Shown here: positions 1 through 64,000 of the stretch, piece by piece
Layout: every line of letters begins with the position of its first letter
Position numbering within the stretch: the first letter of the stretch is position 1
Origin: Antechinus flavipes
Taxonomy: Eukaryota
Length of the DNA: 64,000 nucleotides
Direction: 5' to 3'
NCBI RefSeq assembly: GCF_016432865.1
Contig: NC_067398.1
Coordinates: 78,802,001 to 78,866,000, forward strand
Made by a program: the position numbers and the translations under genes
The notes under the pieces: generated by a model
The model's database searches: none
What the model was told of the DNA's origin: nothing
Seen by the model: the letters and a program-made list of their open reading frames with translations, nothing else

Positions 1-81
1 ACACTTCATAGCCCTGGGGGAGGGGGATAAACGTCCTCAGCTGCCGCATCTGGCCCGCGGGCCGTAGTTTGAGGACCCCTG
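1..81 (-). mobile_element. Terminal fragment of a non-autonomous hAT DNA transposon, OC1/OposCharlie1-like; the rest lies outside the window
   Basis: Reverse complement of 1-81 begins CAGGGGTCCTCAAACTACGGCCCGCGGGCCAGATGCGGCAGCTG, a hAT/Charlie-type terminus that I recall as the OC1 TIR. The second TIR and TSD cannot be checked. Confidence 0.7.
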
Positions 82-199
82 GAAAAGTGATGGAGAAACT
101 CTTAATAATGCAGATTCATGTTAAAATATATTATATAATTTTTCTTCCTGGGAGTCACCTGTTAAATATTTAGCAGCCCCTGCTGAGTGTAAAGGCCCC

Positions 200-1000
200 G
201 GAAGCCCTATCCCTGGAACGGGCATCGGCTCACTGCAGGGACCACAAGAAGGAAGCCTTGACCAGAGGCCTTCTCGGGGCGAGACCCATCTCCTCTCCGG
301 CCTTAGTGTCCCCATCTCTACAATGGAGGCGTTGCATTCCTTTAAGTCAAGTCGCCTGTTCAAATGAGCTTGGAGCAAAGCGGCACAGCTGGGAGGAGGC
401 AGGCCCACGGCTCATGGAGTTCCCCCGCCGGCCCACGGTGGGGCGCAGTGAAGGAGCAGCGAAGGGGAAAGGAAGGCCCCGCCCTACAGGGAGAAGAGGG
501 CGTGACCCGGATGGCGCGCGGCCTGACTGTGGCAGATTCCCGAGCCCAGCCCGGGACCTAAGGAGACTGGCAAGCCATGGCCCCTGGAGCGCCTGCTCCG
601 GTAAGAATGACCCGGTCTGGCTGCAAAGACCCGGGGCGAGGGAAGCGGAGCTCTCGGGGAAGGTCCGCGGCCTGCGGGAGGGACAGCTCGGAATCTCCGG
701 ACGGGCCCAGATACTCGCTTCCAGAAGCCTTCGAGGACCCTCCCCCTGGAGAGGGAGCGGGAAACTGAGCCCTAGAAAGACCAAGTTTGACCCCAGGGCT
801 CTATCCTACTTAAGGCTCAGGTTAGGGAGCGGCCAACGGGGAGGTAGGGGGAGCGGGTAGCCCCCAGGACTCTCCCAGGATTTCCAGGCCGCTCCTTGCA
901 ACGAGCCTGGCCCGCATTTCTGCCGCTCCCTGGCCATCCGGGCGTGGCGGGAGTTTTGCGGGCATCGTCTCCCCGCCGCGGCCGAAGCTCCTCCTCCGTA
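200..1000 (+). promoter_or_regulatory. CpG-island promoter and exon 1 region of gene 1
   Basis: GC/CpG-rich block in AT-rich surroundings; GC box (CCCCGCCC ~477); strong Kozak caagccATGg at 577; donor GTAAGA at 601. Homologous to the other three promoters. Confidence 0.8.
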
Positions 1001-4000
1001 GCTGATGAAAGCGTCTCAAATGCGTGTGGTTCGGAACCCACTGATAGCCTCCACCTCGTGGGATGGTAGGGTTACAAATTGTGTCGAGAAAGGCTCGTTT
1101 ACATGGGTAAAATAAAACATAAAACAGGCTGAGTGTTTCTCGTGCTTGTTTCCAGGTGCCCGTGACTTTTGAGGATGTGATTATGTATTTCACGGAACAG
1201 GAGTGGAGGACCTTGGAGGAGTGGCAGAAGGAGCTCTATAAACATGTGGTGAAGGCCAACTACGCGACCTTGGTCTCATTGGGTAAGATGCGATTCTAGG
1301 GAATTGGCGGGGTGTAAGAATCACCCACACGGCCATCCACCACCTCATTCCTATTGAAAACCTTCTTTTACAAAGAAAACTATTTTGCTTAAAATAAAAC
1401 CCAAAAAAATTATTGTTTGCAGTCCTGTTTCCTAACTCTCTGCAAAGAGGAAAGTAATTCTCTCCTCTCAGACCAATACTGGCTGTGTTTTGGTAGTGGC
1501 TTCATTTGTGTGATTGTAATCTATATAATCATGTGTATTGTCCTAATTGTGTAATATACTACCTATATTACTTGTACTTCATTCTTCTTCAAGTTTTCCA
1601 CTTTCTCTGAATTCATCATATTTTTCTTTACTTCATTCCATTATTTCCATTTTCATTTTTCATTCCATTCATTCTTCATATGTGACTGTTTATGCGCCTA
1701 TCATCCAATTGATAGGCACCTAATTTTTACAGTTTTTCACTGAAACAAAAAGTGCTGCTATAAATATTTTGGTATATTTGGAATACAGAGTTTTGTTTGT
1801 TTGTTTGTTTTATTGCTTTGGTATAATAATGAGTAGATTTTGATAGTCTGATTCAAAAGATGTTTTTGTGAGCTTTTTTTTTTTTTTAAAGCCTCAGGTG
1901 CTTAAATCCACAACTGATGAGTTCTCAGAAACTCAGTCCTGATTGATGCTCCCTACAAGTTTACCTTTTAAAGTAGTACTTAGATTTTAATGAATGGATA
2001 GAAAACAATCTTATTCAAGTCAGTTAATTTACAAAGCACCTACTATGTTCTAGGCACCAGTAGGGTGAAAAATAAAACAGTAACATGATAGCCAATTATT
2101 TAGTTGATGATTATTTATCAATAGAGATAATTATTTAGTTGAGGTGAATCACCTAAAAACTGAGGGATTTATTCAATATATGTGCTTAGACTTTGATATT
2201 AGAATAGCCTGACACACTGCTACCACAAGTCTATTAAATATTTTATATACTTTTGCCATCACTGGTTTTGCATAACAGTGAAAAAAATCTTTTCTGAGCA
2301 CACACAACAAGAATTCCAGACTCTTCCTACTTACCTACATGCCATGAACCTTACTAATCCATCAATTAGATTTTTTTTTCCTATGTCTACTCTGAAAGTT
2401 GGCATCAAACTCAAATAGGCACAGGAGCCACCAAACTGTAAATAAAGATCCTAGCACTCTACATACTGACTTAGTTTTTAAATGTAATGTTGTCTTATAT
2501 TTATTGCATTTTTTTAATTTAATATTTTCCTATTGTATTTTTATCTGGTTGGACCATATTTAAAAGTATCACAGGCCATGTATTTGATACCTTTGGTATA
2601 GAACATTGATCTCCAAAGTGGAAACATTAGCTTAATCTATTGAGATAAAGAAGAAAGTATTAGAACATCTGTTTCTATTTACTTTTTTATTTAAAAAGTA
2701 AAAAGCAGTGTGGCAGAGTGGAGTGAGGAAATCAGGTCAGCAACATACCATAGACCCAACACTGGGCCAAGCTCAAAGCAGACAGTAGTTCCTGCTCTGA
2801 TGGAACAACATACCAACACCCATATACAAACAAGTTAAAATACAGGACAAGTTGGAGATGAACTCTGAGGAAAGTTAAAGGACTAAGATTAAGGAAAACT
2901 GGAAAAGGCTTCTTGCACAAAATAGGATTTTAGCAGATACTTGAGAGAAACCAGAGAATCTATGAGATGGAGATGAGGGAAAAGTTCTAGGCCTGAGAGA
3001 CAGCCAGTGAAAATGACCAAAGTAAGGAGAAAGGGTGTTAATACATGAAAAAGAGCAAAGAGATCAGATTGTGCCCTAGGCCAGTGGTGTCAAAGTCATA
3101 TAGAAGTAGGGATTGCAGCCAGGGTCTTGTATTTGACTGTTGAGCAGTAGGCAGTTCTCCAAACCTCTTAAGTTGCAGAGAAGGTACCAACTTGCAGTGG
3201 TAGAGGGAGTTTCTTCATTTATGAGTTCACAGTATCACTGAAAACAAAGGTCCAGTCTCTTGGTCCTTATCTTTAAAAAAGAAATTAAGCTTTACCAACA
3301 TTTAATATATCACTTGGTGCTGGTACCCTCACTCAGTCCGTGTGGCATACAGTAATTGAAAGAAGAGAAGGATTTCCACATCATAGAAGTGGTGCCTTCG
3401 CTGATTACTTCACTTTTAGCATATTGCAACAGGTGACAGATACATCTCATTGTCTAGTTGTAATTAAACCAACTCTCACATAACAAAGAGCTTACAAAGA
3501 TATCTACAAATTAAAGGTACTATTAATATGAATACAAGTGAACAAGAAAATGGGAAAGCTGACAATTTTCATATTTTTACTGTAAGGTTTTCATCAGTCG
3601 TATTTTGAGATTAGAAACTGACAATCTAATGAGATCTGATAAGTGAGCCATAAAAATTCAAAATAGGTTTTGTATTGTTAATAAGTATCTTAATACAGTT
3701 TACCTTAGCTCATCCTTTAATTTTTTTTGCATTTTATAACAGGTAAATTATATGTATATAATTCATAAATAAATATACATACATTCAAAGTATATACTTA
3801 ATTTTTTATTAATAGGAGTGCACAATCAAACAAGTTTGGAGACTGCTGTTGTAAAAGAGAAGACCCAGAATAGAGCTATAGGATAGATGCCCACATAAGT
3901 GACAAGAATAATGATCCAGCAGAGAAGACTGAGAAGGAGTAACCATACACATAGACTAAGGAGAGAGCAGTGTCAAGAAAATCTAAAGGAGAGAAGAAGG

Positions 4001-7000
4001 AAGAGATAATTTGTGCATTTAATTAAGTTTTTTTTTTTAACTTTATTCCTTTTTTTGGTGACCTCTTTGTAGGCTGTGCCATTCCCAAACCAGACTTGAT
4101 CACCTGGATTGAACAGGGGGAAGAACCGTTCATCAGAGGTCAGGGAAACTTAGGGACAAGAGACCTGGCAATTGACTGTGGAGTTGATGATTGTCTTGAG
4201 TTGAAGCACACCAAAATGCAGCTGCTTTGTGGTGAGTGAGAAAAGATGAGATCAGTGAAACCAAAAAAAAGTATGTTCCTAGCTGGGAAACTTAAATCTT
4301 CCCTTAATGCTGAACTGAGCTGGAGTTTGGTATCTGGACAGGATGGGCTTCAAAAGACACTAATTGCCCAGAGCTCAAGATCCAAAGCAAACTTTACTGT
4401 TATATGGGGACTTAACTCTATTTGAACATACAGAGAAGAGTTCTCTATTTTTCCTGCATGATAAGAATCTCTAAGTTCTGGATTTTTAAAAAAATAGGAG
4501 ACAGGAAGTTCCATGCGCAGCATCTTGAGGGGAGATGTTACTATTTCATTTTTGGCTGTTGGTTTCCAATGAGTAATAAGCCAATATTAAGGTTTAAAAT
4601 TTTTGAATTGTCCCAGAATGAGGAAAAGGAAGGTTTTAGAGATTCCTTGTTATCTCTGGATCAGGAAAGAGAAGATTACAATGAGATTCCTGCTATCTCC
4701 TTTACTTAAATAAAAGACACCTGAAATAAAATAGGCTAAAAGTTCCAAAATATGGTCAAGATTATATCTCTCAGAGCAAACAAGATTGAGATCTTAATCA
4801 TTTATTCTATTAGGGTACTCTTACCACTTCCAGTCTCTAAAGTTTTATAGAGATTTGAAGGAGAGGAGCATCCAATATTGATATACCTGAGCTCAGGAAC
4901 TTAGTCACTTCTGAATGTGAAAAGTCAGGAATAATATATCTACATGCCTCCTCTTCCCTCACTTTCCATTTTTATCTTCCTATGAGTTTTAGAGAGGCAG
5001 CAATCACAACTGTAACCAGCTATATGGTACAATAGATAGAGCACTGGGCCAGAGTTGGGAAGCTTTATGTTCAAATTCTGCCTCAGATACTCATTAACTC
5101 TGTGACTCTGGACAAGTTATTATATCTCAATAATGGAGATAATAATAGTATCCACTTCCCCAGGGTTGTTGTGAAGATCAGATGAGATATTTGTAAAACC
5201 CTTAGCATAGTGCCTAGTAGATAGTAGGAGCTATAAAACTGTTAGCTATTATCACTGTCACTAATAAGTTGGATGTTCGGCTTTCTCTAATTTTGTTTAC
5301 TTAGAAAATGAGGATGAAAACATTTACATCACATGCAAAACACGATATATTCATTACTTCATGGGTTGTAAAGGTCAAATAAGGTCCTGTGTTTAAAGTG
5401 TTTTCTAACTATAAGATGTCATTTACATGGTAGTTATTACAGATCAGTTGAAAGAAAACTGAATGAAACCTTTAAAATGATAGCATAGCATTCCATTATT
5501 TATTATTTTTTTAATCATAAACATTGGCCAAGTCTGTTTGCCCATCAGAGTTTGTAGAAAAATCAATCACATTTTCTGAGGAATTTTTCAGTGCTCCTTT
5601 CATAAGTTTCCTCTTCCACCTCCTAGAGATCTAATATTCCTCCATATTGCATCTTCCTGAAAAGTTTTCTTGAATATAATGGTGAAATTCAGGGAGTAAT
5701 GAGGATCCTGAGTCTCTCTCAAAGACCTTTGTGAAATTATTCCACAGATTGGAGAAAGATGTTTTCAGTTCTCCTAAAGCATTTCTCTTCCACACCTGAT
5801 CTTCTCCATTCAGGGGGGAAATATATAGTACTTATTACCTGTCATCCTAAGGTTTGCATCTAATCTAATTTCAATCCAGTCTCAGCAATCTAGTTATATT
5901 TCATTGCATTAATTAAGAATTAATTAAGAAATGTTGGGGAAGAGTGATCAATTGCCTTTCTGGCAGTGAAACACAAGACAGGGACTAGATTTTCACTGCA
6001 GGACAGGCCAGAGAGTCCCTAACTGGGAGAAAGACCTAGGGTGATAGATTCAGTTCAACAGACATTAATCCCTGGTTTACATTTCTGTAGTGCCCTTTAG
6101 GATTGTGTGTGCATTGTGCCACTGGGTGCCCACAATAGAGCAGAGGTTGTCATCTCCATAGTCACACATTGGTAAATGTAAGAGCTAGCTCGGGCCCAAA
6201 GCCAGATCATCAGATTCCAGATCCATTGTTCCTTCCCACTGCTGACAATGCAGTCTCTGGCTCCAGACTGAGCAGACTACAAAGGTAAATGCTGATAGTT
6301 AGAATTATCATTGCATAAAGAAATGAGGACTGGCCTGAGTGCCAGGAAGATTTGAGTTCAAATGCTGCCACGAACACTTAGAAGCTCCATGATCATGAGC
6401 AAGCAACTTAACCACTCTGAACTTCATTGTCCCCAGTCATAAAATTTCTCAGGATTGTCACAGAGATCAAACAAGATAAAGAAAGTGAAACACACTGCAG
6501 AACTTAGAATACTGTGATTGTGGTTATAGTTGTGGTTGTGGTCACCACTTGATCAGGTCATGAGCACTGACTATATCTGTTTTTCATTCCAGGGGATTCT
6601 GGATCAAGTTCAGGACGAGAGGAAAGTCCTCAAAACCAGAACAGGTCTGAGCCCTTACCATTCCACTGCAGTGAATGCAGCAAGGCCTTCCCTCACAAGG
6701 CTCAATTAACCAAACACTTTAGGATCCACAGACGAGAGAAACACTTCTGGTGCACTGAGTGTGATAAGAACTTTGCTGGAAAATATGAATTACTGCGGCA
6801 CCGGCTTCTGCACACAGGGGAGAGGCCCTTCCAGTGCCCCAAGTGTGACAGGAGCTTTCGCCAGAAGGGCCATCTGCTCAGGCATCAGCGCTTGCATACT
6901 GGGGAGAGGCCCTTCCGGTGCCCCGAGTGTGATGAGTGCTTCCGGCTAAAAGCTGACATGAAGGCCCACCAGCGCCGACACAGGGGAGAGAAGCCATTCT

Positions 7001-7293
7001 CCTGCAGCGAGTGCGGTAAGAGCTTCACCAAACATTGTTATCTCACCGAGCACATCAGACTGCACACGGGGGAGAGGCCCTTCCAGTGCCCCGAGTGTGG
7101 CAAGAATTTTCGTATGAAAGCAGACATGAGAGTCCACCAGCGCAGACACAGCAAGGCCAGGTCATTCCGGTGCAGCGAGTGCGATAAGGCCTTCCCCAAG
7201 CAGTCCAAGCTCACAGCCCATGTTAAAGTGCACACTAAGAAACAGCACTACAGGGCCCTGCTATTCGGACTGATGGACCTGGACTGGGGCTGA
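577..7293 (+). CDS. KRAB-C2H2 zinc-finger protein, ZNF786-like paralog (gene 1), 336 aa, 7 fingers
   Basis: Exons 577-600 (MAPGAPAP), 1156-1282 ([22 protein letters not shown]...SLG), 4073-4231 ([23 protein letters not shown]...), 6593-7293 (7 C2H2, ends [10 protein letters not shown]). All introns GT-AG, phases 0/1/1, total 1011 nt, open frame. Confidence 0.92.
2395..2595. mobile_element. Probable degenerate non-autonomous hAT-like DNA element (MITE-sized)
   Basis: Imperfect inverted ends (ggcatcaaactca ... tatttgatacc) and resemblance to a recalled marsupial hAT element; family not assignable. Confidence 0.3.
2700..3070 (-). mobile_element. L2 LINE 3' fragment
   Basis: Recognisable L2 3' sequence (cctgctctgatggaac..., purine-rich + strand). 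Confidence 0.5.
5018..5258 (+). mobile_element. MIR-family (CORE) SINE
   Basis: tRNA-like head (gttcaaattctgcctcag), CORE (tgtgactctggacaagtt...aatggagataataata) and MIR tail (gctattat). Confidence 0.7.
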
Positions 7294-9489
7294 GGCAGAA
7301 TCATGACACACAAGTGATTATCAAATACAGACTCAAAGTCCATGTTAGAGTTAGAAGGGACCTAAGATGTTACCTAGTACAATCCTCCTACAACATGAGA
7401 ATCACACCCCAAGAACTTCAAGCTGTCAGAATTCTATGTGGAACAAGCAGTTGTTTGGTATTCTGATCATATAGCATCCTTCAAGGGATCTGAATAACAA
7501 TTGGCCAATAATGTGAGTGACCAAACTGGATAATGTTGTCCTTGTTCAATAAGATAAAACATGGAAGAATACCAAAATGAATCACTTCTCTGTTGGTAAA
7601 TATTTTTACTCTTTGGAAAAATCTAGAAAGTTAGGCCCTGAAAGACTGAGAAATAATCCTAACTAAATTTAAGGAATAGTCAGTATGATGAGGATGGAAA
7701 TCTTTCCCCTACCTATCTTAAATATGAATGGGTGAAGCTCAAATGAACATCCTGAATGAAGATCCTATAAAATGTGGTCCCAATTTCATGCTATTACAGT
7801 GAGGAACTTGGTGGGATTGTTTCCTTATAGTTTGTTGCTGACAATAATAAGTGGAGCCTCTCAACCTGAGACCCCATCAGTAGTTGTGGAGATTCATCTG
7901 ACTGCAGTGAACCTGTGTAGTCTTCCTACCTCTTGCAGAGCTCTCTACTAGGGAGGATGTGATGGAATAGAAGACATAGTCTCTGATGGCTCAGTCTAAT
8001 GAACAAGTTCCCAAATGTAGTGACTCTGGAAATACTCAGAAAGAAACATGTCCACAAATATAGACAAGTATATCTCACTAGTTACCATGGACATAAAATA
8101 CCAGCTAACATTGTCAGAATTTACCTGGGAAGGTAGGTGAAAGGCATCTGAAACAGGGGAAATAGCCTGCAGAAATCCATCAGGATCAGCTTTAGCTGAA
8201 AAAAAAATGACTGGGAGTAGTATTCAATTTTTTGTGATGAAGGGGGTCATTGAAACTAGGGCTCAGGAGGTTACATTTGAGACAGAGCCATTGTGGTATA
8301 TATTAGATAAAGTACTGAAGCCTAAGGGTTTAAATATGCCCTCAGACTTTTATTAGTTCTGGCATCATGAATGTTATTTAATTCAGAACATCAGTTTCCT
8401 CTTATATAAAATATGGATAATGGCTATAAACATACTTCATAGTTTTTATGAACTCTAACTGATGCCTATAAAGCACTTTATAAACCTTAAAGCACTATAT
8501 GATTGGCAATGGCCAGCTAATTACTTTTGCAAACTTAGATAAATTATCCACTGTGCATTTTTGACCCAGTGACTCTTAGGGCATCATCCCAACTAGTATT
8601 TTCAAACTCTCAACAAATGTTAATCTTTTAAATTCTAGAATAAGAAGTAATGTTTCCTGGGAATTTATTGGGATTCATGAAATCATGAGTTACTCTATAT
8701 TTTTCATAACATTTTATTTATATATATTTAAATAACAATGAGTGACCATAATAAATAGTCAATCATTTTTCTGTGATAAGTATTTTACTAAAAGTTTCAG
8801 TATTTTACTAAAAGTTGTATTTTGTTTAAAGCATAGTATAATAAACTGTAGTAATAACTGTACATTTATATAATAAATGGTTTGTTACTACTATAAACTG
8901 ATATGATTTAAAACCTATCTGGCAATTGACTGATTTCCTTTATCTTTCTTAAAATACTTATACTTTTTATTCACTATCATGAATATCTCTAAAAATTTTA
9001 TTTTAGTAGTATTAGTAGCCCTTCATAACTTAGCCCCACTCCTACCTTTTCAGCTTTTTCCTTGACACATATCGTTAGATCCAATGAATCTCCACTCCTT
9101 GCTATTCTACTAACAAGATTTTCTCAACTTCAGACATTTTGCTGGGTATCTCTCCCCATATCTAGAATATTTTCCCTCTCCATCTCTGCTCACTGACTTC
9201 TTTTAAATCCCCAAAACAGTCCTTTGCCCTCAGAAAACTCAGTCTGAGGAGAAAACAAACAAACATGTACAGATAACCTAATTGTTGGATTAAAAATGAA
9301 ATAGTTCAGAGAAGCAAGGGGCTAGGAAAGGCATGAGGGAAAATGTTTCAGTCTTCAGGACTGTCCAAAGGAGCTCAGAAGAGAAAACAATTAGATCGTT
9401 TCAGAACTGAGTCAGGACTCAAAGTAACATTGCTTTTATGTTAACCTGAAGAAGCAAAAAGTCATTGGAAATACAACTCCCTGCAAGTG

Positions 9490-9745
9490 TGTAAAAGAGC
9501 AGTTATTTTTCCACTTGGCTGCAGGGGACAGACTGACAAACAAGTGGAAGTTGCAAAAAGAGAAATAAAGGCTTTAAATGAGGAAAAAACTTCCTAGAAA
9601 TTAACTACAAATGGAATGGACTTCTATGAGAAATGGTAGTTCCCTCTCAAGGAGAGCTCTGACCAAAGGCTGGATAACCAAGGCACATTATGCTGGGGAC
9701 TTTATTTTAGATAAAAACTAAATGGCACTTGGGAGTAATTTCTAA
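9490..9745 (+). mobile_element. L3/CR1 LINE 3' fragment
   Basis: gaagttgcaaaaagag...gaggaaaaaacttccta...tggaatgg...ggctggataacc matches the CR1/L3 3' end. Confidence 0.6.
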
Positions 9746-9789
9746 CTCTGATTCTTGATCCTATTGTGGAGGACTGAGCATTGTTTTGT

Positions 9790-10210
9790 TTTGTTTTGTT
9801 TTGACTTTATATTGGAGGCAACGGGAATAGGAAAAATATTGAGAAGATCCACATGGTCAGTCTATGTTTAAGGAATAGTAGCCATTTGAAGGATGGAAGA
9901 GAGTGGAAGGAAGCTTTTGTAATCATCTAAGAAAGGCTGACAATATCCTATCAGGGAAAAGTTATGGAAAACAAAAGTGGGGCAGGTGTGAGTGTTGTGG
10001 AGCTCTCAATGAGCAAAACTTAGCCACTGACTGGATAAAAGTATGAGATAAAAGGAAGAATCCAGGACCCCAAGACTGGGAGCTTGAATAACAGAAAAGA
10101 CGGTGCCTTTTAACAGAAATAGGACGGTTTGGGGGAGGAATCAACTCGGGGGAAATTAATGTCCGTGTAACATCCATTCGAAGCTAATGAATGACAACAG
10201 AATCTCAGTT
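9790..10210 (-). mobile_element. L2 LINE fragment
   Basis: Purine-rich + strand with L2 motifs (gccactgactggat..., gaatccaggacccc); accounts for spurious ORF 9962-10177. Confidence 0.55.
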
Positions 10211-10729
10211 TGGGAAGACTGGTAGCCAGGTAGGCAATCCAACCTTTACCATAAATTAATCCCACTACAAATTCCTGACATGGGTACGCAGTTCTTGCCT
10301 GAAGACCTACTCCTTAGTAAGGTAGCTCAGTCTACTTGAGAACATTCCTAATTATGAGGAAGCTTTTCCCTACCAAGCCTCATTATTCCTATGCCTGCCA
10401 AGCAGAAAAGGTGCAGTTTCCTCACGACAGCCTTTCCAATAAACAGCAGCCCGTCTCCTCCAGGTTGACCCAGAGCCATCAATGACAGTTTTGAAGCTTC
10501 CTAGTTGCCCTTATTCTAGTTCCTCTTCCTTTAACCGAGTTGTGTGGCAATAACACAAAGCCCTCAGCCGTCCTACCCCTTCCAGCAAGTATCTCGTTTG
10601 CCTTTTTTTTTAATGTGTTTACCAGAACTGAAAACCAGGCACTTATTATTTTCAATCGAATTAAATGGTGAGCTCAATGACCAATAGTGGGTCGGGACAG
10701 TCAGGAAAGGAGCCGAGATTTCTTTTTGA

Positions 10730-11350
10730 GTTCTAGATAGGGAGAAGACCGCGAGAGGCTGGGAGAAAACCGGAAAGATCGACGGTACCGTACGGCTGGA
10801 AGAGAGCGTGCCTCGAGGCCGGCGCAGCTCAGGGTCCCCAGCGGGACTGGGAGACCAGACCTCGGACTGCGCCCGGAGGAGGGAGGGAAAGAGATTTGCG
10901 CGGAGAGAAACCGGGGCGGAAGGGGCGGAGCCGAGAGAAGCCCGGGAAGGAGGGGTGGTGAGGGGCCTGGGTAGGGGCGGGCCGAAAGAAGCTCGATAGG
11001 AGGGACGGGGCCAGAGGCTCTGTGAGGGCGGAGCTTAGGAGAAGTGGCAGCTCCACCCTCCGGCCGGGGCGCGTCCCCTGATGCATCTCGTGGTCCAGCG
11101 CGCTGTGCCCTGACACTAAGCTCGGTGCTCCCAGGCCGAGGAGAGGAGGGCATGGCCCCAGAAGCTCCTGTTCCGGTAAGAGCGGCTACAGAGGCCCGGG
11201 CCAAGGGAGGCGGAGCCCTTGAGGAGCTCCCGGCCTGCGGGAGGGACAGCTCCCGGCCTTAGGGTCCGGCACTCGAGGATTCCGGATCCTGAGCTGGGAG
11301 GGATCAGAAAGAAGCTATCGAGACCTCACCCTTTGTTTTACAGGGCGGGA
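10730..11350 (+). promoter_or_regulatory. CpG-island promoter and exon 1 region of gene 2
   Basis: CpG-rich; multiple GGGGCGG boxes at ~10900-11035; gagggcATGg at 11152; donor GTAAGA at 11176; intron start homologous to genes 1 and 3 (gcctgcgggagggacagctc). Confidence 0.8.
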
Positions 11351-14300
11351 AACTGAGGCCCAGAGAGATGGGTCACTCGGCTAAGCCGGAGTGCTGACAG
11401 GGGATTTGATCCCATGCCTCCCAGACCCCAACCCAGTGCCTCCCAGTCCTAACTCCGAGTGGGCGAAGAGGGCTCGCGGTAGAGGGGACTCCGCCAGGGT
11501 CAGGGAGAGGTAGGATTCTTGTAGCCACACAGTCAGTGGGCGCGCACGCAGGCACTGTGCTGCTAAGCCTTGACATGCAAAGAAAGGCCCTCCACATAGA
11601 GGGAAGCCGCAGAAGCCACAGGGGCCATAGAGAATAGAGTGGAAAGCCCCTCCTAGGATGGAAGGCCTCGCATTTTGAGGCACCAGGAAAGCCAGTGGGA
11701 AGAGTTGTTTACTTTGGGATCCCTGAGGTCATAGAGTATAGTGTGCTTTCTAGAGCCCAAGTTGGGGTGCCAAAATGTACCCTTGGGACTAGCCCTCTCT
11801 GGAGGATCTTGGGACCAGCCTGAGCCCTTGGGCTTACAAGAGGAGTGATGGATAAGGCAGGGACCCTCCTGGATGGTCAGATATGGAGTCCATTTGTTTC
11901 AAGATCTCTCAGCCCTAAATACCTTAGTACAATTACATCACTACAACACGTGCTGACTCTAGTATGATTACATCACCACAGCACACTGCTCATGTGCTAA
12001 CTATAAGCACCTGCTATTAATATGTAAATGCCTCTTTTACTGTTGTATCTCTGCTTCAGGTAAAACACAGATTGTCACACCCTCTCCCCCACACTCCACT
12101 TGTCAGGACGGCTGAGACACCCCCTCCTCCAAGGGGAGATGAGAGCCAAACCATTTTCAGCAAGTTCCATCTGGGCTAAAGCGGCTTCTACCTCACCCAT
12201 AGTTCCCCCACTGTCTGTGGCTCTACAATAGAGAGCTTGCTGCAGCCTTTTGACCTGGGGAGTTACCAGGTTGCAAGTAACCCTCTTGGCCCCTCTTGGG
12301 AACAAGGACCAGAGAGGAGAGAGACCTTTGGCCAGCACCCACCATTGGGACACTGCCACAGAACTGGCAGGAGGTGACCAGGTGGATAGAGGAGAAAGGG
12401 GGTTACCCATGCCATCTGCTAGGAAGAGGGCATCAGGTGGCTCTGTGGCCACGCCGGGTTGAAGATACCCTTTGGGACAGGTTAGCCAGTAGGCATTGGG
12501 AGGCAGCTGAGAAGTCTGGGTTGGATAAGTAGATCTGAGAACCATCTGCATAGACATGATAGTGAAGTCTTTGGGAACTGATGGAATAGATAAAGAAATA
12601 GAAAAGAAGTTATTAGGGGGACGCCTGTAGCAACAATCCCGGAGAAAGGAGTGGTTAAGTCAGGTGGGAAGAGAAGCAGCCTGAAAACTTAGAGAGAGGA
12701 CTCAAGGAGAGGAGGATGGACAGTGTCAGAGCCACAGGGGGTCACCAATGGGGAGGAATGAGAAAAAGCCATTACATTTGAGGACTTTGGAGACTTCACT
12801 TTGAGTTGGATGATGAGGACAGAAATCAGGCACCGAATGTAGAAAGTTGTCCGCTCAAAGGAGGCAAAATACCGGACAGTAGCCAAATCCCAAAGGGGCA
12901 GTTTGCTGGAGAAGATAGGATAGAATGGGATCCAAAATGCAGGAAGAGGGGACTGCCTCTTCACAAGGAGAAAGGACATCAATACCTGGGAGAAGGAGGG
13001 GAAGGATGGGGAGGAAGGGGGAGGCATCCAAGTGAGGAAAGACAAGGAGAGGACAAGTAGAAGCTCTCAGCAAATGGTCCATATTTTTCAGCAAAATATG
13101 AAGCAAGCTTCTCAGCTGAGAGGATCCAAAGAAGAGGAGCCATGGGAATTTTGAGATAGGACTGCAGGTGAGGGCCCATAATTTTAGGGAAAGGGAGAGT
13201 TGAGACATTAGGCTTCAGGGGCAGAGACTCAGCCGCCTCGGAGTTTAGGGATTTAGAGCAGGGCTGCAGCTGGAAATTATCTCTTGGTCCACTTGCTAGA
13301 GAGGCAGGTAATTTTCCTGAGGTTCCCAGGTTATTCCCCTGCAGTTTTCCTCAACAAACCTTTCACAGAGTGCATTCTCTTTTACCATTCTCTGCCCATA
13401 TTGTTGCTACGATACACTTGGGAAGAAAAGCCTTGTAGTTTTGGAAAATGAACACTCAGAGCTTCTCTAGTTGCCTGTTATAAAAGAATTTAAAACAAAC
13501 CTGGTGGGAATCCGTTTTTAGCATCTACATTGTATGAAAGAAATGGAATAGAAAAAGATATTTTCTGAATTAGTGATGCAAAATGAAAGTATGACTCATG
13601 CTTGTGGTTCTAGGTGGCTGTGACATTTGATGATGTGACCATGTATTTCACAGAGCAGGAGTGGGAGACCTTGGAGGAGTGGCAAAAGGAGCTTTACAAG
13701 CATGTCATGAAGACCAACTATGAGACCTTGGTCTCACTGGGTAAGATGTTTTCATCGGGAACTTTGATGGTGTCTTATAGAATCAGATTCAATATCATCC
13801 AGCTCTTGTATCACAACCTGAAAGTTCTTCTAGAAACCCCATCCTGATTGGTCCTTTCCACAATTTCACTTTATTTTCAAGTTTTATTATTACTTTTGTT
13901 TTTTAACAATAGTAATTTCTCAGTATCCCTTGTAACAAAGAAAACCAGTTAAGCAAAGCAAATCAACAAACTGACCTCAAATATAGTGTAGGTAACATTC
14001 TACCTTGAGCTTCTCTTTATTTACTGAGTAGAGGGAAATGTTTTATGTCATCTGTTCTCCTATATCAAGGTTGGACATTGCAATTCATATGAATGTTAAT
14101 TTATATAATTGTCATTCTCTGTCATTTCTATAAGTTTTCCACTGTTTTCTCTGAATTCCTTCATCTTCTTTTTTTTTTAATGGAGCAGTAATATTTCATT
14201 ACTTCAGTATACCATTTGTTCACCAATCAATAGCTACCTGTCTTGTTTACAGTTTTGTGTTAACACAGATACTACAGATATTTTAGTTTATATAGCTTTT

Positions 14301-17300
14301 GTGAAAATCTCTGGACCTTAATGACTAGCTGGATAGGTAGCAATATTATTGAATTCAATAAATTTCCGAAGTACAAGATACAATGCAAAAAAGAAAGAGT
14401 AAATTTTAATAGCAACCAACATTATCTACTTGAAATTAATCATCTGGAATTGGAAAAGTTTGTTTAGTGCCCCTACTAAGGCTGTCATGCTGGTCTAACT
14501 TGGCCCCCTTGCCATTTCAGATCTCTAAAGCTTTATTTATTATACCCTATAGCATTTTTTTCCAGTGGTGTTTACTGAGCCTGGCTAATATTAATCTCTG
14601 CCATGAGATCTCAGGTACTATTATAAATCATCTCTCTCACTGCTTCTCATTTCAGAGTCCCCAAAATATCTACTATTAAAAATAGCAACTCAAATTTTTA
14701 GCTTGCCATGTATCCTACAGTTTTCCATTTTAACAGCTTTAGTGTATGATAACTCAAAAACAAATTTTTCCTAGTATGTCCAACAAGAATTTCATTATGT
14801 CTTCCTATGCAGCAGCATGGAAAAACATTAACTCCACTAGTCAATTGATTGATGAATGCTTGTTTCATGCTTACTGTGAAAGGCACTTTATTAAATTCTG
14901 TAGGGAAAACAGAAGCATAAGCTACAATATGTATTTGTCCTCATGAAGCTTATATTCTGTTTGGGGAGATCATTAACAGTATATAAACATATAAAGACAT
15001 AACAATACAAAAGATCAATAACAGTTCACTTCAGCAATAAAATACATATCAGGAGGCAGTACCTTATTAATTGTCAAATATATAAGTGCAACCAATATAC
15101 AGAAAAAGAAAAAAATAATTGTGGTCTTGAGCATGCTAGAAAGAATACACAGAGGAGGATAATTAGGTCTAAAATATATATTTATATTTGATGAGCAAAA
15201 ATCGCAAAAAATCCAAAGAGGATGTAAAATGATAGTGCCCAATAATTTGAACCAAAAGTTATTTCCTGGCAACTAAATTACTGGCTGTAAAGGAAATCAA
15301 AAAATAAAAATAATTATAATTGGTAGTATTTCATCACTGTTCACAAAAGGTGTGAAGAATTTAATGGGCAACTTAAAGCCAAATAGATTAGGCATCTCTC
15401 TAGGAACCTAATACCAAGATGCAAACAGTCATTCTGATTTTATCTCCATAAAATCTCCATTTATTATAGTGTTCACAAAACTTGTGCTTCTGGTGACCTA
15501 AAGGAAAACAAACTTATTTACCATTTTGTGACCTGTTTGTCCAGGCTATGCCATTTCCAAACCAGATTTGATAACCCAGATTGAACAAGGGGAAGAACCA
15601 TTCGTCAGAGATCAGGGACGCTTGAGTACAAGGGAACTGGCCATTGGACACAGAGGCAGCTGTTTTCTGGTGAGTGTGAAAAAGTGAAAGGAGTGAAATT
15701 CAAGAGGCCATCTTCAGGTTCTCCTCCTTCTAGGACTTAAATCTTCCTGTCATGTCCAACTACTTTGGGTTTGATTTAGGATTGGCCCTAGCTTCATCAG
15801 CTATCAGAGCTCCAGACCCCAAACAATTTCACTATCATATGTGTCATACACAAACAGTAGCTCTATCCTGTTCTTCTTCTGATCAAGAAACCCAAGATTC
15901 TGAAGTTGCTTAGAGTTTTTCCAGTTACTTAGAGTTCAGCTTATTTTTAATAATCTTTTCATTTATATTGATTGTATTTATTTGTTTAGTTCCACTGAGT
16001 TAATTCTGCATCAATAGACAAAAATCTTTTCTTTTTCCTGACTTCCTCATAATCAGCCTTTCCCAAATTTAGTATAATTCTATTACATTCATTTACCATA
16101 GGGTGGTTTTTTAGCCATTTCCCAATTGATTGGCAGCCACTTTGTTTCCAGTCTTTTGCTGCCACAAAAAGTGCTACTATAAATATTGATGTACACACAC
16201 ACACACACACACACTGTCTGTCTCTCTTCTCTCTTTCACCTTAATCTAGCATACCAAACAGAAATATCATACATCTTTCCTACATATCTATATTAAATGA
16301 CTAATATTTGATAATCATTCTTACTTTGTGAATGACACTTTAAATTCTAAAGATATATAGAAGCGCACCTCACCAGAAGTATTTATCACCATAAATTACA
16401 TTTTACTTTTCAAAGAACTTGTCTACTTAGGGATATCTAAAATGTAAACAAGCAGGACATAAATATTTGTAAATGCAAATAATAATGTACTACCTCAGTA
16501 TAAGAGAAATCAGAAGGCAATGCAATCATTTCTTCCCAAACACATATATCCAGCAATAACTGCTATAAATGTGTAGTTGATATAAAGAACACTGTTGTCC
16601 ATAGTGGATTCCAAAAAGGCTTCACAAAAGAATCAAGAAGTTTTCAAAAGCAAGATTTGAATTTAAAAGTTGCAAAATGTTTAAACAGGATGTGAAATAT
16701 AATGGCTGATAAACAGAAAATTTCTGATGACTTTCATCATAAAAATTTTGAGAAAATGTAGGTTTTTTGTGTGTAGGGGTTATTTTATTCATTGCATTTA
16801 TATTTATATACTTATCATATAGTAGGCATTTAATAACGTATTGACTATTGATTAGGATAGAAACTAGTTTTGAAGGGATTAAATTGAACCGTGGTAATCT
16901 GTGTTTATCAGATACTCTATCTCCAGTACTACATCCCAGTGTTAGAAACTTAACTCAAGGCCCAAGTAATTTTCTCCACTTGTAGTCTGTATTTTACAAC
17001 TTACATTCCTATATTGTCTAGGAATAACTTGGTGTGATAGAAACTGGGAAGAACATAGAGAATATAGAAGAACTATAGAATTGAGAGAATTAAGAAATCC
17101 AGATTCAAATGATAGCTCATATTATATACAGTATGGTTCATGAAAAAGTCAGAATCATAACATGTCTATGAACTTCAGTTTCCTTATCTTTAAAATCGGG
17201 ATAATATACTTGGACTGCCAATTTCACAAGGTTGTATTAATCAGAATGTTTTAAAAAACCTTAAAGCATCATATAATATGAATTTGAGGGAGTTGATGCA

Positions 17301-20300
17301 GTTTCTAGCTATAAACAGCACAGCCCCATCCCACTGAGTCAATGAGCAATAGAAACTGCCACCAAGAACATTATTGGGAATATTTCAGTTGAGGTCAGTT
17401 ACTTTCAAACCATAGTGATTTGCAGATTTGTTTTGTGACAGACCAGCACATCTTGAATCCCCTTGAGCCAACCTTTAGGAATTTTCGAAACAAAAGCAAT
17501 TTTAGCTGACTTTATTAAATCAATATAAACTTCACAGTCCTTTTAAAAGTGCAGGCAATGTGGGGAATCAAACAACTCGTTGGTAGCTAAGAGCCAAATG
17601 AAGGAGACAGCACTCTGCTACAGTGGGAGCACCCAAATCCTGGGTTTATATATATATACGTGTGTGTGTGTGTGTGTTCCTGTATCTTGTACCTTAATCT
17701 GAATTAAAAGAAACAAAACTGCTTCTTTGTGGCCTCTTCAGGCTGTGCCATCTCCAAGCCAGACTCAATAACCCAGATTGAACAAGAAGAAAAGCCAGTC
17801 ATCAGCCATCAGGGGAACTCGGAAACAGGAGGTTATGCAGTCTGCTTCAGTGATAATGAGCATCCTGATGTGAAGAGCATAGAAGTGCAGCCATTTGGGG
17901 GTGAGTTAGGAGGAGGGGAAAGAGTGAAACTCAAGGTGGCACATTCTGATTTTTGCTCCCTAATAAGTCTTGCTTTCTTGATGGTCTGAGCTAGAACCTG
18001 ATATCAGGGCAACACTGAGCTTCAAGAGATCTCATAAAGAAATCATTCAGGGAAGGCTACAAGGCATCTTTACTTTAATCTTTACTTATACACACAGAGA
18101 TGAGTTCTGTTCTATTTTTCCTATCATGATTGGGAAATCTGAACTCCTGAATTCCAAGAAGTAAAATGAAACTTGTCATTGGTTAAGGAGGCCAGTGTTC
18201 AGCATCGGTAGGAAAGACATTACCTCATTTTTTGCTGTTGCTTGCCAATAGATAAATAAGTCAAGGACTCTATAGGGGTTAAAATTTAAGATTTTGCCCC
18301 CTATGAAGAAGGGTTGGCTTCCCTGTTAAATCTGCAAGTTAAAGGTTTTTTTCCTATTAAGCTAATGGAATTACCATTTTTTTTAATTATCAAAAGTAAG
18401 CATACTTGAAATAAAAAATAAGATAAAAGCCCTAAGAGAAGGGTGATTGTATCCATTTCAAGACAAAAAGATTGTGCTTATTTGATTTTCTTTCCCAAGA
18501 GTAGCTTCACCACGTCCAGTAACCAAAGTTTTCTTCTGAAAACATTTGTTCCAACATGAGTAAGAATAAAGAAAGAACAATCTTGACCTTGTCCTGGAGC
18601 CCAGTTTCAAATCTGGGCAGGTAGGAAGAAGGCAGAGAGTTAATTCTTCCTGATCTTTTTCTTCTTATGACTATTAGAGAGACTGTACAGATTTGTAGAA
18701 AGAGAAGTGTTCCTCAGAGTGCCTCTCCACCTTTTCCTTTTATCAGCTGTGTGATTATGGGCAACTTATATCTCTCTAAACTTCAATTTCTCATCTATAA
18801 ATAAGAATCACATTTAGGTTCTATACAAAATATTCTATTACAGTACCTCATTAATCACTCTGAACATCAAATAAGGTAATATACGTAACATGCACTACAT
18901 ATGTTATTACATGTCTGTTATTACAAAATATGTGGCAGGAACTTTATAGCACTATATCAACATGAAACAAGCCTATTGCTCATAAACATTCTCCATGTCT
19001 TCATGTCTTTCTTCAGGGAGAGAAATCTTTGGATTCACAAGTTTGAGGCTTAATGTTACAAGAGGTGTCAAAGCGTTATGTCTTTTGGGTCATGGCTCAC
19101 CTGGTTTATGTGCATCCAATTTAAATCTTCTCTAAACAGTGTGATTATATTTGGTTATATTAATGAAGAAGTGAATTTAAGGAAGGAATGGGAATTAAAT
19201 TTGAGAAAGACAGGCAGGGAATTTCAGTACTGGCCAAGTCAGGTAAAGACATGGAAAGATAAATTCAAGAAACATTTTAAATGTCTTACATTTATATAGA
19301 GCTTTATATCCACAAAAGACTATGCAGCATATCATTTGGTTCACACAACAACCCTGATCTTAATCCAGCTGAGGTTTAGAGTAGTCACACTCTACTGGAA
19401 TTCAAATCCAGTCATTAAATACCAGTTTCAGTGCACTTTCTAATACTCCATGTTATGCAGAGACCTGAATCAGTGCTAGGAGAGAGGAAAATATCAATAA
19501 ACCATGATGCTAAGACTGTTCCTGGATCTAACTCTGACCATCTCTCCTTAGCCCTTAGCCTCCTAAATCAATTATTTTCTCTCATCACAAGCTCCATTCC
19601 CCTCTCCATTCTCAAGACTATTACTCCTTTTCTGATGTCACATTCGTCCCTCACTGAAGCAAGGAAATCCATCCAAAGGCTTTCCCTCTTCTACTCCAAA
19701 CTTCCTGTTCATTTCCAAATTCTCCCATACTCCCATCTCACCCAAGTACCTTGCCTCTCATTGTACTGAAAAAATTAAGGCCACAATCTCCTCCTCTTTT
19801 TTTTCTCTCTAGCCCCTTGACAATATTCCCTATTCTCTTTTTCTTAATTCTACTTTTTTGATACTGAGGTGACCTTTATTCCTTCCCCTCCTATCTTTTC
19901 CATCAGACTACCCCTGCTCTCATCTGTTTTCACACTTTCTAAACTTACACTTTGTCGCTATCTATTGTTTCTTCCCCTAGTGCCTCCAAACATATCCAAC
20001 TCTCTTCAGTCATCAAAAAAATCCTCATAGAACCTTACGGTTTCCTCCTAGATATCTCCTTTTCCCCCAACCTCCTAGGAAAAAATTATCCCCACTTGTT
20101 ACCTCTTCTTTCTTCACCCTCACTCATTCCTCATCCCTTTGCAATTGGGCTTCTCGCTCCCTTCTAAGGAAACTGCCCTTTTTAAAATTTCTAATGATCT
20201 AATATCCAATTCAGGTCCTTTTTTTTTCAGTCCTCTTCTGCTGTGTGACTCTGTAGTCTTTGACACTGCTGACCACTCTCTCTCTTCTTTGGGCTTTTGT

Positions 20301-23300
20301 GACACTACCTCTCCTACTTCTACCTACTTATCCTCCACAATATATCCCAAGACTTTTACTCCAGACCATCTTCTCTCCACATTTTGTCTCTATCACATGG
20401 ATTTAATTATCCTTCTGCAGATGTCTCCAAGATCTGGCTCCCCAGCTCTAGTGTCTTTCCTGAGTTTTCCAAAATGCCCACTGAACACTTTAGACTGGAT
20501 TTTCATGGACATCTCAAGCCCCAAATGTCCAAAACAGAAGGCATTATCTTCCTTCCCACCTCCCTTCTTGCAGACTTGCCTTTCTTTGCTAAGGATGCCA
20601 CCATTCCTGGATCTCGTCAGTGTTATCCTCAAAGTCTTAGTCTCCCTCACCCATTTACCAATAACTTGTCTCCCTGCCTCAAGACCATGCCAGCTGCAGC
20701 CCAGCCCCCAGATACCACTGCCAAAAGAGCATTTCAGGAGCTCGGAAGTAAACTGTCTCTGGGTTTAAGGCTCTTCGTAGCCTGGCCCGAACCTCTCCTT
20801 CCAAATTCCTTATGCCTTCCTTCTCTTCCCTCTCACCAAAGTGACCTCCTCCATGTCCCTCCTCTAAGCCTTTGCCTTAGCTGCTCTCAATCCCTGAAAT
20901 ACTCTCATTTCTAGCCTCACCTCTGCTTTCTAGGATCCCTCATTTCTTTCAGAACTCCAGCTCCTAGTGCCCTCCCTCCCTATCTTTGTTTTTACTTTCC
21001 TTGTATTATTAGATGTTTATTCTAAATCTCTTAAATATGTATTTGTCTTTCCCCACAGAATTTAAGGCCCTTACATTAGGAACATTTTTTCTTTGTTTCC
21101 CCTGAGGCTGGCACATATAGGTACTTAGTGCTTGTTGCTTATGTGATTGATAGTAGTAGTTTCATAGATTTCAAGTTGCATGAGACCTGAGATCATAAAA
21201 TCAGCCCTGTTGTTTTACAGATAAGGCAAAGCAATCTCATTCAGAAGTAAATGCCAATTGATCCATGAACCCATGGTCACACAGGGAGTAAACATCAGAG
21301 CCAAGATTTAAACCTGGTTGCTGAGTCCCAAGTCCCTTGGCAAAGTCTCTTGGACCTTCTTGTAGAGCAGCCATGAGTTGCTGATCAGGTCTTTGTTTTT
21401 CATTCCAGGGGATTCTGGATCTTCAAGACAAGAAGAGAGCCACAGACATGATCTTCAAAACCAGAACTGGGCTGGGTCCTTGCCATTCCACTGCAGTGTG
21501 TGCAGCAAGGGCTTCACTCACAAGTCTCAACTAGCCAATCACGTTAGAATTCACAGGCCAAAAAAACACTTCCAGTGCACCAAGTACGAAAAGAATTTTG
21601 CCCAAAAGACCCAACTGCTCCGGCACCAGCACCTGCAAACGGGGGAGAGGCCCTTCCAGTGCTCTGAGTGTGACAAGAGCTTCCCAGCAAAGGGGGACAT
21701 GAAGCAGCCTGAAAACTTAGAGAGAGGACTCAAGGAGAAGAGGAGGATGGACAGGAGGTCATCAACGGTGAGGAATGAGAAAAAGCCATTACATTTGAGG
21801 ACTTTGGAGACTTCATTTTGAGTTGGATGATGAGGACAGAAATCAGGCACCGAATGTAGAAAGTTGTCCACTCAAAGGAGGCAAAATACAGGACAGTAGC
21901 CAAATCCCAAAGGGGCAGTTTGCTGGAGAAGATAGGATAGAATGGGATCCAAAATGCAGGAAGAGGGGACTGCCTCTTCACAAGGAGAAAGGACATCAAT
22001 ACCTGGGAGAAAGAGGGGAAGGAGGGGAAGGAAAGAGGGGAGGCATCCAAGTGAGGAGAGACAAGGAGAGGATAAGTAGAAGCTCTCAGCAAATGGTCCA
22101 TATTTTTCAGCAAAATATGAAGCAAGCTTCTCAGCTAAGAGGAGCCATGGGAATTTTGAGATAGGACTGCAGGTGAGGGCCCATAATTTTAGGGAAAGGG
22201 AGAGTTGAGACATTAGGCTTCAGGGGCAGAGACTCAGCCGCCTCGGAGTTTAGGGATTTAGAGCAGAGCTGCAGCTGGAAATTATCTCTTGGTCCACTTG
22301 CTAGAGAGGCAGGTAATTTTCCTGAGGTTCCCAGGTTATTCCCCTGCAGTTTTCCTCAACAAACCTTTCACAGAGTGCATTCTCTTTTACCATTCTCTGC
22401 CCATATTGTTGCTACCACACACTTGGGAAGAAAAGCCTTGTAGTCTTGGAAAATGAACACTCAGAGCTTCTCTAGTTGCCTGTAATAAAAGAATTTAAAA
22501 CAAACCTGGTGGGAATCCGTTTTTAGCATCTACATTGTATGAAAGAAATGGAATAGAAAAAGATATTTTCTGAATTAGTGATGCAAAATGAAAGTATGAC
22601 TCATGCTTGTGGTTCCAGGTGGCTGTGACATTTGATGATGTGACCATGTATTTCACAGAGCAGGAGTGGGAGACCTTGGAGGAGTGGCAAAAGGAGCTTT
22701 ACAAGCATGTCATGAAGACCAACTATGAGACCTTGGTCTCACTGGGTAAGATGTTTTCATCGGGAACTTTGATGGTGTCTTATAGAATCAGATTCAATAT
22801 CATCCAGCTCTTGTATCACAACCTGAAAGTTCTTCTAGAAACCCCATCCTGATTGGTCCTTTCCACAATTTCACTTTATTTTCAAGTTTTATTATTACTT
22901 TTGTTTTTTAACAATAGTAATTTCTCAGTATCCCTTGTAACAAAGAAAACCAGTTAAGCAAAGCAAATCAACAAACTGACCTCAAATATAGTGTAGGTAA
23001 CATTCTACCTTGAGCTTCTCTTTATTTACTGAGTAGAGGGAAATGTTTTATGTCATCTGTTCTCCTATATCAAGGTTGGACATTGCAATTCATATGAATG
23101 TTAATTTATGTAATTGTCATTCTCTGTCATTTCTATAAGTTTTCCACTGTTTTCTCTGAATTCCTTCATCTTCTATTTTTTTTAATGGAACAGTAATATT
23201 TCATTACTTCAGTATACCATTTGTTCACCAATCAGTAGCTACCTGTCTTGTTTACAGTTTTGTGTTAACACAGATACTACAGATATTTTAGTTTATATAG

Positions 23301-25185
23301 CTTTTGTGAAAATCTCTGGACCTTAATGACTAGCTGGATAGGTAGCAATATTATTGAATTCAATAAATTTCCGAAGTACAAGATACAATGCAAAAAAGAA
23401 AGAGTAAATTTTAATAGCAACCAACATTATTTACTTGAAATTAATCATCTGGAATTGGAAAAGTGTTTAGTGCACCTACTAAGGCTGTCATGCTGGTCTA
23501 ACTTGGCCCCCTTGCCATTTCAGATCTCTAAAGCTTTATTTATTATACCCTATAGCATTTTTTTCCAGTGGTGTTTACTGAGCCTGGCTAATATTAATCT
23601 CTGCCATGAGATCTCAGGTACTATTACAAATCATCTCTCTCACTGCTTCTCATTTCAGAGTCCCCAAAATATCTACTATTAAAAATAGCAACTCAAATTT
23701 TTAGCTTGCCATGTATCCTACAGTTTTCCATTTTAACAGCTTTAGTGTATGATAACTCAAAAACAAATTTTTCCTAGTATGTCCAACAAGAATTTCATTA
23801 TGTCTTCCTATGCAGCAGCATGGAAAAACATTAACTCCACTAGTCAATTGATTGATGAATGCTTGTTTCATGCTTACTGGGAAAGGCACTTTATTAAATT
23901 CTGTAGGGAAAACAGAAGCATAAGCTACAATATATATTTGTCCTCATGGACCTTATATTCTGTTTGGGGAGATCATTAACAGTATATAAACATATAAAGA
24001 CATAACAATACAAAAGATCAATAACAGTTCACTTCAGCAATAAAATACATGTCAGGAGGCAGTACCTTATTAATTGTCAAAAAATCCAAAGAGGATATAA
24101 AATGATAGTGACCAATAATTTGAACCAAAAGTTATTTCCTGGCAACTAAGTTACTGGCTGTGAAGGAAATCAAAAAATAAAAATAATTATAATTGGTAGT
24201 ATTTCATCACTGTTCACAAAAGGTGTGAAGAATTTAATGGGCAACTTAAAGCCAAATAGGTTAGGCATCTCTCTAGGAACCTAATGCCAAGATGCAGACA
24301 GTCATTCTGTTTTATATTTCCATAAAATCTCCATTTATTATAGTCTTCTCAAAACTTGTGCTTCTGGTGACCTAAAGGAAAACAAACTTATTTGCCATTT
24401 TGTGACCTGTTTGTCCAGGCTATGCCATTTCCAAACCAGATTTGATAACCCAGATTGAACAAGGGGAAGAACCATTCGTCAGAGATCAGGGACGCTTGAG
24501 TACAAGGGAACTGGCCATTGGTTCCAGGGCTGATGACCCTTGTGGCTTGAAGAGGACACAGAGGCAGCTGTTTTCTGGTGAGTGTGAAAAAGTGAAAGGA
24601 GTGAAACTCAAGAGGCCATCTTCAGGTTCTCCTCCTTCTAGACTTAAATCTTCCTGTCATGTCCAACTGCTTTGGGTTTGATTTTAGGGCTGGTCCTAGC
24701 TTCAAGAGATCAACTACCAGAACTCCAGACCCCAAACAATTTCACTATCATATGTGTCATACACAAACAGGAGCTCTATCCTGTTCTTCTTCTGATCAAG
24801 AAACCCAAGATTCTGAAGTTGGAGAAAGAAAAGCAAACCTAAATATGACAGTCAAATGTTAGCCTCATGAGGGTAGGTTCTATCATGTACTGTTAACTTC
24901 ATTATTGATTTTCCAGTTACTTAGAGTTCAGCTTATTTTTAAAAATCTTTCCATTCATATTGTGTATGTTTATTCTTTTAGTTCCACCTATTTTAATTCT
25001 GCATCAATAGACAAAAATCTTTTCTTTTTGCTGACTTCCTCATAATCAGCTTTTCCCAAATTCAGTATAATTCTATTACATTCATTTACTATAGGGTGGT
25101 TTTTTAGCCATTTCTCAATTGATTGGCAGCCACTTTGTTTCCATTCTTTTGCTACCACAAAAAAATGCTACTATAAATATTGATG

Positions 25186-25222
<37 letters not shown>

Positions 25223-25228
25223 TCTCTC

Positions 25229-25262
<34 letters not shown>

Positions 25263-28200
25263 ACCTTTAACTAGTATACCAAACAGGAATATCATACATC
25301 TTTTCTGCCTATCTATATCAAATGACTAATATTTGATAATCATTCCTACTTTGTGAACGACACTTTAAATTCTAAAGCTATATAAGTGTGTACATCGCCA
25401 GAAGAATTTATCACCATTATTACATTGTATTTTTCAAAGAACTTGTCTACTTAGGGATACCTAAAATGTAAACAAGCAAGACATAAATATTTGTAAATGC
25501 AAATAATAATGCACTACCTCAGTATAAGAGAAATCAGAAGGCCATGCAATCATTTCTTGCCAAACACATATATCCAGCAATAATTGCTATAAATGTGCAG
25601 TTGATATAAAGAACACTGTTGTCCATAGTGGATTCCAAAAAGGCTTCACAAAAGAATCAGGAAGTTTTTAAAAGCAAGATTTTACTTTAATAGTTGCAAA
25701 AAGTTCCAACAGGATATGAAATAAATAATACCTGATAAAAGCCAGAAAATTTCTGATGACCTTCATCATAATAGTTTTGAGAAAATGTAGGTTTTTTGTG
25801 TGTAGGGATTTTTTTATTCATTGCATTTGTATCTATATATCTATCATATAGTAGGCATTTAATAACTTATTATTAATTAGGATAGAAACTAGATTTGAAG
25901 GCATTAAATTGAACCAGGACAATCTCTGCTTATCAGATTCCCCATCTCCAGTACTACCTCCCAGTGTTGGAAGCTTAACTCAAGGCCCAAGTAATTTTTT
26001 CAACCTATAGTCTATACTTTACAACTTACACTCATATACTGTCTAGGAACAATTTAGTTTGATAGAAACTGGGAAGAACATAGCCTAGAAAGAATTAGGA
26101 AACCCAGATTTAACTGATAGCTCAAATTATATGTAGTATGGACCATGAACAAGTCACAATTACATCATGTCTATGAGCCTCAGTTTCCTGTCTTTAAAAT
26201 GGGGAGGGGCAGCTAGGTGGAGCAATGGATAAAGCAGCAGCCCTGAAGTCAGAAGGACCTGAGTTCAAATCTGGTCCCAGACACTTAACACTTCCTGTCT
26301 GTATAACCCTGAGCAAGTCACTTAACCCCAATTGCCTCAGCAAATAAATAAATAAATAAATGAAATAGGGATGATATACTTGGACTGTCAATTTCACAAG
26401 GTTGTATTAATCAGAATGTTTTAAAAATCTTAAAGCATCATATAATATGAATTTGAGGGAGTTGATGCAGTTTCTAGTTCTAAACAGCACAGCCCCATCC
26501 CACTGAGTCAATGAGCAATAGAAACTGCCACCAAGAACATTATTGGGAATATTTCAGTTGAGGTCAGTTACTTTCAAACCATAGTGATTTGCAGATTTGT
26601 TTTGTGACAGACCAGCACATCTTGAATCCCCTTGAGCCAACCTTTAGGAATTTTCGGAACAAAAGCAATTTTAGCTGACTTTATTAAATCAACATAAACT
26701 TCACAGTCCTTTTTTTTTTTCCAAGTCCTGCACTTTTGTGCAGGCAGTGTGGGAAATCAAACAACTCGTTGGTAGCTAAGAGCCAAATGAAGGAGACAGC
26801 ACTCTGCTTCAGTGGGAGCCCCCAAATCCTAGGTTTATGTATATACATGTGTGTGTGTGTGTGTGTTCCTGTATCTTGTACCTTAATCTGAATTAAAAGA
26901 AACAAAACTGCTTCTTTGTGGCCTCTTCAGGCTGTGCCATCTCCAAGCCAGACTCAATAACCCAGATTGAACAAGGAGAAAAGCCAGTCATCAGCCATCA
27001 GGGGAACTCAGAAACAGGAGGTTATGCAGTCTGCTTCAGTGATAATGAGCATCTTGATGTGAAGAGCATAGAAGTGCAGCCATTTGGGGGTGAGTTAGGA
27101 GGAGGGGAAAGAGTGAAACTCAAGGTGGCACATTCTGATTTTTGCTCCCTAATAAGTCTTGCTTTCTTGATAGTCTGAGCTAGAACCTGATATCAGGGCA
27201 ACACTGAGCTTCAAGAGATCTCATAAAGAAATCATTCAGGGAAGGCTACAAGGCATCTTTACTTTAATCTTTACTTAAACACACAGAGATGAGTTCTGTT
27301 CTATTTTTCCTATCATGATTGGGAAATCTGAACTCCTGAATTCCAAGAAGTAAAATGAAACTTGTCATTGGTTGAGGAAGCCAGTGTTCAGCATCGGTAG
27401 GAAAGACATTACCTCATTTTTTGCTGTTGCTTGCCAATAGATAAATAAGTCAAGGACTCTATAGGGGTTAAAATTTAAGATTTTGCCCCCTATGAAGAAG
27501 GGTTGGCTTCCCTGTTAAATCTGCAAATTAGGAAAAAGGCAAAGGTTTTTTTCCTATTAAGCTAATGGAATTACCATTTTTTTAATTATCAAAAGTAAGC
27601 ATATTTGAAATAAAAAATAAGATAAAAGCCCTAAGAGAAGGGTGATTGTATCCATTTCAGGACAAAAAGATTGTGCTTATCTGATTTTCTTTCCCAAAAG
27701 TAAGTTCACCATGTCCAGTAACCAAAGTTTTTTCCTGAAAACATATGTTCCAACATGAGTGCCCATGGCCACATAGGGAGTAAGCATCAGAGCCAAGACT
27801 TAAACCTAGTAACTGGTCCAAAGGTCCTCAAAGTCTCTTGAACCTTCTCTCAGGCAGCCATGAGTTGCTGACCAGGTCTTTGTTTTTCATTCCAGGGGAT
27901 TCTGAATCTTCAAGACAAGAGGAGAGCCACAGACATGATCTTCAAAACCAGAACTGGGCTGGGCCCTTGCCATTCCACTGCAGTGTGTGCAGCAAGGGCT
28001 TCACCCACAAGTCTCAACTAGCCAATCACATTAGAGTTCACAGGCCAAAAAAACACTTCCAGTGCACTGAATGTGAAAAGAACTTTGCCCAAAAGTCCCG
28101 ACTGCTCCGACACCAGCGCCTGCACACGGGGGAGAGGCCCTTCCAGTGCCCTGAGTGTGACAAGAGCTTCCACCAGAAGGGCCATCTGCTCAAGCACCTG

Positions 28201-28605
28201 CCCCTGCACACAGGGGAGAGACCCTTCCAATGCCCCGAGTGTGACAAGAGCTTCCGAGCAAAGGGGGACCTGAAGGCCCACCAGCGCCGGCACAGGGAGG
28301 AGAAGCCATTCTCCTGCAGCGAGTGTGGGAAGGGCTTCACCACGCATCATTACCTCACTGATCACATCAGAATACACACCGGGGAGAAGCCCTTCCACTG
28401 CCCCGAGTGTGGCAAGAGCTTCCGCATGAAAGCGGACATGAGAGTCCACCAGCGCAGACACAGCAAGGCCAGGTCGTTCTGCTGCAGCGAGTGCGAGAAG
28501 GCCTTCCCCAAGCAGTCTGAACTCACAGACCACAGCAAGGTGCACACCAAGAAACAGCACTACAAGGGCCTGCTCTGTGGACTGATGGACCTGGACTGGG
28601 GCTGA
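11152..28605 (+). CDS. KRAB-C2H2 zinc-finger gene 2 (ZNF786-like) with internally duplicated KRAB modules; simplest intact product 392 aa, 7 fingers
   Basis: Exon 1 11152-11175 (MAPEAPVP) joined to 22619-22745 (KRAB-A), 24419-24577 (KRAB-B a), 26931-27089 (KRAB-B b) and 27896-28605 (7 C2H2, ends [10 protein letters not shown]) gives 1179 nt in frame. This is the only promoter/exon 1 found upstream of either module. Which exons are actually used is not known. Confidence 0.75.
12570..13215 (-). mobile_element. L2 LINE RT-region fragment in intron 1 of gene 2 (duplicated at ~21705-22215)
   Basis: Minus-strand remnants of the L2 'HSTETALxKV...NG.FS' region; + strand gaggaatgagaaaaagccattacatttg. 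Confidence 0.65.
15950..16190 (-). mobile_element. L1 ORF2 C-terminus/3' fragment (duplicated at ~24950-25190)
   Basis: Minus-strand translation [25 protein letters not shown] resembles the L1 ORF2 C-terminus. Confidence 0.75.
19431..20920 (+). mobile_element. L2 LINE ORF2 (RT) remnant
   Basis: Translation [13 protein letters not shown]...VFDTADHSL resembles the L2 RT motif STETALxKVTNDL...AFDTVDH; pyrimidine-rich sense strand. Confidence 0.8.
22619..28605 (+). CDS. Second, intact KRAB-A + 2x KRAB-B + 7-finger module of gene 2 (no promoter or exon 1 of its own)
   Basis: Exons 22619-22745, 24419-24577, 26931-27089, 27896-28605; canonical AG/GT, correct phases, no stops. Confidence 0.88.
26206..26362 (+). 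mobile_element. WSINE1-type tRNA SINE, present only in duplicate copy 2
   Basis: GGGGCAGCTAGGTGG...ccccaattgcctcagc plus (AAAT)n tail; imperfect TSD aaatgggga/aaataggga; empty site at ~17195 in copy 1. Confidence 0.88.
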
Positions 28606-29181
28606 GGCAGAACCCATGGTGTGCAAAGTGGGGCTGTGAAAGTCAAGGAATATTATCTAGTCCCAATTCTACTACATCACTGGTCATTCAGCTTGTGCTG
28701 GAATATCCCTAGTATCAGGGACCTCATTACCTCCTCTTTGACCCCCATTCACATTACAATTCTGAAATATAATCTGGCCAATAAAGTGAGTGATGAAACT
28801 GGCTAATGCTAAGTTTTTCGTTTGTTTTTTTCCCACAAAGTAATGATGTTTGTCTTATATATCTCATAAGCTAACTCTAAAGAGTATACGAAGATGTCAC
28901 ATTTATTTATCTATCCACTGCTGAAACACCTTATCATTCTTTCATTACTTTCCAGAAGCCAAAGAATTTATTTTTGAAAGCCTGAGACTCATTTCTTAAT
29001 AAAGTTAAATATGAAATTGTCAAGCTAACAGAAATGGGATTTTTTCTCCTGCTAGTCCAAAGCCTGAACAGGTGGTTCTAGTGGTCATCTGGAGAATCTG
29101 AAAGCCCTGTACAACGTGGTCCTGAAAAAATGCAAGGCCCTGTGCAATGGGATGGCTTTTCTGTAGTAGTTTATTACTGAC

Positions 29182-29187
29182 AATAAA
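29182..29187 (+). terminator. Candidate poly(A) signal of gene 2
   Basis: AATAAA in context gacAATAAAagagcatctctg, homologous to the gene 3 site (caacAATAAAacatctctg). Confidence 0.55.
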
Positions 29188-30210
29188 AAGAGCATCTCTG
29201 AATATAGAAAGATATTTCAAAGTGAAGATTCAGCCGCCATGTATAATATCTTCCCCAATTTGAGGCAGTGTCTGTATTAAACAGACAATGAGGGAAGATG
29301 TGATTGAAATAGAAAAAGTGGTGTTACTCATTCTGAGAAAGATTGCTCATGTATGATATGCATAGGAACAAGGAAATCACAGGGGAAGCTTGGCAATTAC
29401 TGTTTTCCTAAAAGCTTTGACAACACCCTGTAAAACAGTAGCCCCTTGTTGAAATATACCTGCAAAGGCTTCATGAAGCATTTTGAGCTGGAAATTAGGA
29501 AATATTCCTGGAGGAAAGTGTCCTGGGGAATCTAGTGAGACCAAATTTATTTATTTGGAGAAAAAGTAACTGTATGGATATTATTGAGAAATGAGATTGT
29601 TGCGGTGGCAAGAAGGCACAGAAACTCAAGTTTAGGGGCTTAGGTTTGAGAGAGGCATTGGGATGTGATGGGGAGAAAAACAACAACCAGGATTTTAAAT
29701 AGACAAGACATAAAGCTGGATTACTCCCCTGAAATCTATCAGCTTTCTGTCCTCCAGCATACCATTTACCTACTCTTAACTTTTACTTCCTCAATTTAAC
29801 TCTGGAGATAATAATACCTATGGACCTACTTCCATGAATTATTGTTGGGCTTCAACTAGATAATGCCACCTTCAAAGCTATTGTAATTCATTGAGAAAAT
29901 GTTTACTAAGCATCCTTTGTGTATTAGGAACCACAGTGTAGTCAGTGCACTTCTCACATTAACAATAATGGACAAGACTTTCTCCACCAGTCAGGATCTC
30001 TAAGGCTATCTCTGCCCTACATCTTTCCATGCTGCAGTCCTCTTAAAATTCACCTGCAAGATTACGGTTTCTTAAGCACTATCTTATTGCCTTATTCCCG
30101 TGGCTGGAAGTTTCAGGTCCATTTCCCTTCTCATAAAATATGGGCTCAGCCTGAGGGGATTCAGGCAACTGAAAAATGAGATTAGGGTTCTTGCTAGTCA
30201 GAGAATTAAA

Positions 30211-30951
30211 TGATGAGGCTAATGGCAGGTTTGGGGTTCAGGGAACCAAATAAAGAGGTTTGGCTCCCCTAAAACCCCTTTAGGATCGGCACAAGATAGG
30301 GAATTGTGGGAACCCCCTTCTGGCAGCACAGAGGTCCTTTGTAAAGGAATTTACAAACCTGAAAACTAGACTGATAAAAAGAAGTTTATTACAGGCATTG
30401 GAAAGTCAGCCTTTGCTATGCATGAATAGAAAGGCTGAATTCCTTAGTAGCAAGTCTGACAGAGAAGTAAAGTTTCTAGTAGAGAAATCCTGACAGAGAT
30501 AAGTCTCGTTAGGGAAATAGGTGAGAGAGATAAAGAGAGGGTAACTCTGAAAGGGAGTATCTTTCCAGCAGGCAGAGTTTTCTAATATGCCAGGAAAAGA
30601 GAGAGTTTCCTTGGCATGGCATATTACCTCCTCTGCAAGGACTGAGTCCAAGTTGACTCTTTTTATGTTCAAGCTGGGTTTCAGAAAGCTTGAACTGGAA
30701 TTGAATAGAAAATGTTCAATTGAATAGGGTTGGAATTCTCCAGCTTAGGACTCAACCAGACCCACCTAAATAACAGAATGAAGCTGTTTGCCCTCGGGCG
30801 GGGTTTTTACAGTGGCAGGATTCAAGGAAGATTTGTCCTTCAAGGAGTTTTAGAGTTTCGGGACTCCATTCGTCAAGCTTATTGAGTTTGCCATGACCTG
30901 GCTTCTTGCATCCTCCTAAAACTCTTATTAATCCCTCATTCTGGATCATCA
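30211..30951 (-). mobile_element. Solo ERV LTR (antisense); 5' boundary uncertain, 30951-31010
   Basis: TG...CA ends with TGATGA/TCATCA; minus-strand AATAAA (~30383); 3' end ...gggggttcccacaa...ctgccattagcctcatca shared with the element ending at 33316. No clean TSD found. Confidence 0.55.
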
Positions 30952-32212
30952 CCTCCTATGCCCACTTTGCCCACTCCTGCATCTAATAAACGGATTTGAA
31001 GGAAATCTCAAAATCAAATTAACTAGACTTAACACAAACTAATACTGACTTCAACTGGATCCTAACTAATGTTCAGTATTCATTTAATCTGACTTCTTTT
31101 TGTTCCCTATTATACTATATTGCTTCTAACATTTATTCCAAAACTAAACACTCTCCTTAGTTCAAAACATTTCTGCACCTATACCTTCCTCTCCACCCTA
31201 AAATAGTTGTACCCTGGTTCATAAGTATTTACTAAATACCTCAATGGAAGAAGTAATCCTCTTCCTTTTAAGGGTTCCTGACTCCTACATCCAAGCTCAT
31301 GAGGACAATTTCTTTCTTATACTCTGAGTCAGTAGGATAAGACATTCCATTCCCATTACTTACAGGACCAAGAGAAGATAATGCCACATTTTTTGCACTC
31401 TGATTACAGCCACTTATCAACAATTGCTATTCCCAACTCCCTTTATGACTTTTAGATGGCATTCACTTAAGCCACATAATTTTTCTGTTATGTATCTCTA
31501 GATAACTTTCCTTCTTAATGGATTTTTAGGACTTGGTTCAGTTAACAAGCATCTATTAAGCACCTACTTTCTGCCAGGCATTTAATTAAGTTCTGGAGAT
31601 CCAAAGACAAAAAATGGAAAAGTCCCTACCTTTAAAGCCCTTCATAATTTAGCTGCTTCCTATCCTTCCAGTCTTCTTGCTCCCCAACATGTACTCTTCA
31701 GTTGATGATGCTGCCCTCCTAACTATTCCATGAACAAGGCATTGCATCCCTTAGCTTGGACATTTTCTGTGACTGTCCTCTATGCCTGGAACTTTATTTT
31801 CTCTTCAATTACTGACCTTCTTAACTGTCTGTATGTCCCAACTAAGATTCCTTTTACTGGAAGCCTTCCCTATCCCTTTTTAATTCTAGTGCCTTCCATC
31901 TGTTAGCTATTTCCTATTTGTGCAGTATACCGTTTATTCTGTTTATATTTGTTTGCATGTTATCTTCCCCATTCCACTGTAAGCTCCTTGAGGGCAGGGA
32001 TTCTTTTGCCTCTTTTTGTATCCCTAAGGCTTAGCACAGTTCCTGACTCACAATAGGTGATTAATATGTTTGTTGATTGATCAATTGATTAAACATGATT
32101 ACATTCTTTTTGAACTTTAAAAAATCTGAGTTTAAGTAATAAGAAAAAGAAATATTACCATGTTAAATAGAGAGGATTATAAGCAAAATTGTGTATCTAT
32201 TATGCTTTTTAA

Positions 32213-32213
<1 letters not shown>

Positions 32214-32252
<39 letters not shown>
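32214..32252. repeat. (TA)n microsatellite
   Basis: About 19 TA units. Confidence 0.95.
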
Positions 32253-32256
<4 letters not shown>

Positions 32257-32909
32257 ATTTTTCCAAAATTGTCCTAATTTGTGTTTCTTTTTGAACTTTG
32301 TTCTCTTTTGGTATTTCTTAAAATGTTTCAATGACTTGATTTTCTTTTAGAGGATAATACTATCAGTAGCTCACATTTTCTTTCTGCCCCCCAAATTCCT
32401 ACTAAATAAAAAATTCACATTTCTTGCAATAAATAAGCATCATAAAGCAAAACAAATCCAAAACAAATTACATGTCCAAAACATATACTTAACACTATAC
32501 CTTGAATCTATCACTTCTTTTAGGAATTAAGCAGCATGCTTCATTATCAGTTCTTAGTGGTAGTTAATTAGAATTCTTAAGTCTTTCAAGTTGTTTTTCT
32601 TGATAATGATTAAGATGGTTTGAAGGGTTTTGGAATTGTGGAGGCTAGTGATTAAGGAGGTGAAATTTGAGAAAACTTGTAATGCTAGAAAACAATTTGA
32701 GCATAAGGAGAACATTTTGGAAAAGTACACTTGAGAGTAAGAGCTGATGTGGGTAAACTCTGTAAAAAACTGTCTCCTTTTGATCAGTAAAATTAACACT
32801 CTGAAATTGTGTACCCTTTGATTTGTAAAGAAGGGAGATTGGAGTCTCAGATCCTCCTGGGAGACATATTTTCCCAGACAAGTTAAGTGGTCATCCAACT
32901 GGGCCTTTT

Positions 32910-33316
32910 CTAAGGCAAATCCCCCTCATTCAGGAAGCCTTAAAAGTGATTTCCATTCAATTGGAGATCTGGGCCTGGGGACTTTGGCTTTCTTTTCAAC
33001 CTGAAACCTGAGCCTCAGATTTTCCTATTAAAGGATATTTCTAAACTCCTGATCCTTGCAGAAGTCTCAAATAGGGCATAGCTGCCTGCCAGCACTCCTG
33101 TCCGCTGAGAAGATATTCTCTTCTCAGCAAAAAAATCTTTTTTTTAATTTCTCTAACAGGATTTTGCCACTGAAGAAATCAGTCTTTCTAGTAAAGCTGA
33201 CCTCATCCAACAACAAACTTCCCCTTTTGCCACCTAAAACTCTTCAGGTTTGTGAATTCTTTCAAATTTTTCAAAAGGCGATTCCCACAACTCTGACTGC
33301 CATTAGAACCCCATCA
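32910..33316 (+). mobile_element. Solo ERV LTR fragment related to the 30211 element
   Basis: 3' end ttcaggtttgtgaattctttc...ttcccacaactctgactgccattagaaccccatCA; 5' boundary uncertain. Confidence 0.5.
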
Positions 33317-34374
33317 GAGCCATAAGGAAGAAAGACTCAAAGGAGAAAATAGTTGGTAAACCAAAAAAAAAAAAAAAAAAAGTAAGAAAAAAAGAAAAGA
33401 AAATTATAAAATAAAGATGCTAGGAAGAGAAGGAAAAGAGAGTTGAATGAAATTATCTAACTGTTTAGGGGTGCTAGAAAGGCAAGGCATGATTACATTA
33501 ATTGAAATCACTCAAAAGCAGTTTGAAAGACAAAAACTCAATGTCTTGCCTTAGTGAAGGGAGGAAGCTTGAAGTTGGAGAAATCTTCAGGCTTCCAGCT
33601 TGTAGAGAAAAAACGTGCTTTTCCAGACTTTCTCCAAGTTCTTGGAGGGACCAAAAAATTCTGGATAGAAGCCAAGATGTAGAAGATCCAGACCTTGATC
33701 ATGTTCCTGATCCCAGCTTGATACACTAGAAACTTGAAATCTAAGACTCTCTTGCTTTAGCTGAATTATTTCATTCTCAGGGAGAGGGATCCTTCACTCC
33801 ATGTCTTATCTGACATATATTCTCAAATCTATACTTTCTCTAGATTTCTATTTTATTTCTATTTTGATACATGGGTTTATTTGCCATGTATATTCATTGT
33901 GAAACACATTTGGTGAGAAAAGGAAGTTTGTGACTTGTATACATAATTGGGGACACTCCTTCCCCATTAAAAGATAGTGATCAAAACACAACTTGAACCA
34001 AAAAAAAAGTATCTCTAGACTAACAATATTTAAGGCAAATAGATAAAATCCTATCTTGGTACCCCCTGTTTCTGAGAAGATCACAGTGGTCAATCTCTGG
34101 TCCCAATCCCCTGCTTCCTGGCAAGAATCAAAATCTCCCTTAAGAAAGAATCAGAGAAGAAGACTCTAGAGATGTCTACTCTTGCCTCTCTATGAATGAC
34201 ATCTAGATAGACCCAGGTAAATATGCATAAACTACATGGACAAAACATTGCATATCTCTTACATTTATATTTACAGATGATGTAATACAGATATTTACAG
34301 ATGGAAGAGATAGATAGATAGATAGACAGACAGACAGTTCTATATAGAAAGATAGATAACAGACTGAATGGACT

Positions 34375-34625
34375 GAATGGCAACGAGGATCCCAAAGATC
34401 TGGATAGAGTAGGATCTAGTTGTTTTACTCTGTTAATATAAAATGTAATAAAGATATATGTAAAGTCTTGCACTTGGATTTGAAAAATTAGCGTCATAAA
34501 AAACAGGGTAAGGAAAGCATGACTGGATGGACATTTATCTAAAAGAGAAATGAGAATTTAGTGAATCAAAAATGTGATTGTGATATGGCAGTCAAAAAAA
34601 GGTAATGTGATCTTTGACTTTGATT
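34375..34625 (+). mobile_element. L3/CR1 LINE RT 3' fragment
   Basis: gatcccaaagatctggatag...tgtaaagtcttgcacttgg...tgtgatatggcagtcaaaaaaaggtaatg matches CR1 ORF2. Confidence 0.65.
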
Positions 34626-35004
34626 CCAAATCTTCATCTAGATGTATCTCAAATTCAACACGTTCAAAGTGAAAATCATTAAATTTCTAACTATCCTTCC
34701 ATCACATTTCCCTATTTCTGTGAAAAGAACCACCAGCTTATCCCTTTCCCAGGTTCCCAACCTTGGAATCTTAATAGATTCTTTTCCTTCTTAACCTCAC
34801 ACATATCCAATTAGTTGCCAAATGGTGGTATTTAACACAAATCTTTTCTATCCATCCCCTTCTCTCTGCTCACTAGATTGTAAAGCTCCTTGAGGGCAGA
34901 GAACTGCCTGTTTTGTTTTGTTTTTTTACTTTTATTTGTACCCCAAGCACCTAGCACAGTTGCTGGCACATAGATGGCTCTTCAAATTGATGTGTAAAAT
35001 GATG

Positions 35005-35132
35005 NNNNNNNNNNNNNNNNNNNNNNNNNNNNNNNNNNNNNNNNNNNNNNNNNNNNNNNNNNNNNNNNNNNNNNNNNNNNNNNNNNNNNNNNNNNNNNNN
35101 NNNNNNNNNNNNNNNNNNNNNNNNNNNNNNNN
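35005..35132. other. Assembly gap (128 N)
   Basis: Run of N; true size unknown. Confidence 1.
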
Positions 35133-35334
35133 TATTTTATTGTCTCTCCCACCAGTAGAATGTTAGCTCCTCAAATGTTTGCTTCCTTCCCTCCTCCTTT
35201 TCCTCATTCTGTCCACATAGGGCATCACACCCTTACCTACAGATGCTCTTAAAAGCATTTCTTTTCTCTTTTGCACCTCTGAACCATCCCAAGATATTTG
35301 AGTTTACTGGCTTGAATTATTTCTTAAGGATCTT

Positions 35335-35720
35335 GCCTTAAACAAAACCCAGATGAATCTCATAAGCCACCAATGTCTTAGGCCAACCCCACTGGGTCCT
35401 TGTTTAGGTCCTAGCGGGGAGAGGGGGACTAGATAAAAGAGATTATTTGCCCCGGTTGCTGCCCAGCCTTAATCACTGAATGGGTGGTTACTTCGGTCAA
35501 ACGGAAGACTGGCTTAAAAAGACCTCGGTCTCCCACTACATCCGGGCCATCTCCAGTGCTCGCGGTCTCCATCTGGCCATTGGACTCAGGCGGCTCGGGA
35601 AGAGAAAATGAGGCAGGGGCCCCCGCACAGCACTGACTCTCTGCAATCTAACTCACTTGCCCGTCTGGCACCACCTCCCTGACGTCATGGCCCTCGTCCG
35701 GAACAAAGCACGAACAAGAC
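35335..35720. mobile_element. Marsupial SINE (WALLSI/Mar3-like, name uncertain) next to the gene 3 promoter
   Basis: aatcactgaatgggtg...ggtctcccactacatccgggccatctccag...caccacctccctgacgtcatggccctc...gaacaa matches a recalled abundant marsupial SINE. Confidence 0.55.
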
Positions 35721-35799
35721 GGAGTCCGTTTTTCTTCCCCTCCAGTGTACAGCATTGTGTGTTTTGCATATAGTAGGTATTTTACAAACTTAGTTTTTT

Positions 35800-36700
35800 C
35801 AATAGAAACTAAAGCAGCGTACGCAGCTCAGCGGCGAGTCAGAAGTGAAAGGAAAAGGTCCGCGGCCCGAGAGAAGCCCGGGCAGGAGGGGCGGGGCCGA
35901 GAGAAGTCCGGGCAGGAGAGGCGGGGCGGGATGCTTCTCAGGGGCGTTTCCCCTCCAGCCGCAGGGGGCGCTGTTAGAGCGGAGGGTGAAGGGCCTGGAA
36001 GGGGAAGGACGGCCCCGCCCTTAGGGTTGCGAGGCACGTGTCCCGTGTACTGCGCGGGTTTTGGGTTTTGGCGCTCTGGGCTGGCGGCGTGGACAGACCG
36101 CAGGGCGGCTCTGGACCTGCCGGATACCCTGCTTCGGGCCGGAGGAGACGAAAAGGCCCTAGCCCCGGGGTCGCCTGCTCCGGTAAAGCCGGACCTCGCC
36201 TCCTGAGGCTGGGCTGCAGAAGCCGAAGGTGGGGCAGGAGGCCCGCGACCAGATACGGGAAGGAGACGAAGCTCTCGGGGAGGTACCGCGGTCTGCGGGA
36301 GGGACTACTCCCGACCTCCGGGCCCTGCACCCGAGGATTCCAGATCCAGAGCTCGGAGGGCTCCAGGAGAACCCGTCGAGGTTCCAGCCCTCGGGAGTCC
36401 GAGCTGACGTCGCGAAAGTGACCGGCCATTGGAACCCAGGTCTTCGTGACCCAGTGGCCCATGTCCTGCCCCAGAACTTGGGAGTGGGTTGCAGGAAGTG
36501 GGGGAGGGTGAAGGGTGAGACGGAAATTCACCCCAAGCCCTCGTGGGGAGGGATCGGCCCTAGGGAAGGGCTGGGCCTGCCGGGCATGGCGGCCACGTGC
36601 ACATGGCCAAAGCGAGGAATGAAACAAAATTAAATGGCCAGCGGCCTGCAGCCCTGGGGAGGTGAGGGAGGCAATCCACCCTACCCACGAGCCACAGAGC
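35800..36700 (+). promoter_or_regulatory. CpG-island promoter and exon 1 of gene 3 (exon ends 36182; ancestral ATG replaced by CTA at 36159)
   Basis: CpG-rich; two 30-bp GC-box units at ~35867-35926; CTA GCC CCG GGG TCG CCT GCT CCG|GTAAAG aligns with ATG GCC CCT GGA GCG CCT GCT CCG|GTAAGA of gene 1. Confidence 0.8.
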
Positions 36701-38739
36701 ATGTGAGTGGCTTTGTGAAGCACCCACTTCAGGGGACGAAGAAACTGACCCAGACTCCTCCAGCTGTGGACTATTAAAAAGAGTTTGTCCCCCAGAAAGC
36801 TCCCCCCAGCAGAGTGCCTGCCTTTGGTGTCCATCTCAACTTGGGTCAGCCCTGGGAGGACTTCTTTTAGGGAAGCTCCTCAGGTATCAGCTGGGGCAAA
36901 AACCTTCCCCAGGCTGACCTCAAATGAGAGAAACTAGCAGTTCTTAGCCAGAGGAGCTGATCTCTGTTCAGGAAGAGTACCCAGCCCGGCCAGGGGGCGT
37001 TGGTAGATGCTTTCCTGATTTTATCCTGCCCCAAAATACCACAGGGGCAGAAGGAGCTAAAAATCATCCTCTTTGTAAATTATGAGTTGAACTTAGCTAG
37101 TACTTTTATTAGGAGATTATTTTCTAAACACCAGCAGGCTACTTAGAAGAAGTAGATTCTATGGATTTTAATATTCTTGATAAAAACAAGACCCAATATA
37201 GCAAAGTCATGGATGAGTTGAAGGACAAGGAATGTTCCACACATGGGAACTGGCCTAATGTGGAGGCCAGTGGTAAAACAACATATGCAGGGAACAAGAG
37301 CTGGCCAGTTTGAGTGGAACTTGGTTGAAGTGGGAGCTGGAATACTATTTCTAGGTTCACTGCTTTACCATCAACACTGTACACTCCTTGGCTACTCCTG
37401 GCAGGAACACAGGTCCCTAAAACTGATGCTACTTCCCCTGCCCCCCAAAAAATAAAATAACAAGAGCAGCATTCAAGATCACATCCAGGTGCCTTGGGCA
37501 GTGGGAGGTTCTGCGATGGGTGGCCCAAACCTTGTCCAAGTGGTTCACACTAGAGTGTGATTGACACTTGTCAATCCAAGAGTTAGATGCACCAAGCACA
37601 CATGGCTATTCTCCCAGTTGAGCATCCTCGACTGTATACCCCTCTGTAGGGCTCCAGTTCAAGATCCACCTCTTCAGGAAGCTGCCCACTGTGGTCTCTC
37701 CCTGTCTATTCCCTATCTTGTGCTCCCTATAGAGTCTACCTTTCAAATGAATCAAGTATTTTACTTCTTGCTTTTCAAGTGCCAGGCACTCTACTAAGCA
37801 CCAGGATTACAAAGACCAAAGTGAAACAGCCCCAGACCTCAAACAGCTTGTCTTCTAATGGAAGAGACAGTGTCCATAGATATACATATAGACAAAATAG
37901 AGATAAAATACTTGTTACTTTAAAGGAGAAGTCATTCACAACTGGGATTTTGGGTTTCAGGGTAGAAATAGAAAAGGATTCCCACAGAAGATGCATGCTC
38001 CAGCTGAATCTTAAAGGAAGCCAAGGATTCAGAAATGAGGAAGAAGGGCATTCCAGGCAAGCACACAGCCCAGTATAAAGACAAGGAGATAAGCCATGGA
38101 GCCTCCTTTGTGAAGAATAGCCCTTCAGGATGCCAGGAGGTAAGTAATGTGTATCATTAAAATAATAGGAAGGGAACAAGTGAAGAGGTTTACATGCCAG
38201 ACAGAGAGAACTTCATGCTTCGGTTTAAAGATAAGAGGGCACCATTGGAGTTTTTTTAGGTAGGGGGTTACTTGAATATGAAAAGAATAAATTACTTAAT
38301 GTTGAACACAAAAATTATGCGTTCCTTGGATAAATACTACTGGGCTCTGAATAATGAATCAGTATATACACAGCAAAGAAAATAGAATTCCTATTGGAGC
38401 AGAATCACATTTTAGGCTTTAATGAATTATGATTTGGGATTTTAGGAGAAACAATCTAGATAAATTACTTGCCAAAGGCTATTTGAAAGTATTCAAATCT
38501 TTTTTTAGAAACCTCCCCCCTTTAAAAAAATATGAATTTGTCTCCTACAATTTTTGTGATTGAAAATTATAAATCCACTTTCTAATATGTGGTATTGTTG
38601 TTCATACTGAATTTGCTCAGGATTCAATCATTTCCTTGCCAAAAAATTTTTATTTCTATCCAATTTTCTTACTTGTATAGATCAGTTTTTCAGAATACTT
38701 AAATTATAGCTGGCTTCCTAATGGACCATTCTACAATTT

Positions 38740-39480
38740 TAAATGCTTGTTATTTTGGTATCTGTCATCAGCATGTTAGATTTGATTGATGCTGAGTAAG
38801 GGAAGGGGACTATTCTGTTCTCACCAGAGAACATTAGATATTTGGGGACTGAGAAAGATTGAAGAGTAAAGGTTGACTGCAACATTGCAGACCTACGTTT
38901 TCTGGAAGAATGGTCATATCCTTGAAAGAAATAGAAGAATAGATTTGAGGAATTGGAGGGGGTGGAGATAACAAATTCTTTTTTAAGCATGCTGAGTTTG
39001 AGATAACTATGAACTGTTAAAGTGGAGCTCTCCTGCAAGCAGATAATATGGAATGAGAGGTCAGTAGATGTAGAAGGATCATATAGGTAGATTGGGAAAT
39101 TACCTGTTAAAAAAGAGTTGACATGCAAACTGGTAAGATCAGTAAGAATATAGAACAAGAAATACTCAGGACTAAAATTTAGAATACTCTTGCACTCATG
39201 TGGAAGGACTTGGATAACAATCTTACAAAAAGACAAAGAAGTGATTAGACATAGAGGAAGCTAATCAGAAAAGTAGTGTCATGACAAACTGACAAGGGCA
39301 AGTACCCCAAAGGAGGGGGTTATGTTATCAGGTTCTGACTGCATGTAGGCCAAGAAGATGGGAACTGAGAACAGGATGAGACTAGTATTAAGGTGGAGAA
39401 ATAGGTGAGAGTTAAGGTGGTAAAGGCCATGAGTATCAGAAAATTCTAAGAAGTGGTTGTATAAGATGAGAGAGGAAGGA
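38740..39480 (-). mobile_element. L2 LINE fragment in intron 1 of gene 3
   Basis: Purine-rich + strand with L2 motifs (aagcatgctgagtttgagataact..., gaactgagaacagg); accounts for ORF 38739-39236. Confidence 0.6.
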
Positions 39481-40841
39481 CTTAACCTGAGGAGATGGTA
39501 GGATCAAAGGAAGGTTCTTCTTAAAATCTAAATGGGATATAAACATTCTTACTCAGCAGGAAAGGTCAAAAAATGTATAGGATTAAAGGAACAAACTCTT
39601 AGAGAAACCTGGAGGGGATTATGACCATGGCATAAATAGAGACTTTGGCCTAAGCACTTCTTCTAGGACTAGAAAGTTGGAGGACAGGGCAGATGCCATA
39701 TTGTGGAGATTTTAATGTGTAGGATGTAGACGATATAGGGATAAATGGTCTCAGTGGTTTCAGGCTAGAGGTCAGATGCCCAGAGGATTAGAGTCTGGGC
39801 CCTGGACCTGAGAGGAGCAGATGGAGAAGTCAAAGTAGGATTTTTAAATTTAGAGCCAAAAAAGAGCTTTTAATGATTATATAGAACAATTGCCTCATTT
39901 TATAGATGAGCAAACAGTTATGAAGAGACTTTGCCAAGACTCTCATATTAGTTTTAGAATAACAGTTCTTGGGTTTTTTCACAATGTAAAACACTGAGCA
40001 TCTGCCATCAATGTTATTGGCATTTGAAAAAAAGAATCCTTGTGTCTTGGAAGATATATTTACGCCCCTGCCTTCTTGTGGGCTACAATCAAAGTCAAAT
40101 TTAAAATTATTTTTTAAAAAATACATCTTGTGGGAATCAGTTTATAATATCCACTATGTGTGAAAGAAAAGCAATTAAAAGCAGATTACTGAATTGATGC
40201 AGTAAAATAAGCAGGAAAAGTATAAGTAACAATTTAAATGGGATAAATATAAAGAAATTAAATTATATATATAAATATAAATAAATATAATATAAATTAA
40301 ATTAAATTAAATTAAATTAAATTGGAAATTTCCCAAAGAAGAACTGGGAAAAATCCGTCCCTCTCCTCTTTTTTTCAAAATTAGGGGACTAAGGGTGTCA
40401 TATTGTCAGATAGCTTTGCTATTTTCCTATTGCACTGCACTCTTGCCTTAGATGTAGCACTCTAGCTTCCACCTTGGAGTCCTGGACTCTATTGGAACTG
40501 TATCAATTAATTACCCTGTGATCCACCATACCACTGATTTTCCCTACCAAAACACTTTTCCTTGTCCATCTGTCCCCTTAGGCATTGTCCTCCTATTTTT
40601 ATCCCCAGTGCTTGGCACTATGCCAAGTATATCATAAGCAGTTAACAAATATTTTTCATGTGTTGGTTTTACTAAACAGTTGGGTTTTTTTAATTCTTTG
40701 TTACTAGGGATGGTTTGTCAAGTAAGGGAAAGGAAGATTTGGAAACAGTAGTAGAAAAATGAAAGACAGAAATGGAATTTTAAAAGTTTCTGAAATAGTA
40801 GTGAAGAGTGAAGGTAATGTGTTTCACATTTGTGGTTCCAG

Positions 40842-43800
40842 ATGCCTGTGACATTTGACGATGTGACCGTATATTTCACGGAGCAAGAATGGAATATCTT
40901 AGAGGAGTGGCAGAAAGAGCTTTACAAAGATGTGGTGACAACCAATTATAGAACCTTAATCTCACTGGGTAAGATGTTTTCATGAGGAATTTTGAGGATG
41001 AATCAGAATCAGATCCTGAAGAGACCTCCAAAAGTCATCTAGCATGAATGCTTAGAGCTTACAGTGTAGCTAGATAGGTAGTTCTTCAATATGGGTGATT
41101 GTTCTATTCAATTCAGTTCATTGCATTTATTGAGATAGTAGTGATTAGGAGTACAAAGACAACCATGAAACTATAATTGGTAACAGCTGCCATCAATATT
41201 GACAACGATCACCTCAAAATTGGAGACTTTGGCTACTGTGAATGCTCAGACTATCACAGTGATTCAACTTATCTCCATACGAGCTCCAATATCTCAAGGG
41301 TGTAGCTGCTCTACAGCATTTTTCTAGATTTTTGCTGGTATCTGGGGCTTTTTTTGGTTGATAGCATTGACCCTCAAGATGTCATCTCAGGCCAGTCTTA
41401 GTTGTCTCCTTTCTCCCGTTTGGAGTCATCATCTCCTTTTCAGTTCTATAAATATATCATGAATACCCACAAGAACAAATTGACAACTTGGAAGTTTTCT
41501 GTCCTCAAGTGCATCTCCTAATTCTTTTCCTTTTAACAGCTTTATTCTAAATTTTAGGTCCCTTTTTGTCAAAAACAGATCTAGAATTTTATATAGGCCT
41601 CCTGCTCTGCTTGTACAGCTGACAAATGTATCCCTACTGTGTGAAGAGTGCTAAATTGAGTTTTGTGGGAAATATAGAAATCTGTATACATACACATATG
41701 TGTGTTTGTGTATATGGTAAGGAGGGAGAGAAAAATCTGTACGTACACATATGTGTGTTTGTGTGTATGGTAAGGAAGGAGGGAGGGAGGGAGACCCAGG
41801 ACTTCCTGATTCTAGGCCTAGCTGTCTCTGCTGTCAATAGGTCTCAAACTTACTGCCACTGGGGAGCAGGTTAAAATGGAATTGGGAAATGTTTGACAAA
41901 GTAAAAATATGGCACAACATAGATGATGTTAATTTGTGGTTTTCTATGGCAGTATTCTGCCAGCTAGGATCTGTTTCTATTTTGAGTTTCAACACTCTTA
42001 CTCTCTTCTTTTTTTTTTTTTTTTTAAATCTTTTTATTGACAGAACCCATGCCAGGGTAATTTTTTACAGCATTATTCCTTGCACTCACTTCTGTTCTGA
42101 TTTTTCCCCTCCCTCTCTCCACTCCCTCCCCCAGATGGCAAGCAGTCCTTTACATGTTAAATAGGTTACAGTATATCCTAGATACAATATATGTGTGCAA
42201 AACCGAACAGTTCTCTTGTTGCACAGGGAAAATTGGATTCAGAAGGTATAAATAACCCGAGAAGAAAAACAAAAATGCAAGCAGTTTATATTCATTTCCC
42301 AGTGTTCTTTCTTTGGATATAGCTGCATCCTTGATCAATTGAAACTGAATTAGCTCTCTTTATCGAAGAAAACCACTTCCATCAGAATACATCCTCAAAC
42401 AGTATCATTGTTGAGGTATATAATAATCTCCTGGTTCTGCTCATTTCACTTAGCATCAGTTCATGTAAGTCTTGCCAGTCCTCTCTGTATTCATCCTGCT
42501 GGTCATTTCTTACAGAACAATAATATTCCATAACATTCATATATCACAATTTACTTAACCATTCTCCAGTTGATGGGCAGCCATTCATTTTCCAGCTTCT
42601 AGCCACTACAAACAGGGCTGCCACAAACATTTTGGCACATACAGGTCCCTTTCCCTTCTTTGGGAATATCTCTTTGGGGTATAAGCCCAGTAGAAACACT
42701 GCTGGATCAAAGGGTATACACATTTTGATAACTTTTTGAGCATAGTTCCAAATTGCTCTCCAGAATGGCTGGATGCAACACCCCTACTCTCAAGACACTC
42801 TGCTTTTCTTATCAGTGTAAAACAAACAAGCTCTCCAGGAACTAGTAGTCTTTTTGCAAACAGCATTGGATATAAATATACATTTGTAAATAATAGAGTT
42901 GAGTTTTTTTTGAAGATGGGGAAATGCATGGCTTGAGAATTCCCTACACATGGTTGTAATCTAATAGATATACTTTAGAGAATTGGTCATGTTCCCTATT
43001 GTCCCTTATACTTCCAAATCCAGCCCTCTGCTCATTCCATTCCCTCTGGTACCTGAACCTCTAGTCTGAAAGTATTATGTAAAATTCAGGTTAGCTCCCC
43101 AGATAGTGTCAGTGGTATGCTCTGACTCTTGGAACTTCCCTACCTAGCACTGACCAATATGCCACACTTAGTTCTAAATTATGTTTAAAATGGCAATAGT
43201 AATACTTGATCTATCTTATAAGGTTTTCGTAGACTTCAAAACACCATATAAATGTGACTCGATGTGAGGCAAGTCCTTAACTCTGAGCAGGACAGTCCAT
43301 CCATTTGAGCCAGATGGTAATGAAAACTTATTACCAAGAACACTGGGGAACATTTTACCTAGAGCCATTTTTTTTCAAGACACATTCATTCAAAGATTGA
43401 TTTTATGACAGTTTCCACATTTTGAGTTAACTCAAATAGCTATCAAGGAACTCAAAACCCAAAAGTAATTATAATTTAATCGCCATACATAGTACTGAAC
43501 TTTAAGAGAGAAGAAATTAACTTACATGCATCTTAGAACCAGAGAGATATAGGGTATCACTCCAGGAACCTAGTATTAGGATATGGACATCTCCATTAGG
43601 ATATGGGACAGGTGTTCCCAAAACTTGTGCTTCTAGGAAGCTTAAGGAAAATAAGCTTACTTGCTGTTTTGTGGCCTCTTGTCCAGGCTATGACATTCCC
43701 AAACCAGACTTGATAATCCAGATTGAACAAGGAGAAGAGCCATTCATCAGAGATCAGAGACACTTGGGCACAAGGGAACTAACTGTTGATTCCAGGACTG

Positions 43801-46712
43801 ATGAGCCTCGTGACTTGAAGAACACACAGGATCAACTGTTTTCTGGTGAGTGAGAAGAGGTAAAAGGAGTGAAACTAAAGAGTCCATGTTCAAATTTTCC
43901 TGTCCACTTGAGCTTTGATTTGATGTCAGGGGTTTGATGTCAGGGCTGCCCTGGGTTTCACGAGAACAGGTAGAGAGATCAGTATCCAGAGTTTCAGGCC
44001 CCAAACCACCGTACTGCCATGCACAAACAGGAGCTCTGTCTTATTGTTTCAAAAACCTGAAATTTTAGTTTCTGAAAAAGAAATCTGTCATAGGTTGGGG
44101 AGTCAAATTTGTAATATGATAGAAAATATCTTGCTTTTTTTTTTTTTTTTTTGGCTGTTGCCTTCCAGTGGCTAAGTAAATCATGAACTAGATCACTAGA
44201 ACAGAAGACTGCTCCAGAGAAAGCATTGAATTCCTAGTTAGCTCCACAAGGCAAAAAGAAAAAAAAAAAAAACATATACACATGAGCTGTCAGTGGAATT
44301 TTGATGCTCTGCTTTTAGTTGACTAAAATAACTGACATTCCTTAACAAAAATAGAAAGGCCTATGATATGACTGAGACAACAGACAAGATACAAGAGAAA
44401 AAAAATTCTTAAGCATCCAATTTTCTTTCCCAAAGAGTAGTTCCATTTCTTTAGTAGCCACAAGAAATATTTGTTCCAGATCAGTAAGAATTTGGGAAAA
44501 ATTCATTCTCAACAGACAATTAAATTTTCAGCTTTGAATCTCCAAAGGAAGGAGAATATAACTAGGTGGTTCTTCCTGATTCCCTTTTTTTTCTTTCAAT
44601 GTCCCTAAGAGAAGCAATACAGTATTATGGAAGGAGCTTATTACTGTGCTCAGTTACTTGTTACACTCCCACCTGTACCAACTACTACAATCCATTTAAT
44701 CTTTCTGAGCTGTAATTTCCTCATAGGTGAAATGGGGATAGCAATGTTTGCACAACATGCAGGGTATTTTACAGAACTACCATAAGAATAGCATGTAGTA
44801 TATGTAAAGTCCCAAAGACTCACCATTCTTCCAGAGTAAGATCTTCGAGCAAACTTTGTGGTAGCATTTTTGAAATTAACATTGTCCTGGAGTCTCCGTA
44901 GGTCTGATCTCCATGAGTCACATCAGAGACTGGGAAATGTAGAGGTCTGGAACTCTGAAAAGGTATACTTGAATCTAAGACAGCAGAGCACTTAAGGCTA
45001 ATTACCTACTCAATGTGAGGTTAGTTTTATAAGCATATACTTATATGATATGATGATATGATGGCTCTCCTCTCAACTGACACTTGCTGAATGTGTGGTA
45101 GAGAAATAATCATAGGCAAAGATTGGAGGACCGAGGGAGAAAGATCAGATTCTCTCTGCCACAGCGCGATGAGGAGAGAAGACCTCAGGCTTCAGACTTC
45201 AGAATTCAGGATTCATCCTTGATGAGTCTTGTGGCAGTTTGCCTATCTCCTTCACTTCTTCTAAAGACCAAGGTCTTTGACTGATCCTGAGGCTCTCTTG
45301 AGAGCTATCCCGGACATTATAGGGGAAGATGTATCCATGCAGAATATTTTAATTGCTATTGTCTTCAAGAGGAGAATCTTTGGACTCAGATTTAGAGCTT
45401 AATGTTATGAATGAGGTAGATTTCTTGACTTTGTATGTGTAAAGAGGGATAAGAAGTAGAAAAAGGGGTCTCCACAATCTGTATTTAGTCATGATGATGA
45501 AATAAAAAAGATGAATTTTGTTGTTGTTGTTGAAGCATTTGGAGTTAAGTGACTTGCCCAGGGTCACACATCTAGGAAGTGTTAAGTATCTGCAACCAGA
45601 TTTGAACTCAGGTTCTCCTGACTTCAGGGCTGGTACTTTATCCACTGTACCACCTAGCTGCCCCAAAAAAGATGAATTTAGGGGCAAAGCAAAAGCATAT
45701 TTAGCAGTGACATTTTGGAATTTTAGAACAGCTTAGAGTCAGTATCTAACTTTGCCGAGGGCAAAGAAAAGTTAATTTGGTTCAAAAAATTATAATGCCA
45801 TATATTTATATAGTGCTTTATAAGTTATAAAGGATTGTGTGAAGTCTATTCTTTGATTCACACAGTAGCCCCTTGAAATAAGGAGAGAGAGAGTGTGTGT
45901 GTGTGTTTGTGTGTGTGTACATACAAAATATGTTTATAATGCTTTGTTCCATAGCTTTGTCATGGTACAGCCATGAAAATTAATAGTATTTTTTGTTTTT
46001 AATTCCAGGGAATTCTACATCTTCAAGTTCAAAAGAGCAAGAAAACCTCCAAAAACAGAATTCTTCTTGGCTTTTACCATTCCGCTGTAGTGAGTGTAAT
46101 AAGGGTTTCACCCACAAGTCTCAACTAGCCAATCACATCAGGATACACAGAGAGAAGAAACCCTTCTTCTGCACCGAGTGCAATAAGAACTATGGCAGGA
46201 AGGACCGACTGCTCCGGCACCAGCGCCTGCACACAGGGGAGAGGCCCTTCCAGTGCCCTGAGTGTGACAAGAGCTTCCACCAAAAGGGCCATCTGCTCAG
46301 GCACCTGCCCCTGCACACGGGGGAGAGACCCTTCCAATGTCCTGAGTGTGACAAGAGCTTCCGAGTGAAAGCCGACATGAAGGCCCACCAACGCCGGCAC
46401 AGCGGGGAAAGGCCATTTTCATGTCCAGAATGTGGTAAGGGCTTCACCAAACACTGCCATCTTACCGAGCACATCAGACTACATACTGGGGAGAAGCCCT
46501 TCCATTGCCCCGAGTGTGACAAGAGCTTTCGCCTGAAAGCGGACATGAAGGGTCACTTGCGCACTCACAACAAGGCCAAATCATTCTGCTGCAGCGAGTG
46601 CGATAAGGCCTTCTCCAAGCAGTCCAAGCTCACAGCCCATGTTAAGGTGCACACCAAGAAACAGCACTACAAGGGCCTGCTCCATGGATTGATGGACCTG
46701 GACTGGAGTTAA
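40842..46712 (+). CDS. KRAB-C2H2 zinc-finger protein, ZNF786-like paralog (gene 3), 329 aa if initiated at exon 2, 7 fingers
   Basis: Exons 40842-40968 ([17 protein letters not shown]...SLG), 43687-43845 ([18 protein letters not shown]...), 46009-46712 (7 C2H2, ends [10 protein letters not shown]); 990 nt in frame, canonical splice sites. Start codon choice is inferred. Confidence 0.88.
42006..42775 (-). mobile_element. 5'-truncated L1 (dasyurid-type 3' end) with poly(A) tail and TSD
   Basis: Poly-T at ~42009-42025; minus-strand ORF2 C-terminus ([18 protein letters not shown]...); 16-bp TSD caacactcttactctc (41990-42005) / caacacccctactctc (42776-42791), 2 mismatches. Confidence 0.92.
44938..45321 (+). 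mobile_element. Solo ERV LTR in intron 3 of gene 3
   Basis: Starts TGTAGAGGTCTGGAACTCTGAAAAGG, ends ...gagctatcccggacattata (degenerate CA); near-TSD gggaaa/ggggaa. Confidence 0.65.
45519..45664 (-). mobile_element. WSINE1-type SINE with perfect 15-bp TSD
   Basis: Reverse complement of GGGGCAGCTAGGTGG...; TSD AAAAAAGATGAATTT at 45504-45518 and 45665-45679. Confidence 0.92.
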
Positions 46713-47464
46713 AAGCAGACCTCAAGCACACAAGGGCTGGATGTCAAGTGTACACCAGAGCAATTCAATGAGAAAAGATTTCAGATATTGTCTAATCCAA
46801 ACTCTATAACATCTTGGACCAGTAGTCTTTAAATCTCTGCTGGAACATCTCTAGTAATAGGAAACTTACTACCTCATGAGGCAGGTCATACTCCGTTCTG
46901 GAATAGCTCTGATTGTTGGGAAGTTCTTACTTAGATTGCACTATAGTCAGGCTCTCCATAACTTCCACCCACTTTTCACAATTCTTTCTGGAGCCAAGCA
47001 GAAGTTAAGTAAATATCTTATTCATAAGGCAGCTCTTCAGCTGTTCAGTGAAGGCTGGCCAGTAAAGTTGTGGTCACACTATGATGCTATTTTTTTGTTC
47101 AAAAACAAGATATAACTAAGAATGAGATTGGTGTTCTCATGTGCCTCATAAGCTAGCTCTGAAGAGGTTGTGACCTTTTCAAATGACACAGTACCTAGCC
47201 ATTGGCAAATCCCTTCTCACTGTCTGCTCCCTAAAAACCAAAGAGTTTCCCTTTGAAAGAGAGAGAACCCTGAACATAGAAATTAGACAGGGACAAGGAT
47301 CATCCTCCTACCCTCTTCAGGCCTGAACAGGGAAGACTTGAGTCACATGGGAATTTAGAGCCCGTATAATATATAGTCTTGAATGGACATAAGTGCATTG
47401 GTTGCTGAAGTTGTTTTCGTTTTTTATTTTGTTGGATTTTTGACTGTAATTTGTTAGACACAAC

Positions 47465-47470
47465 AATAAA
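47465..47470 (+). terminator. Candidate poly(A) signal of gene 3
   Basis: AATAAA in a 3' UTR block homologous to the gene 2 site at 29182. Confidence 0.55.
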
Positions 47471-49254
47471 ACATCTCTGAATTTAAACTGATTGATATGT
47501 ATGAAGAGTGAATGAAAGTTTCCACAGTCTCCTCAACTTAAGAAAAACTACTACACTAAGCAAGGAAACAATGAAAATAAGAGCTAGTCCCTGATTTACC
47601 AACCAGCTGTTAAATCATAGACAAGACACCCAATAAGATGGAAGGTAAATGTGGGGGAAGTACTGGAGTACTCTTGAGCTACATTGAAAAGGAAGATAGG
47701 AGACATTTCGGGCAGAAATATTGGCTGGGAAAATTTATCAGTTCACTAATGTGTCTGGAGAAAAAATACAAAAATTTCCACATTGAGGAAGCTAGGTTTT
47801 TACAGGGAGATTGGAAGAACAAGCTAGAAGACGACTAGTAGAAGACACTGGATTTGAAGTCTGAGAGGCATGAGTGAATCATTTATTTTGCTTTGTTAGC
47901 TCTGCAACTAAAGGAAAGGCACTGAACCTCAGAACTTCAATTTCCTCACCTATAATGCAAATACCACCTGTATATCTACCTCACCAGTTTGTAGACATGA
48001 TTGATCAAGCAACTGTGAAAATAAAATTAATATTTCATTTACAATTTATTCTTTTCATATTTATGGAGTCTTCCTTGTGAGCCAGGGCCTTCAATGAACT
48101 TAATACAGGCACAGGCTCAAAATGATGGCTGTCCACAAGCTCTGGAATCTCCTCTGCTTTAAAACTCTTGTTGTGCTAGCCCTTTGGAATAAAATTGCAG
48201 GATTATTTTTTTTCAAGCATTTTTATCACATCTTTCCCCTCTTCTGGATACTTCAGTGGTTCCTGGTTGTCTTCATGGCCAATTTGCCATGACCTGTCTT
48301 CCTCCACCATCCTAAGTCTTAACAGTCCATTTTGTTCTTCCTGCTTCTGGGACAATGAGTTTTTAGAGAAAATTCTGTTTTATTTCTCATAACACTTGTT
48401 TCAAACTTCCAAGTGTTCTTCAATTCCCTATAAATGTTCATCCATCAGCAAACATTTATTCTCATGTGTCAGAAACTGCTCAGCAGAAGGGAGACAAAAG
48501 TCCAAGATAGTGCTCACCCTCAGAAAGCTTGTATGTCACACCATTCCAAGGAGCAATCATTGGATTTTTGTGTCCTCAGCATTAAGTGAAAGCAGGTATA
48601 GGAAAAGTATTTGTGTAATGGTACGGCACAGAGCAAAATGCCTATAATAGCTAGGTCCTGATGGGTAAGTATAGGGGATGAAGCTGTCTGGTCACAAACC
48701 ATCCAAGGCAGCTGAACTGCTTTTATACTATACAGATTCATACCATCTAGTATGGGGCCCTTCTTCAAAATAGTTGTCTGTTTTCTCCTAATTTATGTCC
48801 AGACTGATTTGTCAGGGCTTCTTACATTTTTTTTTCCATTTTGCCCAAGAAATTCTTACTTGACCCTGTATATAGGTGCATAAAATATGCATACAAATGA
48901 AACGACCCCCATATTCAGTTATGAGACTCCATATGGGTTCACAAACCACAGTTTAAGAATCTACAATCGATGTGACCCATTCAAGAAGCCTCATTTATTC
49001 TCTTTACTGATAACATATCTTTATCCACTGACCATCCACTGAATACTAGAAGCAATCTCTTCCACCTCTAGTCTAATGTTCACTTTCTTCAAGGGCTTAG
49101 CACAGGCAAGTTTAGGGGACTGCCGCCCTGGGTCAAGTCCGTTACAAGTTACATAGTACTCGAGCGCGACCAGAGCTCAGTGACTTAGTGTTTCCAACAT
49201 AGTAAAGGGACACGGCCTGCCCTCGGGAAGGGAGTTCGGAGCTGGGAGAAATGA

Positions 49255-49410
49255 GCAAAGTGGGGCATTCTGCATAATAATAATAATAAATAAAATATAA
49301 CAATAAATAATAAAATAAATTTTATTAAAATTTATTGTTAATTATTAATAATTGGTTAATGATTATTAAATAAAAATTTAAAATAATAATTTAAAAAAGA
49401 ATAATAAATC
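49255..49410. repeat. AT-only low-complexity (AAT/AATAA) tract
   Basis: Almost pure A/T, directly upstream of the gene 4 CpG island. Confidence 0.85.
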
Positions 49411-49549
49411 TGGATGGAATTTAAGGTACAAAAGTGTGTAGAATGAAAGGAAGTAAAAGATAAAAGTATTGGGTTCGGGCCAACTGTGGCACAGGAATTC
49501 AAAGAGAGCATAGCAAATTGGGGAGGGGGGCGTCCCTTGGAAGCTGAAA

Positions 49550-50600
49550 GAAAACCAGAAGGGTCGCGATTTTGGAGCGTGTGGAAATAAATTTATCTGA
49601 CTAACTGCAGCCAGGCCGCCTCTGAAGGAGAGCCGCTCCGCCCCAGCAGAGGAAAAAGGAGAGACAGTACAGAAGAGGGTGGGACGGAGCCTAGAGAAGC
49701 CTCAGCAGGAGGGGATGGGCGAGGCTAAGAGCAACCCCTGGATAGGAGGGGCATAGAAGAGGAGGGCAAGAGGGGCGAGGCGGGGCCTAAAGAAACACGA
49801 GCAGGCAGAAGTGGGCGGGACCGAGAGAAACCCGGCTAGGAGGGGCGGAGCAAAAAGGCGTTCCCCCTCCCGCCCGCAGGCGGCGCTGTGGGGGCGGAGC
49901 ATGGGAGATGGGACGTACCCTCCCTTAGGCGGGCGGGACGGTGCCCCGGATGCAGGTCGCGGCCCGGATCTCTGAGGTCCCAATCCGCGTTATCCATCTC
50001 AGTACTAGGTGCTACTCGCCTGAGGATTCTGAGAGGTCATGGCCCCGGGGGCGCCTGCTCGGGTAAGAGCGGCTTCCACCCGGGACCCAAGTCTCCAGAA
50101 AGCTGGGCCGGTGGCCGGGTCGAGGGGTTGGGGCGAGGGTCATGTCCACAATAAATCATTTACCTGGAGATTTAAAGTTTGTCCAGTTTGTCCTCTACCT
50201 GTCATCCATAACTGCGTTATAGGGGCCCTAGTGACTTCTGCCCCCGAATCATCGTTCAGGCTTAAACCCTTGTGCGGGATTACCCAAAGGTCCTCGGTGT
50301 CTGGCTTGTCTCCCGCGTCCCCCAGCATGCTCGTTCCACGCTGGTGCGGGGGATGGAGAGACCGAAGCCGAAGTGATTGGTCTCCGGAGGAGGCCTTGCG
50401 GTGCTGCTGCTGCTGCAGCTACTGCTGCGGGGGGAGAGGGGGGGTTAGGGGCTCGTAGGAACGGCAGACTGTGGCCTTGAGACTTGGGGCATCAGGACAA
50501 GGGAGCCCCTGTGCCAGACACTTGGTAACACGTGAATGTTGTCCCCCCGGTGACCCTCCGAGGTAGACGAGCTGGGTTCTCAGATCCCCAAGTGTCCGAG
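49550..50600 (+). promoter_or_regulatory. CpG-island promoter and exon 1 region of gene 4
   Basis: CpG-rich; degenerate array of GC-box units at ~49670-49850; ATG at 50039; donor GTAAGA at 50063. Confidence 0.8.
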
Positions 50601-53600
50601 CACCTACCAACTTTCCCAGGTTACCAGCCTGTTCCTCCTTTCTCTGGGCAGCTTAGCACCCCAAACGTCCGAATGTCCTAGTAAAAGGACAAGATCTTGA
50701 ATGACCTGGAGCTTCCACGAGTTTTTACCTAATGGAAATCTGCTTTGCTTGAGCATTGGCCACCAGATGTCATACCTGAATAGGAAAAGAGGCCCCACTT
50801 CCTGACAAGATGCACATGGCTTTCTCTTGCGGAGCTATATGGTTACCTTAAAAATGCTGACAATAGTCCTCGTGGGAATCAATTTGTAGCACAGCAAGTG
50901 ACATGAATGGGGTTGAAAGAGTTGAGCTGAAGTAGTGATGAGAAGTAAAAGTGATGTTTCCTATTTGTGGTTCCAGATACCTGTGACATTTGATGACATC
51001 GCCATGTATTTCTCAGAGCAAGAATGGAGAAATCTGGAGGATTGGCAGAAGGACCTTTATAAGAACATAATGAAGTCCAATTATGAGACTTTGATCTTCC
51101 TGGGTAAGGGGCTTTAGAGAGGAACTTTATGGGTGACTCTCATGGAATCGGAGGCAGAAAAGAGCTTTGATACAGTCATCCATTGCTTGGCTTTTTCAGT
51201 AAGAAAGTCGGAAAGATGGTTATTAATATTTGCAGTTTTGCTTGGGTCTTCATTACTTGAGAGACTGAAATTGGTATTCCAATATGTAATATGGTATCCA
51301 TCATGCCACAAGGCAGCTGTGTTCACTAAACACTCTCAGGGTTGTCATCTGGTCTAATGTAAAGAAAGGCATGTCCGTTTCACAAGGGTTCCATCATTCA
51401 CCAAGCATTTATTCAGCTCTAAGGGCCAGGACACTGTGCTAAGGGATAGGATACAAAGACAAAATAAAACAATTTCTGCTCTCAAGGAACTCTGTGTGTG
51501 TGTGTGAAGTGTATATCCAATCACGAATGTATATATAACATAAATGGATAGACATATTACTTGCTTATTATACATGGTGTCATTTCATTTGTGTATGTAT
51601 AAATACATCATCCATGTTCAACATTTTTCTTTCCACTCATATATACAGACACATATTATATTTGTTAAATGTTATATAAAATGTCTGTTACCTAATTGGG
51701 TATGCATATACACATTACATATAATATTCATATAATGTGTATATCCCCTTATACACATATATACACATTATGTATATATTATATTTTAGTGGATACATAC
51801 TTTTTTTTGTTATTTGGTCACTTTTCAATAGTATCTGGTACTTCATGACCCCATTTGGGGTTTTCTTTGCAGAAATTACTATAGTGGCTTATCATTTCCT
51901 TCTCCAGCTCATTTTACAGATGAGGAAACTGAAGCAAACTGGGTTAAGTAACTTGCTCAGGGTCACATAGATAAGTGTCCAGGGTCGAATTTGAACTCAG
52001 GAAGATGTCTTCTGACTCTAGGCCTGGCACTCTATCTGCTTCATTTCCTAGTTGCCCCAGGCAGACATTACTTGTATATCATTCATAATATCTATAACCA
52101 ATAGTGCATATTATACATAACATAGTATATCACTTTGAGAGTATAAATGGAACCAAAAAGAGATTTGCTAAGAAGTGCCAGGGTACTAAAAACATGTTGT
52201 TATTGTTATTGTTGCCATTTTACATAGTGACATTCCCCTCTCTCTCTTCTCCCATCTTGGTCTCTTCAGCACACAGATATTTGAAATGAAAGGAACAATA
52301 ATGAATAAACAAGATACAATAAACAAAAATAAAATAGATATAAATAAAATAAAAAATAACAAATTTAATTTAAAAAAAGAACAATAATGAATAAAAATAC
52401 AAAAGTGAGGAACTTTCAGCCAAGTCAATAGATATTTATTCACTGCCCCACTATCTAGCTAGGAGATAGAGAATTATAAATATAAGTCTCTGCCATTACG
52501 TAATTTATCATCTTTCTAAATTTTTTTCATTTTCTTTCATACTAGCATCTTAATAAGCATCAATATCCGAACACTTCAATATACAAAGGAAAAACAAAAA
52601 GAAGATCATATAAGAACTGTGAACTGTTACAGAGTTTTGATTTTTTTTCTACTTCATCATTCAATTTGAGGGTTTTTTTATTGCTTACTTAAAATTTAAC
52701 ATGATAGTTTCAATATTGTCCTTCTTGGCCATGACCTATTCTGAGTTTCCTTTTGCTTTCTTCTGTTTATTTTCTTTTGATGAGCCATTGACTTCCTTAT
52801 TTTCTTCATTTTTAGTTTTTGTTTCACAATATTTGAAAATGTCTTTTTTATTCTGCAACTATTAGTCTATCATTGATCTTGCCAAAGGAGGCAATGCATG
52901 ATACATCATCAGTCTTCTAGAGTCATGATTAATCATTGCATTGACCATAGTTCTTCTCTTTCATAGTTGTTTTCTTTACCATATATGATCATTGTATGAG
53001 TCTGCCCAGAGTAATTTACAAAAGACTTACATATATGAAATCTATGGCAAACAGTACTAGATAGTAAATTATGCAATGTTAAATTTTGGTGGTAGAGATT
53101 AAAAGTTTTACAGGAATTCAAATAAGGAAGCACAATCTATAATAATGTGAGCTGAACTGGTCAGGGAGAGTTCAGAGAGAAGAAATGGATTTCAAGGGAG
53201 CTTTGAAGGAAGCAAAGTCAATTTATACTTGAAGCATGAAGTGATAAAAGAATACAGAGAAAAAGAAATTAAAGAAACATTCTGAAAGAATTATGAATAC
53301 CATCTGGGACTGTTTCTAAGAACTTCAGAAATTTTACATGAACTGATCCAGAGTGAAATGAAAAGAACCAGGAGAACAATTTTTGTGATTTCTTTTTATA
53401 ACTTTGAAAGGCTTTAGATTTTTGGTCAATGCAAGGTCCAGTCACAATTCCAGAAGATTAATAATGAAGAATACTTCTGACAAAGAAGTGATGGACTCAA
53501 AGGGATATATGTTTTTGGTTAGGGCCAATGTGGGAGTTTGTTTTTTCAACTATGTTTATTTATTACAAAGATTATGTTTTTTCTTCTTTCCCCGATCCCC

Positions 53601-55578
53601 AGATTTGATGAAGAGTTAGAAGGTTTGAAAAGTTCAGGTAGCAATAGAATTCCCTCTCCCCCCCAAAAAAAAGAAATTAAGAGAAGCAATACAAAATTTT
53701 TAATGGTCAGAAGAATAAGCAAGCAAAAAGTTATGTATTAAATTGATCATCTACTTAAATGGAAGAGCAATCTATATATAATAGAGATTCACAGTTTCGT
53801 ATATAATTGTCTTTTTCTGTACTATTTTGTATATGGAAATAATCATTTTGTTTGGTGTTTAAGTTTGATTTTTTTTAAAGAAGACTGTGACTGGTTGGGT
53901 TCCAGGGATAAAAGAGGAGGAATTAAATAACATATGCCTCTTTAATCCAGGAAACTGAGAAAATGTAGATGCCAGAATTACAAAAGCAATTTTAATGTTC
54001 TTTTTAAACTACAATATACCAATAGGTGGCAGCATGGTCTATGGAATGAAAGATCAAGTTTAGTGTCAAAAAACTTAAGTCATCCTGAATCTTTCATATA
54101 TTGGCTGTGACCATGGACAAGTGGCTTTCTCCTGTGCCCTAGGAAACCTTCTAAGATTAAGTTACAGAAGAGGTATTGATTTGCATCAGTGAAGCGAGTT
54201 TCCACACTAGTAATTTCCTTATTCCAATGAAATCCTTTATCTGGGACCAAAAGAAAATGTACCATGTAGCACGTTTCAAGAAGTTAAGAGCATGAGAAGA
54301 AGTCAAGCAGGATATTCAAATAGGTTCAATAGAGCATTGAGATGAGATACCTCAGCAACCTAGTTTTAAAAATCTTTCCCAAATTGCTTCACACTCAATT
54401 TAAGGATATTCAATTTAAGTAAATGTGATTCCTTCTTTGTGGGCTGTGTGCAGGCTGTGCCATTCCCAAGCCAGACTTGATCACCTGGATTGAACAGGGA
54501 CAAGAGCCATTCATCAGAGATCTGGAAAAATTGGAGAGAAGAGATCTGACAGTCAGCACCAGAGCTGTTGAGCATCTTGACTTGAAGAACACAGAGGAGC
54601 AGCTGTTTTGGGGTGAGTGAGAAAGAATGAGGACAGTGAAACTGAATATATATTTTGATATCGTTCTAGTTCTGAAACTTAACTCTTCCCCTCATATTGG
54701 GCTGAATTGTGGTTTGGAGTCTTAAGAGACGAGTGTCTCTTGACTTGAAGAGGACACAGACCTCAAACAACTTCACTGTCGATATTGGGGTCTGTCTTCT
54801 CCCACTTAATCTGTAGATGAGCTCTCTTCCGAGATTAGAACCTCATATTTTACCACATCATAACAGTTCTCAATATAAGAACTCTATAATTTCCAGAACA
54901 CTTTTGCCTATGTTATGCTAGTGATTATTACAGGAATTATTTGATTCTCATAACAATCCAAAATGTTAGAACAAACGTGGTTACCTTACAGATGAAGAGA
55001 TAGAAACCTAGTAGTTCATATTTTTTGCAAGATTAAGCAAGACACAGAACCCTGTGTTCTGGTCAGAAATTGAGGGAAACAGCAAGTTCTAATGGGCGGT
55101 CACCTTAGGGTATGATTAAATTAAGAAAGGTGGAGAAGATGTGGCTATTCATTCCCTGCTTCTATATATTTTTCCTTCTCTCCATGTCCTTAATTTAGGA
55201 AAAGCACTTTCCTACTTATGTTATAAAAATACGAATACCTTGAAAAGTTCAACTATATTGTTCCTTGGGGAGTCCTTGAATTTATTTCTTAAGCTAATAT
55301 TTCCCCTCTGAAGATCCATACCCATTTTGAGGCTGTTTCAAAATGATAGATGAATATGGTTCTCAAAATTCTTTGTCTCATCTCAAAGACTTATGTTGGT
55401 TAGACTGAAAAAAAATGTATCAGGGATTCAACACTTCAATTCTACAAGTATTTATTAAATGCCTTCTCTGTCCCCTGCTTTAGACAGTGAATACTCTGCC
55501 TACCATACAATCTAATTCCTGTTCTTCCTTGAGTCCTCTGGGAGAACCTCTATTCACAGAGTCAGGTTTTCTTAATAG

Positions 55579-55615
<37 letters not shown>

Positions 55616-57452
55616 TTTTATGACTTTATTGTTCTCTATCATTTCCCTGAGTCTCTGCAGTCTAGTAATTTTTGATTATGTTAATGAAGACTAAAGTCCC
55701 TCTTTGAAAAGTATCTCATTGTAGTATATGGTTGACCTTACAAAGGTTAGGTCAACTGAGCACATATTCTACCAACCTAAAAAGGCCTTGAGTGTTATAC
55801 TAGTGACATAGAATTGACTTTAAGAGCCACCTAGCTAATTTCAAGATTTCGCTCTAGAAGATCCACTGCCAGATGATAATGCTGGAAATTCTCAGCAACT
55901 AATGACACTATCCATCAGAGAGTGAAAGGGTTACTCTGCATGAAGAGAGAGAATGAACCCACATCAGTAAAATCAGAGACCTTTTGAAGAAATATAGAAA
56001 GACATTTGAAGAGTGATAGCTGCCCTAAAAGTGAGATCAAGGAGAACTGGATTCTTCAGTTAGCCTAGATCAGAGTCTAAAATGAAGGTGTCTAGAATGT
56101 ATAATAAATCACCTAGAATGTATAATTGTATTTTTGTTTTTTTTTTAATTCCAGAGGACCAGAAATCTTTGAGTTTACAAAAGGAAAAGCTATTTTTTTG
56201 TGATCTTCAAAACCAGGACTTATCTGATTTACTATCATCAAGAGAAAAAAGAGAAGATTCCTCTATTTATGGTCAACGAGGCTGTTCCTTAAAGAGCCAT
56301 TGTAAGCAAAATTCACAGTCTTTAGCTCCAAATATTCATAGTGTCCACTTGAACCATAAAACTGGGGGATCCCCTTCCTTCCAGAAAATTACCACGAGGC
56401 AGAGCATCTGCCCCTGTCCTGACTGCAGGAAAGCCTTCTGCCTAAAAGGTCATGTAGGCAAACATCAAAGCTACTCCAAAGACCAGATGGGCCAGCTGTT
56501 TAGGAAGCGATCTGCTCTCCAGAGACACCAGAGCATCCATGGATGGCCAAGGCACTTGCTACAGATGGAGAACAATGAAAAGGACTGCTGCTTAAAGAGT
56601 CACACAAAGGCAGAAGAGGGCCTGTACAAAACAGAGGAGGCATTTGTCCAGGACCTCGCCCACTTCATGGAATATACCAGATTGTACAAAGGCAAGAAGC
56701 TCTTCTGTTGCCCCAAATGCAGCAGGAGCTTCCCCAGGAAGAGCCTCCTGAAGGCCCACCAGTGTCTGCATGGCAGGGAGAGGCCCTTCTTCTGCCCTGA
56801 ATGTGGCAAGGCCTTCACTCAAAAATCTAGGCTCACTGAACACAGGAGAGTACACAGCGGGGAGAGGCCCTTCCGGTGCCCGGAGTGTGACGGGAACTTC
56901 CGTCTGAAAGCTGTTCTAAAAGCCCACCAGAGCACACACAGCAGGGAATGGCCTTTCACTTGTAGTGAATGTGGCAAAGGCTTCACGAGGCAATTCCACC
57001 TCGCAGAGCACCTCAGAATGCACACGGGGGAGAAGCCCTTCCAGTGCTCCCAGTGTGACAAGAGCTTCCGCCTGAAGGGCACCCTCAAGGTCCATCAGCG
57101 TGTGCACAGCAGGGATCGGCCCTTCTCTTGTGGGGAATGTGGCAAAGGCTTCACCCACCAGTATAAACTGACTGAGCACTTCCGAGTCCACAGTGGTGAG
57201 AAGCCCTTTCAGTGCCCTGAGTGTGGTAAGAGTTTCCGCCTGAAGAGTGGCCTGAATTACCACCAGCGCTTACACCATAAGGAGAGGCCGTTCTCCTGCA
57301 ATGAGTGTGGCAAGGGCTTTATTCATCAGTCGAGGCTCTCTACCCACATCAGAGTGCACACCAGGGGAAAGCCCCACGGCAACCTGAGTGACCCTGGCAA
57401 AGCCAAGCCAGGCCACCTCTTTAGGCTAATAGAGGAAGACTGGAGCTCGTAG
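50039..57452 (+). CDS. ZNF786: KRAB-C2H2 zinc-finger protein, probable ZNF786 ortholog (gene 4), 535 aa, 8 intact plus several degenerate fingers
   Basis: Exons 50039-50062, 50977-51103 ([17 protein letters not shown]...IMKSNYETL), 54454-54612 (ends EEQLFWG), 56155-57452 (ends [13 protein letters not shown]); 1608 nt in frame. As recalled, human ZNF786 has KRAB 'YFSEQEW...VMRSNYETL', an exon ending 'EEQLFWG', alternating RLKxxL/TxQxKLTEH fingers and a C-terminus 'LFAMIEADWS'. Coding structure is secure; the symbol is about 0.7. Confidence 0.85.
51835..52038 (-). mobile_element. MAR1-type SINE
   Basis: gacttcatgaccccatttgggg...catttccttctccagctcattttacagatgaggaaactg...ctagttgcccc. Confidence 0.8.
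53270..53620 (+). mobile_element. Old marsupial L1 3' fragment
   Basis: ttacatgaactgatccagagtgaaatgaaaagaaccaggagaaca (YELMQSE-like ORF2 end) followed by L1 3' UTR-like sequence. Confidence 0.6.
55583..55614. repeat. (CA)n microsatellite
   Basis: Pure CA run; other CA/TC runs lie at ~16190-16215 and ~25187-25260. Confidence 0.9.
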
Positions 57453-58433
57453 ATCCTAGGATGTGAGAACCTTAGAAATCATGTAGCCATCAACTAAGAT
57501 AGGATGCTGCCCAAGCATCACATAGCTAGTAAGGAGCAGAGATGGAACTAGAACCCGGATCGCTTGGCTCCTGCTATGGCCAGCTGAGCTGCCCTCACAG
57601 CAGACAGACCAGTTCTGTTGAAGGGTCAGTCATACTTCAGCTCTAGAAGTTTGTGCCCAAAGGCAGTTAGGTAGAGTCCTGTACCTGGAATCAGCAAGAT
57701 CTAAGTTCAAATCTGGCCTCAGACCCTTATTGTGAAGCCCTGGACAAATCATTTAACCTTGATTGCCTCAGTTTCTTCAGCTGTAAAATGAGGATAACAG
57801 CCTCCTTCCTTGAAGGGTCATTGTGAAGATCAAGTGAGATAATAGTTCTAAAATGTTTAGCACAGGGCTTCCCAAACTTCCATATCTTTGGCATTATCTA
57901 AATGCTGACTTCCTTCTCTTTCCTGCTTGATTCTTCCTGTTATGTTGTTTAAAGACTTGAGATGTTGACCCTCAGATACTGAGGACCAATCCGAGCCTGA
58001 GTGAAGAACAGGGAAAGGGTTCCTGGATATGGGATGGGAGATTTTCCCCTGCCAGTCCCAAGTTTAAAAGGATGGAGTGAGCAGTTATTTGCCTCTTCCA
58101 TTGGCCCAGCAGAATGATCCCAATTTCATTGCTTAATCTTTTTAAAGTCTTTGCAGGCATGAGCATAATTGGCAAGTCTGTTTCTTTAATGTAGTTTGTC
58201 AACAACAGCAATAATAAATGGAGTCACTCTGGAAACTAGGTTGATGTGCATAGTGAATAAGGAAGACTCAACTGACCTAATGTTCACTCTGTAGTTTCAC
58301 CAGACAGCAACTCTGCCATTGGCTGGATCCCAAATATATTAAGCCTCTAATGATTTCAATAGTTCATAAAACCTGGAAAGCCCTGATTGTTCCTGGTTGG
58401 GTAAGGGAGTGGGAAAGGGGATTAGAGCCTTAG

Positions 58434-58638
58434 TAACAATTGTCAATTAATAAGAAATTAACAAAAGATTGCTTCCCTATTGTCAGGACCCAGTTGCAGT
58501 TAGTATAAATTCTTAGTAGATCCATCAGCAGCCTTTTATAAGAAATATTCAGGGCCAGGACCAGAAGACACACTACTGCTTGGAATTGAAGCTGATCACA
58601 CTTCTCATGGGCAAGCTGGTCTTTTTCATTCAGTATGA
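58434..58638 (+). repeat. 205-bp direct repeat, copy 1 (copy 2 at 60794-60998)
   Basis: Same length, about 16 substitutions (mostly transitions), no indels by manual alignment. Confidence 0.92.
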
Positions 58639-58724
58639 CCCATATTTCCTGAGTGCTTCCTCTGGGCAGAGATGACTATGTATGCTGCATCTACCATTCC
58701 TACTTTTTTTGGTGGGGGAGAGGG

Positions 58725-58990
58725 GCTTTTTAATTAAAACTTTTTATTTTTCAAAATATATGCATAGATATTTCTGCAACATTAGCCCTTGCAAAACCTT
58801 GTTTCCCCCTCTTCTCCCACCTCCCCTCCCATGGCAAATAGTCCAATATATGTTAAACATGATAGAAATATATGTTAAATCCAATATATGCATACATATT
58901 TATACAATTATCTTGCTGTACAAGAAAAATCAAATCAAACCAGAAAAGAAAATGAAGGAAATAAAATGCAAGCAAACAGCAATAAAAAAG
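58725..58990 (-). mobile_element. L1 3' UTR fragment (dasyurid-type)
   Basis: ttttatttttcaaaatatatgcatag...caacattagcccttgcaaaacctt...aaatgcaagcaaac. Confidence 0.75.
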
Positions 58991-60664
58991 AGTACCATTC
59001 CTACTTTAGTCAGAGGAATATGGTGCCATGAATTACCAAATTAAATCTTTGATAGCTCTTTCCAGATAGACATTCATCAGGAGTTAATTATACCATGTTT
59101 ATTCCTGAAGATCTGTATACTTTCTCACTACATAGATGCTCCTTGCTCTGTAGTGACACAGCTTTTCCTCTTGGGCCAGAGGAGTTGTCACAAGCCCAGT
59201 CACTCTGTCCTTTGCCTCCAGCTCTAGAGAAATGGAGATTAATGTGGATTATGGAAACCAGTATAGAAAAATGTGGCTTTCAGTAATTTCTCTTCCGGCT
59301 TTGAAATATATTTTAAGAATGTTTTTCATCATTTAAAAAAATCTTTACAATATTATGTCTATCATTATAGTGTTTAGTCAGTTGGATAGTAAAAAAGAAA
59401 CCAAAAAACAACCTGTCCCTTTTATTCCTTGTGTTAATAGTTAACCTGATTTGCTACTTTGCCAAGTGTTTGATCAAGCACCTGATCATGCCAATGGCCT
59501 GAAAAAGAGACCGAATTATTAGTAATTTCGTAGATGAGAATACTAAAAAGAACTTAACCAGTCACTGCCACCAAGTGGCAGTAGCTGAATGCAGTAGAGA
59601 GTTATGTGAACTCACTGGTTTGCCCCTGACAAAGAAAAGGGTAGATAAACCTCCCTGCTTGCCAGCTTAGGCCTAGTCTCTGCTGTCTGAAACTAGTTTA
59701 GGCCCAGAGCAGGAGGTGATTTCAAGCTGCTCAAGGAAGGTTTTCCACTTAGAACCCACTATACAAGGGAAGGTAGCCAACACAGACGGGAAGAGATAAG
59801 CAGACACCCCTCGGAAAGTCTGAGGACACGGCTTCTCTCTCAAATGGTCGCACCCTGCGCTCCTCCTTGGAAGTAAGCCAGGTTAGAATTGTTCTCTTCA
59901 GGAAAAGCTTCCTATGTGATTTAAAAGGTCCCTTGCCTTTATTTAGTTGGCCAGAGAAGTCTTTCAAAGAGAAGTGGTCCTGTATCCAATGTTGCCTTTC
60001 TATCAGGTGTCAATAATCTGAGCAAAAGAGTCCTATTAGAGGCAGCTAGACAACATTGGATAGAACAGCTCCTCAAGAGCACTTGCGTTCAAATGCAGCC
60101 TTAGACATTTGACACTAGCTATGTGACCCTTAACCCAATTGCCTCCTCCCAAAAAAGAGCACTACTAAAATGTCCCACCAAAAAATTATACTAATGTATT
60201 CTGTGATTTGGGCATATATGTGCCAGAAATAATTGAATAAATATCCAAATAATTACTACATTGGAGAGAGAGATGTTCAAACTGTTGTGGTCATGGCTGC
60301 CCTGAGATAATTTCAGGTAATATTTATAGGAATCTTGAATAAGGAATAGATCATAATATATTAAAATACAAGTTGGGGTTAACATTCTTGGATGTGGAGT
60401 CAGGGAGACCTGAGTTCAAATCAAGCCTCAGATACAGTAGCTATGTAACTTTGAGCAAGTCACCTAATTTCAGTTTCCTCATCTATAAAATGGGAATAAT
60501 TGCATTTACCTCTCTAAATTGTAGTGAGGATAAACTGAGATGCTGTTTGCAAACATGAAAGCTATTTAAATACTAAAGTTACTATTCGATAATTTGAGTT
60601 CCTTCCTGGATTATTCATAGATAAGACTGATTGATTGATTGATTGATTGAAAAGCATTCCTAAT

Positions 60665-60793
60665 GGGGCAGCTAGGTGGTGCAATGGATAGAGCACCAGC
60701 CCTGAAGTCAGGTGGATCTGAGTTCAAATTTGACCTCAAACACTTAATACTTCCTAGCTGTGTGACCCTGGGCAAGTCACTTAACCCCAATTG
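60665..60793 (+). mobile_element. WSINE1-type SINE lacking its normal tail, fused to the 205-bp repeat copy 2
   Basis: GGGGCAGCTAGGTGGTGC...ttaaccccaattg, then directly taacaattgtc... Confidence 0.85.
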
Positions 60794-60998
60794 TAACAAT
60801 TGTCAATTAATAAGAAATTAACAAAAGGTTGTTTTCTTATTGTCAGGACTCGGTTGCAGTTAGTATAAATTCTTAGTAGACCCATCAGCAGCCTTTTATA
60901 AGAAATATTCAGGGCCAGGACCAGAAGACACACTACCACTCGGAACTAAAGCTGATCAGATTTCTCATGGGCAAACTGGTCTTTTTCATTCGGTATGA
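60794..60998 (+). repeat. 205-bp direct repeat, copy 2
   Basis: About 92% identical to 58434-58638. Confidence 0.92.
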
Positions 60999-62189
60999 AT
61001 GAAAAAAGATGTTCCTGTCATCAGTATCTTAAATTTTGATTTCAAAGTACAGTAAAAAATGACCAGTCAGTCTGAGCATTAATCACTCCCAGGGAGTAAG
61101 AAGGCAATCTTTTACTTAGATGAGATCAACTTGGTTATTACCCTTACTCCATTTCAAAGGAAGGCTCTAGCCTTTGTTATTCTTTCCTAAAGGGAAAAGT
61201 CTAGAAGGGGTTTTAGGCTGGAGAAAAAATATTTCTTAATAATTCTAGAAAAACTAAAAAGGTTTTTTTTTAATATGTTTCCATACTTTGCATCCCTTCC
61301 ATAGCTTATTCAGACTAAATTAAAAGTCAAACTACCTTCATCTGGAGGTAAAACCCATTATAAAAGTATACATAGGAAACAAGATTTAAAAAGTCTGAAG
61401 TTCCAAAAAACTAATGCACATTCACCCTGAAGCAAGGAGGCTGAGGGAGAGGAAGGAATTGGAGAATGGACAAAGTCTCCCAACAGCCAGACAAGCACAG
61501 CCAGAAAACAGCAAGTTCTGTCCCCATAGACTACTCCTTAAGCAGATATGTGAGCCAGATAAAGTTCCAACTGCTCAAAATTCTGTTAATGGGGATTGCA
61601 GTGTCCTTGCTGTCAGCTCCCATCAGTGGCATGTCTACTCTCCACCTCCTTTTTGTAGCTCTCAACAGCCTGGACTAGAGATATGGGGTTTCATGCCACA
61701 AAGAATGCAAAAAAGCACTCAAATCAAGTTCAAATATAAACTTTTTATAAACTGTCATCTGGAGGGCTTCACTTTCCCAGGAACCTGACTTACACTACAA
61801 TCCTTGAGCTGAGTCCTACACTCTACCAGATGAGAAAAAAATTTTAGGTTTCTAGAGATTCAAGCAATTGAATCATCAAGTGAACCCCATCTTCTCCAGA
61901 GATTTAGGTAGTCTTTTCAAATTAAGGGTGATCCCTTGTATTGATTATATAGAGTTCTCCTTCCCCAAATGAATATAGCTCTTGGGTGGTTAAAAAGTTG
62001 GATATCATTCCCTGAGATGTGAACACTCATGGGTACTAGTGAAGGAGGAAAATCTAGCTTTGCAGCTTCACTTTATGACTTTGTGTTTTGGGGCTTCCTT
62101 AGCTCCCTTTGTGATTCAAGTGATGAAATCATAGTAACAATTCCTAGTTTGAAATATCAATATGACAAATTCACAATGGCTATTCTCTT

Positions 62190-62702
62190 TGCCAAAAGGG
62201 ACATTTATTTAGGAGAAGTTATAGACAAAGTGAAGAGATAAATTAGGCACCAGGAGTGGTAAATATGAAATAGATTTGGGTGAGCAATAGGGTTGCCAAA
62301 GGAAAGGAATTTGGAAGAATTCAGTAAAGTACTATGCCATGAGGGATGAGAGGCCCATTAACTGGCAGGTTAAATGCACAGAGTAGGTTAGCAGACTAAC
62401 CAGAATTAGCTATAGCAAGGAAAAAAGATGCCATTAAAGGGAAGACTATGAGGAGGGAAAGAGTACCCCTTAGCAGGTTTAGTCTTGAAAAGGATTTAAC
62501 AATCATTATTTATAGGGGAAATATACCAGGGCAGAGAGAGGGATCAACCAGAAGCCAGGTGGATTCCATCTGCCAGACCATGTCCCAGACCTGTCTAAAG
62601 ATATGCTAACCAATATCTCAAAAGTTGTTTAAAGATGTTCAGAGGTTGGAGGCATAGACAATGGAAGCTAATAAAGAGTTCCATCCTTATAATCATTCTA
62701 CA
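62190..62702 (-). mobile_element. Possible solo LTR
   Basis: LTR-like composition, ends atcattctaCA; boundaries and family uncertain. Confidence 0.35.
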
Positions 62703-63543
62703 TAAACAAAATAATCTAGGTTATACCTGATAACTAGATGGGCTTCTTCCTGATATGAAAAGAGAATAAGCTCCAAATCCACATCATAAATATATATTTT
62801 GAGTCAAGAACTCACTGTTCTGAATAGCCCCAAGAAAGCACTAAAAATAACTGAAGAGGAAAGGACAAAGCTGAGAGCCTGGTACCAGTTGGCCTGGAGT
62901 ACAATAGCAAAGGCTTAAATTCTTTTAATATATATACAAGATAAATCTGCACAGCCCAAGATCTAGCAGGGTACAGTCTGTGATTGAATACAGTAACCCA
63001 GAGTATCCTTGAAAAGATAATGGAAGCTCTAGAATTATCTTTTGTATAGTCAAATGGTTGATAGCTTGTTTTTTATAGCTGTAGAAGGAAACAAATCAAG
63101 AAGTTACATAATATGCAAACAAGAACTCATGTCAGGAGGAGAAGGAGAAAATAAGGCTAAAGAAAAAAGACTGGAGTCAAGGCCAAAGATGTGAATACAC
63201 TGACTGTAGATTTGAATTTCAATTTTAGCTTAATGGGTACTAAGAGCCATTAGATGTTTTTGAGCAAGAGAAAGAATTATGTGATGAAAGAAAATTTTAG
63301 ACATCAACAAAATGTTGAATGAATGATGCTTTACATTTGTATAGTATTATATAAGCTACTTTCACATACAATATCTATTTTTGTAAAATAGGTAGGGCAG
63401 CCTACTAATGATAGATAAGGAAATTGAGTATCTGAGAGACTGACTTGTCCAAAGACAAATGATAGTCATCAAAATTAAACTCAAATATTCTGACTTTTTG
63501 TCCAATGTTCTTTCTACCTAAACACTGAATGAAGGCAAGTATT

Positions 63544-63710
63544 TTTGTTTTTTTTTTTTGTTTTTGGTTTTTTTTGGCTGAGACAATTGGAGTTAAGTGA
63601 CTTGCCCAGGTCACACAGCCAGGAAGTATTAAGTGTCTGAGGTCATATTTGAATTCAGTCCTCCTGACTTCAGAGCTGGTGCTCCATCTACTACACCAAC
63701 TAGCTGCCCT
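63544..63710 (-). mobile_element. WSINE1-type SINE with 12-bp TSD
   Basis: Poly-T tail, reverse-complement body, TSD AAGGCAAGTATT at 63532-63543 and 63712-63723. Confidence 0.9.
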
Positions 63711-64000
63711 AAAGGCAAGTATTAAAAGTGACTACAGTTTCTAGCCTGATTGGACATAAAAAATAACTGGCATTTATTTATCACTTTAAGCTCGGCAAAG
63801 TATTTTATATACATAATCTCATATGAACTCCACAACAACTTCAACAGACAGGTCCTGCACATATCATCTGCATTTTATAAATGGAACCAAGCCTCCAAAG
63901 GGTTGTCTCTTGCTTTTAGTTAATTAGTATTAGAATCAGAATTCTATTGTAGGTCCTCTTAACTTCCATTCCAACACACTATCAATTACTGCCTCTTATA

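What the first reader, a model, noticed from the sequence alone, without database searches (positions are those of the whole stretch)
12673..28275. Intragenic tandem duplication with a 4-bp microhomology junction: two gene bodies behind one promoter
Seen: copy 1 (12673-21704) and copy 2 (21701-28275) join at GAAG shared between finger 4 and intronic L2. Only one CpG promoter and exon 1 exists, so the intact downstream module can be expressed only by splicing across about 11 kb containing a rival set of exons. All four KRAB-B-type exons have phase-1 acceptors and three are symmetric 159-nt phase 1-1 cassettes, so many in-frame combinations exist (e.g. first KRAB-A joined to the downstream fingers). 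Knowledge: short microhomology junctions are typical of MMEJ/MMBIR. Inference: a combinatorial cassette locus rather than a gene plus a pseudogene.
Basis: partly seen in the sequence, partly recalled or inferred. Interest (0 to 1): 0.8.

Follow-up and report, generated by a model that had tools for sequence, protein, structure and literature searches.

The report
Old tandem duplication inside KRAB zinc-finger gene
A zinc-finger repressor gene of the yellow-footed antechinus carries a real partial copy of itself between its promoter and its intact body; the copy is over 20 million years old, is shared with the dunnart and the Tasmanian devil, and is decaying rather than serving as a proven exon-shuffling device.

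Summary
Copy 1 (12673-21704) and copy 2 (21701-28275) are head-to-tail repeats, 95.7% identical over 6,135 aligned bases. They join at GAAG, which finger 4 and an intron-1 repeat share.

The window is Antechinus flavipes chromosome CM028217.1. Independent assemblies of Sminthopsis and Sarcophilus carry the same junction and the same copy-specific indels. Dromiciops has a single copy. The duplication therefore predates crown Dasyuridae (about 21-29 Ma) and is not a misassembly.

"Two bodies behind one promoter" is supported:
- Copy 2 has no CpG island.
- The truncated finger exon has a GT donor 67 nt past the junction and is in frame with the second KRAB-A exon.
- The Sminthopsis RefSeq model threads all nine exons into one 822-aa protein with two KRAB boxes.
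- The Antechinus RefSeq protein starts at an ATG straddling the junction.

"Combinatorial cassette locus" is not supported:
- Copy 1 has frame-breaking lesions in Antechinus (34 bp) and Sarcophilus (three 1-bp deletions).
- Its fingers evolve about five times faster at protein level.
- The two KRAB-B exons are constitutive in single-copy orthologues.
- No isoform data for this species could be read.

Gene conversion homogenises the exon-bearing segments.

The parts
10750..11500 (.). The only CpG island of the gene (putative promoter)
   Evidence: GC is 0.62-0.70 and CpG observed/expected 0.55-1.0 here, and 0.3 or less elsewhere in 9000-14000. No island lies in 21200-22800.
11152..11175 (+). 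Exon 1 coding part (ATG + 7 codons, MAPEAPVP), phase-0 donor GTAAGA
   Evidence: Sequence. The orthologous exon is used in the Sminthopsis RefSeq model (MAPVAPVS|VAVTF).
12673..21704 (+). Copy 1 of the tandem duplication (intron-1 repeat to truncated finger exon)
13614..13740 (+). KRAB-A exon of copy 1 (127 nt, phase 0 to 1), identical to the copy-2 exon
   Evidence: KRAB PF01352 hits on the models.
15545..15669 (+). KRAB-B1 exon of copy 1, 125 nt because of a 34-bp deletion; shifts the frame if followed by B2
   Evidence: The exon is intact (159 nt) in both copies of Sminthopsis and Sarcophilus.
17742..17900 (+). KRAB-B2 exon of copy 1 (159 nt, phase 1-1); differs from copy 2 at 3 sites, 2 of them amino-acid changes where copy 2 matches the outgroup residue
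   Evidence: outgroup proteins.
18562..21268 (+). Ancestral intron block kept in copy 1 and deleted from copy 2
   Evidence: Gap in the alignment. Parts of it (20280-20589, 20955-21306) match the Dromiciops intron upstream of the finger exon. The same block is copy-1-only in Sminthopsis and Sarcophilus.
21409..21767 (+). Z1x: the truncated finger exon turned internal exon (359 nt, phase 1 to 0). It holds fingers 1-2, a finger 3/4 hybrid, the junction and 63 nt of former intron, and is followed by the donor GTGAGG
   Evidence: The ORF is open across the junction. The donor is used by RefSeq XP_051840530.1, which I reproduced exactly. The orthologous exon is used in the Sminthopsis model. Only finger 1 still scores as zf-C2H2.
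21699..21701 (+). ATG straddling the junction; annotated start codon of the Antechinus RefSeq protein
   Evidence: It is not conserved: CTG in Sarcophilus and deleted in Sminthopsis.
21701..21704 (.). GAAG junction microhomology
   Evidence: The parental sites are 12673-12676 and 28272-28275. Dromiciops finger 4 also has ATGAAGG.
21701..28275 (+). Copy 2 of the tandem duplication
22619..22745 (+). KRAB-A exon of copy 2
   Evidence: An RNA contig of X1 joins 22744 to 24418 with GT..AG.
24419..24577 (+). KRAB-B1 exon of copy 2 (159 nt)
   Evidence: An RNA contig of X1 covers the whole exon and joins 24576 to 26930.
26196..26360 (.). High-copy SINE-like insertion present only in copy 2
   Evidence: Gap in copy 1. 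Word depth is 5x10^4 to 6x10^5 in all four runs. There are many copies in Dromiciops. The Sminthopsis and Sarcophilus copy-2 alignments run uninterrupted across it, which I read as its presence there.
26931..27089 (+). KRAB-B2 exon of copy 2 (159 nt)
27896..28605 (+). Intact terminal exon of copy 2: spacer, seven C2H2 fingers, conserved ..LMDLDWG tail, stop at 28603-28605
   Evidence: dN/dS is 0.06-0.17 between species.

Best explanation
A ZNF425/ZNF786-like KRAB zinc-finger gene suffered one microhomology-mediated (GAAG) head-to-tail duplication. It ran from a repeat in intron 1 to finger 4 of the terminal exon, and it happened before the living dasyurids diverged.

The transcription unit now reads: promoter and exon 1; KRAB-A, B1 and B2; the truncated finger exon; then a second KRAB-A, B1 and B2; then the intact seven-finger exon.

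The truncated finger exon is followed, 67 nt past the junction, by a GT donor, and it ends in phase 0. It can therefore serve as an internal exon that splices in frame to the second KRAB-A exon. I infer that the default transcript threads both bodies in series rather than choosing among cassettes.

The 5' body is under relaxed constraint and is decaying lineage by lineage. Gene conversion from the selected 3' body keeps its KRAB-exon regions looking young.

In Sminthopsis the serial ORF is still intact (822 aa, KRAB-2.5 fingers-KRAB-7 fingers). In Antechinus a 34-bp deletion in the first B1 exon breaks it. The only intact product is then the copy-2 body. It would be translated from the junction ATG behind a 101-codon upstream ORF (the 407-aa RefSeq protein), or it would be produced by transcripts that skip copy-1 exons.

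Shown: the duplication, its junction, its age, the gene conversion, the lesions, the frame compatibility and the gene models. Inferred: which transcripts are actually made in Antechinus.
For: Structure and junction.

Identity of the window: L001 matches it at every base outside the masked N run.

Age and single origin:
- Sminthopsis and Sarcophilus share the junction, the missing finger 3, the 2.7-kb loss in copy 2 and the copy-2 SINE.
- Dromiciops is single-copy.
- Crown Dasyuridae is dated 20.6-28.6 Ma (PMC5715987).
- R55Q is shared by all three Z1 exons.

Serial reading:
- Z1x is 359 nt, phase 1 to 0.
- The donor GT is present in copy 2 of all three genera, and absent in Antechinus copy 1, Sarcophilus copy 1 and the Dromiciops repeat.
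- P0001 is reproduced exactly from 21699-21767 + A2 + B1 + B2 + Z2.
- P0121 is reproduced from nine AG/GT-bounded exons.
- An all-exon Antechinus mRNA gives a 101-aa uORF plus exactly the annotated 407-aa ORF.

Decay of copy 1:
- 34-bp deletion in Antechinus B1_1.
- 1-bp deletion in Sarcophilus A1, and two 1-bp deletions plus a stop in Sarcophilus Z1x.
- Zinc ligands lost: C46Y and H63Q in Antechinus, C71Y in Sminthopsis.
- 21 nonsynonymous to 12 synonymous events in Z1, against 4 to 8 in Z2.
- No protein of 83-264 aa matching copy 1 turned up in the protein search.

Gene conversion:
- Exon-bearing segments cluster by species with 97-100% bootstrap.
- The mid-intron clusters by copy for Antechinus and Sarcophilus with 96-99%.

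RNA: a contig of run X1 carrying Sarcophilus-type letters joins A to B1 (159 nt) to B2 with GT..AG.
Against: - No Antechinus flavipes RNA was examined. The one RNA run with signal is from a Sarcophilus-like animal, and it does not show what lies upstream of the KRAB-A exon.
- Gene models are predictions. Their UTRs were not visible, so the Antechinus model could equally start at a local TSS.
- Z1 is not fully neutral: omega is about 0.43, and the binomial P against neutrality is 0.02.
- All three indels in Z1x of Antechinus and Sminthopsis are multiples of 3. This could mean that Z1x was, or still is, translated under some constraint.
- The Sarcophilus model (P0126) joins copy-1 B2 directly to the copy-2 finger exon, a cross-copy path that is not serial.
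- The three 1-bp deletions in Sarcophilus lie in short homopolymer runs and could be assembly errors.
Confidence: 0.6

Rival explanations
1. Combinatorial cassette locus. Regulated alternative splicing across the two exon sets yields several functional proteins from one promoter, for example first KRAB-A joined to downstream exons, or a double-KRAB form through the shortened B1.
For: - The phase arithmetic allows it. e1-A1-B1_1(125 nt)-A2-... gives a 476-aa ORF, and skipping B1_1 gives a 607-aa ORF.
- All copy-1 splice sites are intact.
- The gene models of three species use three different exon paths.
- In the X1 RNA contig the B1 part has the number of differences expected of Sarcophilus copy 1 (6, not 7), while the B2 part carries a copy-2-specific letter at 27039.
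Against: - Copy-1 exons carry frame-breaking lesions in two of three genera, and their fingers are degenerating.
- B1 and B2 are constitutive in single-copy orthologues.
- The X1 hint rests on single-nucleotide discriminators in bubble-popped contigs from a different individual.
- No isoform census exists.
Confidence: 0.15
2. Gene plus separate pseudogene. Copy 2 has acquired its own transcription start in or near the truncated finger exon, and copy 1 is a dead 5' fragment transcribed, if at all, on its own.
For: - The Antechinus RefSeq CDS begins at 21699, and no CDS is called in the 10 kb upstream.
- No stop lies upstream in frame within Z1, so a transcript starting inside Z1 would give the same annotation.
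Against: - There is no CpG island, and no above-neutral conservation, between the junction and the second KRAB-A exon (CpG o/e 0.22 or less; between-species distances 0.086-0.10, as for neutral intron).
- The Sminthopsis model joins both bodies.
- The all-exon mRNA also reproduces the annotated ORF exactly.
- The junction ATG is not conserved.
Confidence: 0.15
3. The double-body protein (KRAB-fingers-KRAB-fingers) is the selected product in dasyurids generally. Antechinus would keep it by skipping the damaged B1 exon.
For: - An intact 822-aa ORF in Sminthopsis with two KRAB boxes and nine fingers.
- Z1x stays open and in frame in Antechinus and Sminthopsis despite three indels, all multiples of 3.
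- Z1 omega of about 0.43 is below 1.
- The skip-B1 ORF of 607 aa is open.
Against: - In Sarcophilus the serial ORF is broken at three places.
- Zinc ligands are lost in Antechinus finger 2 and Sminthopsis finger 3.
- Intactness of the KRAB exons of copy 1 is explained by gene conversion.
- The annotation of Antechinus does not use this ORF.
Confidence: 0.09
4. Assembly artefact: a falsely duplicated segment.
For: None beyond the general possibility. The X19 contig has 30, not 31, letters to the right of the junction.
Against: - The copies differ by 4.3% plus 15 indels of 5 bp or more.
- The same junction and copy-specific indels occur in two other genera's assemblies.
- X19 holds the junction words without a mismatch.
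Confidence: 0.01

Closest known systems
KRAB zinc-finger genes of the ZNF282/ZNF777 family cluster (human 7q36.1: ZNF425, ZNF786, ZNF398, ZNF212, ZNF746, ...)
   Same: - NCBI names the product 'zinc finger protein 425-like' and relatives 'ZNF786'.
- It is a tandem cluster of four paralogues in the window, each with a KRAB-A exon, KRAB-B exon(s) and one terminal finger exon.
- Liu et al. 2014 (PMC3971581) describe this cluster as ancient and conserved to opossum.
   Different: - No HUB/DUF3669 domain was found in the models at E of 0.01 or less.
- The arrays are short (7 fingers).
- This gene has two KRAB-B-type exons in all marsupial orthologues seen.
- Orthology to a particular human gene was not tested.
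Microhomology-mediated tandem duplications (MMEJ / MMBIR / FoSTeS-type junctions)
   Same: - Head-to-tail orientation.
- A 4-bp microhomology.
- No extended homology between the two breakpoints (a finger and an interspersed repeat).
- No filler bases.
   Different: The event is at least 20 My old, so the mechanism cannot be told apart from other non-homologous joining. The missing 84-bp finger next to the junction may be a second template switch or a later slippage.
Concerted evolution of tandem paralogues by gene conversion
   Same: Copies cluster by species in the exon-bearing segments and by copy in a mid-intron segment. Identity is patchy, from 87% to 99.7%.
   Different: Here donor and acceptor lie inside one transcription unit. 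Conversion keeps a decaying copy's KRAB exons intact and so masks its pseudogene status.
KZFPs with two KRAB domains (e.g. human ZNF274; double KRAB pseudogene pairs at 8q24.3)
   Same: The Sminthopsis model has two KRAB boxes. The literature records proteins or loci with two KRAB domains (titles and passages).
   Different: Here the second KRAB follows 2.5 fingers (KRAB-ZF-KRAB-ZF). It arose from duplicating most of the gene body, and it is intact in only one of three genera examined. Details of ZNF274 are from my own knowledge and were not checked here.
Exonisation of a truncated terminal exon (new internal exon from a former 3' exon plus intron sequence)
   Same: A former terminal-exon acceptor is paired with a downstream GT in former intron. 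The exon is frame-preserving, and gene models in two species use it.
   Different: The donor motif may already have existed in the ancestral intron repeat, because Sminthopsis copy 1 also has it. No read-level evidence of its use was obtained.

Membership tests
KRAB zinc-finger protein gene | KRAB box (Pfam PF01352) N-terminal to the fingers | tested here: met
   P0001 scores 69.9 bits against a cut-off of 20.4, with one KRAB. P0121 scores 131.5 bits with two KRAB stretches.
KRAB zinc-finger protein gene | Tandem C2H2 fingers with TGE(K/R)P linkers in one terminal exon | tested here: met
   Seven fingers in register of 84 nt at 27973-28560. zf-C2H2 matches 7 stretches.
KRAB zinc-finger protein gene | Canonical exon plan: 127-nt KRAB-A exon (phase 0 to 1), phase 1-1 KRAB-B exon, phase-1 finger exon | tested here: met
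ZNF282/ZNF777-type 7q36.1 subfamily (HUB + KRAB) | HUB (DUF3669) domain upstream of KRAB | tested here: not met
   No such family appears among the Pfam hits of P0001 or P0121 at E of 0.01 or less. Membership rests only on source names and best hits.
ZNF282/ZNF777-type 7q36.1 subfamily (HUB + KRAB) | Orthology or synteny with the human 7q36.1 cluster | not tested
   No flanking non-ZNF genes were examined.
Microhomology-mediated tandem duplication | Direct head-to-tail copies with 2-20 bp shared at the junction and no long homology between the breakpoints | tested here: met
   GAAG is shared and the bases on both sides switch parent. The parental sites are conserved in Sminthopsis, Sarcophilus and Dromiciops finger 4.
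Microhomology-mediated tandem duplication | Replicative (MMBIR/FoSTeS) versus end-joining origin | not testable with these tools
   This was a single ancient event. The adjacent 84-bp loss is compatible with either.
Concerted evolution by gene conversion | Paralogues within a species closer than orthologues between species in some tracts, and the reverse in others | tested here: met
   Distances and trees: S2, S4 and S6 cluster by species at 97-100%; S5 clusters by copy at 96-99% for Antechinus and Sarcophilus.
Alternative-exon cassette array (regulated combinatorial splicing) | Every alternative exon kept intact by selection | tested here: not met
   34-bp deletion in Antechinus B1_1. 1-bp deletions in Sarcophilus A1 and Z1x. 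Ligand losses in Z1.
Alternative-exon cassette array (regulated combinatorial splicing) | Several exon combinations observed in mature RNA | tested here: inconclusive
   Only one spliced contig was seen (A-B1-B2), from a Sarcophilus-like RNA run. No Antechinus RNA run was offered.
Partial duplicate pseudogene (decaying copy) | Loss of reading frame and relaxed constraint relative to the sister copy | tested here: met
   Met in Antechinus and Sarcophilus. Not met for the frame in Sminthopsis, where the 822-aa ORF is intact. Z1 omega is about 0.43 against about 0.12 for Z2.

The most novel reading that the evidence does not exclude
Dasyurid marsupials make, from one promoter, a 'tandem-body' repressor (KRAB - 2.5 fingers - KRAB - 7 fingers). 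It was created by exonising a truncated terminal exon at a duplication junction. In lineages where the serial frame has broken, cross-copy splicing (A1 to B1_2, B1_1 to A2, B2_1 to Z2) supplies several in-frame proteins. On this reading the locus really works as a small combinatorial exon array, kept usable by gene conversion.
Probability: 0.15. Interest if true: 0.6.

Novelty: new member of a known kind. Interest (0 to 1): 0.38.

Why it matters
This is a clean, datable natural example of what happens when most of a gene is duplicated inside itself.
- The junction is preserved to the base in three genera.
- A former terminal exon gains an internal-exon role.
- Gene conversion keeps the redundant KRAB exons pristine while the unconverted finger exon decays.
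- Three lineages have reached three different states: an intact double ORF, a 34-bp frameshift, and multiple 1-bp frameshifts.

It warns annotators that the Antechinus start codon is an accident of the junction. It also offers Sminthopsis, a laboratory marsupial, as a place to test whether a KRAB-ZF-KRAB-ZF protein is made. The finding does not change how KZFP genes are understood.

Tried and rejected
1. I first read the 2.7-kb copy-1-only block as an insertion near the Z1 acceptor. Homology to the Dromiciops intron shows it is ancestral sequence deleted from copy 2.
2. I first placed the end of homology at 28191 with an 'AAGCA' microhomology, from a local alignment. Finger-by-finger comparison shows that copy 1 lacks finger 3 and that the true partner is finger 4, with GAAG.
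3. I thought the donor at 21768 was created de novo in copy 2. Sminthopsis copy 1 also has GT there, so it may predate the duplication or have spread by conversion.
4. A search for an annotated product of copy 1 (151-aa Z1 ORF, 83-264 aa window) found only a wombat paralogue.
5. Run X9 (labelled RNA?) gave no exon coverage and was uninformative. The X1 contig ending at 21684 runs on into letters (GTCAGAAGAGGAG) found nowhere in the window, so it is probably a conserved finger piece of another gene.
6. Wombat DNA could not be fetched (file too large), and the wallaby protein is not on record by position.
7. The finger-exon tree is unresolved: bootstrap 28-67%, with long copy-1 branches.
8. The bacterial promoter/terminator scan and the phage, plasmid and E. 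coli collections were not used because they do not apply to a marsupial gene.
9. The L2 identity of the breakpoint repeat could not be tested, as no repeat library is available.


Full report
**What is there.** A self-comparison of the window finds a strong direct repeat. 12673-15078 matches 21701-24081 at 97.5%, and further colinear blocks run to 21694 / 28181. A global alignment gives 6,135 ungapped columns with 265 mismatches (95.7%) and 15 gaps of 5 bp or more. The window holds four paralogous KRAB zinc-finger genes. Their finger exons lie near 6.6, 28, 46 and 57 kb, and CpG-rich starts lie near 0.5, 11, 36.5 and 50 kb. The duplication lies inside the second gene.

**The junction.** Finger-by-finger comparison shows three things:
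- Copy 1's finger exon contains finger 1, finger 2 and a hybrid of fingers 3 and 4. One 84-nt unit is missing.
- The last copy-1 bases match finger 4 of copy 2 up to ..CTGAAG (28275).
- The next bases match the intron-1 site from GAAGCAGCC (12673).

My own estimate is that a random junction shows 4 bp or more of microhomology about 1-2% of the time. The intron-side breakpoint sits inside an interspersed repeat, since a Dromiciops element spans it. Whether that repeat is L2 could not be tested.

**Gene anatomy.**

| Element | Coordinates | Notes |
|---|---|---|
| CpG island | 10750-11500 | the only one in the gene |
| Exon 1 | 11152-11175 | ATG plus 7 codons, GTAAGA donor |
| Copy 1 KRAB-A | 13614-13740 | 127 nt |
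| Copy 1 B1 | 15545-15669 | 125 nt, 34-bp deletion |
| Copy 1 B2 | 17742-17900 | 159 nt |
| Copy 1 finger-exon acceptor | 21409 | |
| Copy 2 KRAB-A | 22619-22745 | |
| Copy 2 B1 | 24419-24577 | 159 nt |
| Copy 2 B2 | 26931-27089 | 159 nt |
| Copy 2 finger exon | 27896-28605 | seven intact fingers and a conserved tail |

All acceptors and donors are canonical in both copies. The two KRAB-A exons are identical. The B1 exons differ only by the deletion. The B2 exons differ at three sites. No CpG island lies between the junction and the second KRAB-A exon.

**Whose genome, and what the annotators made of it.** A protein search with the copy-2 finger ORF returned XP_051840530.1, 'zinc finger protein 425-like' of Antechinus flavipes. 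Its locus (L001) matches the window at every base outside the masked N run, which I did not read. The window is therefore A. flavipes chromosome CM028217.1.

The 407-aa protein begins [10 protein letters not shown].., which is the reading frame of the truncated finger exon running across the junction. I reproduced the protein exactly from 21699-21767 plus the four copy-2 exons. Three points follow:
- The annotated start codon straddles the junction (AT from finger 4, G from GAAG).
- A GT donor at 21768 is used.
- The stretch 21409-21767 (359 nt, phase 1 to 0) is a frame-preserving internal exon candidate that splices in frame to the second KRAB-A exon.

An mRNA containing every exon gives a 101-codon upstream ORF, which stops in B2 of copy 1 because of the 34-bp deletion. 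It also gives exactly the annotated 407-aa ORF. Skipping the damaged B1 gives a 607-aa open frame.

**Other dasyurids.** The 90% cluster of that protein also holds XP_074138805.1 of Sminthopsis crassicaudata, 822 aa. From its conserved MAPVAPVS start it is the concatenation of nine AG/GT-bounded exons: e1, A1, B1, B2, the truncated finger exon with the junction, A2, B1, B2 and the seven-finger exon. It has two KRAB boxes and nine recognisable fingers.

The Sminthopsis locus (L002) and the Sarcophilus locus (L003) both show the same features:
- the tandem duplication;
- the same junction context (Sminthopsis has since lost 15 nt there, in frame);
- the same missing finger 3;
- the same 2.7-kb block present only in copy 1.

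The copy-2 SINE also appears to be shared, because the alignments to both loci run uninterrupted across it. Dromiciops (L004) has one copy, and its intron upstream of the finger exon matches parts of the 2.7-kb block. That block is therefore ancestral and was deleted from copy 2. Wombat, Dromiciops and wallaby proteins are single-body and include both B1 and B2, so the two KRAB-B exons are an older, constitutive exon duplication. The large duplication therefore arose after the split from those lineages and before crown Dasyuridae, dated 20.6-28.6 Ma by Kealy and Beck (PMC5715987). Three independent assemblies with one architecture exclude misassembly. In addition, a contig of run X19 covers 21551-21730 without a mismatch.

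**Concerted evolution.** Identity between the copies ranges from 99.7% around KRAB-A to 87% in the intron between B1 and B2. Across species:
- Segments bearing KRAB-A, B1 and B2 cluster by species (bootstrap 97-100%).
- The mid-intron segment clusters by copy for Antechinus and Sarcophilus (96-99%).

Gene conversion has therefore repeatedly homogenised the exon-bearing tracts in each lineage. The intactness of copy-1 KRAB exons is thus not independent evidence of function.

**Is copy 1 functional?**

Evidence of decay:
- Antechinus B1_1 has lost 34 bp.
- Sarcophilus A1 has a 1-bp deletion. Its truncated finger exon has two 1-bp deletions and meets a stop just after the junction.
- Antechinus finger 2 has lost a Cys and a His, and Sminthopsis finger 3 has lost a Cys.
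- Only finger 1 of the Antechinus copy still scores as C2H2.
- Over 78 alignable codons the copy-1 finger lineages show 21 nonsynonymous and 12 synonymous events, against 4 and 8 for copy 2. Pairwise dN/dS is 0.24-0.52 for copy 1 against 0.06-0.17 for copy 2.
- Both amino-acid differences in B2 are derived in copy 1.

Evidence of residual constraint:
- Copy-1 omega (about 0.43) is below 1 (crude binomial P = 0.02).
- The three indels in the junction exon of Antechinus and Sminthopsis are all multiples of three.
- The donor GT is kept in copy 2 of all three genera but lost from copy 1 in two.

My reading is that the serial, double-body transcript is the default output of this architecture and may have encoded a double-KRAB protein for a time; in Sminthopsis it perhaps still does. 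The 5' body is now relaxed and breaking down lineage by lineage.

**RNA.** The run search offered no A. flavipes RNA run. In run X1, a metatranscriptome, the laid contigs carry Sarcophilus-type letters. One 348-nt contig joins the end of a KRAB-A exon to a full 159-nt B1 and a full B2 with GT..AG. This confirms those exon borders and shows that both B exons are included together. Its B1 part has six differences from the Antechinus reference, the number expected for Sarcophilus copy 1 (copy 2 expects seven). Its B2 part has a copy-2-specific letter at 27039. This could be a cross-copy splice, but it rests on single nucleotides in an assembler's contig from another individual, so I do not count it. 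The Sarcophilus gene model P0126 uses A1, B1 and copy-1 B2 and then the copy-2 finger exon. The three species' models therefore take three different exon paths.

**Comparison with known things.** The gene is a KRAB zinc-finger gene by every feature tested. Sources name it ZNF425-like or ZNF786-like, which are members of the ancient 7q36.1 family described by Liu et al. (PMC3971581). The HUB/DUF3669 domain of that family was not detected, and orthology was not tested. The event matches microhomology-mediated tandem duplication. The aftermath matches concerted evolution of tandem paralogues and exonisation of a truncated exon. Loci and proteins with two KRAB domains are on record, but a KRAB-ZF-KRAB-ZF arrangement made by duplicating most of a gene body is unusual. 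I found no paper on this locus in three targeted searches.

**Verdict.** One promoter feeding two bodies and a microhomology junction are supported. The 'combinatorial cassette' reading is unsupported and is contradicted by the decay of copy 1. This is a new, well-preserved example of known processes, of moderate interest.

Noticed in passing
window 15545-15669 / 17742-17900 and 24419-24577 / 26931-27089; P0002, P0003, P0128, P0132: The gene has two KRAB-B-type 159-nt exons in tandem (B1, B2). Both are included in wallaby, wombat and Dromiciops proteins, whereas the three paralogues in the window show one B exon each. This is an older exon duplication nested inside the later large duplication.
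   Followed up: partly
L003:5485-5650 and L003:14571-14737: Both Sarcophilus KRAB-A exons carry a G>A change that makes an in-frame ATG as the third codon (VAMTF). This could give the copy-2 body its own start codon in a species where the serial frame is broken.
   Followed up: no
window 26196-26360: A SINE-like element present only in copy 2. Its word depth is 5x10^4 to 6x10^5 in all four runs, and there are many copies in the Dromiciops locus. Gene conversion has neither removed it from copy 2 nor copied it into copy 1, so it marks a limit of the conversion tracts.
   Followed up: partly
L004:6408-6858 and L004:10641-11087: Dromiciops has two 95%-identical copies of a ~450-bp element within this gene. 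One is homologous to the repeat that holds the dasyurid breakpoint. That is too similar for an old L2 fragment unless it was locally duplicated.
   Followed up: no
window 21684 (run X1): An RNA contig laid up to 21684 runs on into GTCAGAAGAGGAG, which occurs nowhere in the window. It is probably a conserved finger-start piece of another zinc-finger gene of the devil-like sample.
   Followed up: partly
window 35005-35132: A run of 128 N (masked or a gap), left untouched. It accounts for the only 128 mismatches between the window and L001.
   Followed up: no
window 19000-21000: A strongly C- and T-rich stretch (GC skew -0.27 to -0.46) inside the copy-1-only ancestral intron block. Its nature was not determined.
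   Followed up: no
window 58433-58638 and 60793-60998; 60666-60794 and 63583-63709: Further short repeats (89-92% identical, one pair inverted) downstream of the fourth gene. They are related to the copy-2 SINE at 26206-26343.
   Followed up: no
L002:6001-7772: The Sminthopsis RefSeq CDS is extended 164 residues upstream of the conserved MAPVAPVS start, through the CpG-rich 5' region. This is probably an annotation artefact of an open upstream frame.
   Followed up: no

What the first reader, a model, noticed from the sequence alone, without database searches (positions are those of the whole stretch)
15545..15669. A 34-bp 'frameshift' deletion makes the first KRAB-B exon phase-compatible with the duplicated KRAB-A exon
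Seen: against its twin (24419-24577, 159 nt) this exon lacks ttccagggctgatgacccttgtggcttgaagagg, so it is 125 nt and ends in phase 0 instead of 1. Spliced to the next exon (17742) it stops after 9 codons (TAA 17769-17771), giving a 101-aa KRAB-only product that is a likely NMD target. Spliced to 22619 it is in frame: 24+127+125+127+159+159+710 = 1431 nt = 476 aa, KRAB-A-B-A-B-B-7 fingers. Inference: this is a second independent route to a double-KRAB protein, and it makes 15545 and 17742 productive only as mutually exclusive exons.
Basis: partly seen in the sequence, partly recalled or inferred. Interest (0 to 1): 0.78.

Follow-up and report, generated by a model that had tools for sequence, protein, structure and literature searches.

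The report
Frameshift deletion in duplicated KRAB-B exon
One of two copies of a small repressor-domain exon in a marsupial (Antechinus flavipes) zinc-finger gene has lost 34 bases; this most likely broke an old two-repressor-domain reading frame that a related species still has, and did not create a new protein form.

Summary
Exon 15545-15669 (125 nt) equals its twin 24419-24577 (159 nt) minus 34 nt. Joined to 17742 it stops at TAA 17769-17771 (101 aa). Joined to 22619 it gives an open 1431-nt, 476-aa frame.

The interpretation lacks support. The window is Antechinus flavipes. The gene carries an old intragenic tandem duplication, shared with Sarcophilus and Sminthopsis and absent in wombat. 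Sminthopsis RefSeq annotates the ancestral product as one frame: exon 1, KRAB-A, B1, B2, junction exon J, KRAB-A', B1', B2', fingers. Both of its B1 copies are 159 nt.

In an 8-sequence alignment, only Antechinus copy 1 lacks the 34 nt. It is the only break in the equivalent 660-aa Antechinus frame.

The longest Antechinus protein on record (407 aa) starts at an ATG inside J and has one KRAB. No coding sequence is called on the upstream unit. Sarcophilus broke the same unit differently: lost start codon, 1-nt deletion, stop in J.

The exon would have to skip two exons with stronger acceptors to reach 22619. About a third of random frameshifting deletions here would give the same phase match.

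An earlier follow-up in this scan (s1-204721) had already described this duplication as an old, partly decayed dasyurid feature.

The parts
11152..11175 (+). Exon-1 coding part ([32 protein letters not shown]), donor GTAAGA at 11176, phase 0
   Evidence: It is homologous to the gene-3 exon-1 region. Sminthopsis has MAPVAPVS at the same place.
13614..13740 (+). KRAB-A exon, upstream copy (127 nt, phase 0 to 1); acceptor TAG instead of CAG
   Evidence: Pfam KRAB PF01352, E=5.9e-20. It is 127/127 identical to 22619-22745.
15545..15669 (+). The finding: upstream KRAB-B-like exon B1 with the 34-nt deletion (125 nt, phase 1 to 0). The deletion point lies between 15647 and 15648.
   Evidence: It is the only one of 8 aligned B1 sequences with the gap.
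17742..17900 (+). Upstream second KRAB-B-like exon B2 (159 nt, phase 1 to 1). After B1d it is read out of frame, and stop TAA falls at 17769-17771.
   Evidence: There are three differences from B2'.
21409..21767 (+). Junction exon J: a truncated finger exon fused to former intron 1 (359 nt, phase 1 to 0). ATG 21699-21701 is the start of the RefSeq coding sequence.
   Evidence: P0001 begins [23 protein letters not shown]|VAVTF, which shows the 21767>22619 junction. The coding range is 6907 nt, equal to 21699-28605.
22619..22745 (+). KRAB-A' exon, downstream copy (127 nt, phase 0 to 1)
24419..24577 (+). Downstream B1' exon (159 nt, phase 1 to 1). 24522-24555 is the 34-nt segment missing from the upstream copy.
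26931..27089 (+). Downstream B2' exon (159 nt, phase 1 to 1)
27896..28605 (+). Terminal exon with seven C2H2 fingers and the stop codon

Best explanation
The 34-nt loss is a derived, lineage-specific frameshifting deletion, probably microhomology-mediated. It lies in the upstream copy of a KRAB-B-like exon of a ZNF425/ZNF786-type KRAB zinc-finger gene of Antechinus flavipes.

The gene carries an old intragenic tandem duplication found in dasyurids. The ancestral product was one long double-KRAB protein: exon 1, A, B1, B2, J, A', B1', B2', seven fingers. Sminthopsis still annotates this product.

In Antechinus the deletion is the single lesion that interrupts this frame. If the exon is spliced as in the ancestral pattern (B1 to B2 to J), translation from the exon-1 ATG ends after 101 codons in B2. 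The upstream KRAB unit then becomes a long upstream ORF in the 5' leader, and such mRNA is a likely NMD substrate. The protein that remains is the annotated 407-aa single-KRAB form, starting at an ATG in exon J.

The frame match with KRAB-A' is a by-product of the deletion length, not a selected feature.

Shown here: the deletion, its polarity, the frame consequences, the intact ortholog, the independent decay in Sarcophilus, and the annotated coding start.

Inferred: that the shortened exon is still included together with B2, and that no selection acted on the new phase.
For: - Species and annotated product: P0001 is XP_051840530.1, Antechinus flavipes, 407 aa, 100% identical to the terminal exon. 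Its N-terminus is coded by J from ATG 21699 and spliced 21767>22619.
- It is the longest product on record for the gene. No other coding sequence is called in the 10 kb upstream, which holds A, B1d and B2.
- No 476-aa or 607-aa relative appeared in a search covering 224-712 aa.
- Sminthopsis XP_074138805.1 (P0477, 822 aa) reads MAPVAPVS-A-B1(53 aa)-B2-J-A'-B1'-B2'-fingers, with two Pfam KRAB hits. Its locus L005 has both B1 exons at 159 nt.
- With B1' used in place of the deleted exon, the Antechinus path is a complete 660-aa frame, 89% identical and colinear with Sminthopsis. The deletion is therefore the only break.
- Alignment A1: the gap occurs only in Antechinus copy 1 among 8 sequences.
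- Wombat has a single unit.
- Sarcophilus L001 has the same duplication with a full-length B1. It also has ATG>ACG in exon 1, a 1-nt deletion in upstream KRAB-A, and a stop plus the wrong end phase in J.
- In the B1-B2 intron, orthologous copies are closer (91.9% and 94.0%) than paralogous copies (about 89-90%). Exon regions are homogenised within each species, which points to an old duplication with gene conversion.
- The acceptors of B2 and J have a pyrimidine fraction of 0.82, against 0.65 for A'.
- J evolves faster at non-synonymous sites than the terminal exon (dN/dS 0.40 against 0.14). J finger 2 has lost a Cys and a His in Antechinus.
Against: - No transcript reads were seen for Antechinus. 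The exon chain upstream of J in the RefSeq mRNA is not visible with these tools, so inclusion of B1d together with B2 is inferred.
- The upstream A and B1d exons are 100% identical to their twins, while flanks differ by 3-5%. That could mean continued constraint. Gene conversion, or past constraint, explains it equally well.
- Splice sites of B1d are intact.
- Two complete frames from the exon-1 ATG remain possible: 476 aa through B1d>A' and 607 aa by skipping B1d.
- The Sarcophilus lesions rest on a single assembly.
Confidence: 0.7

Rival explanations
1. The shortened exon is mostly skipped. Splicing goes A>B2>J>A', and the gene still makes a 607-aa double-KRAB protein. Inclusion of exon 15545 acts as a poison cassette exon that sends part of the transcripts to NMD.
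For: Skipping B1d gives a complete 1824-nt, 607-aa frame. B1 was a symmetric 159-nt exon, so skipping it is frame-neutral. J keeps an open frame in Antechinus. Upstream exons stay identical to their twins.
Against: The longest product on record is 407 aa, not 607 aa. No such protein was found in a search covering that length. B1d splice sites are unchanged from the used twin. J finger 2 has lost zinc ligands.
Confidence: 0.15
2. The deletion re-phased exon 15545 so that direct splicing 15669>22619 gives a functional 476-aa KRAB-A-B-A-B-B-7-finger protein. Exons 15545 and 17742 are then used as mutually exclusive alternatives, policed by NMD.
For: The frame is open over 1431 nt. Both exons together give a stop 129 nt before the next junction. 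NMD-policed mutual exclusion is a known principle (FGFR2 IIIb/IIIc, Jones et al. 2001, listed as ref. 11 in PMC6071210).
Against: The splice needs a 6.9-kb intron and must skip two exons with stronger acceptors. J is used in the RefSeq model. No 476-aa product is on record. The deletion is derived and lineage-specific, in a unit that decays independently in Sarcophilus. By simple count, half of frameshifting deletions give end phase 0, and about 0.7 of those give no stop in 7 new codons, so chance alone gives about one in three. The two exons are not interchangeable in length, phase or downstream partner.
Confidence: 0.06
3. The deletion is an assembly or polishing error in one of two near-identical copies, or a polymorphism private to the reference animal.
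For: The two copies are 97-99% identical around the exon, a setting in which assemblers can err. No independent reads were laid.
Against: It is a clean 34-nt loss with 2-nt microhomology, and the flanks carry copy-specific differences on both sides: 15520 and 15699. The RefSeq coding start in J is what a broken upstream frame predicts. DNA runs from several related organisms hold much of the 10-kb stretch, but the deletion itself was not examined in them.
Confidence: 0.07

Closest known systems
Sminthopsis crassicaudata LOC141551258, XP_074138805.1 (P0477, 822 aa)
   Same: It is the ortholog, with the same intragenic duplication and exon order: A, B1, B2, J, A', B1', B2', fingers. It is 89% identical and colinear with the Antechinus path when an intact B1 is assumed.
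   Different: Both of its B1 exons are 159 nt, and the whole double-KRAB frame is annotated as one protein. Antechinus has the 34-nt deletion and an annotated single-KRAB product.
Human ZNF333, the described double-KRAB zinc-finger gene (Tian et al. 2002, cited as ref. 42 in PMC8479281)
   Same: It has two KRAB modules ahead of a C2H2 array in one gene.
   Different: It is an unrelated locus, with no orthology shown. Here the upstream KRAB frame is interrupted in the species studied. The duplication here also copied part of the finger exon, which became an internal exon.
NMD-policed mutually exclusive exons such as FGFR2 IIIb/IIIc (Jones et al. 2001, ref. 11 in PMC6071210)
   Same: Including both exons shifts the frame and gives a premature stop.
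   Different: In the known cases the two exons are interchangeable: same phase, same neighbours. Here they differ in length and phase and need different downstream partners. No transcript evidence exists here.
Poison exons and long upstream ORFs created by frameshifting lesions in 5' coding exons
   Same: An exon with intact splice sites now leads to a stop far upstream of later junctions. The main ORF starts downstream.
   Different: Regulated use and conservation, the hallmarks of functional poison exons, are not shown. The lesion is confined to one lineage.
ZNF425 / ZNF786-like KRAB zinc-finger cluster of marsupials (wombat P0122, tammar P0002, Dromiciops P0123)
   Same: These share the same gene family and the same A-B1-B2-finger order. 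B1 is full length in all of them.
   Different: They are single-unit genes. Wombat locus L004 has one A, one B1 and one finger exon.

Membership tests
KRAB C2H2 zinc-finger protein gene | KRAB A-box matching Pfam PF01352 | tested here: met
   Exon 13614-13739 has E=5.9e-20. P0001 has one KRAB stretch.
KRAB C2H2 zinc-finger protein gene | Tandem C2H2 finger array in the terminal exon | tested here: met
   Seven C..C...H...H motifs lie at 27979-28483. P0001 has 7 zf-C2H2 stretches.
KRAB C2H2 zinc-finger protein gene | KRAB B-box in the exon after the A-box | tested here: inconclusive
   Pfam gives no hit for exons 15547-15669, 24421-24576 or 17744-17899. Its 42-position model matched only the A exon. 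The label rests on position and on the motif [15 protein letters not shown], which resembles the classical B-box (own knowledge).
KRAB C2H2 zinc-finger protein gene | Recruitment of TRIM28/KAP1 by the KRAB domain | not testable with these tools
   This needs a binding or repression assay.
Double-KRAB zinc-finger protein (ZNF333-type architecture) | Two KRAB A-boxes within one translated product | tested here: not met
   The Antechinus product on record (P0001) has one KRAB. The ortholog P0477 has two. Antechinus frames with two KRABs (476 aa, 607 aa) exist only under splice paths that were not observed.
Mutually exclusive exons policed by frame and NMD | Inclusion of both exons gives a premature stop more than 50-55 nt before a later junction | tested here: met
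   TAA 17769-17771 lies 129 nt before donor 17900, and further junctions follow.
Mutually exclusive exons policed by frame and NMD | The two exons are interchangeable: same phase, same flanking partners, homologous protein segments | tested here: not met
   One exon is 125 nt with phase 1 to 0, the other 159 nt with phase 1 to 1. Exon 15545 needs 22619 as partner, and 17742 needs 21409.
Mutually exclusive exons policed by frame and NMD | Transcripts with one exon or the other are observed, and transcripts with both are rare or NMD-sensitive | not testable with these tools
The only RNA runs offered were from another organism.
Decaying duplicated exon (lineage-specific disabling lesion) | The lesion is derived relative to the paralog, the orthologs and the outgroup | tested here: met
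   In alignment A1 the gap occurs only in Antechinus copy 1.
Decaying duplicated exon (lineage-specific disabling lesion) | Independent disabling lesions of the same unit in a related lineage | tested here: met
   Sarcophilus L001 has ATG>ACG, a 1-nt deletion in upstream KRAB-A, and a stop in J. This rests on one assembly only.

The most novel reading that the evidence does not exclude
The deletion converted two adjacent homologous KRAB-B-like exons into a frame-policed either/or switch. Transcripts from the exon-1 start would make either a 476-aa protein (A-B1d-A'...) or a 607-aa protein (A-B2-J-A'...). Both carry two KRAB modules but differ in the linker and in the extra fingers. Transcripts with both exons would be removed by NMD.
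Probability: 0.05. Interest if true: 0.55.

Novelty: new member of a known kind. Interest (0 to 1): 0.22.

Why it matters
As a single lesion it matters little. It is one more case of a duplicated exon losing its frame.

Its value lies in the context. Dasyurid marsupials carry a zinc-finger repressor gene that duplicated its own body, and three lineages now show three states. The double-KRAB frame is intact in Sminthopsis, broken by one deletion in Antechinus, and broken at several places in Sarcophilus. This natural series could show whether a second KRAB module adds anything to repression, and how a gene falls back to a single module. In Antechinus that fallback uses a start codon at the duplication junction.

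The finding also warns against reading purpose into a phase match that chance gives about one time in three.

Tried and rejected
- **Read evidence.** No letters of 17168-17207 were sent to any search tool afterwards. Later local scripts masked them or stopped at 17160-17167.
- **Metagenome scan.** An exact scan of metagenome contigs for the 30-nt deletion junction found nothing, as expected.
- **Reaching the Sminthopsis protein.** The third protein search (P0121, region 165-530) did not list it. Neither did the representative search. It was finally found as a member of the P0001 cluster.
- **Exon identity as a sign of selection.** I considered the 100% identity of the upstream exons to their twins as a signal of selection on the new form. 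I rejected it as decisive. Flanks differ by 3-5%, exons of this gene evolve at about half the flank rate, and the tract is homogenised by gene conversion in all three species.
- **Sarcophilus model P0121.** I considered it as transcript evidence and rejected it. It reads the CpG island in another frame and bridges the 1-nt deletion, so it is a forced model.
- **Spliced models.** Joined spliced models were translated only in local scripts for frame arithmetic and were not sent to any search tool. Searches used single exons or stored proteins by reference.

Full report
**What is there.** The window holds four KRAB zinc-finger genes on the + strand. The terminal exon of the second gene is 100% identical to XP_051840530.1, 'zinc finger protein 425-like' of Antechinus flavipes (P0001), so the window comes from that marsupial.

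The second gene carries an intragenic tandem duplication. 12673-18561 matches 21701-27760, and 21270-21694 matches the start of the terminal finger exon, 27762-28181.

Each unit has three exons:
- a KRAB-A exon of 127 nt (13614-13740 and 22619-22745);
- a first KRAB-B-like exon B1 (15545-15669 and 24419-24577);
- a second one, B2, of 159 nt (17742-17900 and 26931-27089).

Between the units lies exon J (21409-21767). It is a truncated finger exon fused to former intron sequence, and it has its own donor.

**The observation.**
- The upstream B1 is 125 nt and the twin is 159 nt.
- The other 125 nt and both splice sites are identical.

Local frame arithmetic gave the following. The exon-1 coding part was corrected to 11152-11175.
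- With 17742 the frame stops at TAA 17769-17771 after 101 codons.
- With 22619 the frame runs 1431 nt to the normal stop, giving 476 aa.
- Skipping the exon and going through J gives 607 aa.

**Polarity and age.** The 159-nt form is ancestral. Gene 3 of the window aligns through the segment. Wombat, tammar and Dromiciops proteins have a full B1.

I fetched three loci: Sarcophilus (L001), Sminthopsis (L005) and wombat (L004).
- Wombat has a single unit.
- Sarcophilus and Sminthopsis have the same duplicated architecture, including J.
- All four of their B1 exons are 159 nt.
- In alignment A1 the 34-nt gap is seen only in Antechinus copy 1.

In the B1-B2 intron, orthologous copies are closer than paralogous ones: Af1-Sh1 91.9% and Af2-Sh2 94.0%, against about 89-90%. 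So the duplication predates the split of Antechinus and Sarcophilus. The regions around A, B1 and B2 are homogenised within each species, which indicates gene conversion. The deletion is therefore a young event, specific to the Antechinus lineage, on an old structure.

**What the ancestral gene encoded.** Sminthopsis RefSeq XP_074138805.1 (P0477, 822 aa) was found as a member of the P0001 cluster. It reads MAPVAPVS, A, B1, B2, J, A', B1', B2' and seven fingers in one frame, with two Pfam KRAB hits.

If the intact twin stands in for the deleted exon, the Antechinus path is a complete 660-aa frame, colinear with and 89% identical to the Sminthopsis protein. The 34-nt deletion is thus the only thing that interrupts this frame in Antechinus.

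**What the annotation says.** P0001 starts [23 protein letters not shown]|VAVTFDDV. That is an ATG at 21699 inside J, followed by the junction 21767>22619.
- It is the longest product on record for the gene.
- No other coding sequence is called in the 10 kb upstream, which holds A, B1d and B2.
- A search covering 224-712 aa found no 476-aa or 607-aa relative.

This is what one expects if the supported transcript either includes B1d with B2, which closes the upstream frame, or starts near J. It is not what one expects if 15669>22619 or 13740>17742 were well supported. This is an inference from annotation, not from reads.

**Decay in the sister lineage.** In Sarcophilus (one assembly) the same upstream unit carries three lesions:
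- ACG in place of the exon-1 ATG;
- a 1-nt deletion in upstream KRAB-A;
- a stop and the wrong end phase in J.

In Antechinus, finger 2 of J has lost a Cys (TAC 21585-21587) and a His (CAA 21636-21638). J also has a higher dN/dS than the terminal exon, 0.40 against 0.14, though on small counts. Together these point to relaxed constraint on the upstream module in this subfamily.

**Why the proposed splice is unlikely.** The donor at 15669 would have to pass over B2 and J. Their acceptors have a pyrimidine fraction of 0.82 and their donors are GTGAGT and GTGAGG. The target, 6.9 kb away, is the weaker acceptor of A' at 0.65. The J donor is demonstrably part of the RefSeq model.

The phase match itself is weak evidence. 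By simple counting, half of all frameshifting deletions in a phase 1-to-1 exon end in phase 0. About 0.7 of those have no stop in seven new codons. Chance alone therefore gives about one in three.

**What argues the other way.**
- The upstream A and B1d exons are identical to their twins, while the flanks differ by 3-5%.
- The splice sites are intact.
- Two complete frames from the exon-1 ATG remain possible.

Gene conversion and past constraint explain the exon identity, but they do not exclude present use.

**Limits.**
There is therefore no read-level test of the deletion or of any junction.
- Joined spliced models were only translated locally and never searched.

**Comparison with known systems.**
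- Double-KRAB zinc-finger genes are known, for example human ZNF333 (cited in PMC8479281).
- Most of the 150 best database matches to the KRAB part of this protein show two or more KRAB-like stretches.
- NMD-policed exclusive exons are also known, for example FGFR2 (cited in PMC6071210). The two exons here are not interchangeable, so that membership fails on a defining feature.

**Verdict.** The most likely reading, with probability about 0.7, is a degenerative frameshift that ended the double-KRAB frame in Antechinus and left a single-KRAB protein started from exon J. Interest is low to modest. The locus as a three-species series is more interesting than this lesion alone. An earlier follow-up in this scan (s1-204721) had already called the duplication an old, partly decayed dasyurid feature, and I re-derived and confirmed that here.

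Noticed in passing
window 21699-21701: The RefSeq start codon lies in exon J, at the duplication junction. Sarcophilus has CTG at this place, and finger 4 of the terminal exon reads GAC CTG AAG. The ATG therefore looks like a derived Antechinus change that gives the downstream unit its own start. Sminthopsis lacks these five codons.
   Followed up: partly
L001 about 10440-10475; L001:12505-12630; L001:20365-20736: The Sarcophilus ortholog has ACG instead of the exon-1 ATG, a 1-nt deletion (AAAA to AAA) in upstream KRAB-A, and a TGA in the finger frame of J, with J ending in phase 1. This rests on one assembly (GCA_048593225.1).
   Followed up: partly
window 21585-21587 and 21636-21638: Finger 2 of exon J has lost a zinc-binding Cys (now Tyr) and a His (now Gln) in Antechinus. 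The Sminthopsis and Sarcophilus J exons keep both.
   Followed up: partly
window 18561-21270: A 2.7-kb stretch between upstream B2 and J has no counterpart in the downstream unit. It is shared with Sarcophilus (Af 17208-21318 aligns to L001 16112-20230 at 90%), so it is an old insertion. Its nature (transposon?) was not examined.
   Followed up: no
window 15800-17160 / 24700-26200; L005 9783-10465 / 19428-20111: The same patchwork of identity between the two units occurs in all three dasyurids. Identity is about 97-99% around A, B1 and B2, and only 84-90% in the B1-B2 intron. Gene conversion tracts therefore seem to be anchored on the exons.
   Followed up: partly
L001 10001-10480 (protein P0121): The submitter's Sarcophilus model (KAM9095225.1, 530 aa) gets its first 160 or so residues by reading the CpG island in another frame, and it bridges the 1-nt deletion in KRAB-A. 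It looks like a forced gene model and has no Pfam KRAB hit.
   Followed up: partly
(library of representatives): Most of the 150 best matches to the KRAB-A/B1/B2 part of P0001 have 2 to 6 matched stretches. Predicted proteins with several KRAB modules are therefore common in databases. How many are gene-fusion artefacts is unknown.
   Followed up: no
window 35005-35132: A run of N lies just upstream of the CpG-island promoter of gene 3. It was left untouched.
   Followed up: no

Follow-up and report, generated by a model that had tools for sequence, protein, structure and literature searches.

No family of mammalian transcription factors is larger or changes faster than the KRAB zinc-finger genes, and to our knowledge little is known about the origin of new domain layouts among them. 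In the exonisation of transposable elements, the splice site of an intronic repeat becomes an exon boundary. Human zinc-finger proteins with two KRAB boxes are already known, as in the case of ZNF333 (Tian et al. 2002, as cited in PMC8479281). Both KRAB regions of ZNF274 bind KAP1 in vitro (PMC2999557), and the two KRABs of ZFP28 act oppositely (bioRxiv 10.1101/2020.09.09.288324).

A ZNF425/786-like KRAB C2H2 zinc-finger gene of Antechinus flavipes, located in a stretch of 64,000 nucleotides (the window), was analysed and compared with its counterparts in other marsupials. Like ZNF333, ZNF274 and ZFP28, the gene of Antechinus and Sminthopsis unites two KRAB boxes with C2H2 fingers in a single protein, which is known here from predicted continuous open reading frames (607 aa in Antechinus with exon 15545-15669 skipped, 658 aa in Sminthopsis with all exons). 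The comparison indicates that the gene copied most of itself internally, that the breakpoint became a spliced in-frame exon, and that a two-KRAB protein can be encoded. To judge from the genomic sequences, this feature is old among dasyurids and partly decayed in Antechinus, and no gene is being born here.

Organization of the locus and of the internal duplication

The names ZNF425-like and ZNF786-like are those given to the orthologues by NCBI and UniProt. Tandem C2H2 fingers with TGEKP-type linkers were encoded in a single terminal exon; matches to Pfam zf-C2H2 and zf-H2C2_2 are on record for protein P0001 and were scored in the Sminthopsis orthologue P0276. The coordinates of all features are listed in Table 1. 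The true 3' parent of the breakpoint was finger 4, not finger 3.

Table 1. Features of the duplicated zinc-finger gene, in positions of the window
Feature	Position	Strand	Remarks
Exon 1	11152..11175	+	Start codon, MAPEAPVP; only CpG-rich promoter region lies upstream; outside the duplicated unit
Copy 1 of the intragenic tandem duplication	12673..21704	+	Self-BLAST; begins in intron-1 repeat, finishes within finger 4 of the finger exon
Upstream counterpart of the exon tail	12724..12758	+	14 bp kept; 1 nt of ancestral GGGAGGT lost; donor T lost (GGGAGG)
KRAB-A exon, copy 1	13614..13740	+	127/127 nt identity to 22619-22745; Pfam KRAB (PF01352, exon 13614-13739) E = 5.9e-20
KRAB-B exon, copy 1	15545..15669	+	Antechinus-specific 34-bp deletion (125 vs 159 nt); acceptor and donor intact; inclusion causes a frameshift
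Second KRAB-B-like exon, copy 1	17742..17900	+	156/159 nt identity to 26931-27089
Junction exon	21409..21767	+	359 nt; phase 1 in, phase 0 out; fingers and 63-nt repeat-derived tail
ATG used by NCBI as start of the 407-aa product	21699..21701	+	Antechinus-specific; CTG in Sarcophilus and in finger 4
Duplication breakpoint	21701..21704	+	4-bp microhomology GAAG; finger 4 (28243...) joined to intron-1 repeat (12673...)
Splice donor GTGAGG	21768..21773	+	Repeat-borne; ancestral; in all three dasyurid junction copies
KRAB-A exon, copy 2	22619..22745	+	Phase-0 acceptor
KRAB-B exon, copy 2	24419..24577	+	Orthodox; nearest to the single KRAB-B exon of paralogues
Second KRAB-B-like exon, copy 2	26931..27089	+	Both B exons also in wallaby, wombat and Dromiciops proteins
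Complete terminal exon	27896..28605	+	7 C2H2 fingers; under purifying selection

Comparison across marsupials

The duplication was collinear in Sarcophilus and Sminthopsis and single-copy in Dromiciops, the only outgroup of which DNA was compared (wallaby and wombat were compared by protein). The same breakpoint flanks, the same loss of one finger and a derived SFPAKG residue were found in all three dasyurids. Because Sarcophilus and Sminthopsis share both the duplication and its breakpoint with Antechinus, the duplication is judged to predate the split of the three genera. An assembly artefact was ruled out because the duplication occurs in four assemblies of three species.

Paralogous copies were 97-100% identical within a species, compared with 87-95% between orthologues. 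In each species, gene conversion holds the KRAB exons of copy 1, as well as every splice site, near-identical to copy 2. By itself, this process accounts for the intact copy-1 KRAB exons.

The copy-1 KRAB-B exon was intact at 159 nt in Sarcophilus and Sminthopsis. For Sminthopsis, the counterpart of exon 1 was located at 7746-7769 of the locus (L004), and the nine-exon chain had canonical splice sites and an open frame of 1977 nt (658 aa), equal to the C-terminus of XP_074138805.1; over ~800 nt of copy-1 coding exons, zero lesions were found. In the newer Sarcophilus assembly (L002), three lesions were seen at first sight, namely a frameshift in the first KRAB-A exon and, within the junction exon, two losses of 1 nt each; the reference assembly (L005) confirmed one of the three. 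The other two were dropped as probable assembly errors or polymorphisms on account of L005 and of the excess of 1-nt indels in L002 (13/24, between copies).

Splice sites of the junction exon

The original prediction had placed an acceptor at 21409 and a donor ACG/GTGAGG (slash at the exon boundary) at 21767/21768, with a phase-0 exit that matches the phase-0 acceptor at 22619, and all of this was reproduced. The acceptor (...cattccag/GGGATT) has the same sequence in the real finger exon, and the donor read TCAACG/GTGAGG. Scored with a crude position matrix based on textbook frequencies, not with MaxEntScan, the junction donor reached 4.6 bits and ranked in the top 1.2% of window GTs; the real donors of the gene scored 3.3-6.2. 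It was weaker in Antechinus (ACG vs AAG at -2; 4.6 bits) than in the other two species (6.8 and 7.3 bits).

The upstream copy had been described as lacking the GT and as carrying 14 extra bp. Both features were recovered, the former in CCAATGGGGAGG at 12745-12756 and the latter as TGTCAGAGCCACAG at 12724-12737. The interpretation that the donor was gained did not hold. The GT was present in the upstream copy of Sminthopsis and in the junction copies of all three species, and its T also in the repeat outgroup; the donor was retained in 3/3 junction copies and lost from 2/3 upstream copies. From the junction copies and the repeat outgroup, the GT donor is taken to be ancestral repeat sequence that was lost twice from upstream copies, as a caveat to the prediction had allowed. 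The exon-tail segment, a putative L2 sequence in the original prediction, was assigned to an interspersed repeat because two related copies sit at different sites of the Dromiciops locus (L003, at 14411-14858 and 18549-19088).

Reading frame and evolution of the junction exon

Finger 1 of the junction exon was intact, finger 2 had lost one Cys and one His, and a truncated hybrid of fingers 3 and 4 followed; Pfam scored a single C2H2 finger. In the three-species exon alignment, the ancestral exon measured 374 nt and was in phase 0 from its formation. Since then, Antechinus has lost 15 nt, Sminthopsis 6 nt and 15 nt in two deletions, and Sarcophilus 1 nt. The 14-bp deletion that was thought to have shifted the phase was thus replaced by a single in-frame 15-nt deletion relative to the ancestral junction copy; the appearance of 14 bp and phase 2 arose because the upstream copy had lost 1 nt of its own. 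A two-step history of Antechinus, in which the loss of 1 nt would have been compensated by a later loss of 14 bp, was dropped in favour of the single deletion, since Sminthopsis and the Sarcophilus reference both retain the 7-nt form.

Just 20% of the intron indels of the locus were multiples of three. Against this background, finding at least three in-frame events among the four indels of the junction exon had a probability of 0.027-0.051, a figure (p ~0.03-0.05) that is based on four indels only; Antechinus and Sminthopsis have preserved the frame, and both assemblies of Sarcophilus show it broken by 1 nt. Frameshifts in sister species had been named as evidence against the prediction: Sminthopsis was free of them in this exon, and Sarcophilus carries one. 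The expected conservation in other dasyurids was likewise found for the donor, in 3/3 species, and not for the open frame of Sarcophilus.

With 8 synonymous and 18 non-synonymous changes, as against a ratio of 10:3 for the real finger exon (p = 0.015), the junction-exon fingers evolve like neutral sequence; the full terminal exon was constrained in all three dasyurid species. Under random substitutions alone, the chance that the finger part of the junction exon stays open is 45%. For Antechinus by itself, an exon both open and in phase would be a mild coincidence (~0.45 x ~1/3-1/2 x 1/3); it is because of the cross-species data that the open frame is regarded as more than chance.

A profile search of all libraries with the junction exon returned nothing specific and was swamped by poly-zinc-finger proteins. 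A search for short open reading frames spanning the junction peptide, designed to catch assembled RNA-seq contigs, returned no Antechinus fragment.

Reading paths in Antechinus

The predicted chain of eight exons (1824 nt, 607 aa) was reproduced without internal stop, the only stop being terminal. It is one of 24 open paths among 128 exon combinations, and it leaves out exon 15545-15669, the splice sites of which are intact. In the all-exon transcript, the 34-bp deletion in this exon leads to a stop at codon 101, and the longest open reading frame is exactly the annotated one of 407 aa. The 607-aa protein therefore requires skipping of exon 15545-15669; among alternative in-frame donors, none was found usable for a rescue of this exon. 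Single-KRAB products were encoded by 11 of the open paths, including E1-A2-B-B-Z (exon 1, copy-2 KRAB exons, terminal exon; 392 aa). The copy-1 splice sites do not differ from the functional ones and are the first to be transcribed.

Annotated gene models

Transcript evidence was taken throughout from NCBI gene models. Gnomon may chain in-frame exons without reads. XP_051840530.1 (Antechinus, 407 aa) corresponds to the open reading frame from ATG 21699 across 21767>22619, and the junction donor is likewise used in the models of the other two dasyurids, Sminthopsis and Sarcophilus, in agreement with the proposed exonisation of the breakpoint. The sequence context of ATG 21699 was moderate only. 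XP_074138805.1 (uncharacterized protein LOC141551258, Sminthopsis crassicaudata, P0276) is the double-KRAB protein in the NCBI annotation, and Pfam found two KRAB stretches in it. XP_031821489.1, the RefSeq model for Sarcophilus, is visibly contorted, with two genes run together and internal acceptors in use, so less trust was placed in these models. The model of the Sarcophilus submitter leaves out copy 1. The differing looks of three NCBI models of one orthologous gene (407, 822 and 1188 aa) are explained by the duplication history.

The proposal of a tandem-KRAB gene was upheld insofar as this architecture is annotated in Sminthopsis. That such a gene is being born in Antechinus was not upheld, as duplication and junction are common to three dasyurid genera. 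Nor was an advancing state of Antechinus upheld: its ancestral all-exon frame was cut by the 34-bp deletion, and NCBI annotates neither a CDS over copy 1 nor a double-KRAB product in this species.

Interpretation and alternative explanations

A single intragenic duplication with an exonised breakpoint and three later fates is, as a whole, a reasonably probable account of these data. One tandem duplication would have occurred within the gene before Sminthopsis split from the lineage of Antechinus and Sarcophilus. The open frame of the truncated finger exon ran into a repeat that already held a good phase-0 GT donor, so that one event yielded a spliceable in-frame internal exon. From a single promoter, the transcript would then encode KRAB-A/B/B, degenerate fingers, a linker, KRAB-A/B/B and 7 fingers. 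Because copy-1 exons were likely included by default, an in-frame junction may have been a condition for a tolerated duplication, and selection on frame alone may hold the junction exon open. Sminthopsis has kept the whole reading frame, Sarcophilus has the 1-nt frameshift in the junction exon, and Antechinus the KRAB-B lesion with a junction exon that is still open and in phase. The Antechinus junction exon is presumably spliced to the second KRAB-A exon; with the default all-exon mRNA interrupted, the double-KRAB protein would be made solely when exon 15545-15669 is skipped. For the conserved 7-finger protein, shorter in-frame paths or ATG 21699 must probably serve as a further source. It counts against the account that copy 1 is frameshifted in 2/3 species, yet their 7-finger exon is constrained; read-through of copy 1 is therefore not essential.

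The same constraint, combined with the neutral evolution of the junction-exon fingers, would also be expected if copy 1 were a dead relic, an explanation that we consider rather doubtful. Exon 1 would then be joined to copy 2, or one KRAB-A exon would be mixed with downstream exons, to give an ordinary single-KRAB protein of 392 aa, for which 11 open single-KRAB paths including E1-A2-B-B-Z provide room; inclusion of the junction exon would be noise or lead to NMD, its open frame would be due to chance (45% for the finger part) and gene conversion, and the NCBI models would reflect computational chaining. The submitter's model without copy 1 fits this explanation. It is at odds with copy-1 splice sites that match functional ones and are transcribed first, with the use of the junction donor by models in 3 species, and with the persistence of this donor in every junction copy while two of three upstream copies lost it; the in-frame state of 3/4 indels against the 20% background and the lesion-free ~800 nt of Sminthopsis also argue against it. 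It is quite improbable that the working Antechinus product is the 407-aa single-KRAB protein, for which the junction exon would be a new first coding exon, reached either through downstream initiation or from a transcription start within copy 1. The exact match of XP_051840530.1 to the frame from the Antechinus-specific ATG 21699 and the absence of an annotated CDS over copy 1 would suit such a product, but this frame is merely the longest one of the interrupted all-exon transcript, as an annotation pipeline would choose; moreover, no CpG-rich promoter was seen near 21 kb, the ATG has a moderate context only, and it would sit 725 nt downstream of a 101-codon upstream open reading frame. A recent innovation of Antechinus, in which a GT donor arose anew and a loss of 14 bp turned phase 2 into phase 0, is very improbable. 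It was suggested by the Antechinus upstream copy with its 14 extra bp and without GT, and it conflicts with the GT that occurs in the upstream copy of Sminthopsis and in every junction copy, the T in the repeat outgroup, an ancestral 374-nt exon already in phase 0, the single 15-nt in-frame deletion with an independent 1-nt loss upstream, and the same architecture annotated in Sminthopsis.

Within the preferred account of one duplication and three fates, a further and unlikely extension would treat the junction exon as a frame-only spacer. Because gene conversion keeps their splice sites as strong as the real ones, the copy-1 exons might not be efficiently skipped, and a neutral exon might have been kept open through dasyurid history. 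The product would act as a functional double-KRAB repressor whose recruitment of cofactors is doubled or altered, and the lesions would be independent escapes, by the 34-bp exon lesion together with the new ATG 21699 in Antechinus and by the 1-nt frameshift in Sarcophilus.

Comparison with known systems

The origin of a two-KRAB layout may be read here base by base, from a microhomology breakpoint, a waiting repeat donor and an in-phase exon to gene conversion and three fates. The three genera form a natural series for testing the effect of a second KRAB on repression, and the dasyurid locus can be used to test if translation is forced to read through duplicated exons when their splice sites are perfect.

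The closest relative of the Antechinus arrangement is the orthologous gene of Sminthopsis (XP_074138805.1), which shares the duplication and the junction exon and has a double-KRAB frame that is intact over nine exons. It differs in its complete 159-nt copy-1 KRAB-B exon, its other in-frame deletions (-6, -15) and a 164-aa upstream extension of the model. Genes of the ZNF425/ZNF786-like cluster share the KRAB-A exon, the KRAB-B exon(s), one terminal finger exon and the conserved C-terminal ...LMDLDWG; among those examined, the internal duplication was confined to dasyurids. As in exonisation of transposable elements, the donor of an intronic repeat serves as exon boundary in the dasyurid junction exon, but neither insertion nor mutation of the repeat made the site; the duplication set an acceptor and an open frame before a pre-existing donor. 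Unlike those of ZNF333, ZNF274 and ZFP28, the dasyurid KRAB-A exons are 100% identical within species, through gene conversion, the two KRABs are spaced by degenerate fingers and a repeat-derived linker, and their origin is traceable to one breakpoint.

Gene structure and annotation

Four paralogous KRAB zinc-finger genes are present in the window, each with a KRAB-A exon, KRAB-B exon(s) and one finger exon, and the double-KRAB candidate is the second of them. Its terminal finger exon (27898-28602) showed 100% identity with "zinc finger protein 425-like" of Antechinus flavipes (NCBI, XP_051840530.1), which is placed on chromosome CM028217.1 of GCA_016432865.2. Two consecutive 159-nt KRAB-B-like exons were observed here versus one in each of the three paralogues. 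Both were found in wallaby, wombat and Dromiciops proteins, and this exon duplication is therefore older; the second exon received no Pfam score.

Coordinates and numbers of the original prediction were all reproduced (see table). The junction exon, which spans the breakpoint of the intragenic tandem duplication and has a repeat-derived tail, comprises 359 nt and is entered in phase 1 and left in phase 0; the KRAB-A2 acceptor is also phase 0. The eight-exon chain of 1824 nt encodes 607 aa with the terminal stop as its only stop. Pfam hits were a KRAB box (13614-13739) and, within the junction exon, a single scoring C2H2 finger.

The 407 aa of XP_051840530.1 begin with 23 residues followed directly by VAVTFDD and correspond residue for residue to the ORF from the ATG at 21699 via donor 21767 into 22619 to the stop; thus, NCBI's model uses the queried junction. 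Exonisation of the breakpoint is supported at the level of this gene model. This ATG was created by a C-to-A change found in Antechinus only. Neither a longer product nor a CDS over copy 1 was found in the NCBI records for Antechinus.

One copy-1 exon, equivalent to the orthodox KRAB-B exon, is omitted from the eight-exon chain; it has suffered a 34-bp deletion, yet at both acceptor and donor it matches its functional twin exactly. No alternative donor rescuing the frame was found for this exon, and the path including every exon meets a stop at codon 101. The longest ORF of this all-exon transcript is exactly the same 407 aa, and the annotation would be the expected pipeline output if its transcript held the damaged exon. 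Twenty-four of the 128 include/skip combinations of the seven middle exons remain open between the ATG of exon 1 and the terminal stop. A hexamer AATAAA between the junction exon and KRAB-A2 could be an end point of copy-1 transcripts. Read through unspliced, the junction exon would meet a stop at ~21819.

Features of the duplicated locus and its dasyurid counterparts (window coordinates; slash, splice site)
Feature	Position	Detail
Junction exon acceptor	21409	preceded by ...cattccag
Junction exon donor	21767/21768	TCAACG/GTGAGG
Eight-exon chain	11152-11175, 13614-13740, 17742-17900, 21409-21767, 22619-22745, 24419-24577, 26931-27089, 27896-28605	KRAB-A1, second exon; KRAB-A2, fifth exon
KRAB-B-like exons	24419-24577, 26931-27089	159 nt each
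Damaged copy-1 KRAB-B exon	15545-15669	34-bp deletion
Upstream copy of the repeat tail (intron 1)	~12724-12758	CCAATGGGGAGG, without GT; TGTCAGAGCCACAG at 12724-12737
Breakpoint	21701-21704	GAAG microhomology
Self-alignment of unit	12673-18561 with 21701-27760; 21270-21694 with 27762-28181
Copy-1-only intron segment	18561-21270	~2.7 kb
Diverged segment	15908-17195, 24900-26365	82-92% identity
AATAAA hexamer	22484-22489
Repeat in copy-2 intron	26204-26360	~155 nt
Antechinus-Sarcophilus, a copy-1-only stretch of intron		identity 0.927
Antechinus-Sminthopsis, a copy-1-only stretch of intron		identity 0.907
Sarcophilus-Sminthopsis, a copy-1-only stretch of intron		identity 0.908
Copy 1, Sminthopsis		wholly intact
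Copy 1, Sarcophilus		one real 1-nt loss in G run just 5' of junction, giving ...SFPAKGT and stop
Copy 1, Antechinus		junction exon open and in phase; 34-bp deletion closes default transcript

Origin and age of the duplication

With its sequence ...TTCCCAGCAAAGGGGGACATGAAG, the junction corresponds to finger 4 (28243: ...TTCCGAGCAAAGGGGGACCTGAAG) and not finger 3; therefore, one 84-nt finger unit is gone from copy 1. The copy-1-only segment of the last intron is also present in Dromiciops and is absent from copy 2 of all three dasyurids, so copy 2 underwent a deletion within this intron soon after duplication. Another feature is, in a copy-2 intron (26204-26360), a SINE-like repeat with ~20 copies, on both strands, in the 33-kb Dromiciops locus.

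Dromiciops has one copy only. In Sarcophilus, the duplication is present and collinear over the junction in the newer assembly (L002) and the reference assembly (L005). Antechinus, Sarcophilus and Sminthopsis all belong to the Dasyuridae, and identities in a copy-1-only stretch of intron place Sminthopsis as outgroup to the other two. Junction copies of the three genera share their flanks, the finger loss and a derived SFPAKG (finger 4, SFRAKG). On these sequence comparisons, the duplication was a single event predating the split of the three genera.

A double-KRAB protein of this origin is annotated in Sminthopsis crassicaudata (XP_074138805.1, 822 aa), in the 90%-identity cluster of XP_051840530.1. 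Its order is exon 1, KRAB-A, B, B, degenerate fingers, a 30-residue stretch followed by VAVTFDD, KRAB-A, B, B and seven fingers, with two KRAB stretches detected by Pfam. In the Sminthopsis DNA (L004), the splice sites of the nine exons are all canonical; read from the orthologous ATG, these exons amount to 1977 nt (658 aa) without a stop, equal to the C-terminal 658 aa of the protein. The model gains 164 aa via three upstream exons open into exon 1 (L004 6001-7769), and this extension is probably 5' UTR translated through a chance open frame.

Polarity of the donor and its phase

The GT donor occurs in the Sminthopsis upstream copy and all three junction copies (AAG/GTGAGG, AAG/GTAAGG, ACG/GTGAGG), and the T is present in related Dromiciops repeats; therefore, the donor is ancestral, as the original prediction had allowed. 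It was lost upstream by T to G in Antechinus and by deletion of the T in Sarcophilus. Ahead of the donor, GGGAGGT (7 nt) is read in the two Sminthopsis copies, in the upstream copy of Sarcophilus and in its junction copy in the reference assembly; the repeat outgroup has GAGAGGT there, and the Antechinus upstream copy has 6 nt. The Antechinus junction exon differs from those of Sminthopsis and Sarcophilus by a single 15-column gap; hence, the ancestral exon had 374 nt and was in phase 0 since the duplication, with an in-frame loss of 15 nt following in Antechinus. The reading of 14 extra bp and phase 2 arose from comparison with an upstream copy that had itself lost one base.

Gene conversion and selection

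Within-species copy identity was 97-100% over most of the unit versus 87-95% between orthologues, and the two KRAB-A exons agree at 127/127 positions in Antechinus and likewise in Sminthopsis. The two copies are thus under concerted evolution; therefore, the integrity of KRAB exons and splice sites in copy 1 does not by itself speak for protein-level selection. Paralogue divergence exceeds orthologue divergence in the diverged segment only, where gene conversion has been escaped in Antechinus and Sarcophilus.

An open in-phase chain in Antechinus alone is a mild coincidence: with as many random substitutions as observed, the finger part would remain open in 45% of cases, the repeat tail can be read through in just one frame of three, and a given phase arises by chance one time in three, as had been cautioned. 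Lineage-specific changes in the junction-exon finger block were 8 synonymous and 18 non-synonymous, including losses of zinc ligands, versus 10 and 3 in the real finger exon (Fisher p = 0.015); constraint on the whole terminal exon is seen in each of the three species (5/3, 9/4, 7/2). Junction-exon indels are -15 in Antechinus, -6 and -15 in Sminthopsis and -1 in both Sarcophilus assemblies. At 20% multiples of three among intron indels of the locus (n=164, up to 30 nt), three or more of the four would be in frame with a probability of 0.027-0.051. The donor was retained in 3/3 junction copies versus 1/3 upstream copies. Small as they are, these numbers favour selection acting on the frame and the splice site rather than on residues.

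State of copy 1 and possible products

In the other two dasyurids the donor is kept; the open frame is kept in Sminthopsis and lost in Sarcophilus. The Antechinus donor is weaker at -2 (4.6 bits versus 6.8 and 7.3). The newer Sarcophilus assembly (GCA_048593225.1) shows 1-nt homopolymer losses in KRAB-A1 and before the junction donor (L002 12505-12630, 20365-20736) that are absent from mSarHar1.11 (L005 14711, 22605-22977), and both were discounted. Of 24 indels between its two copies, 13 are one-nt, which suggests homopolymer errors. The 1188-aa NCBI Sarcophilus model (XP_031821489.1; L005 1001-29887) merges an upstream paralogue with this gene and passes the frameshifted junction exon via internal acceptors there and in KRAB-A2, which has the appearance of an annotation artefact.

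Constraint on the seven-finger exon persists in Antechinus and Sarcophilus, and a working protein must therefore come by another in-frame path. Candidate Antechinus products are 607 aa (damaged exon skipped), 476 aa (damaged exon joined to KRAB-A2), 392 aa (copy 1 skipped) and 407 aa (start 21699).

Proposed mechanism and known two-KRAB proteins

Domain gain through internal duplication and repeat-supplied splice sites are familiar phenomena. The sequences show one old duplication joined at microhomology, and a pre-existing donor already in phase at the junction. They also show gene conversion between the copies, neutral decay of the junction-exon fingers, a double-KRAB ORF that is annotated and intact in one genus, and independent lesions in two others. 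The junction exon is presumably spliced in vivo, its in-frame junction may have permitted persistence of the duplication, and frame-only selection may act on it; a double-KRAB protein of Antechinus would need one exon skipped. A gene being born in Antechinus, as originally proposed, is not supported: these dasyurids inherited the architecture from their common ancestor, and it is partly eroded in the Antechinus genome. It already sits, unnamed, in the Sminthopsis annotation.

Established two-KRAB zinc-finger proteins are ZNF333 (by an entry in the reference list of PMC8479281), ZNF274 (PMC2999557) and ZFP28 (bioRxiv 10.1101/2020.09.09.288324), and the family is described as having "one or two KRAB domains" (bioRxiv 10.1101/2024.05.20.595046). 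The dasyurid case shares the two-KRAB architecture with these proteins, but is lineage-specific and unusually legible in its origin.
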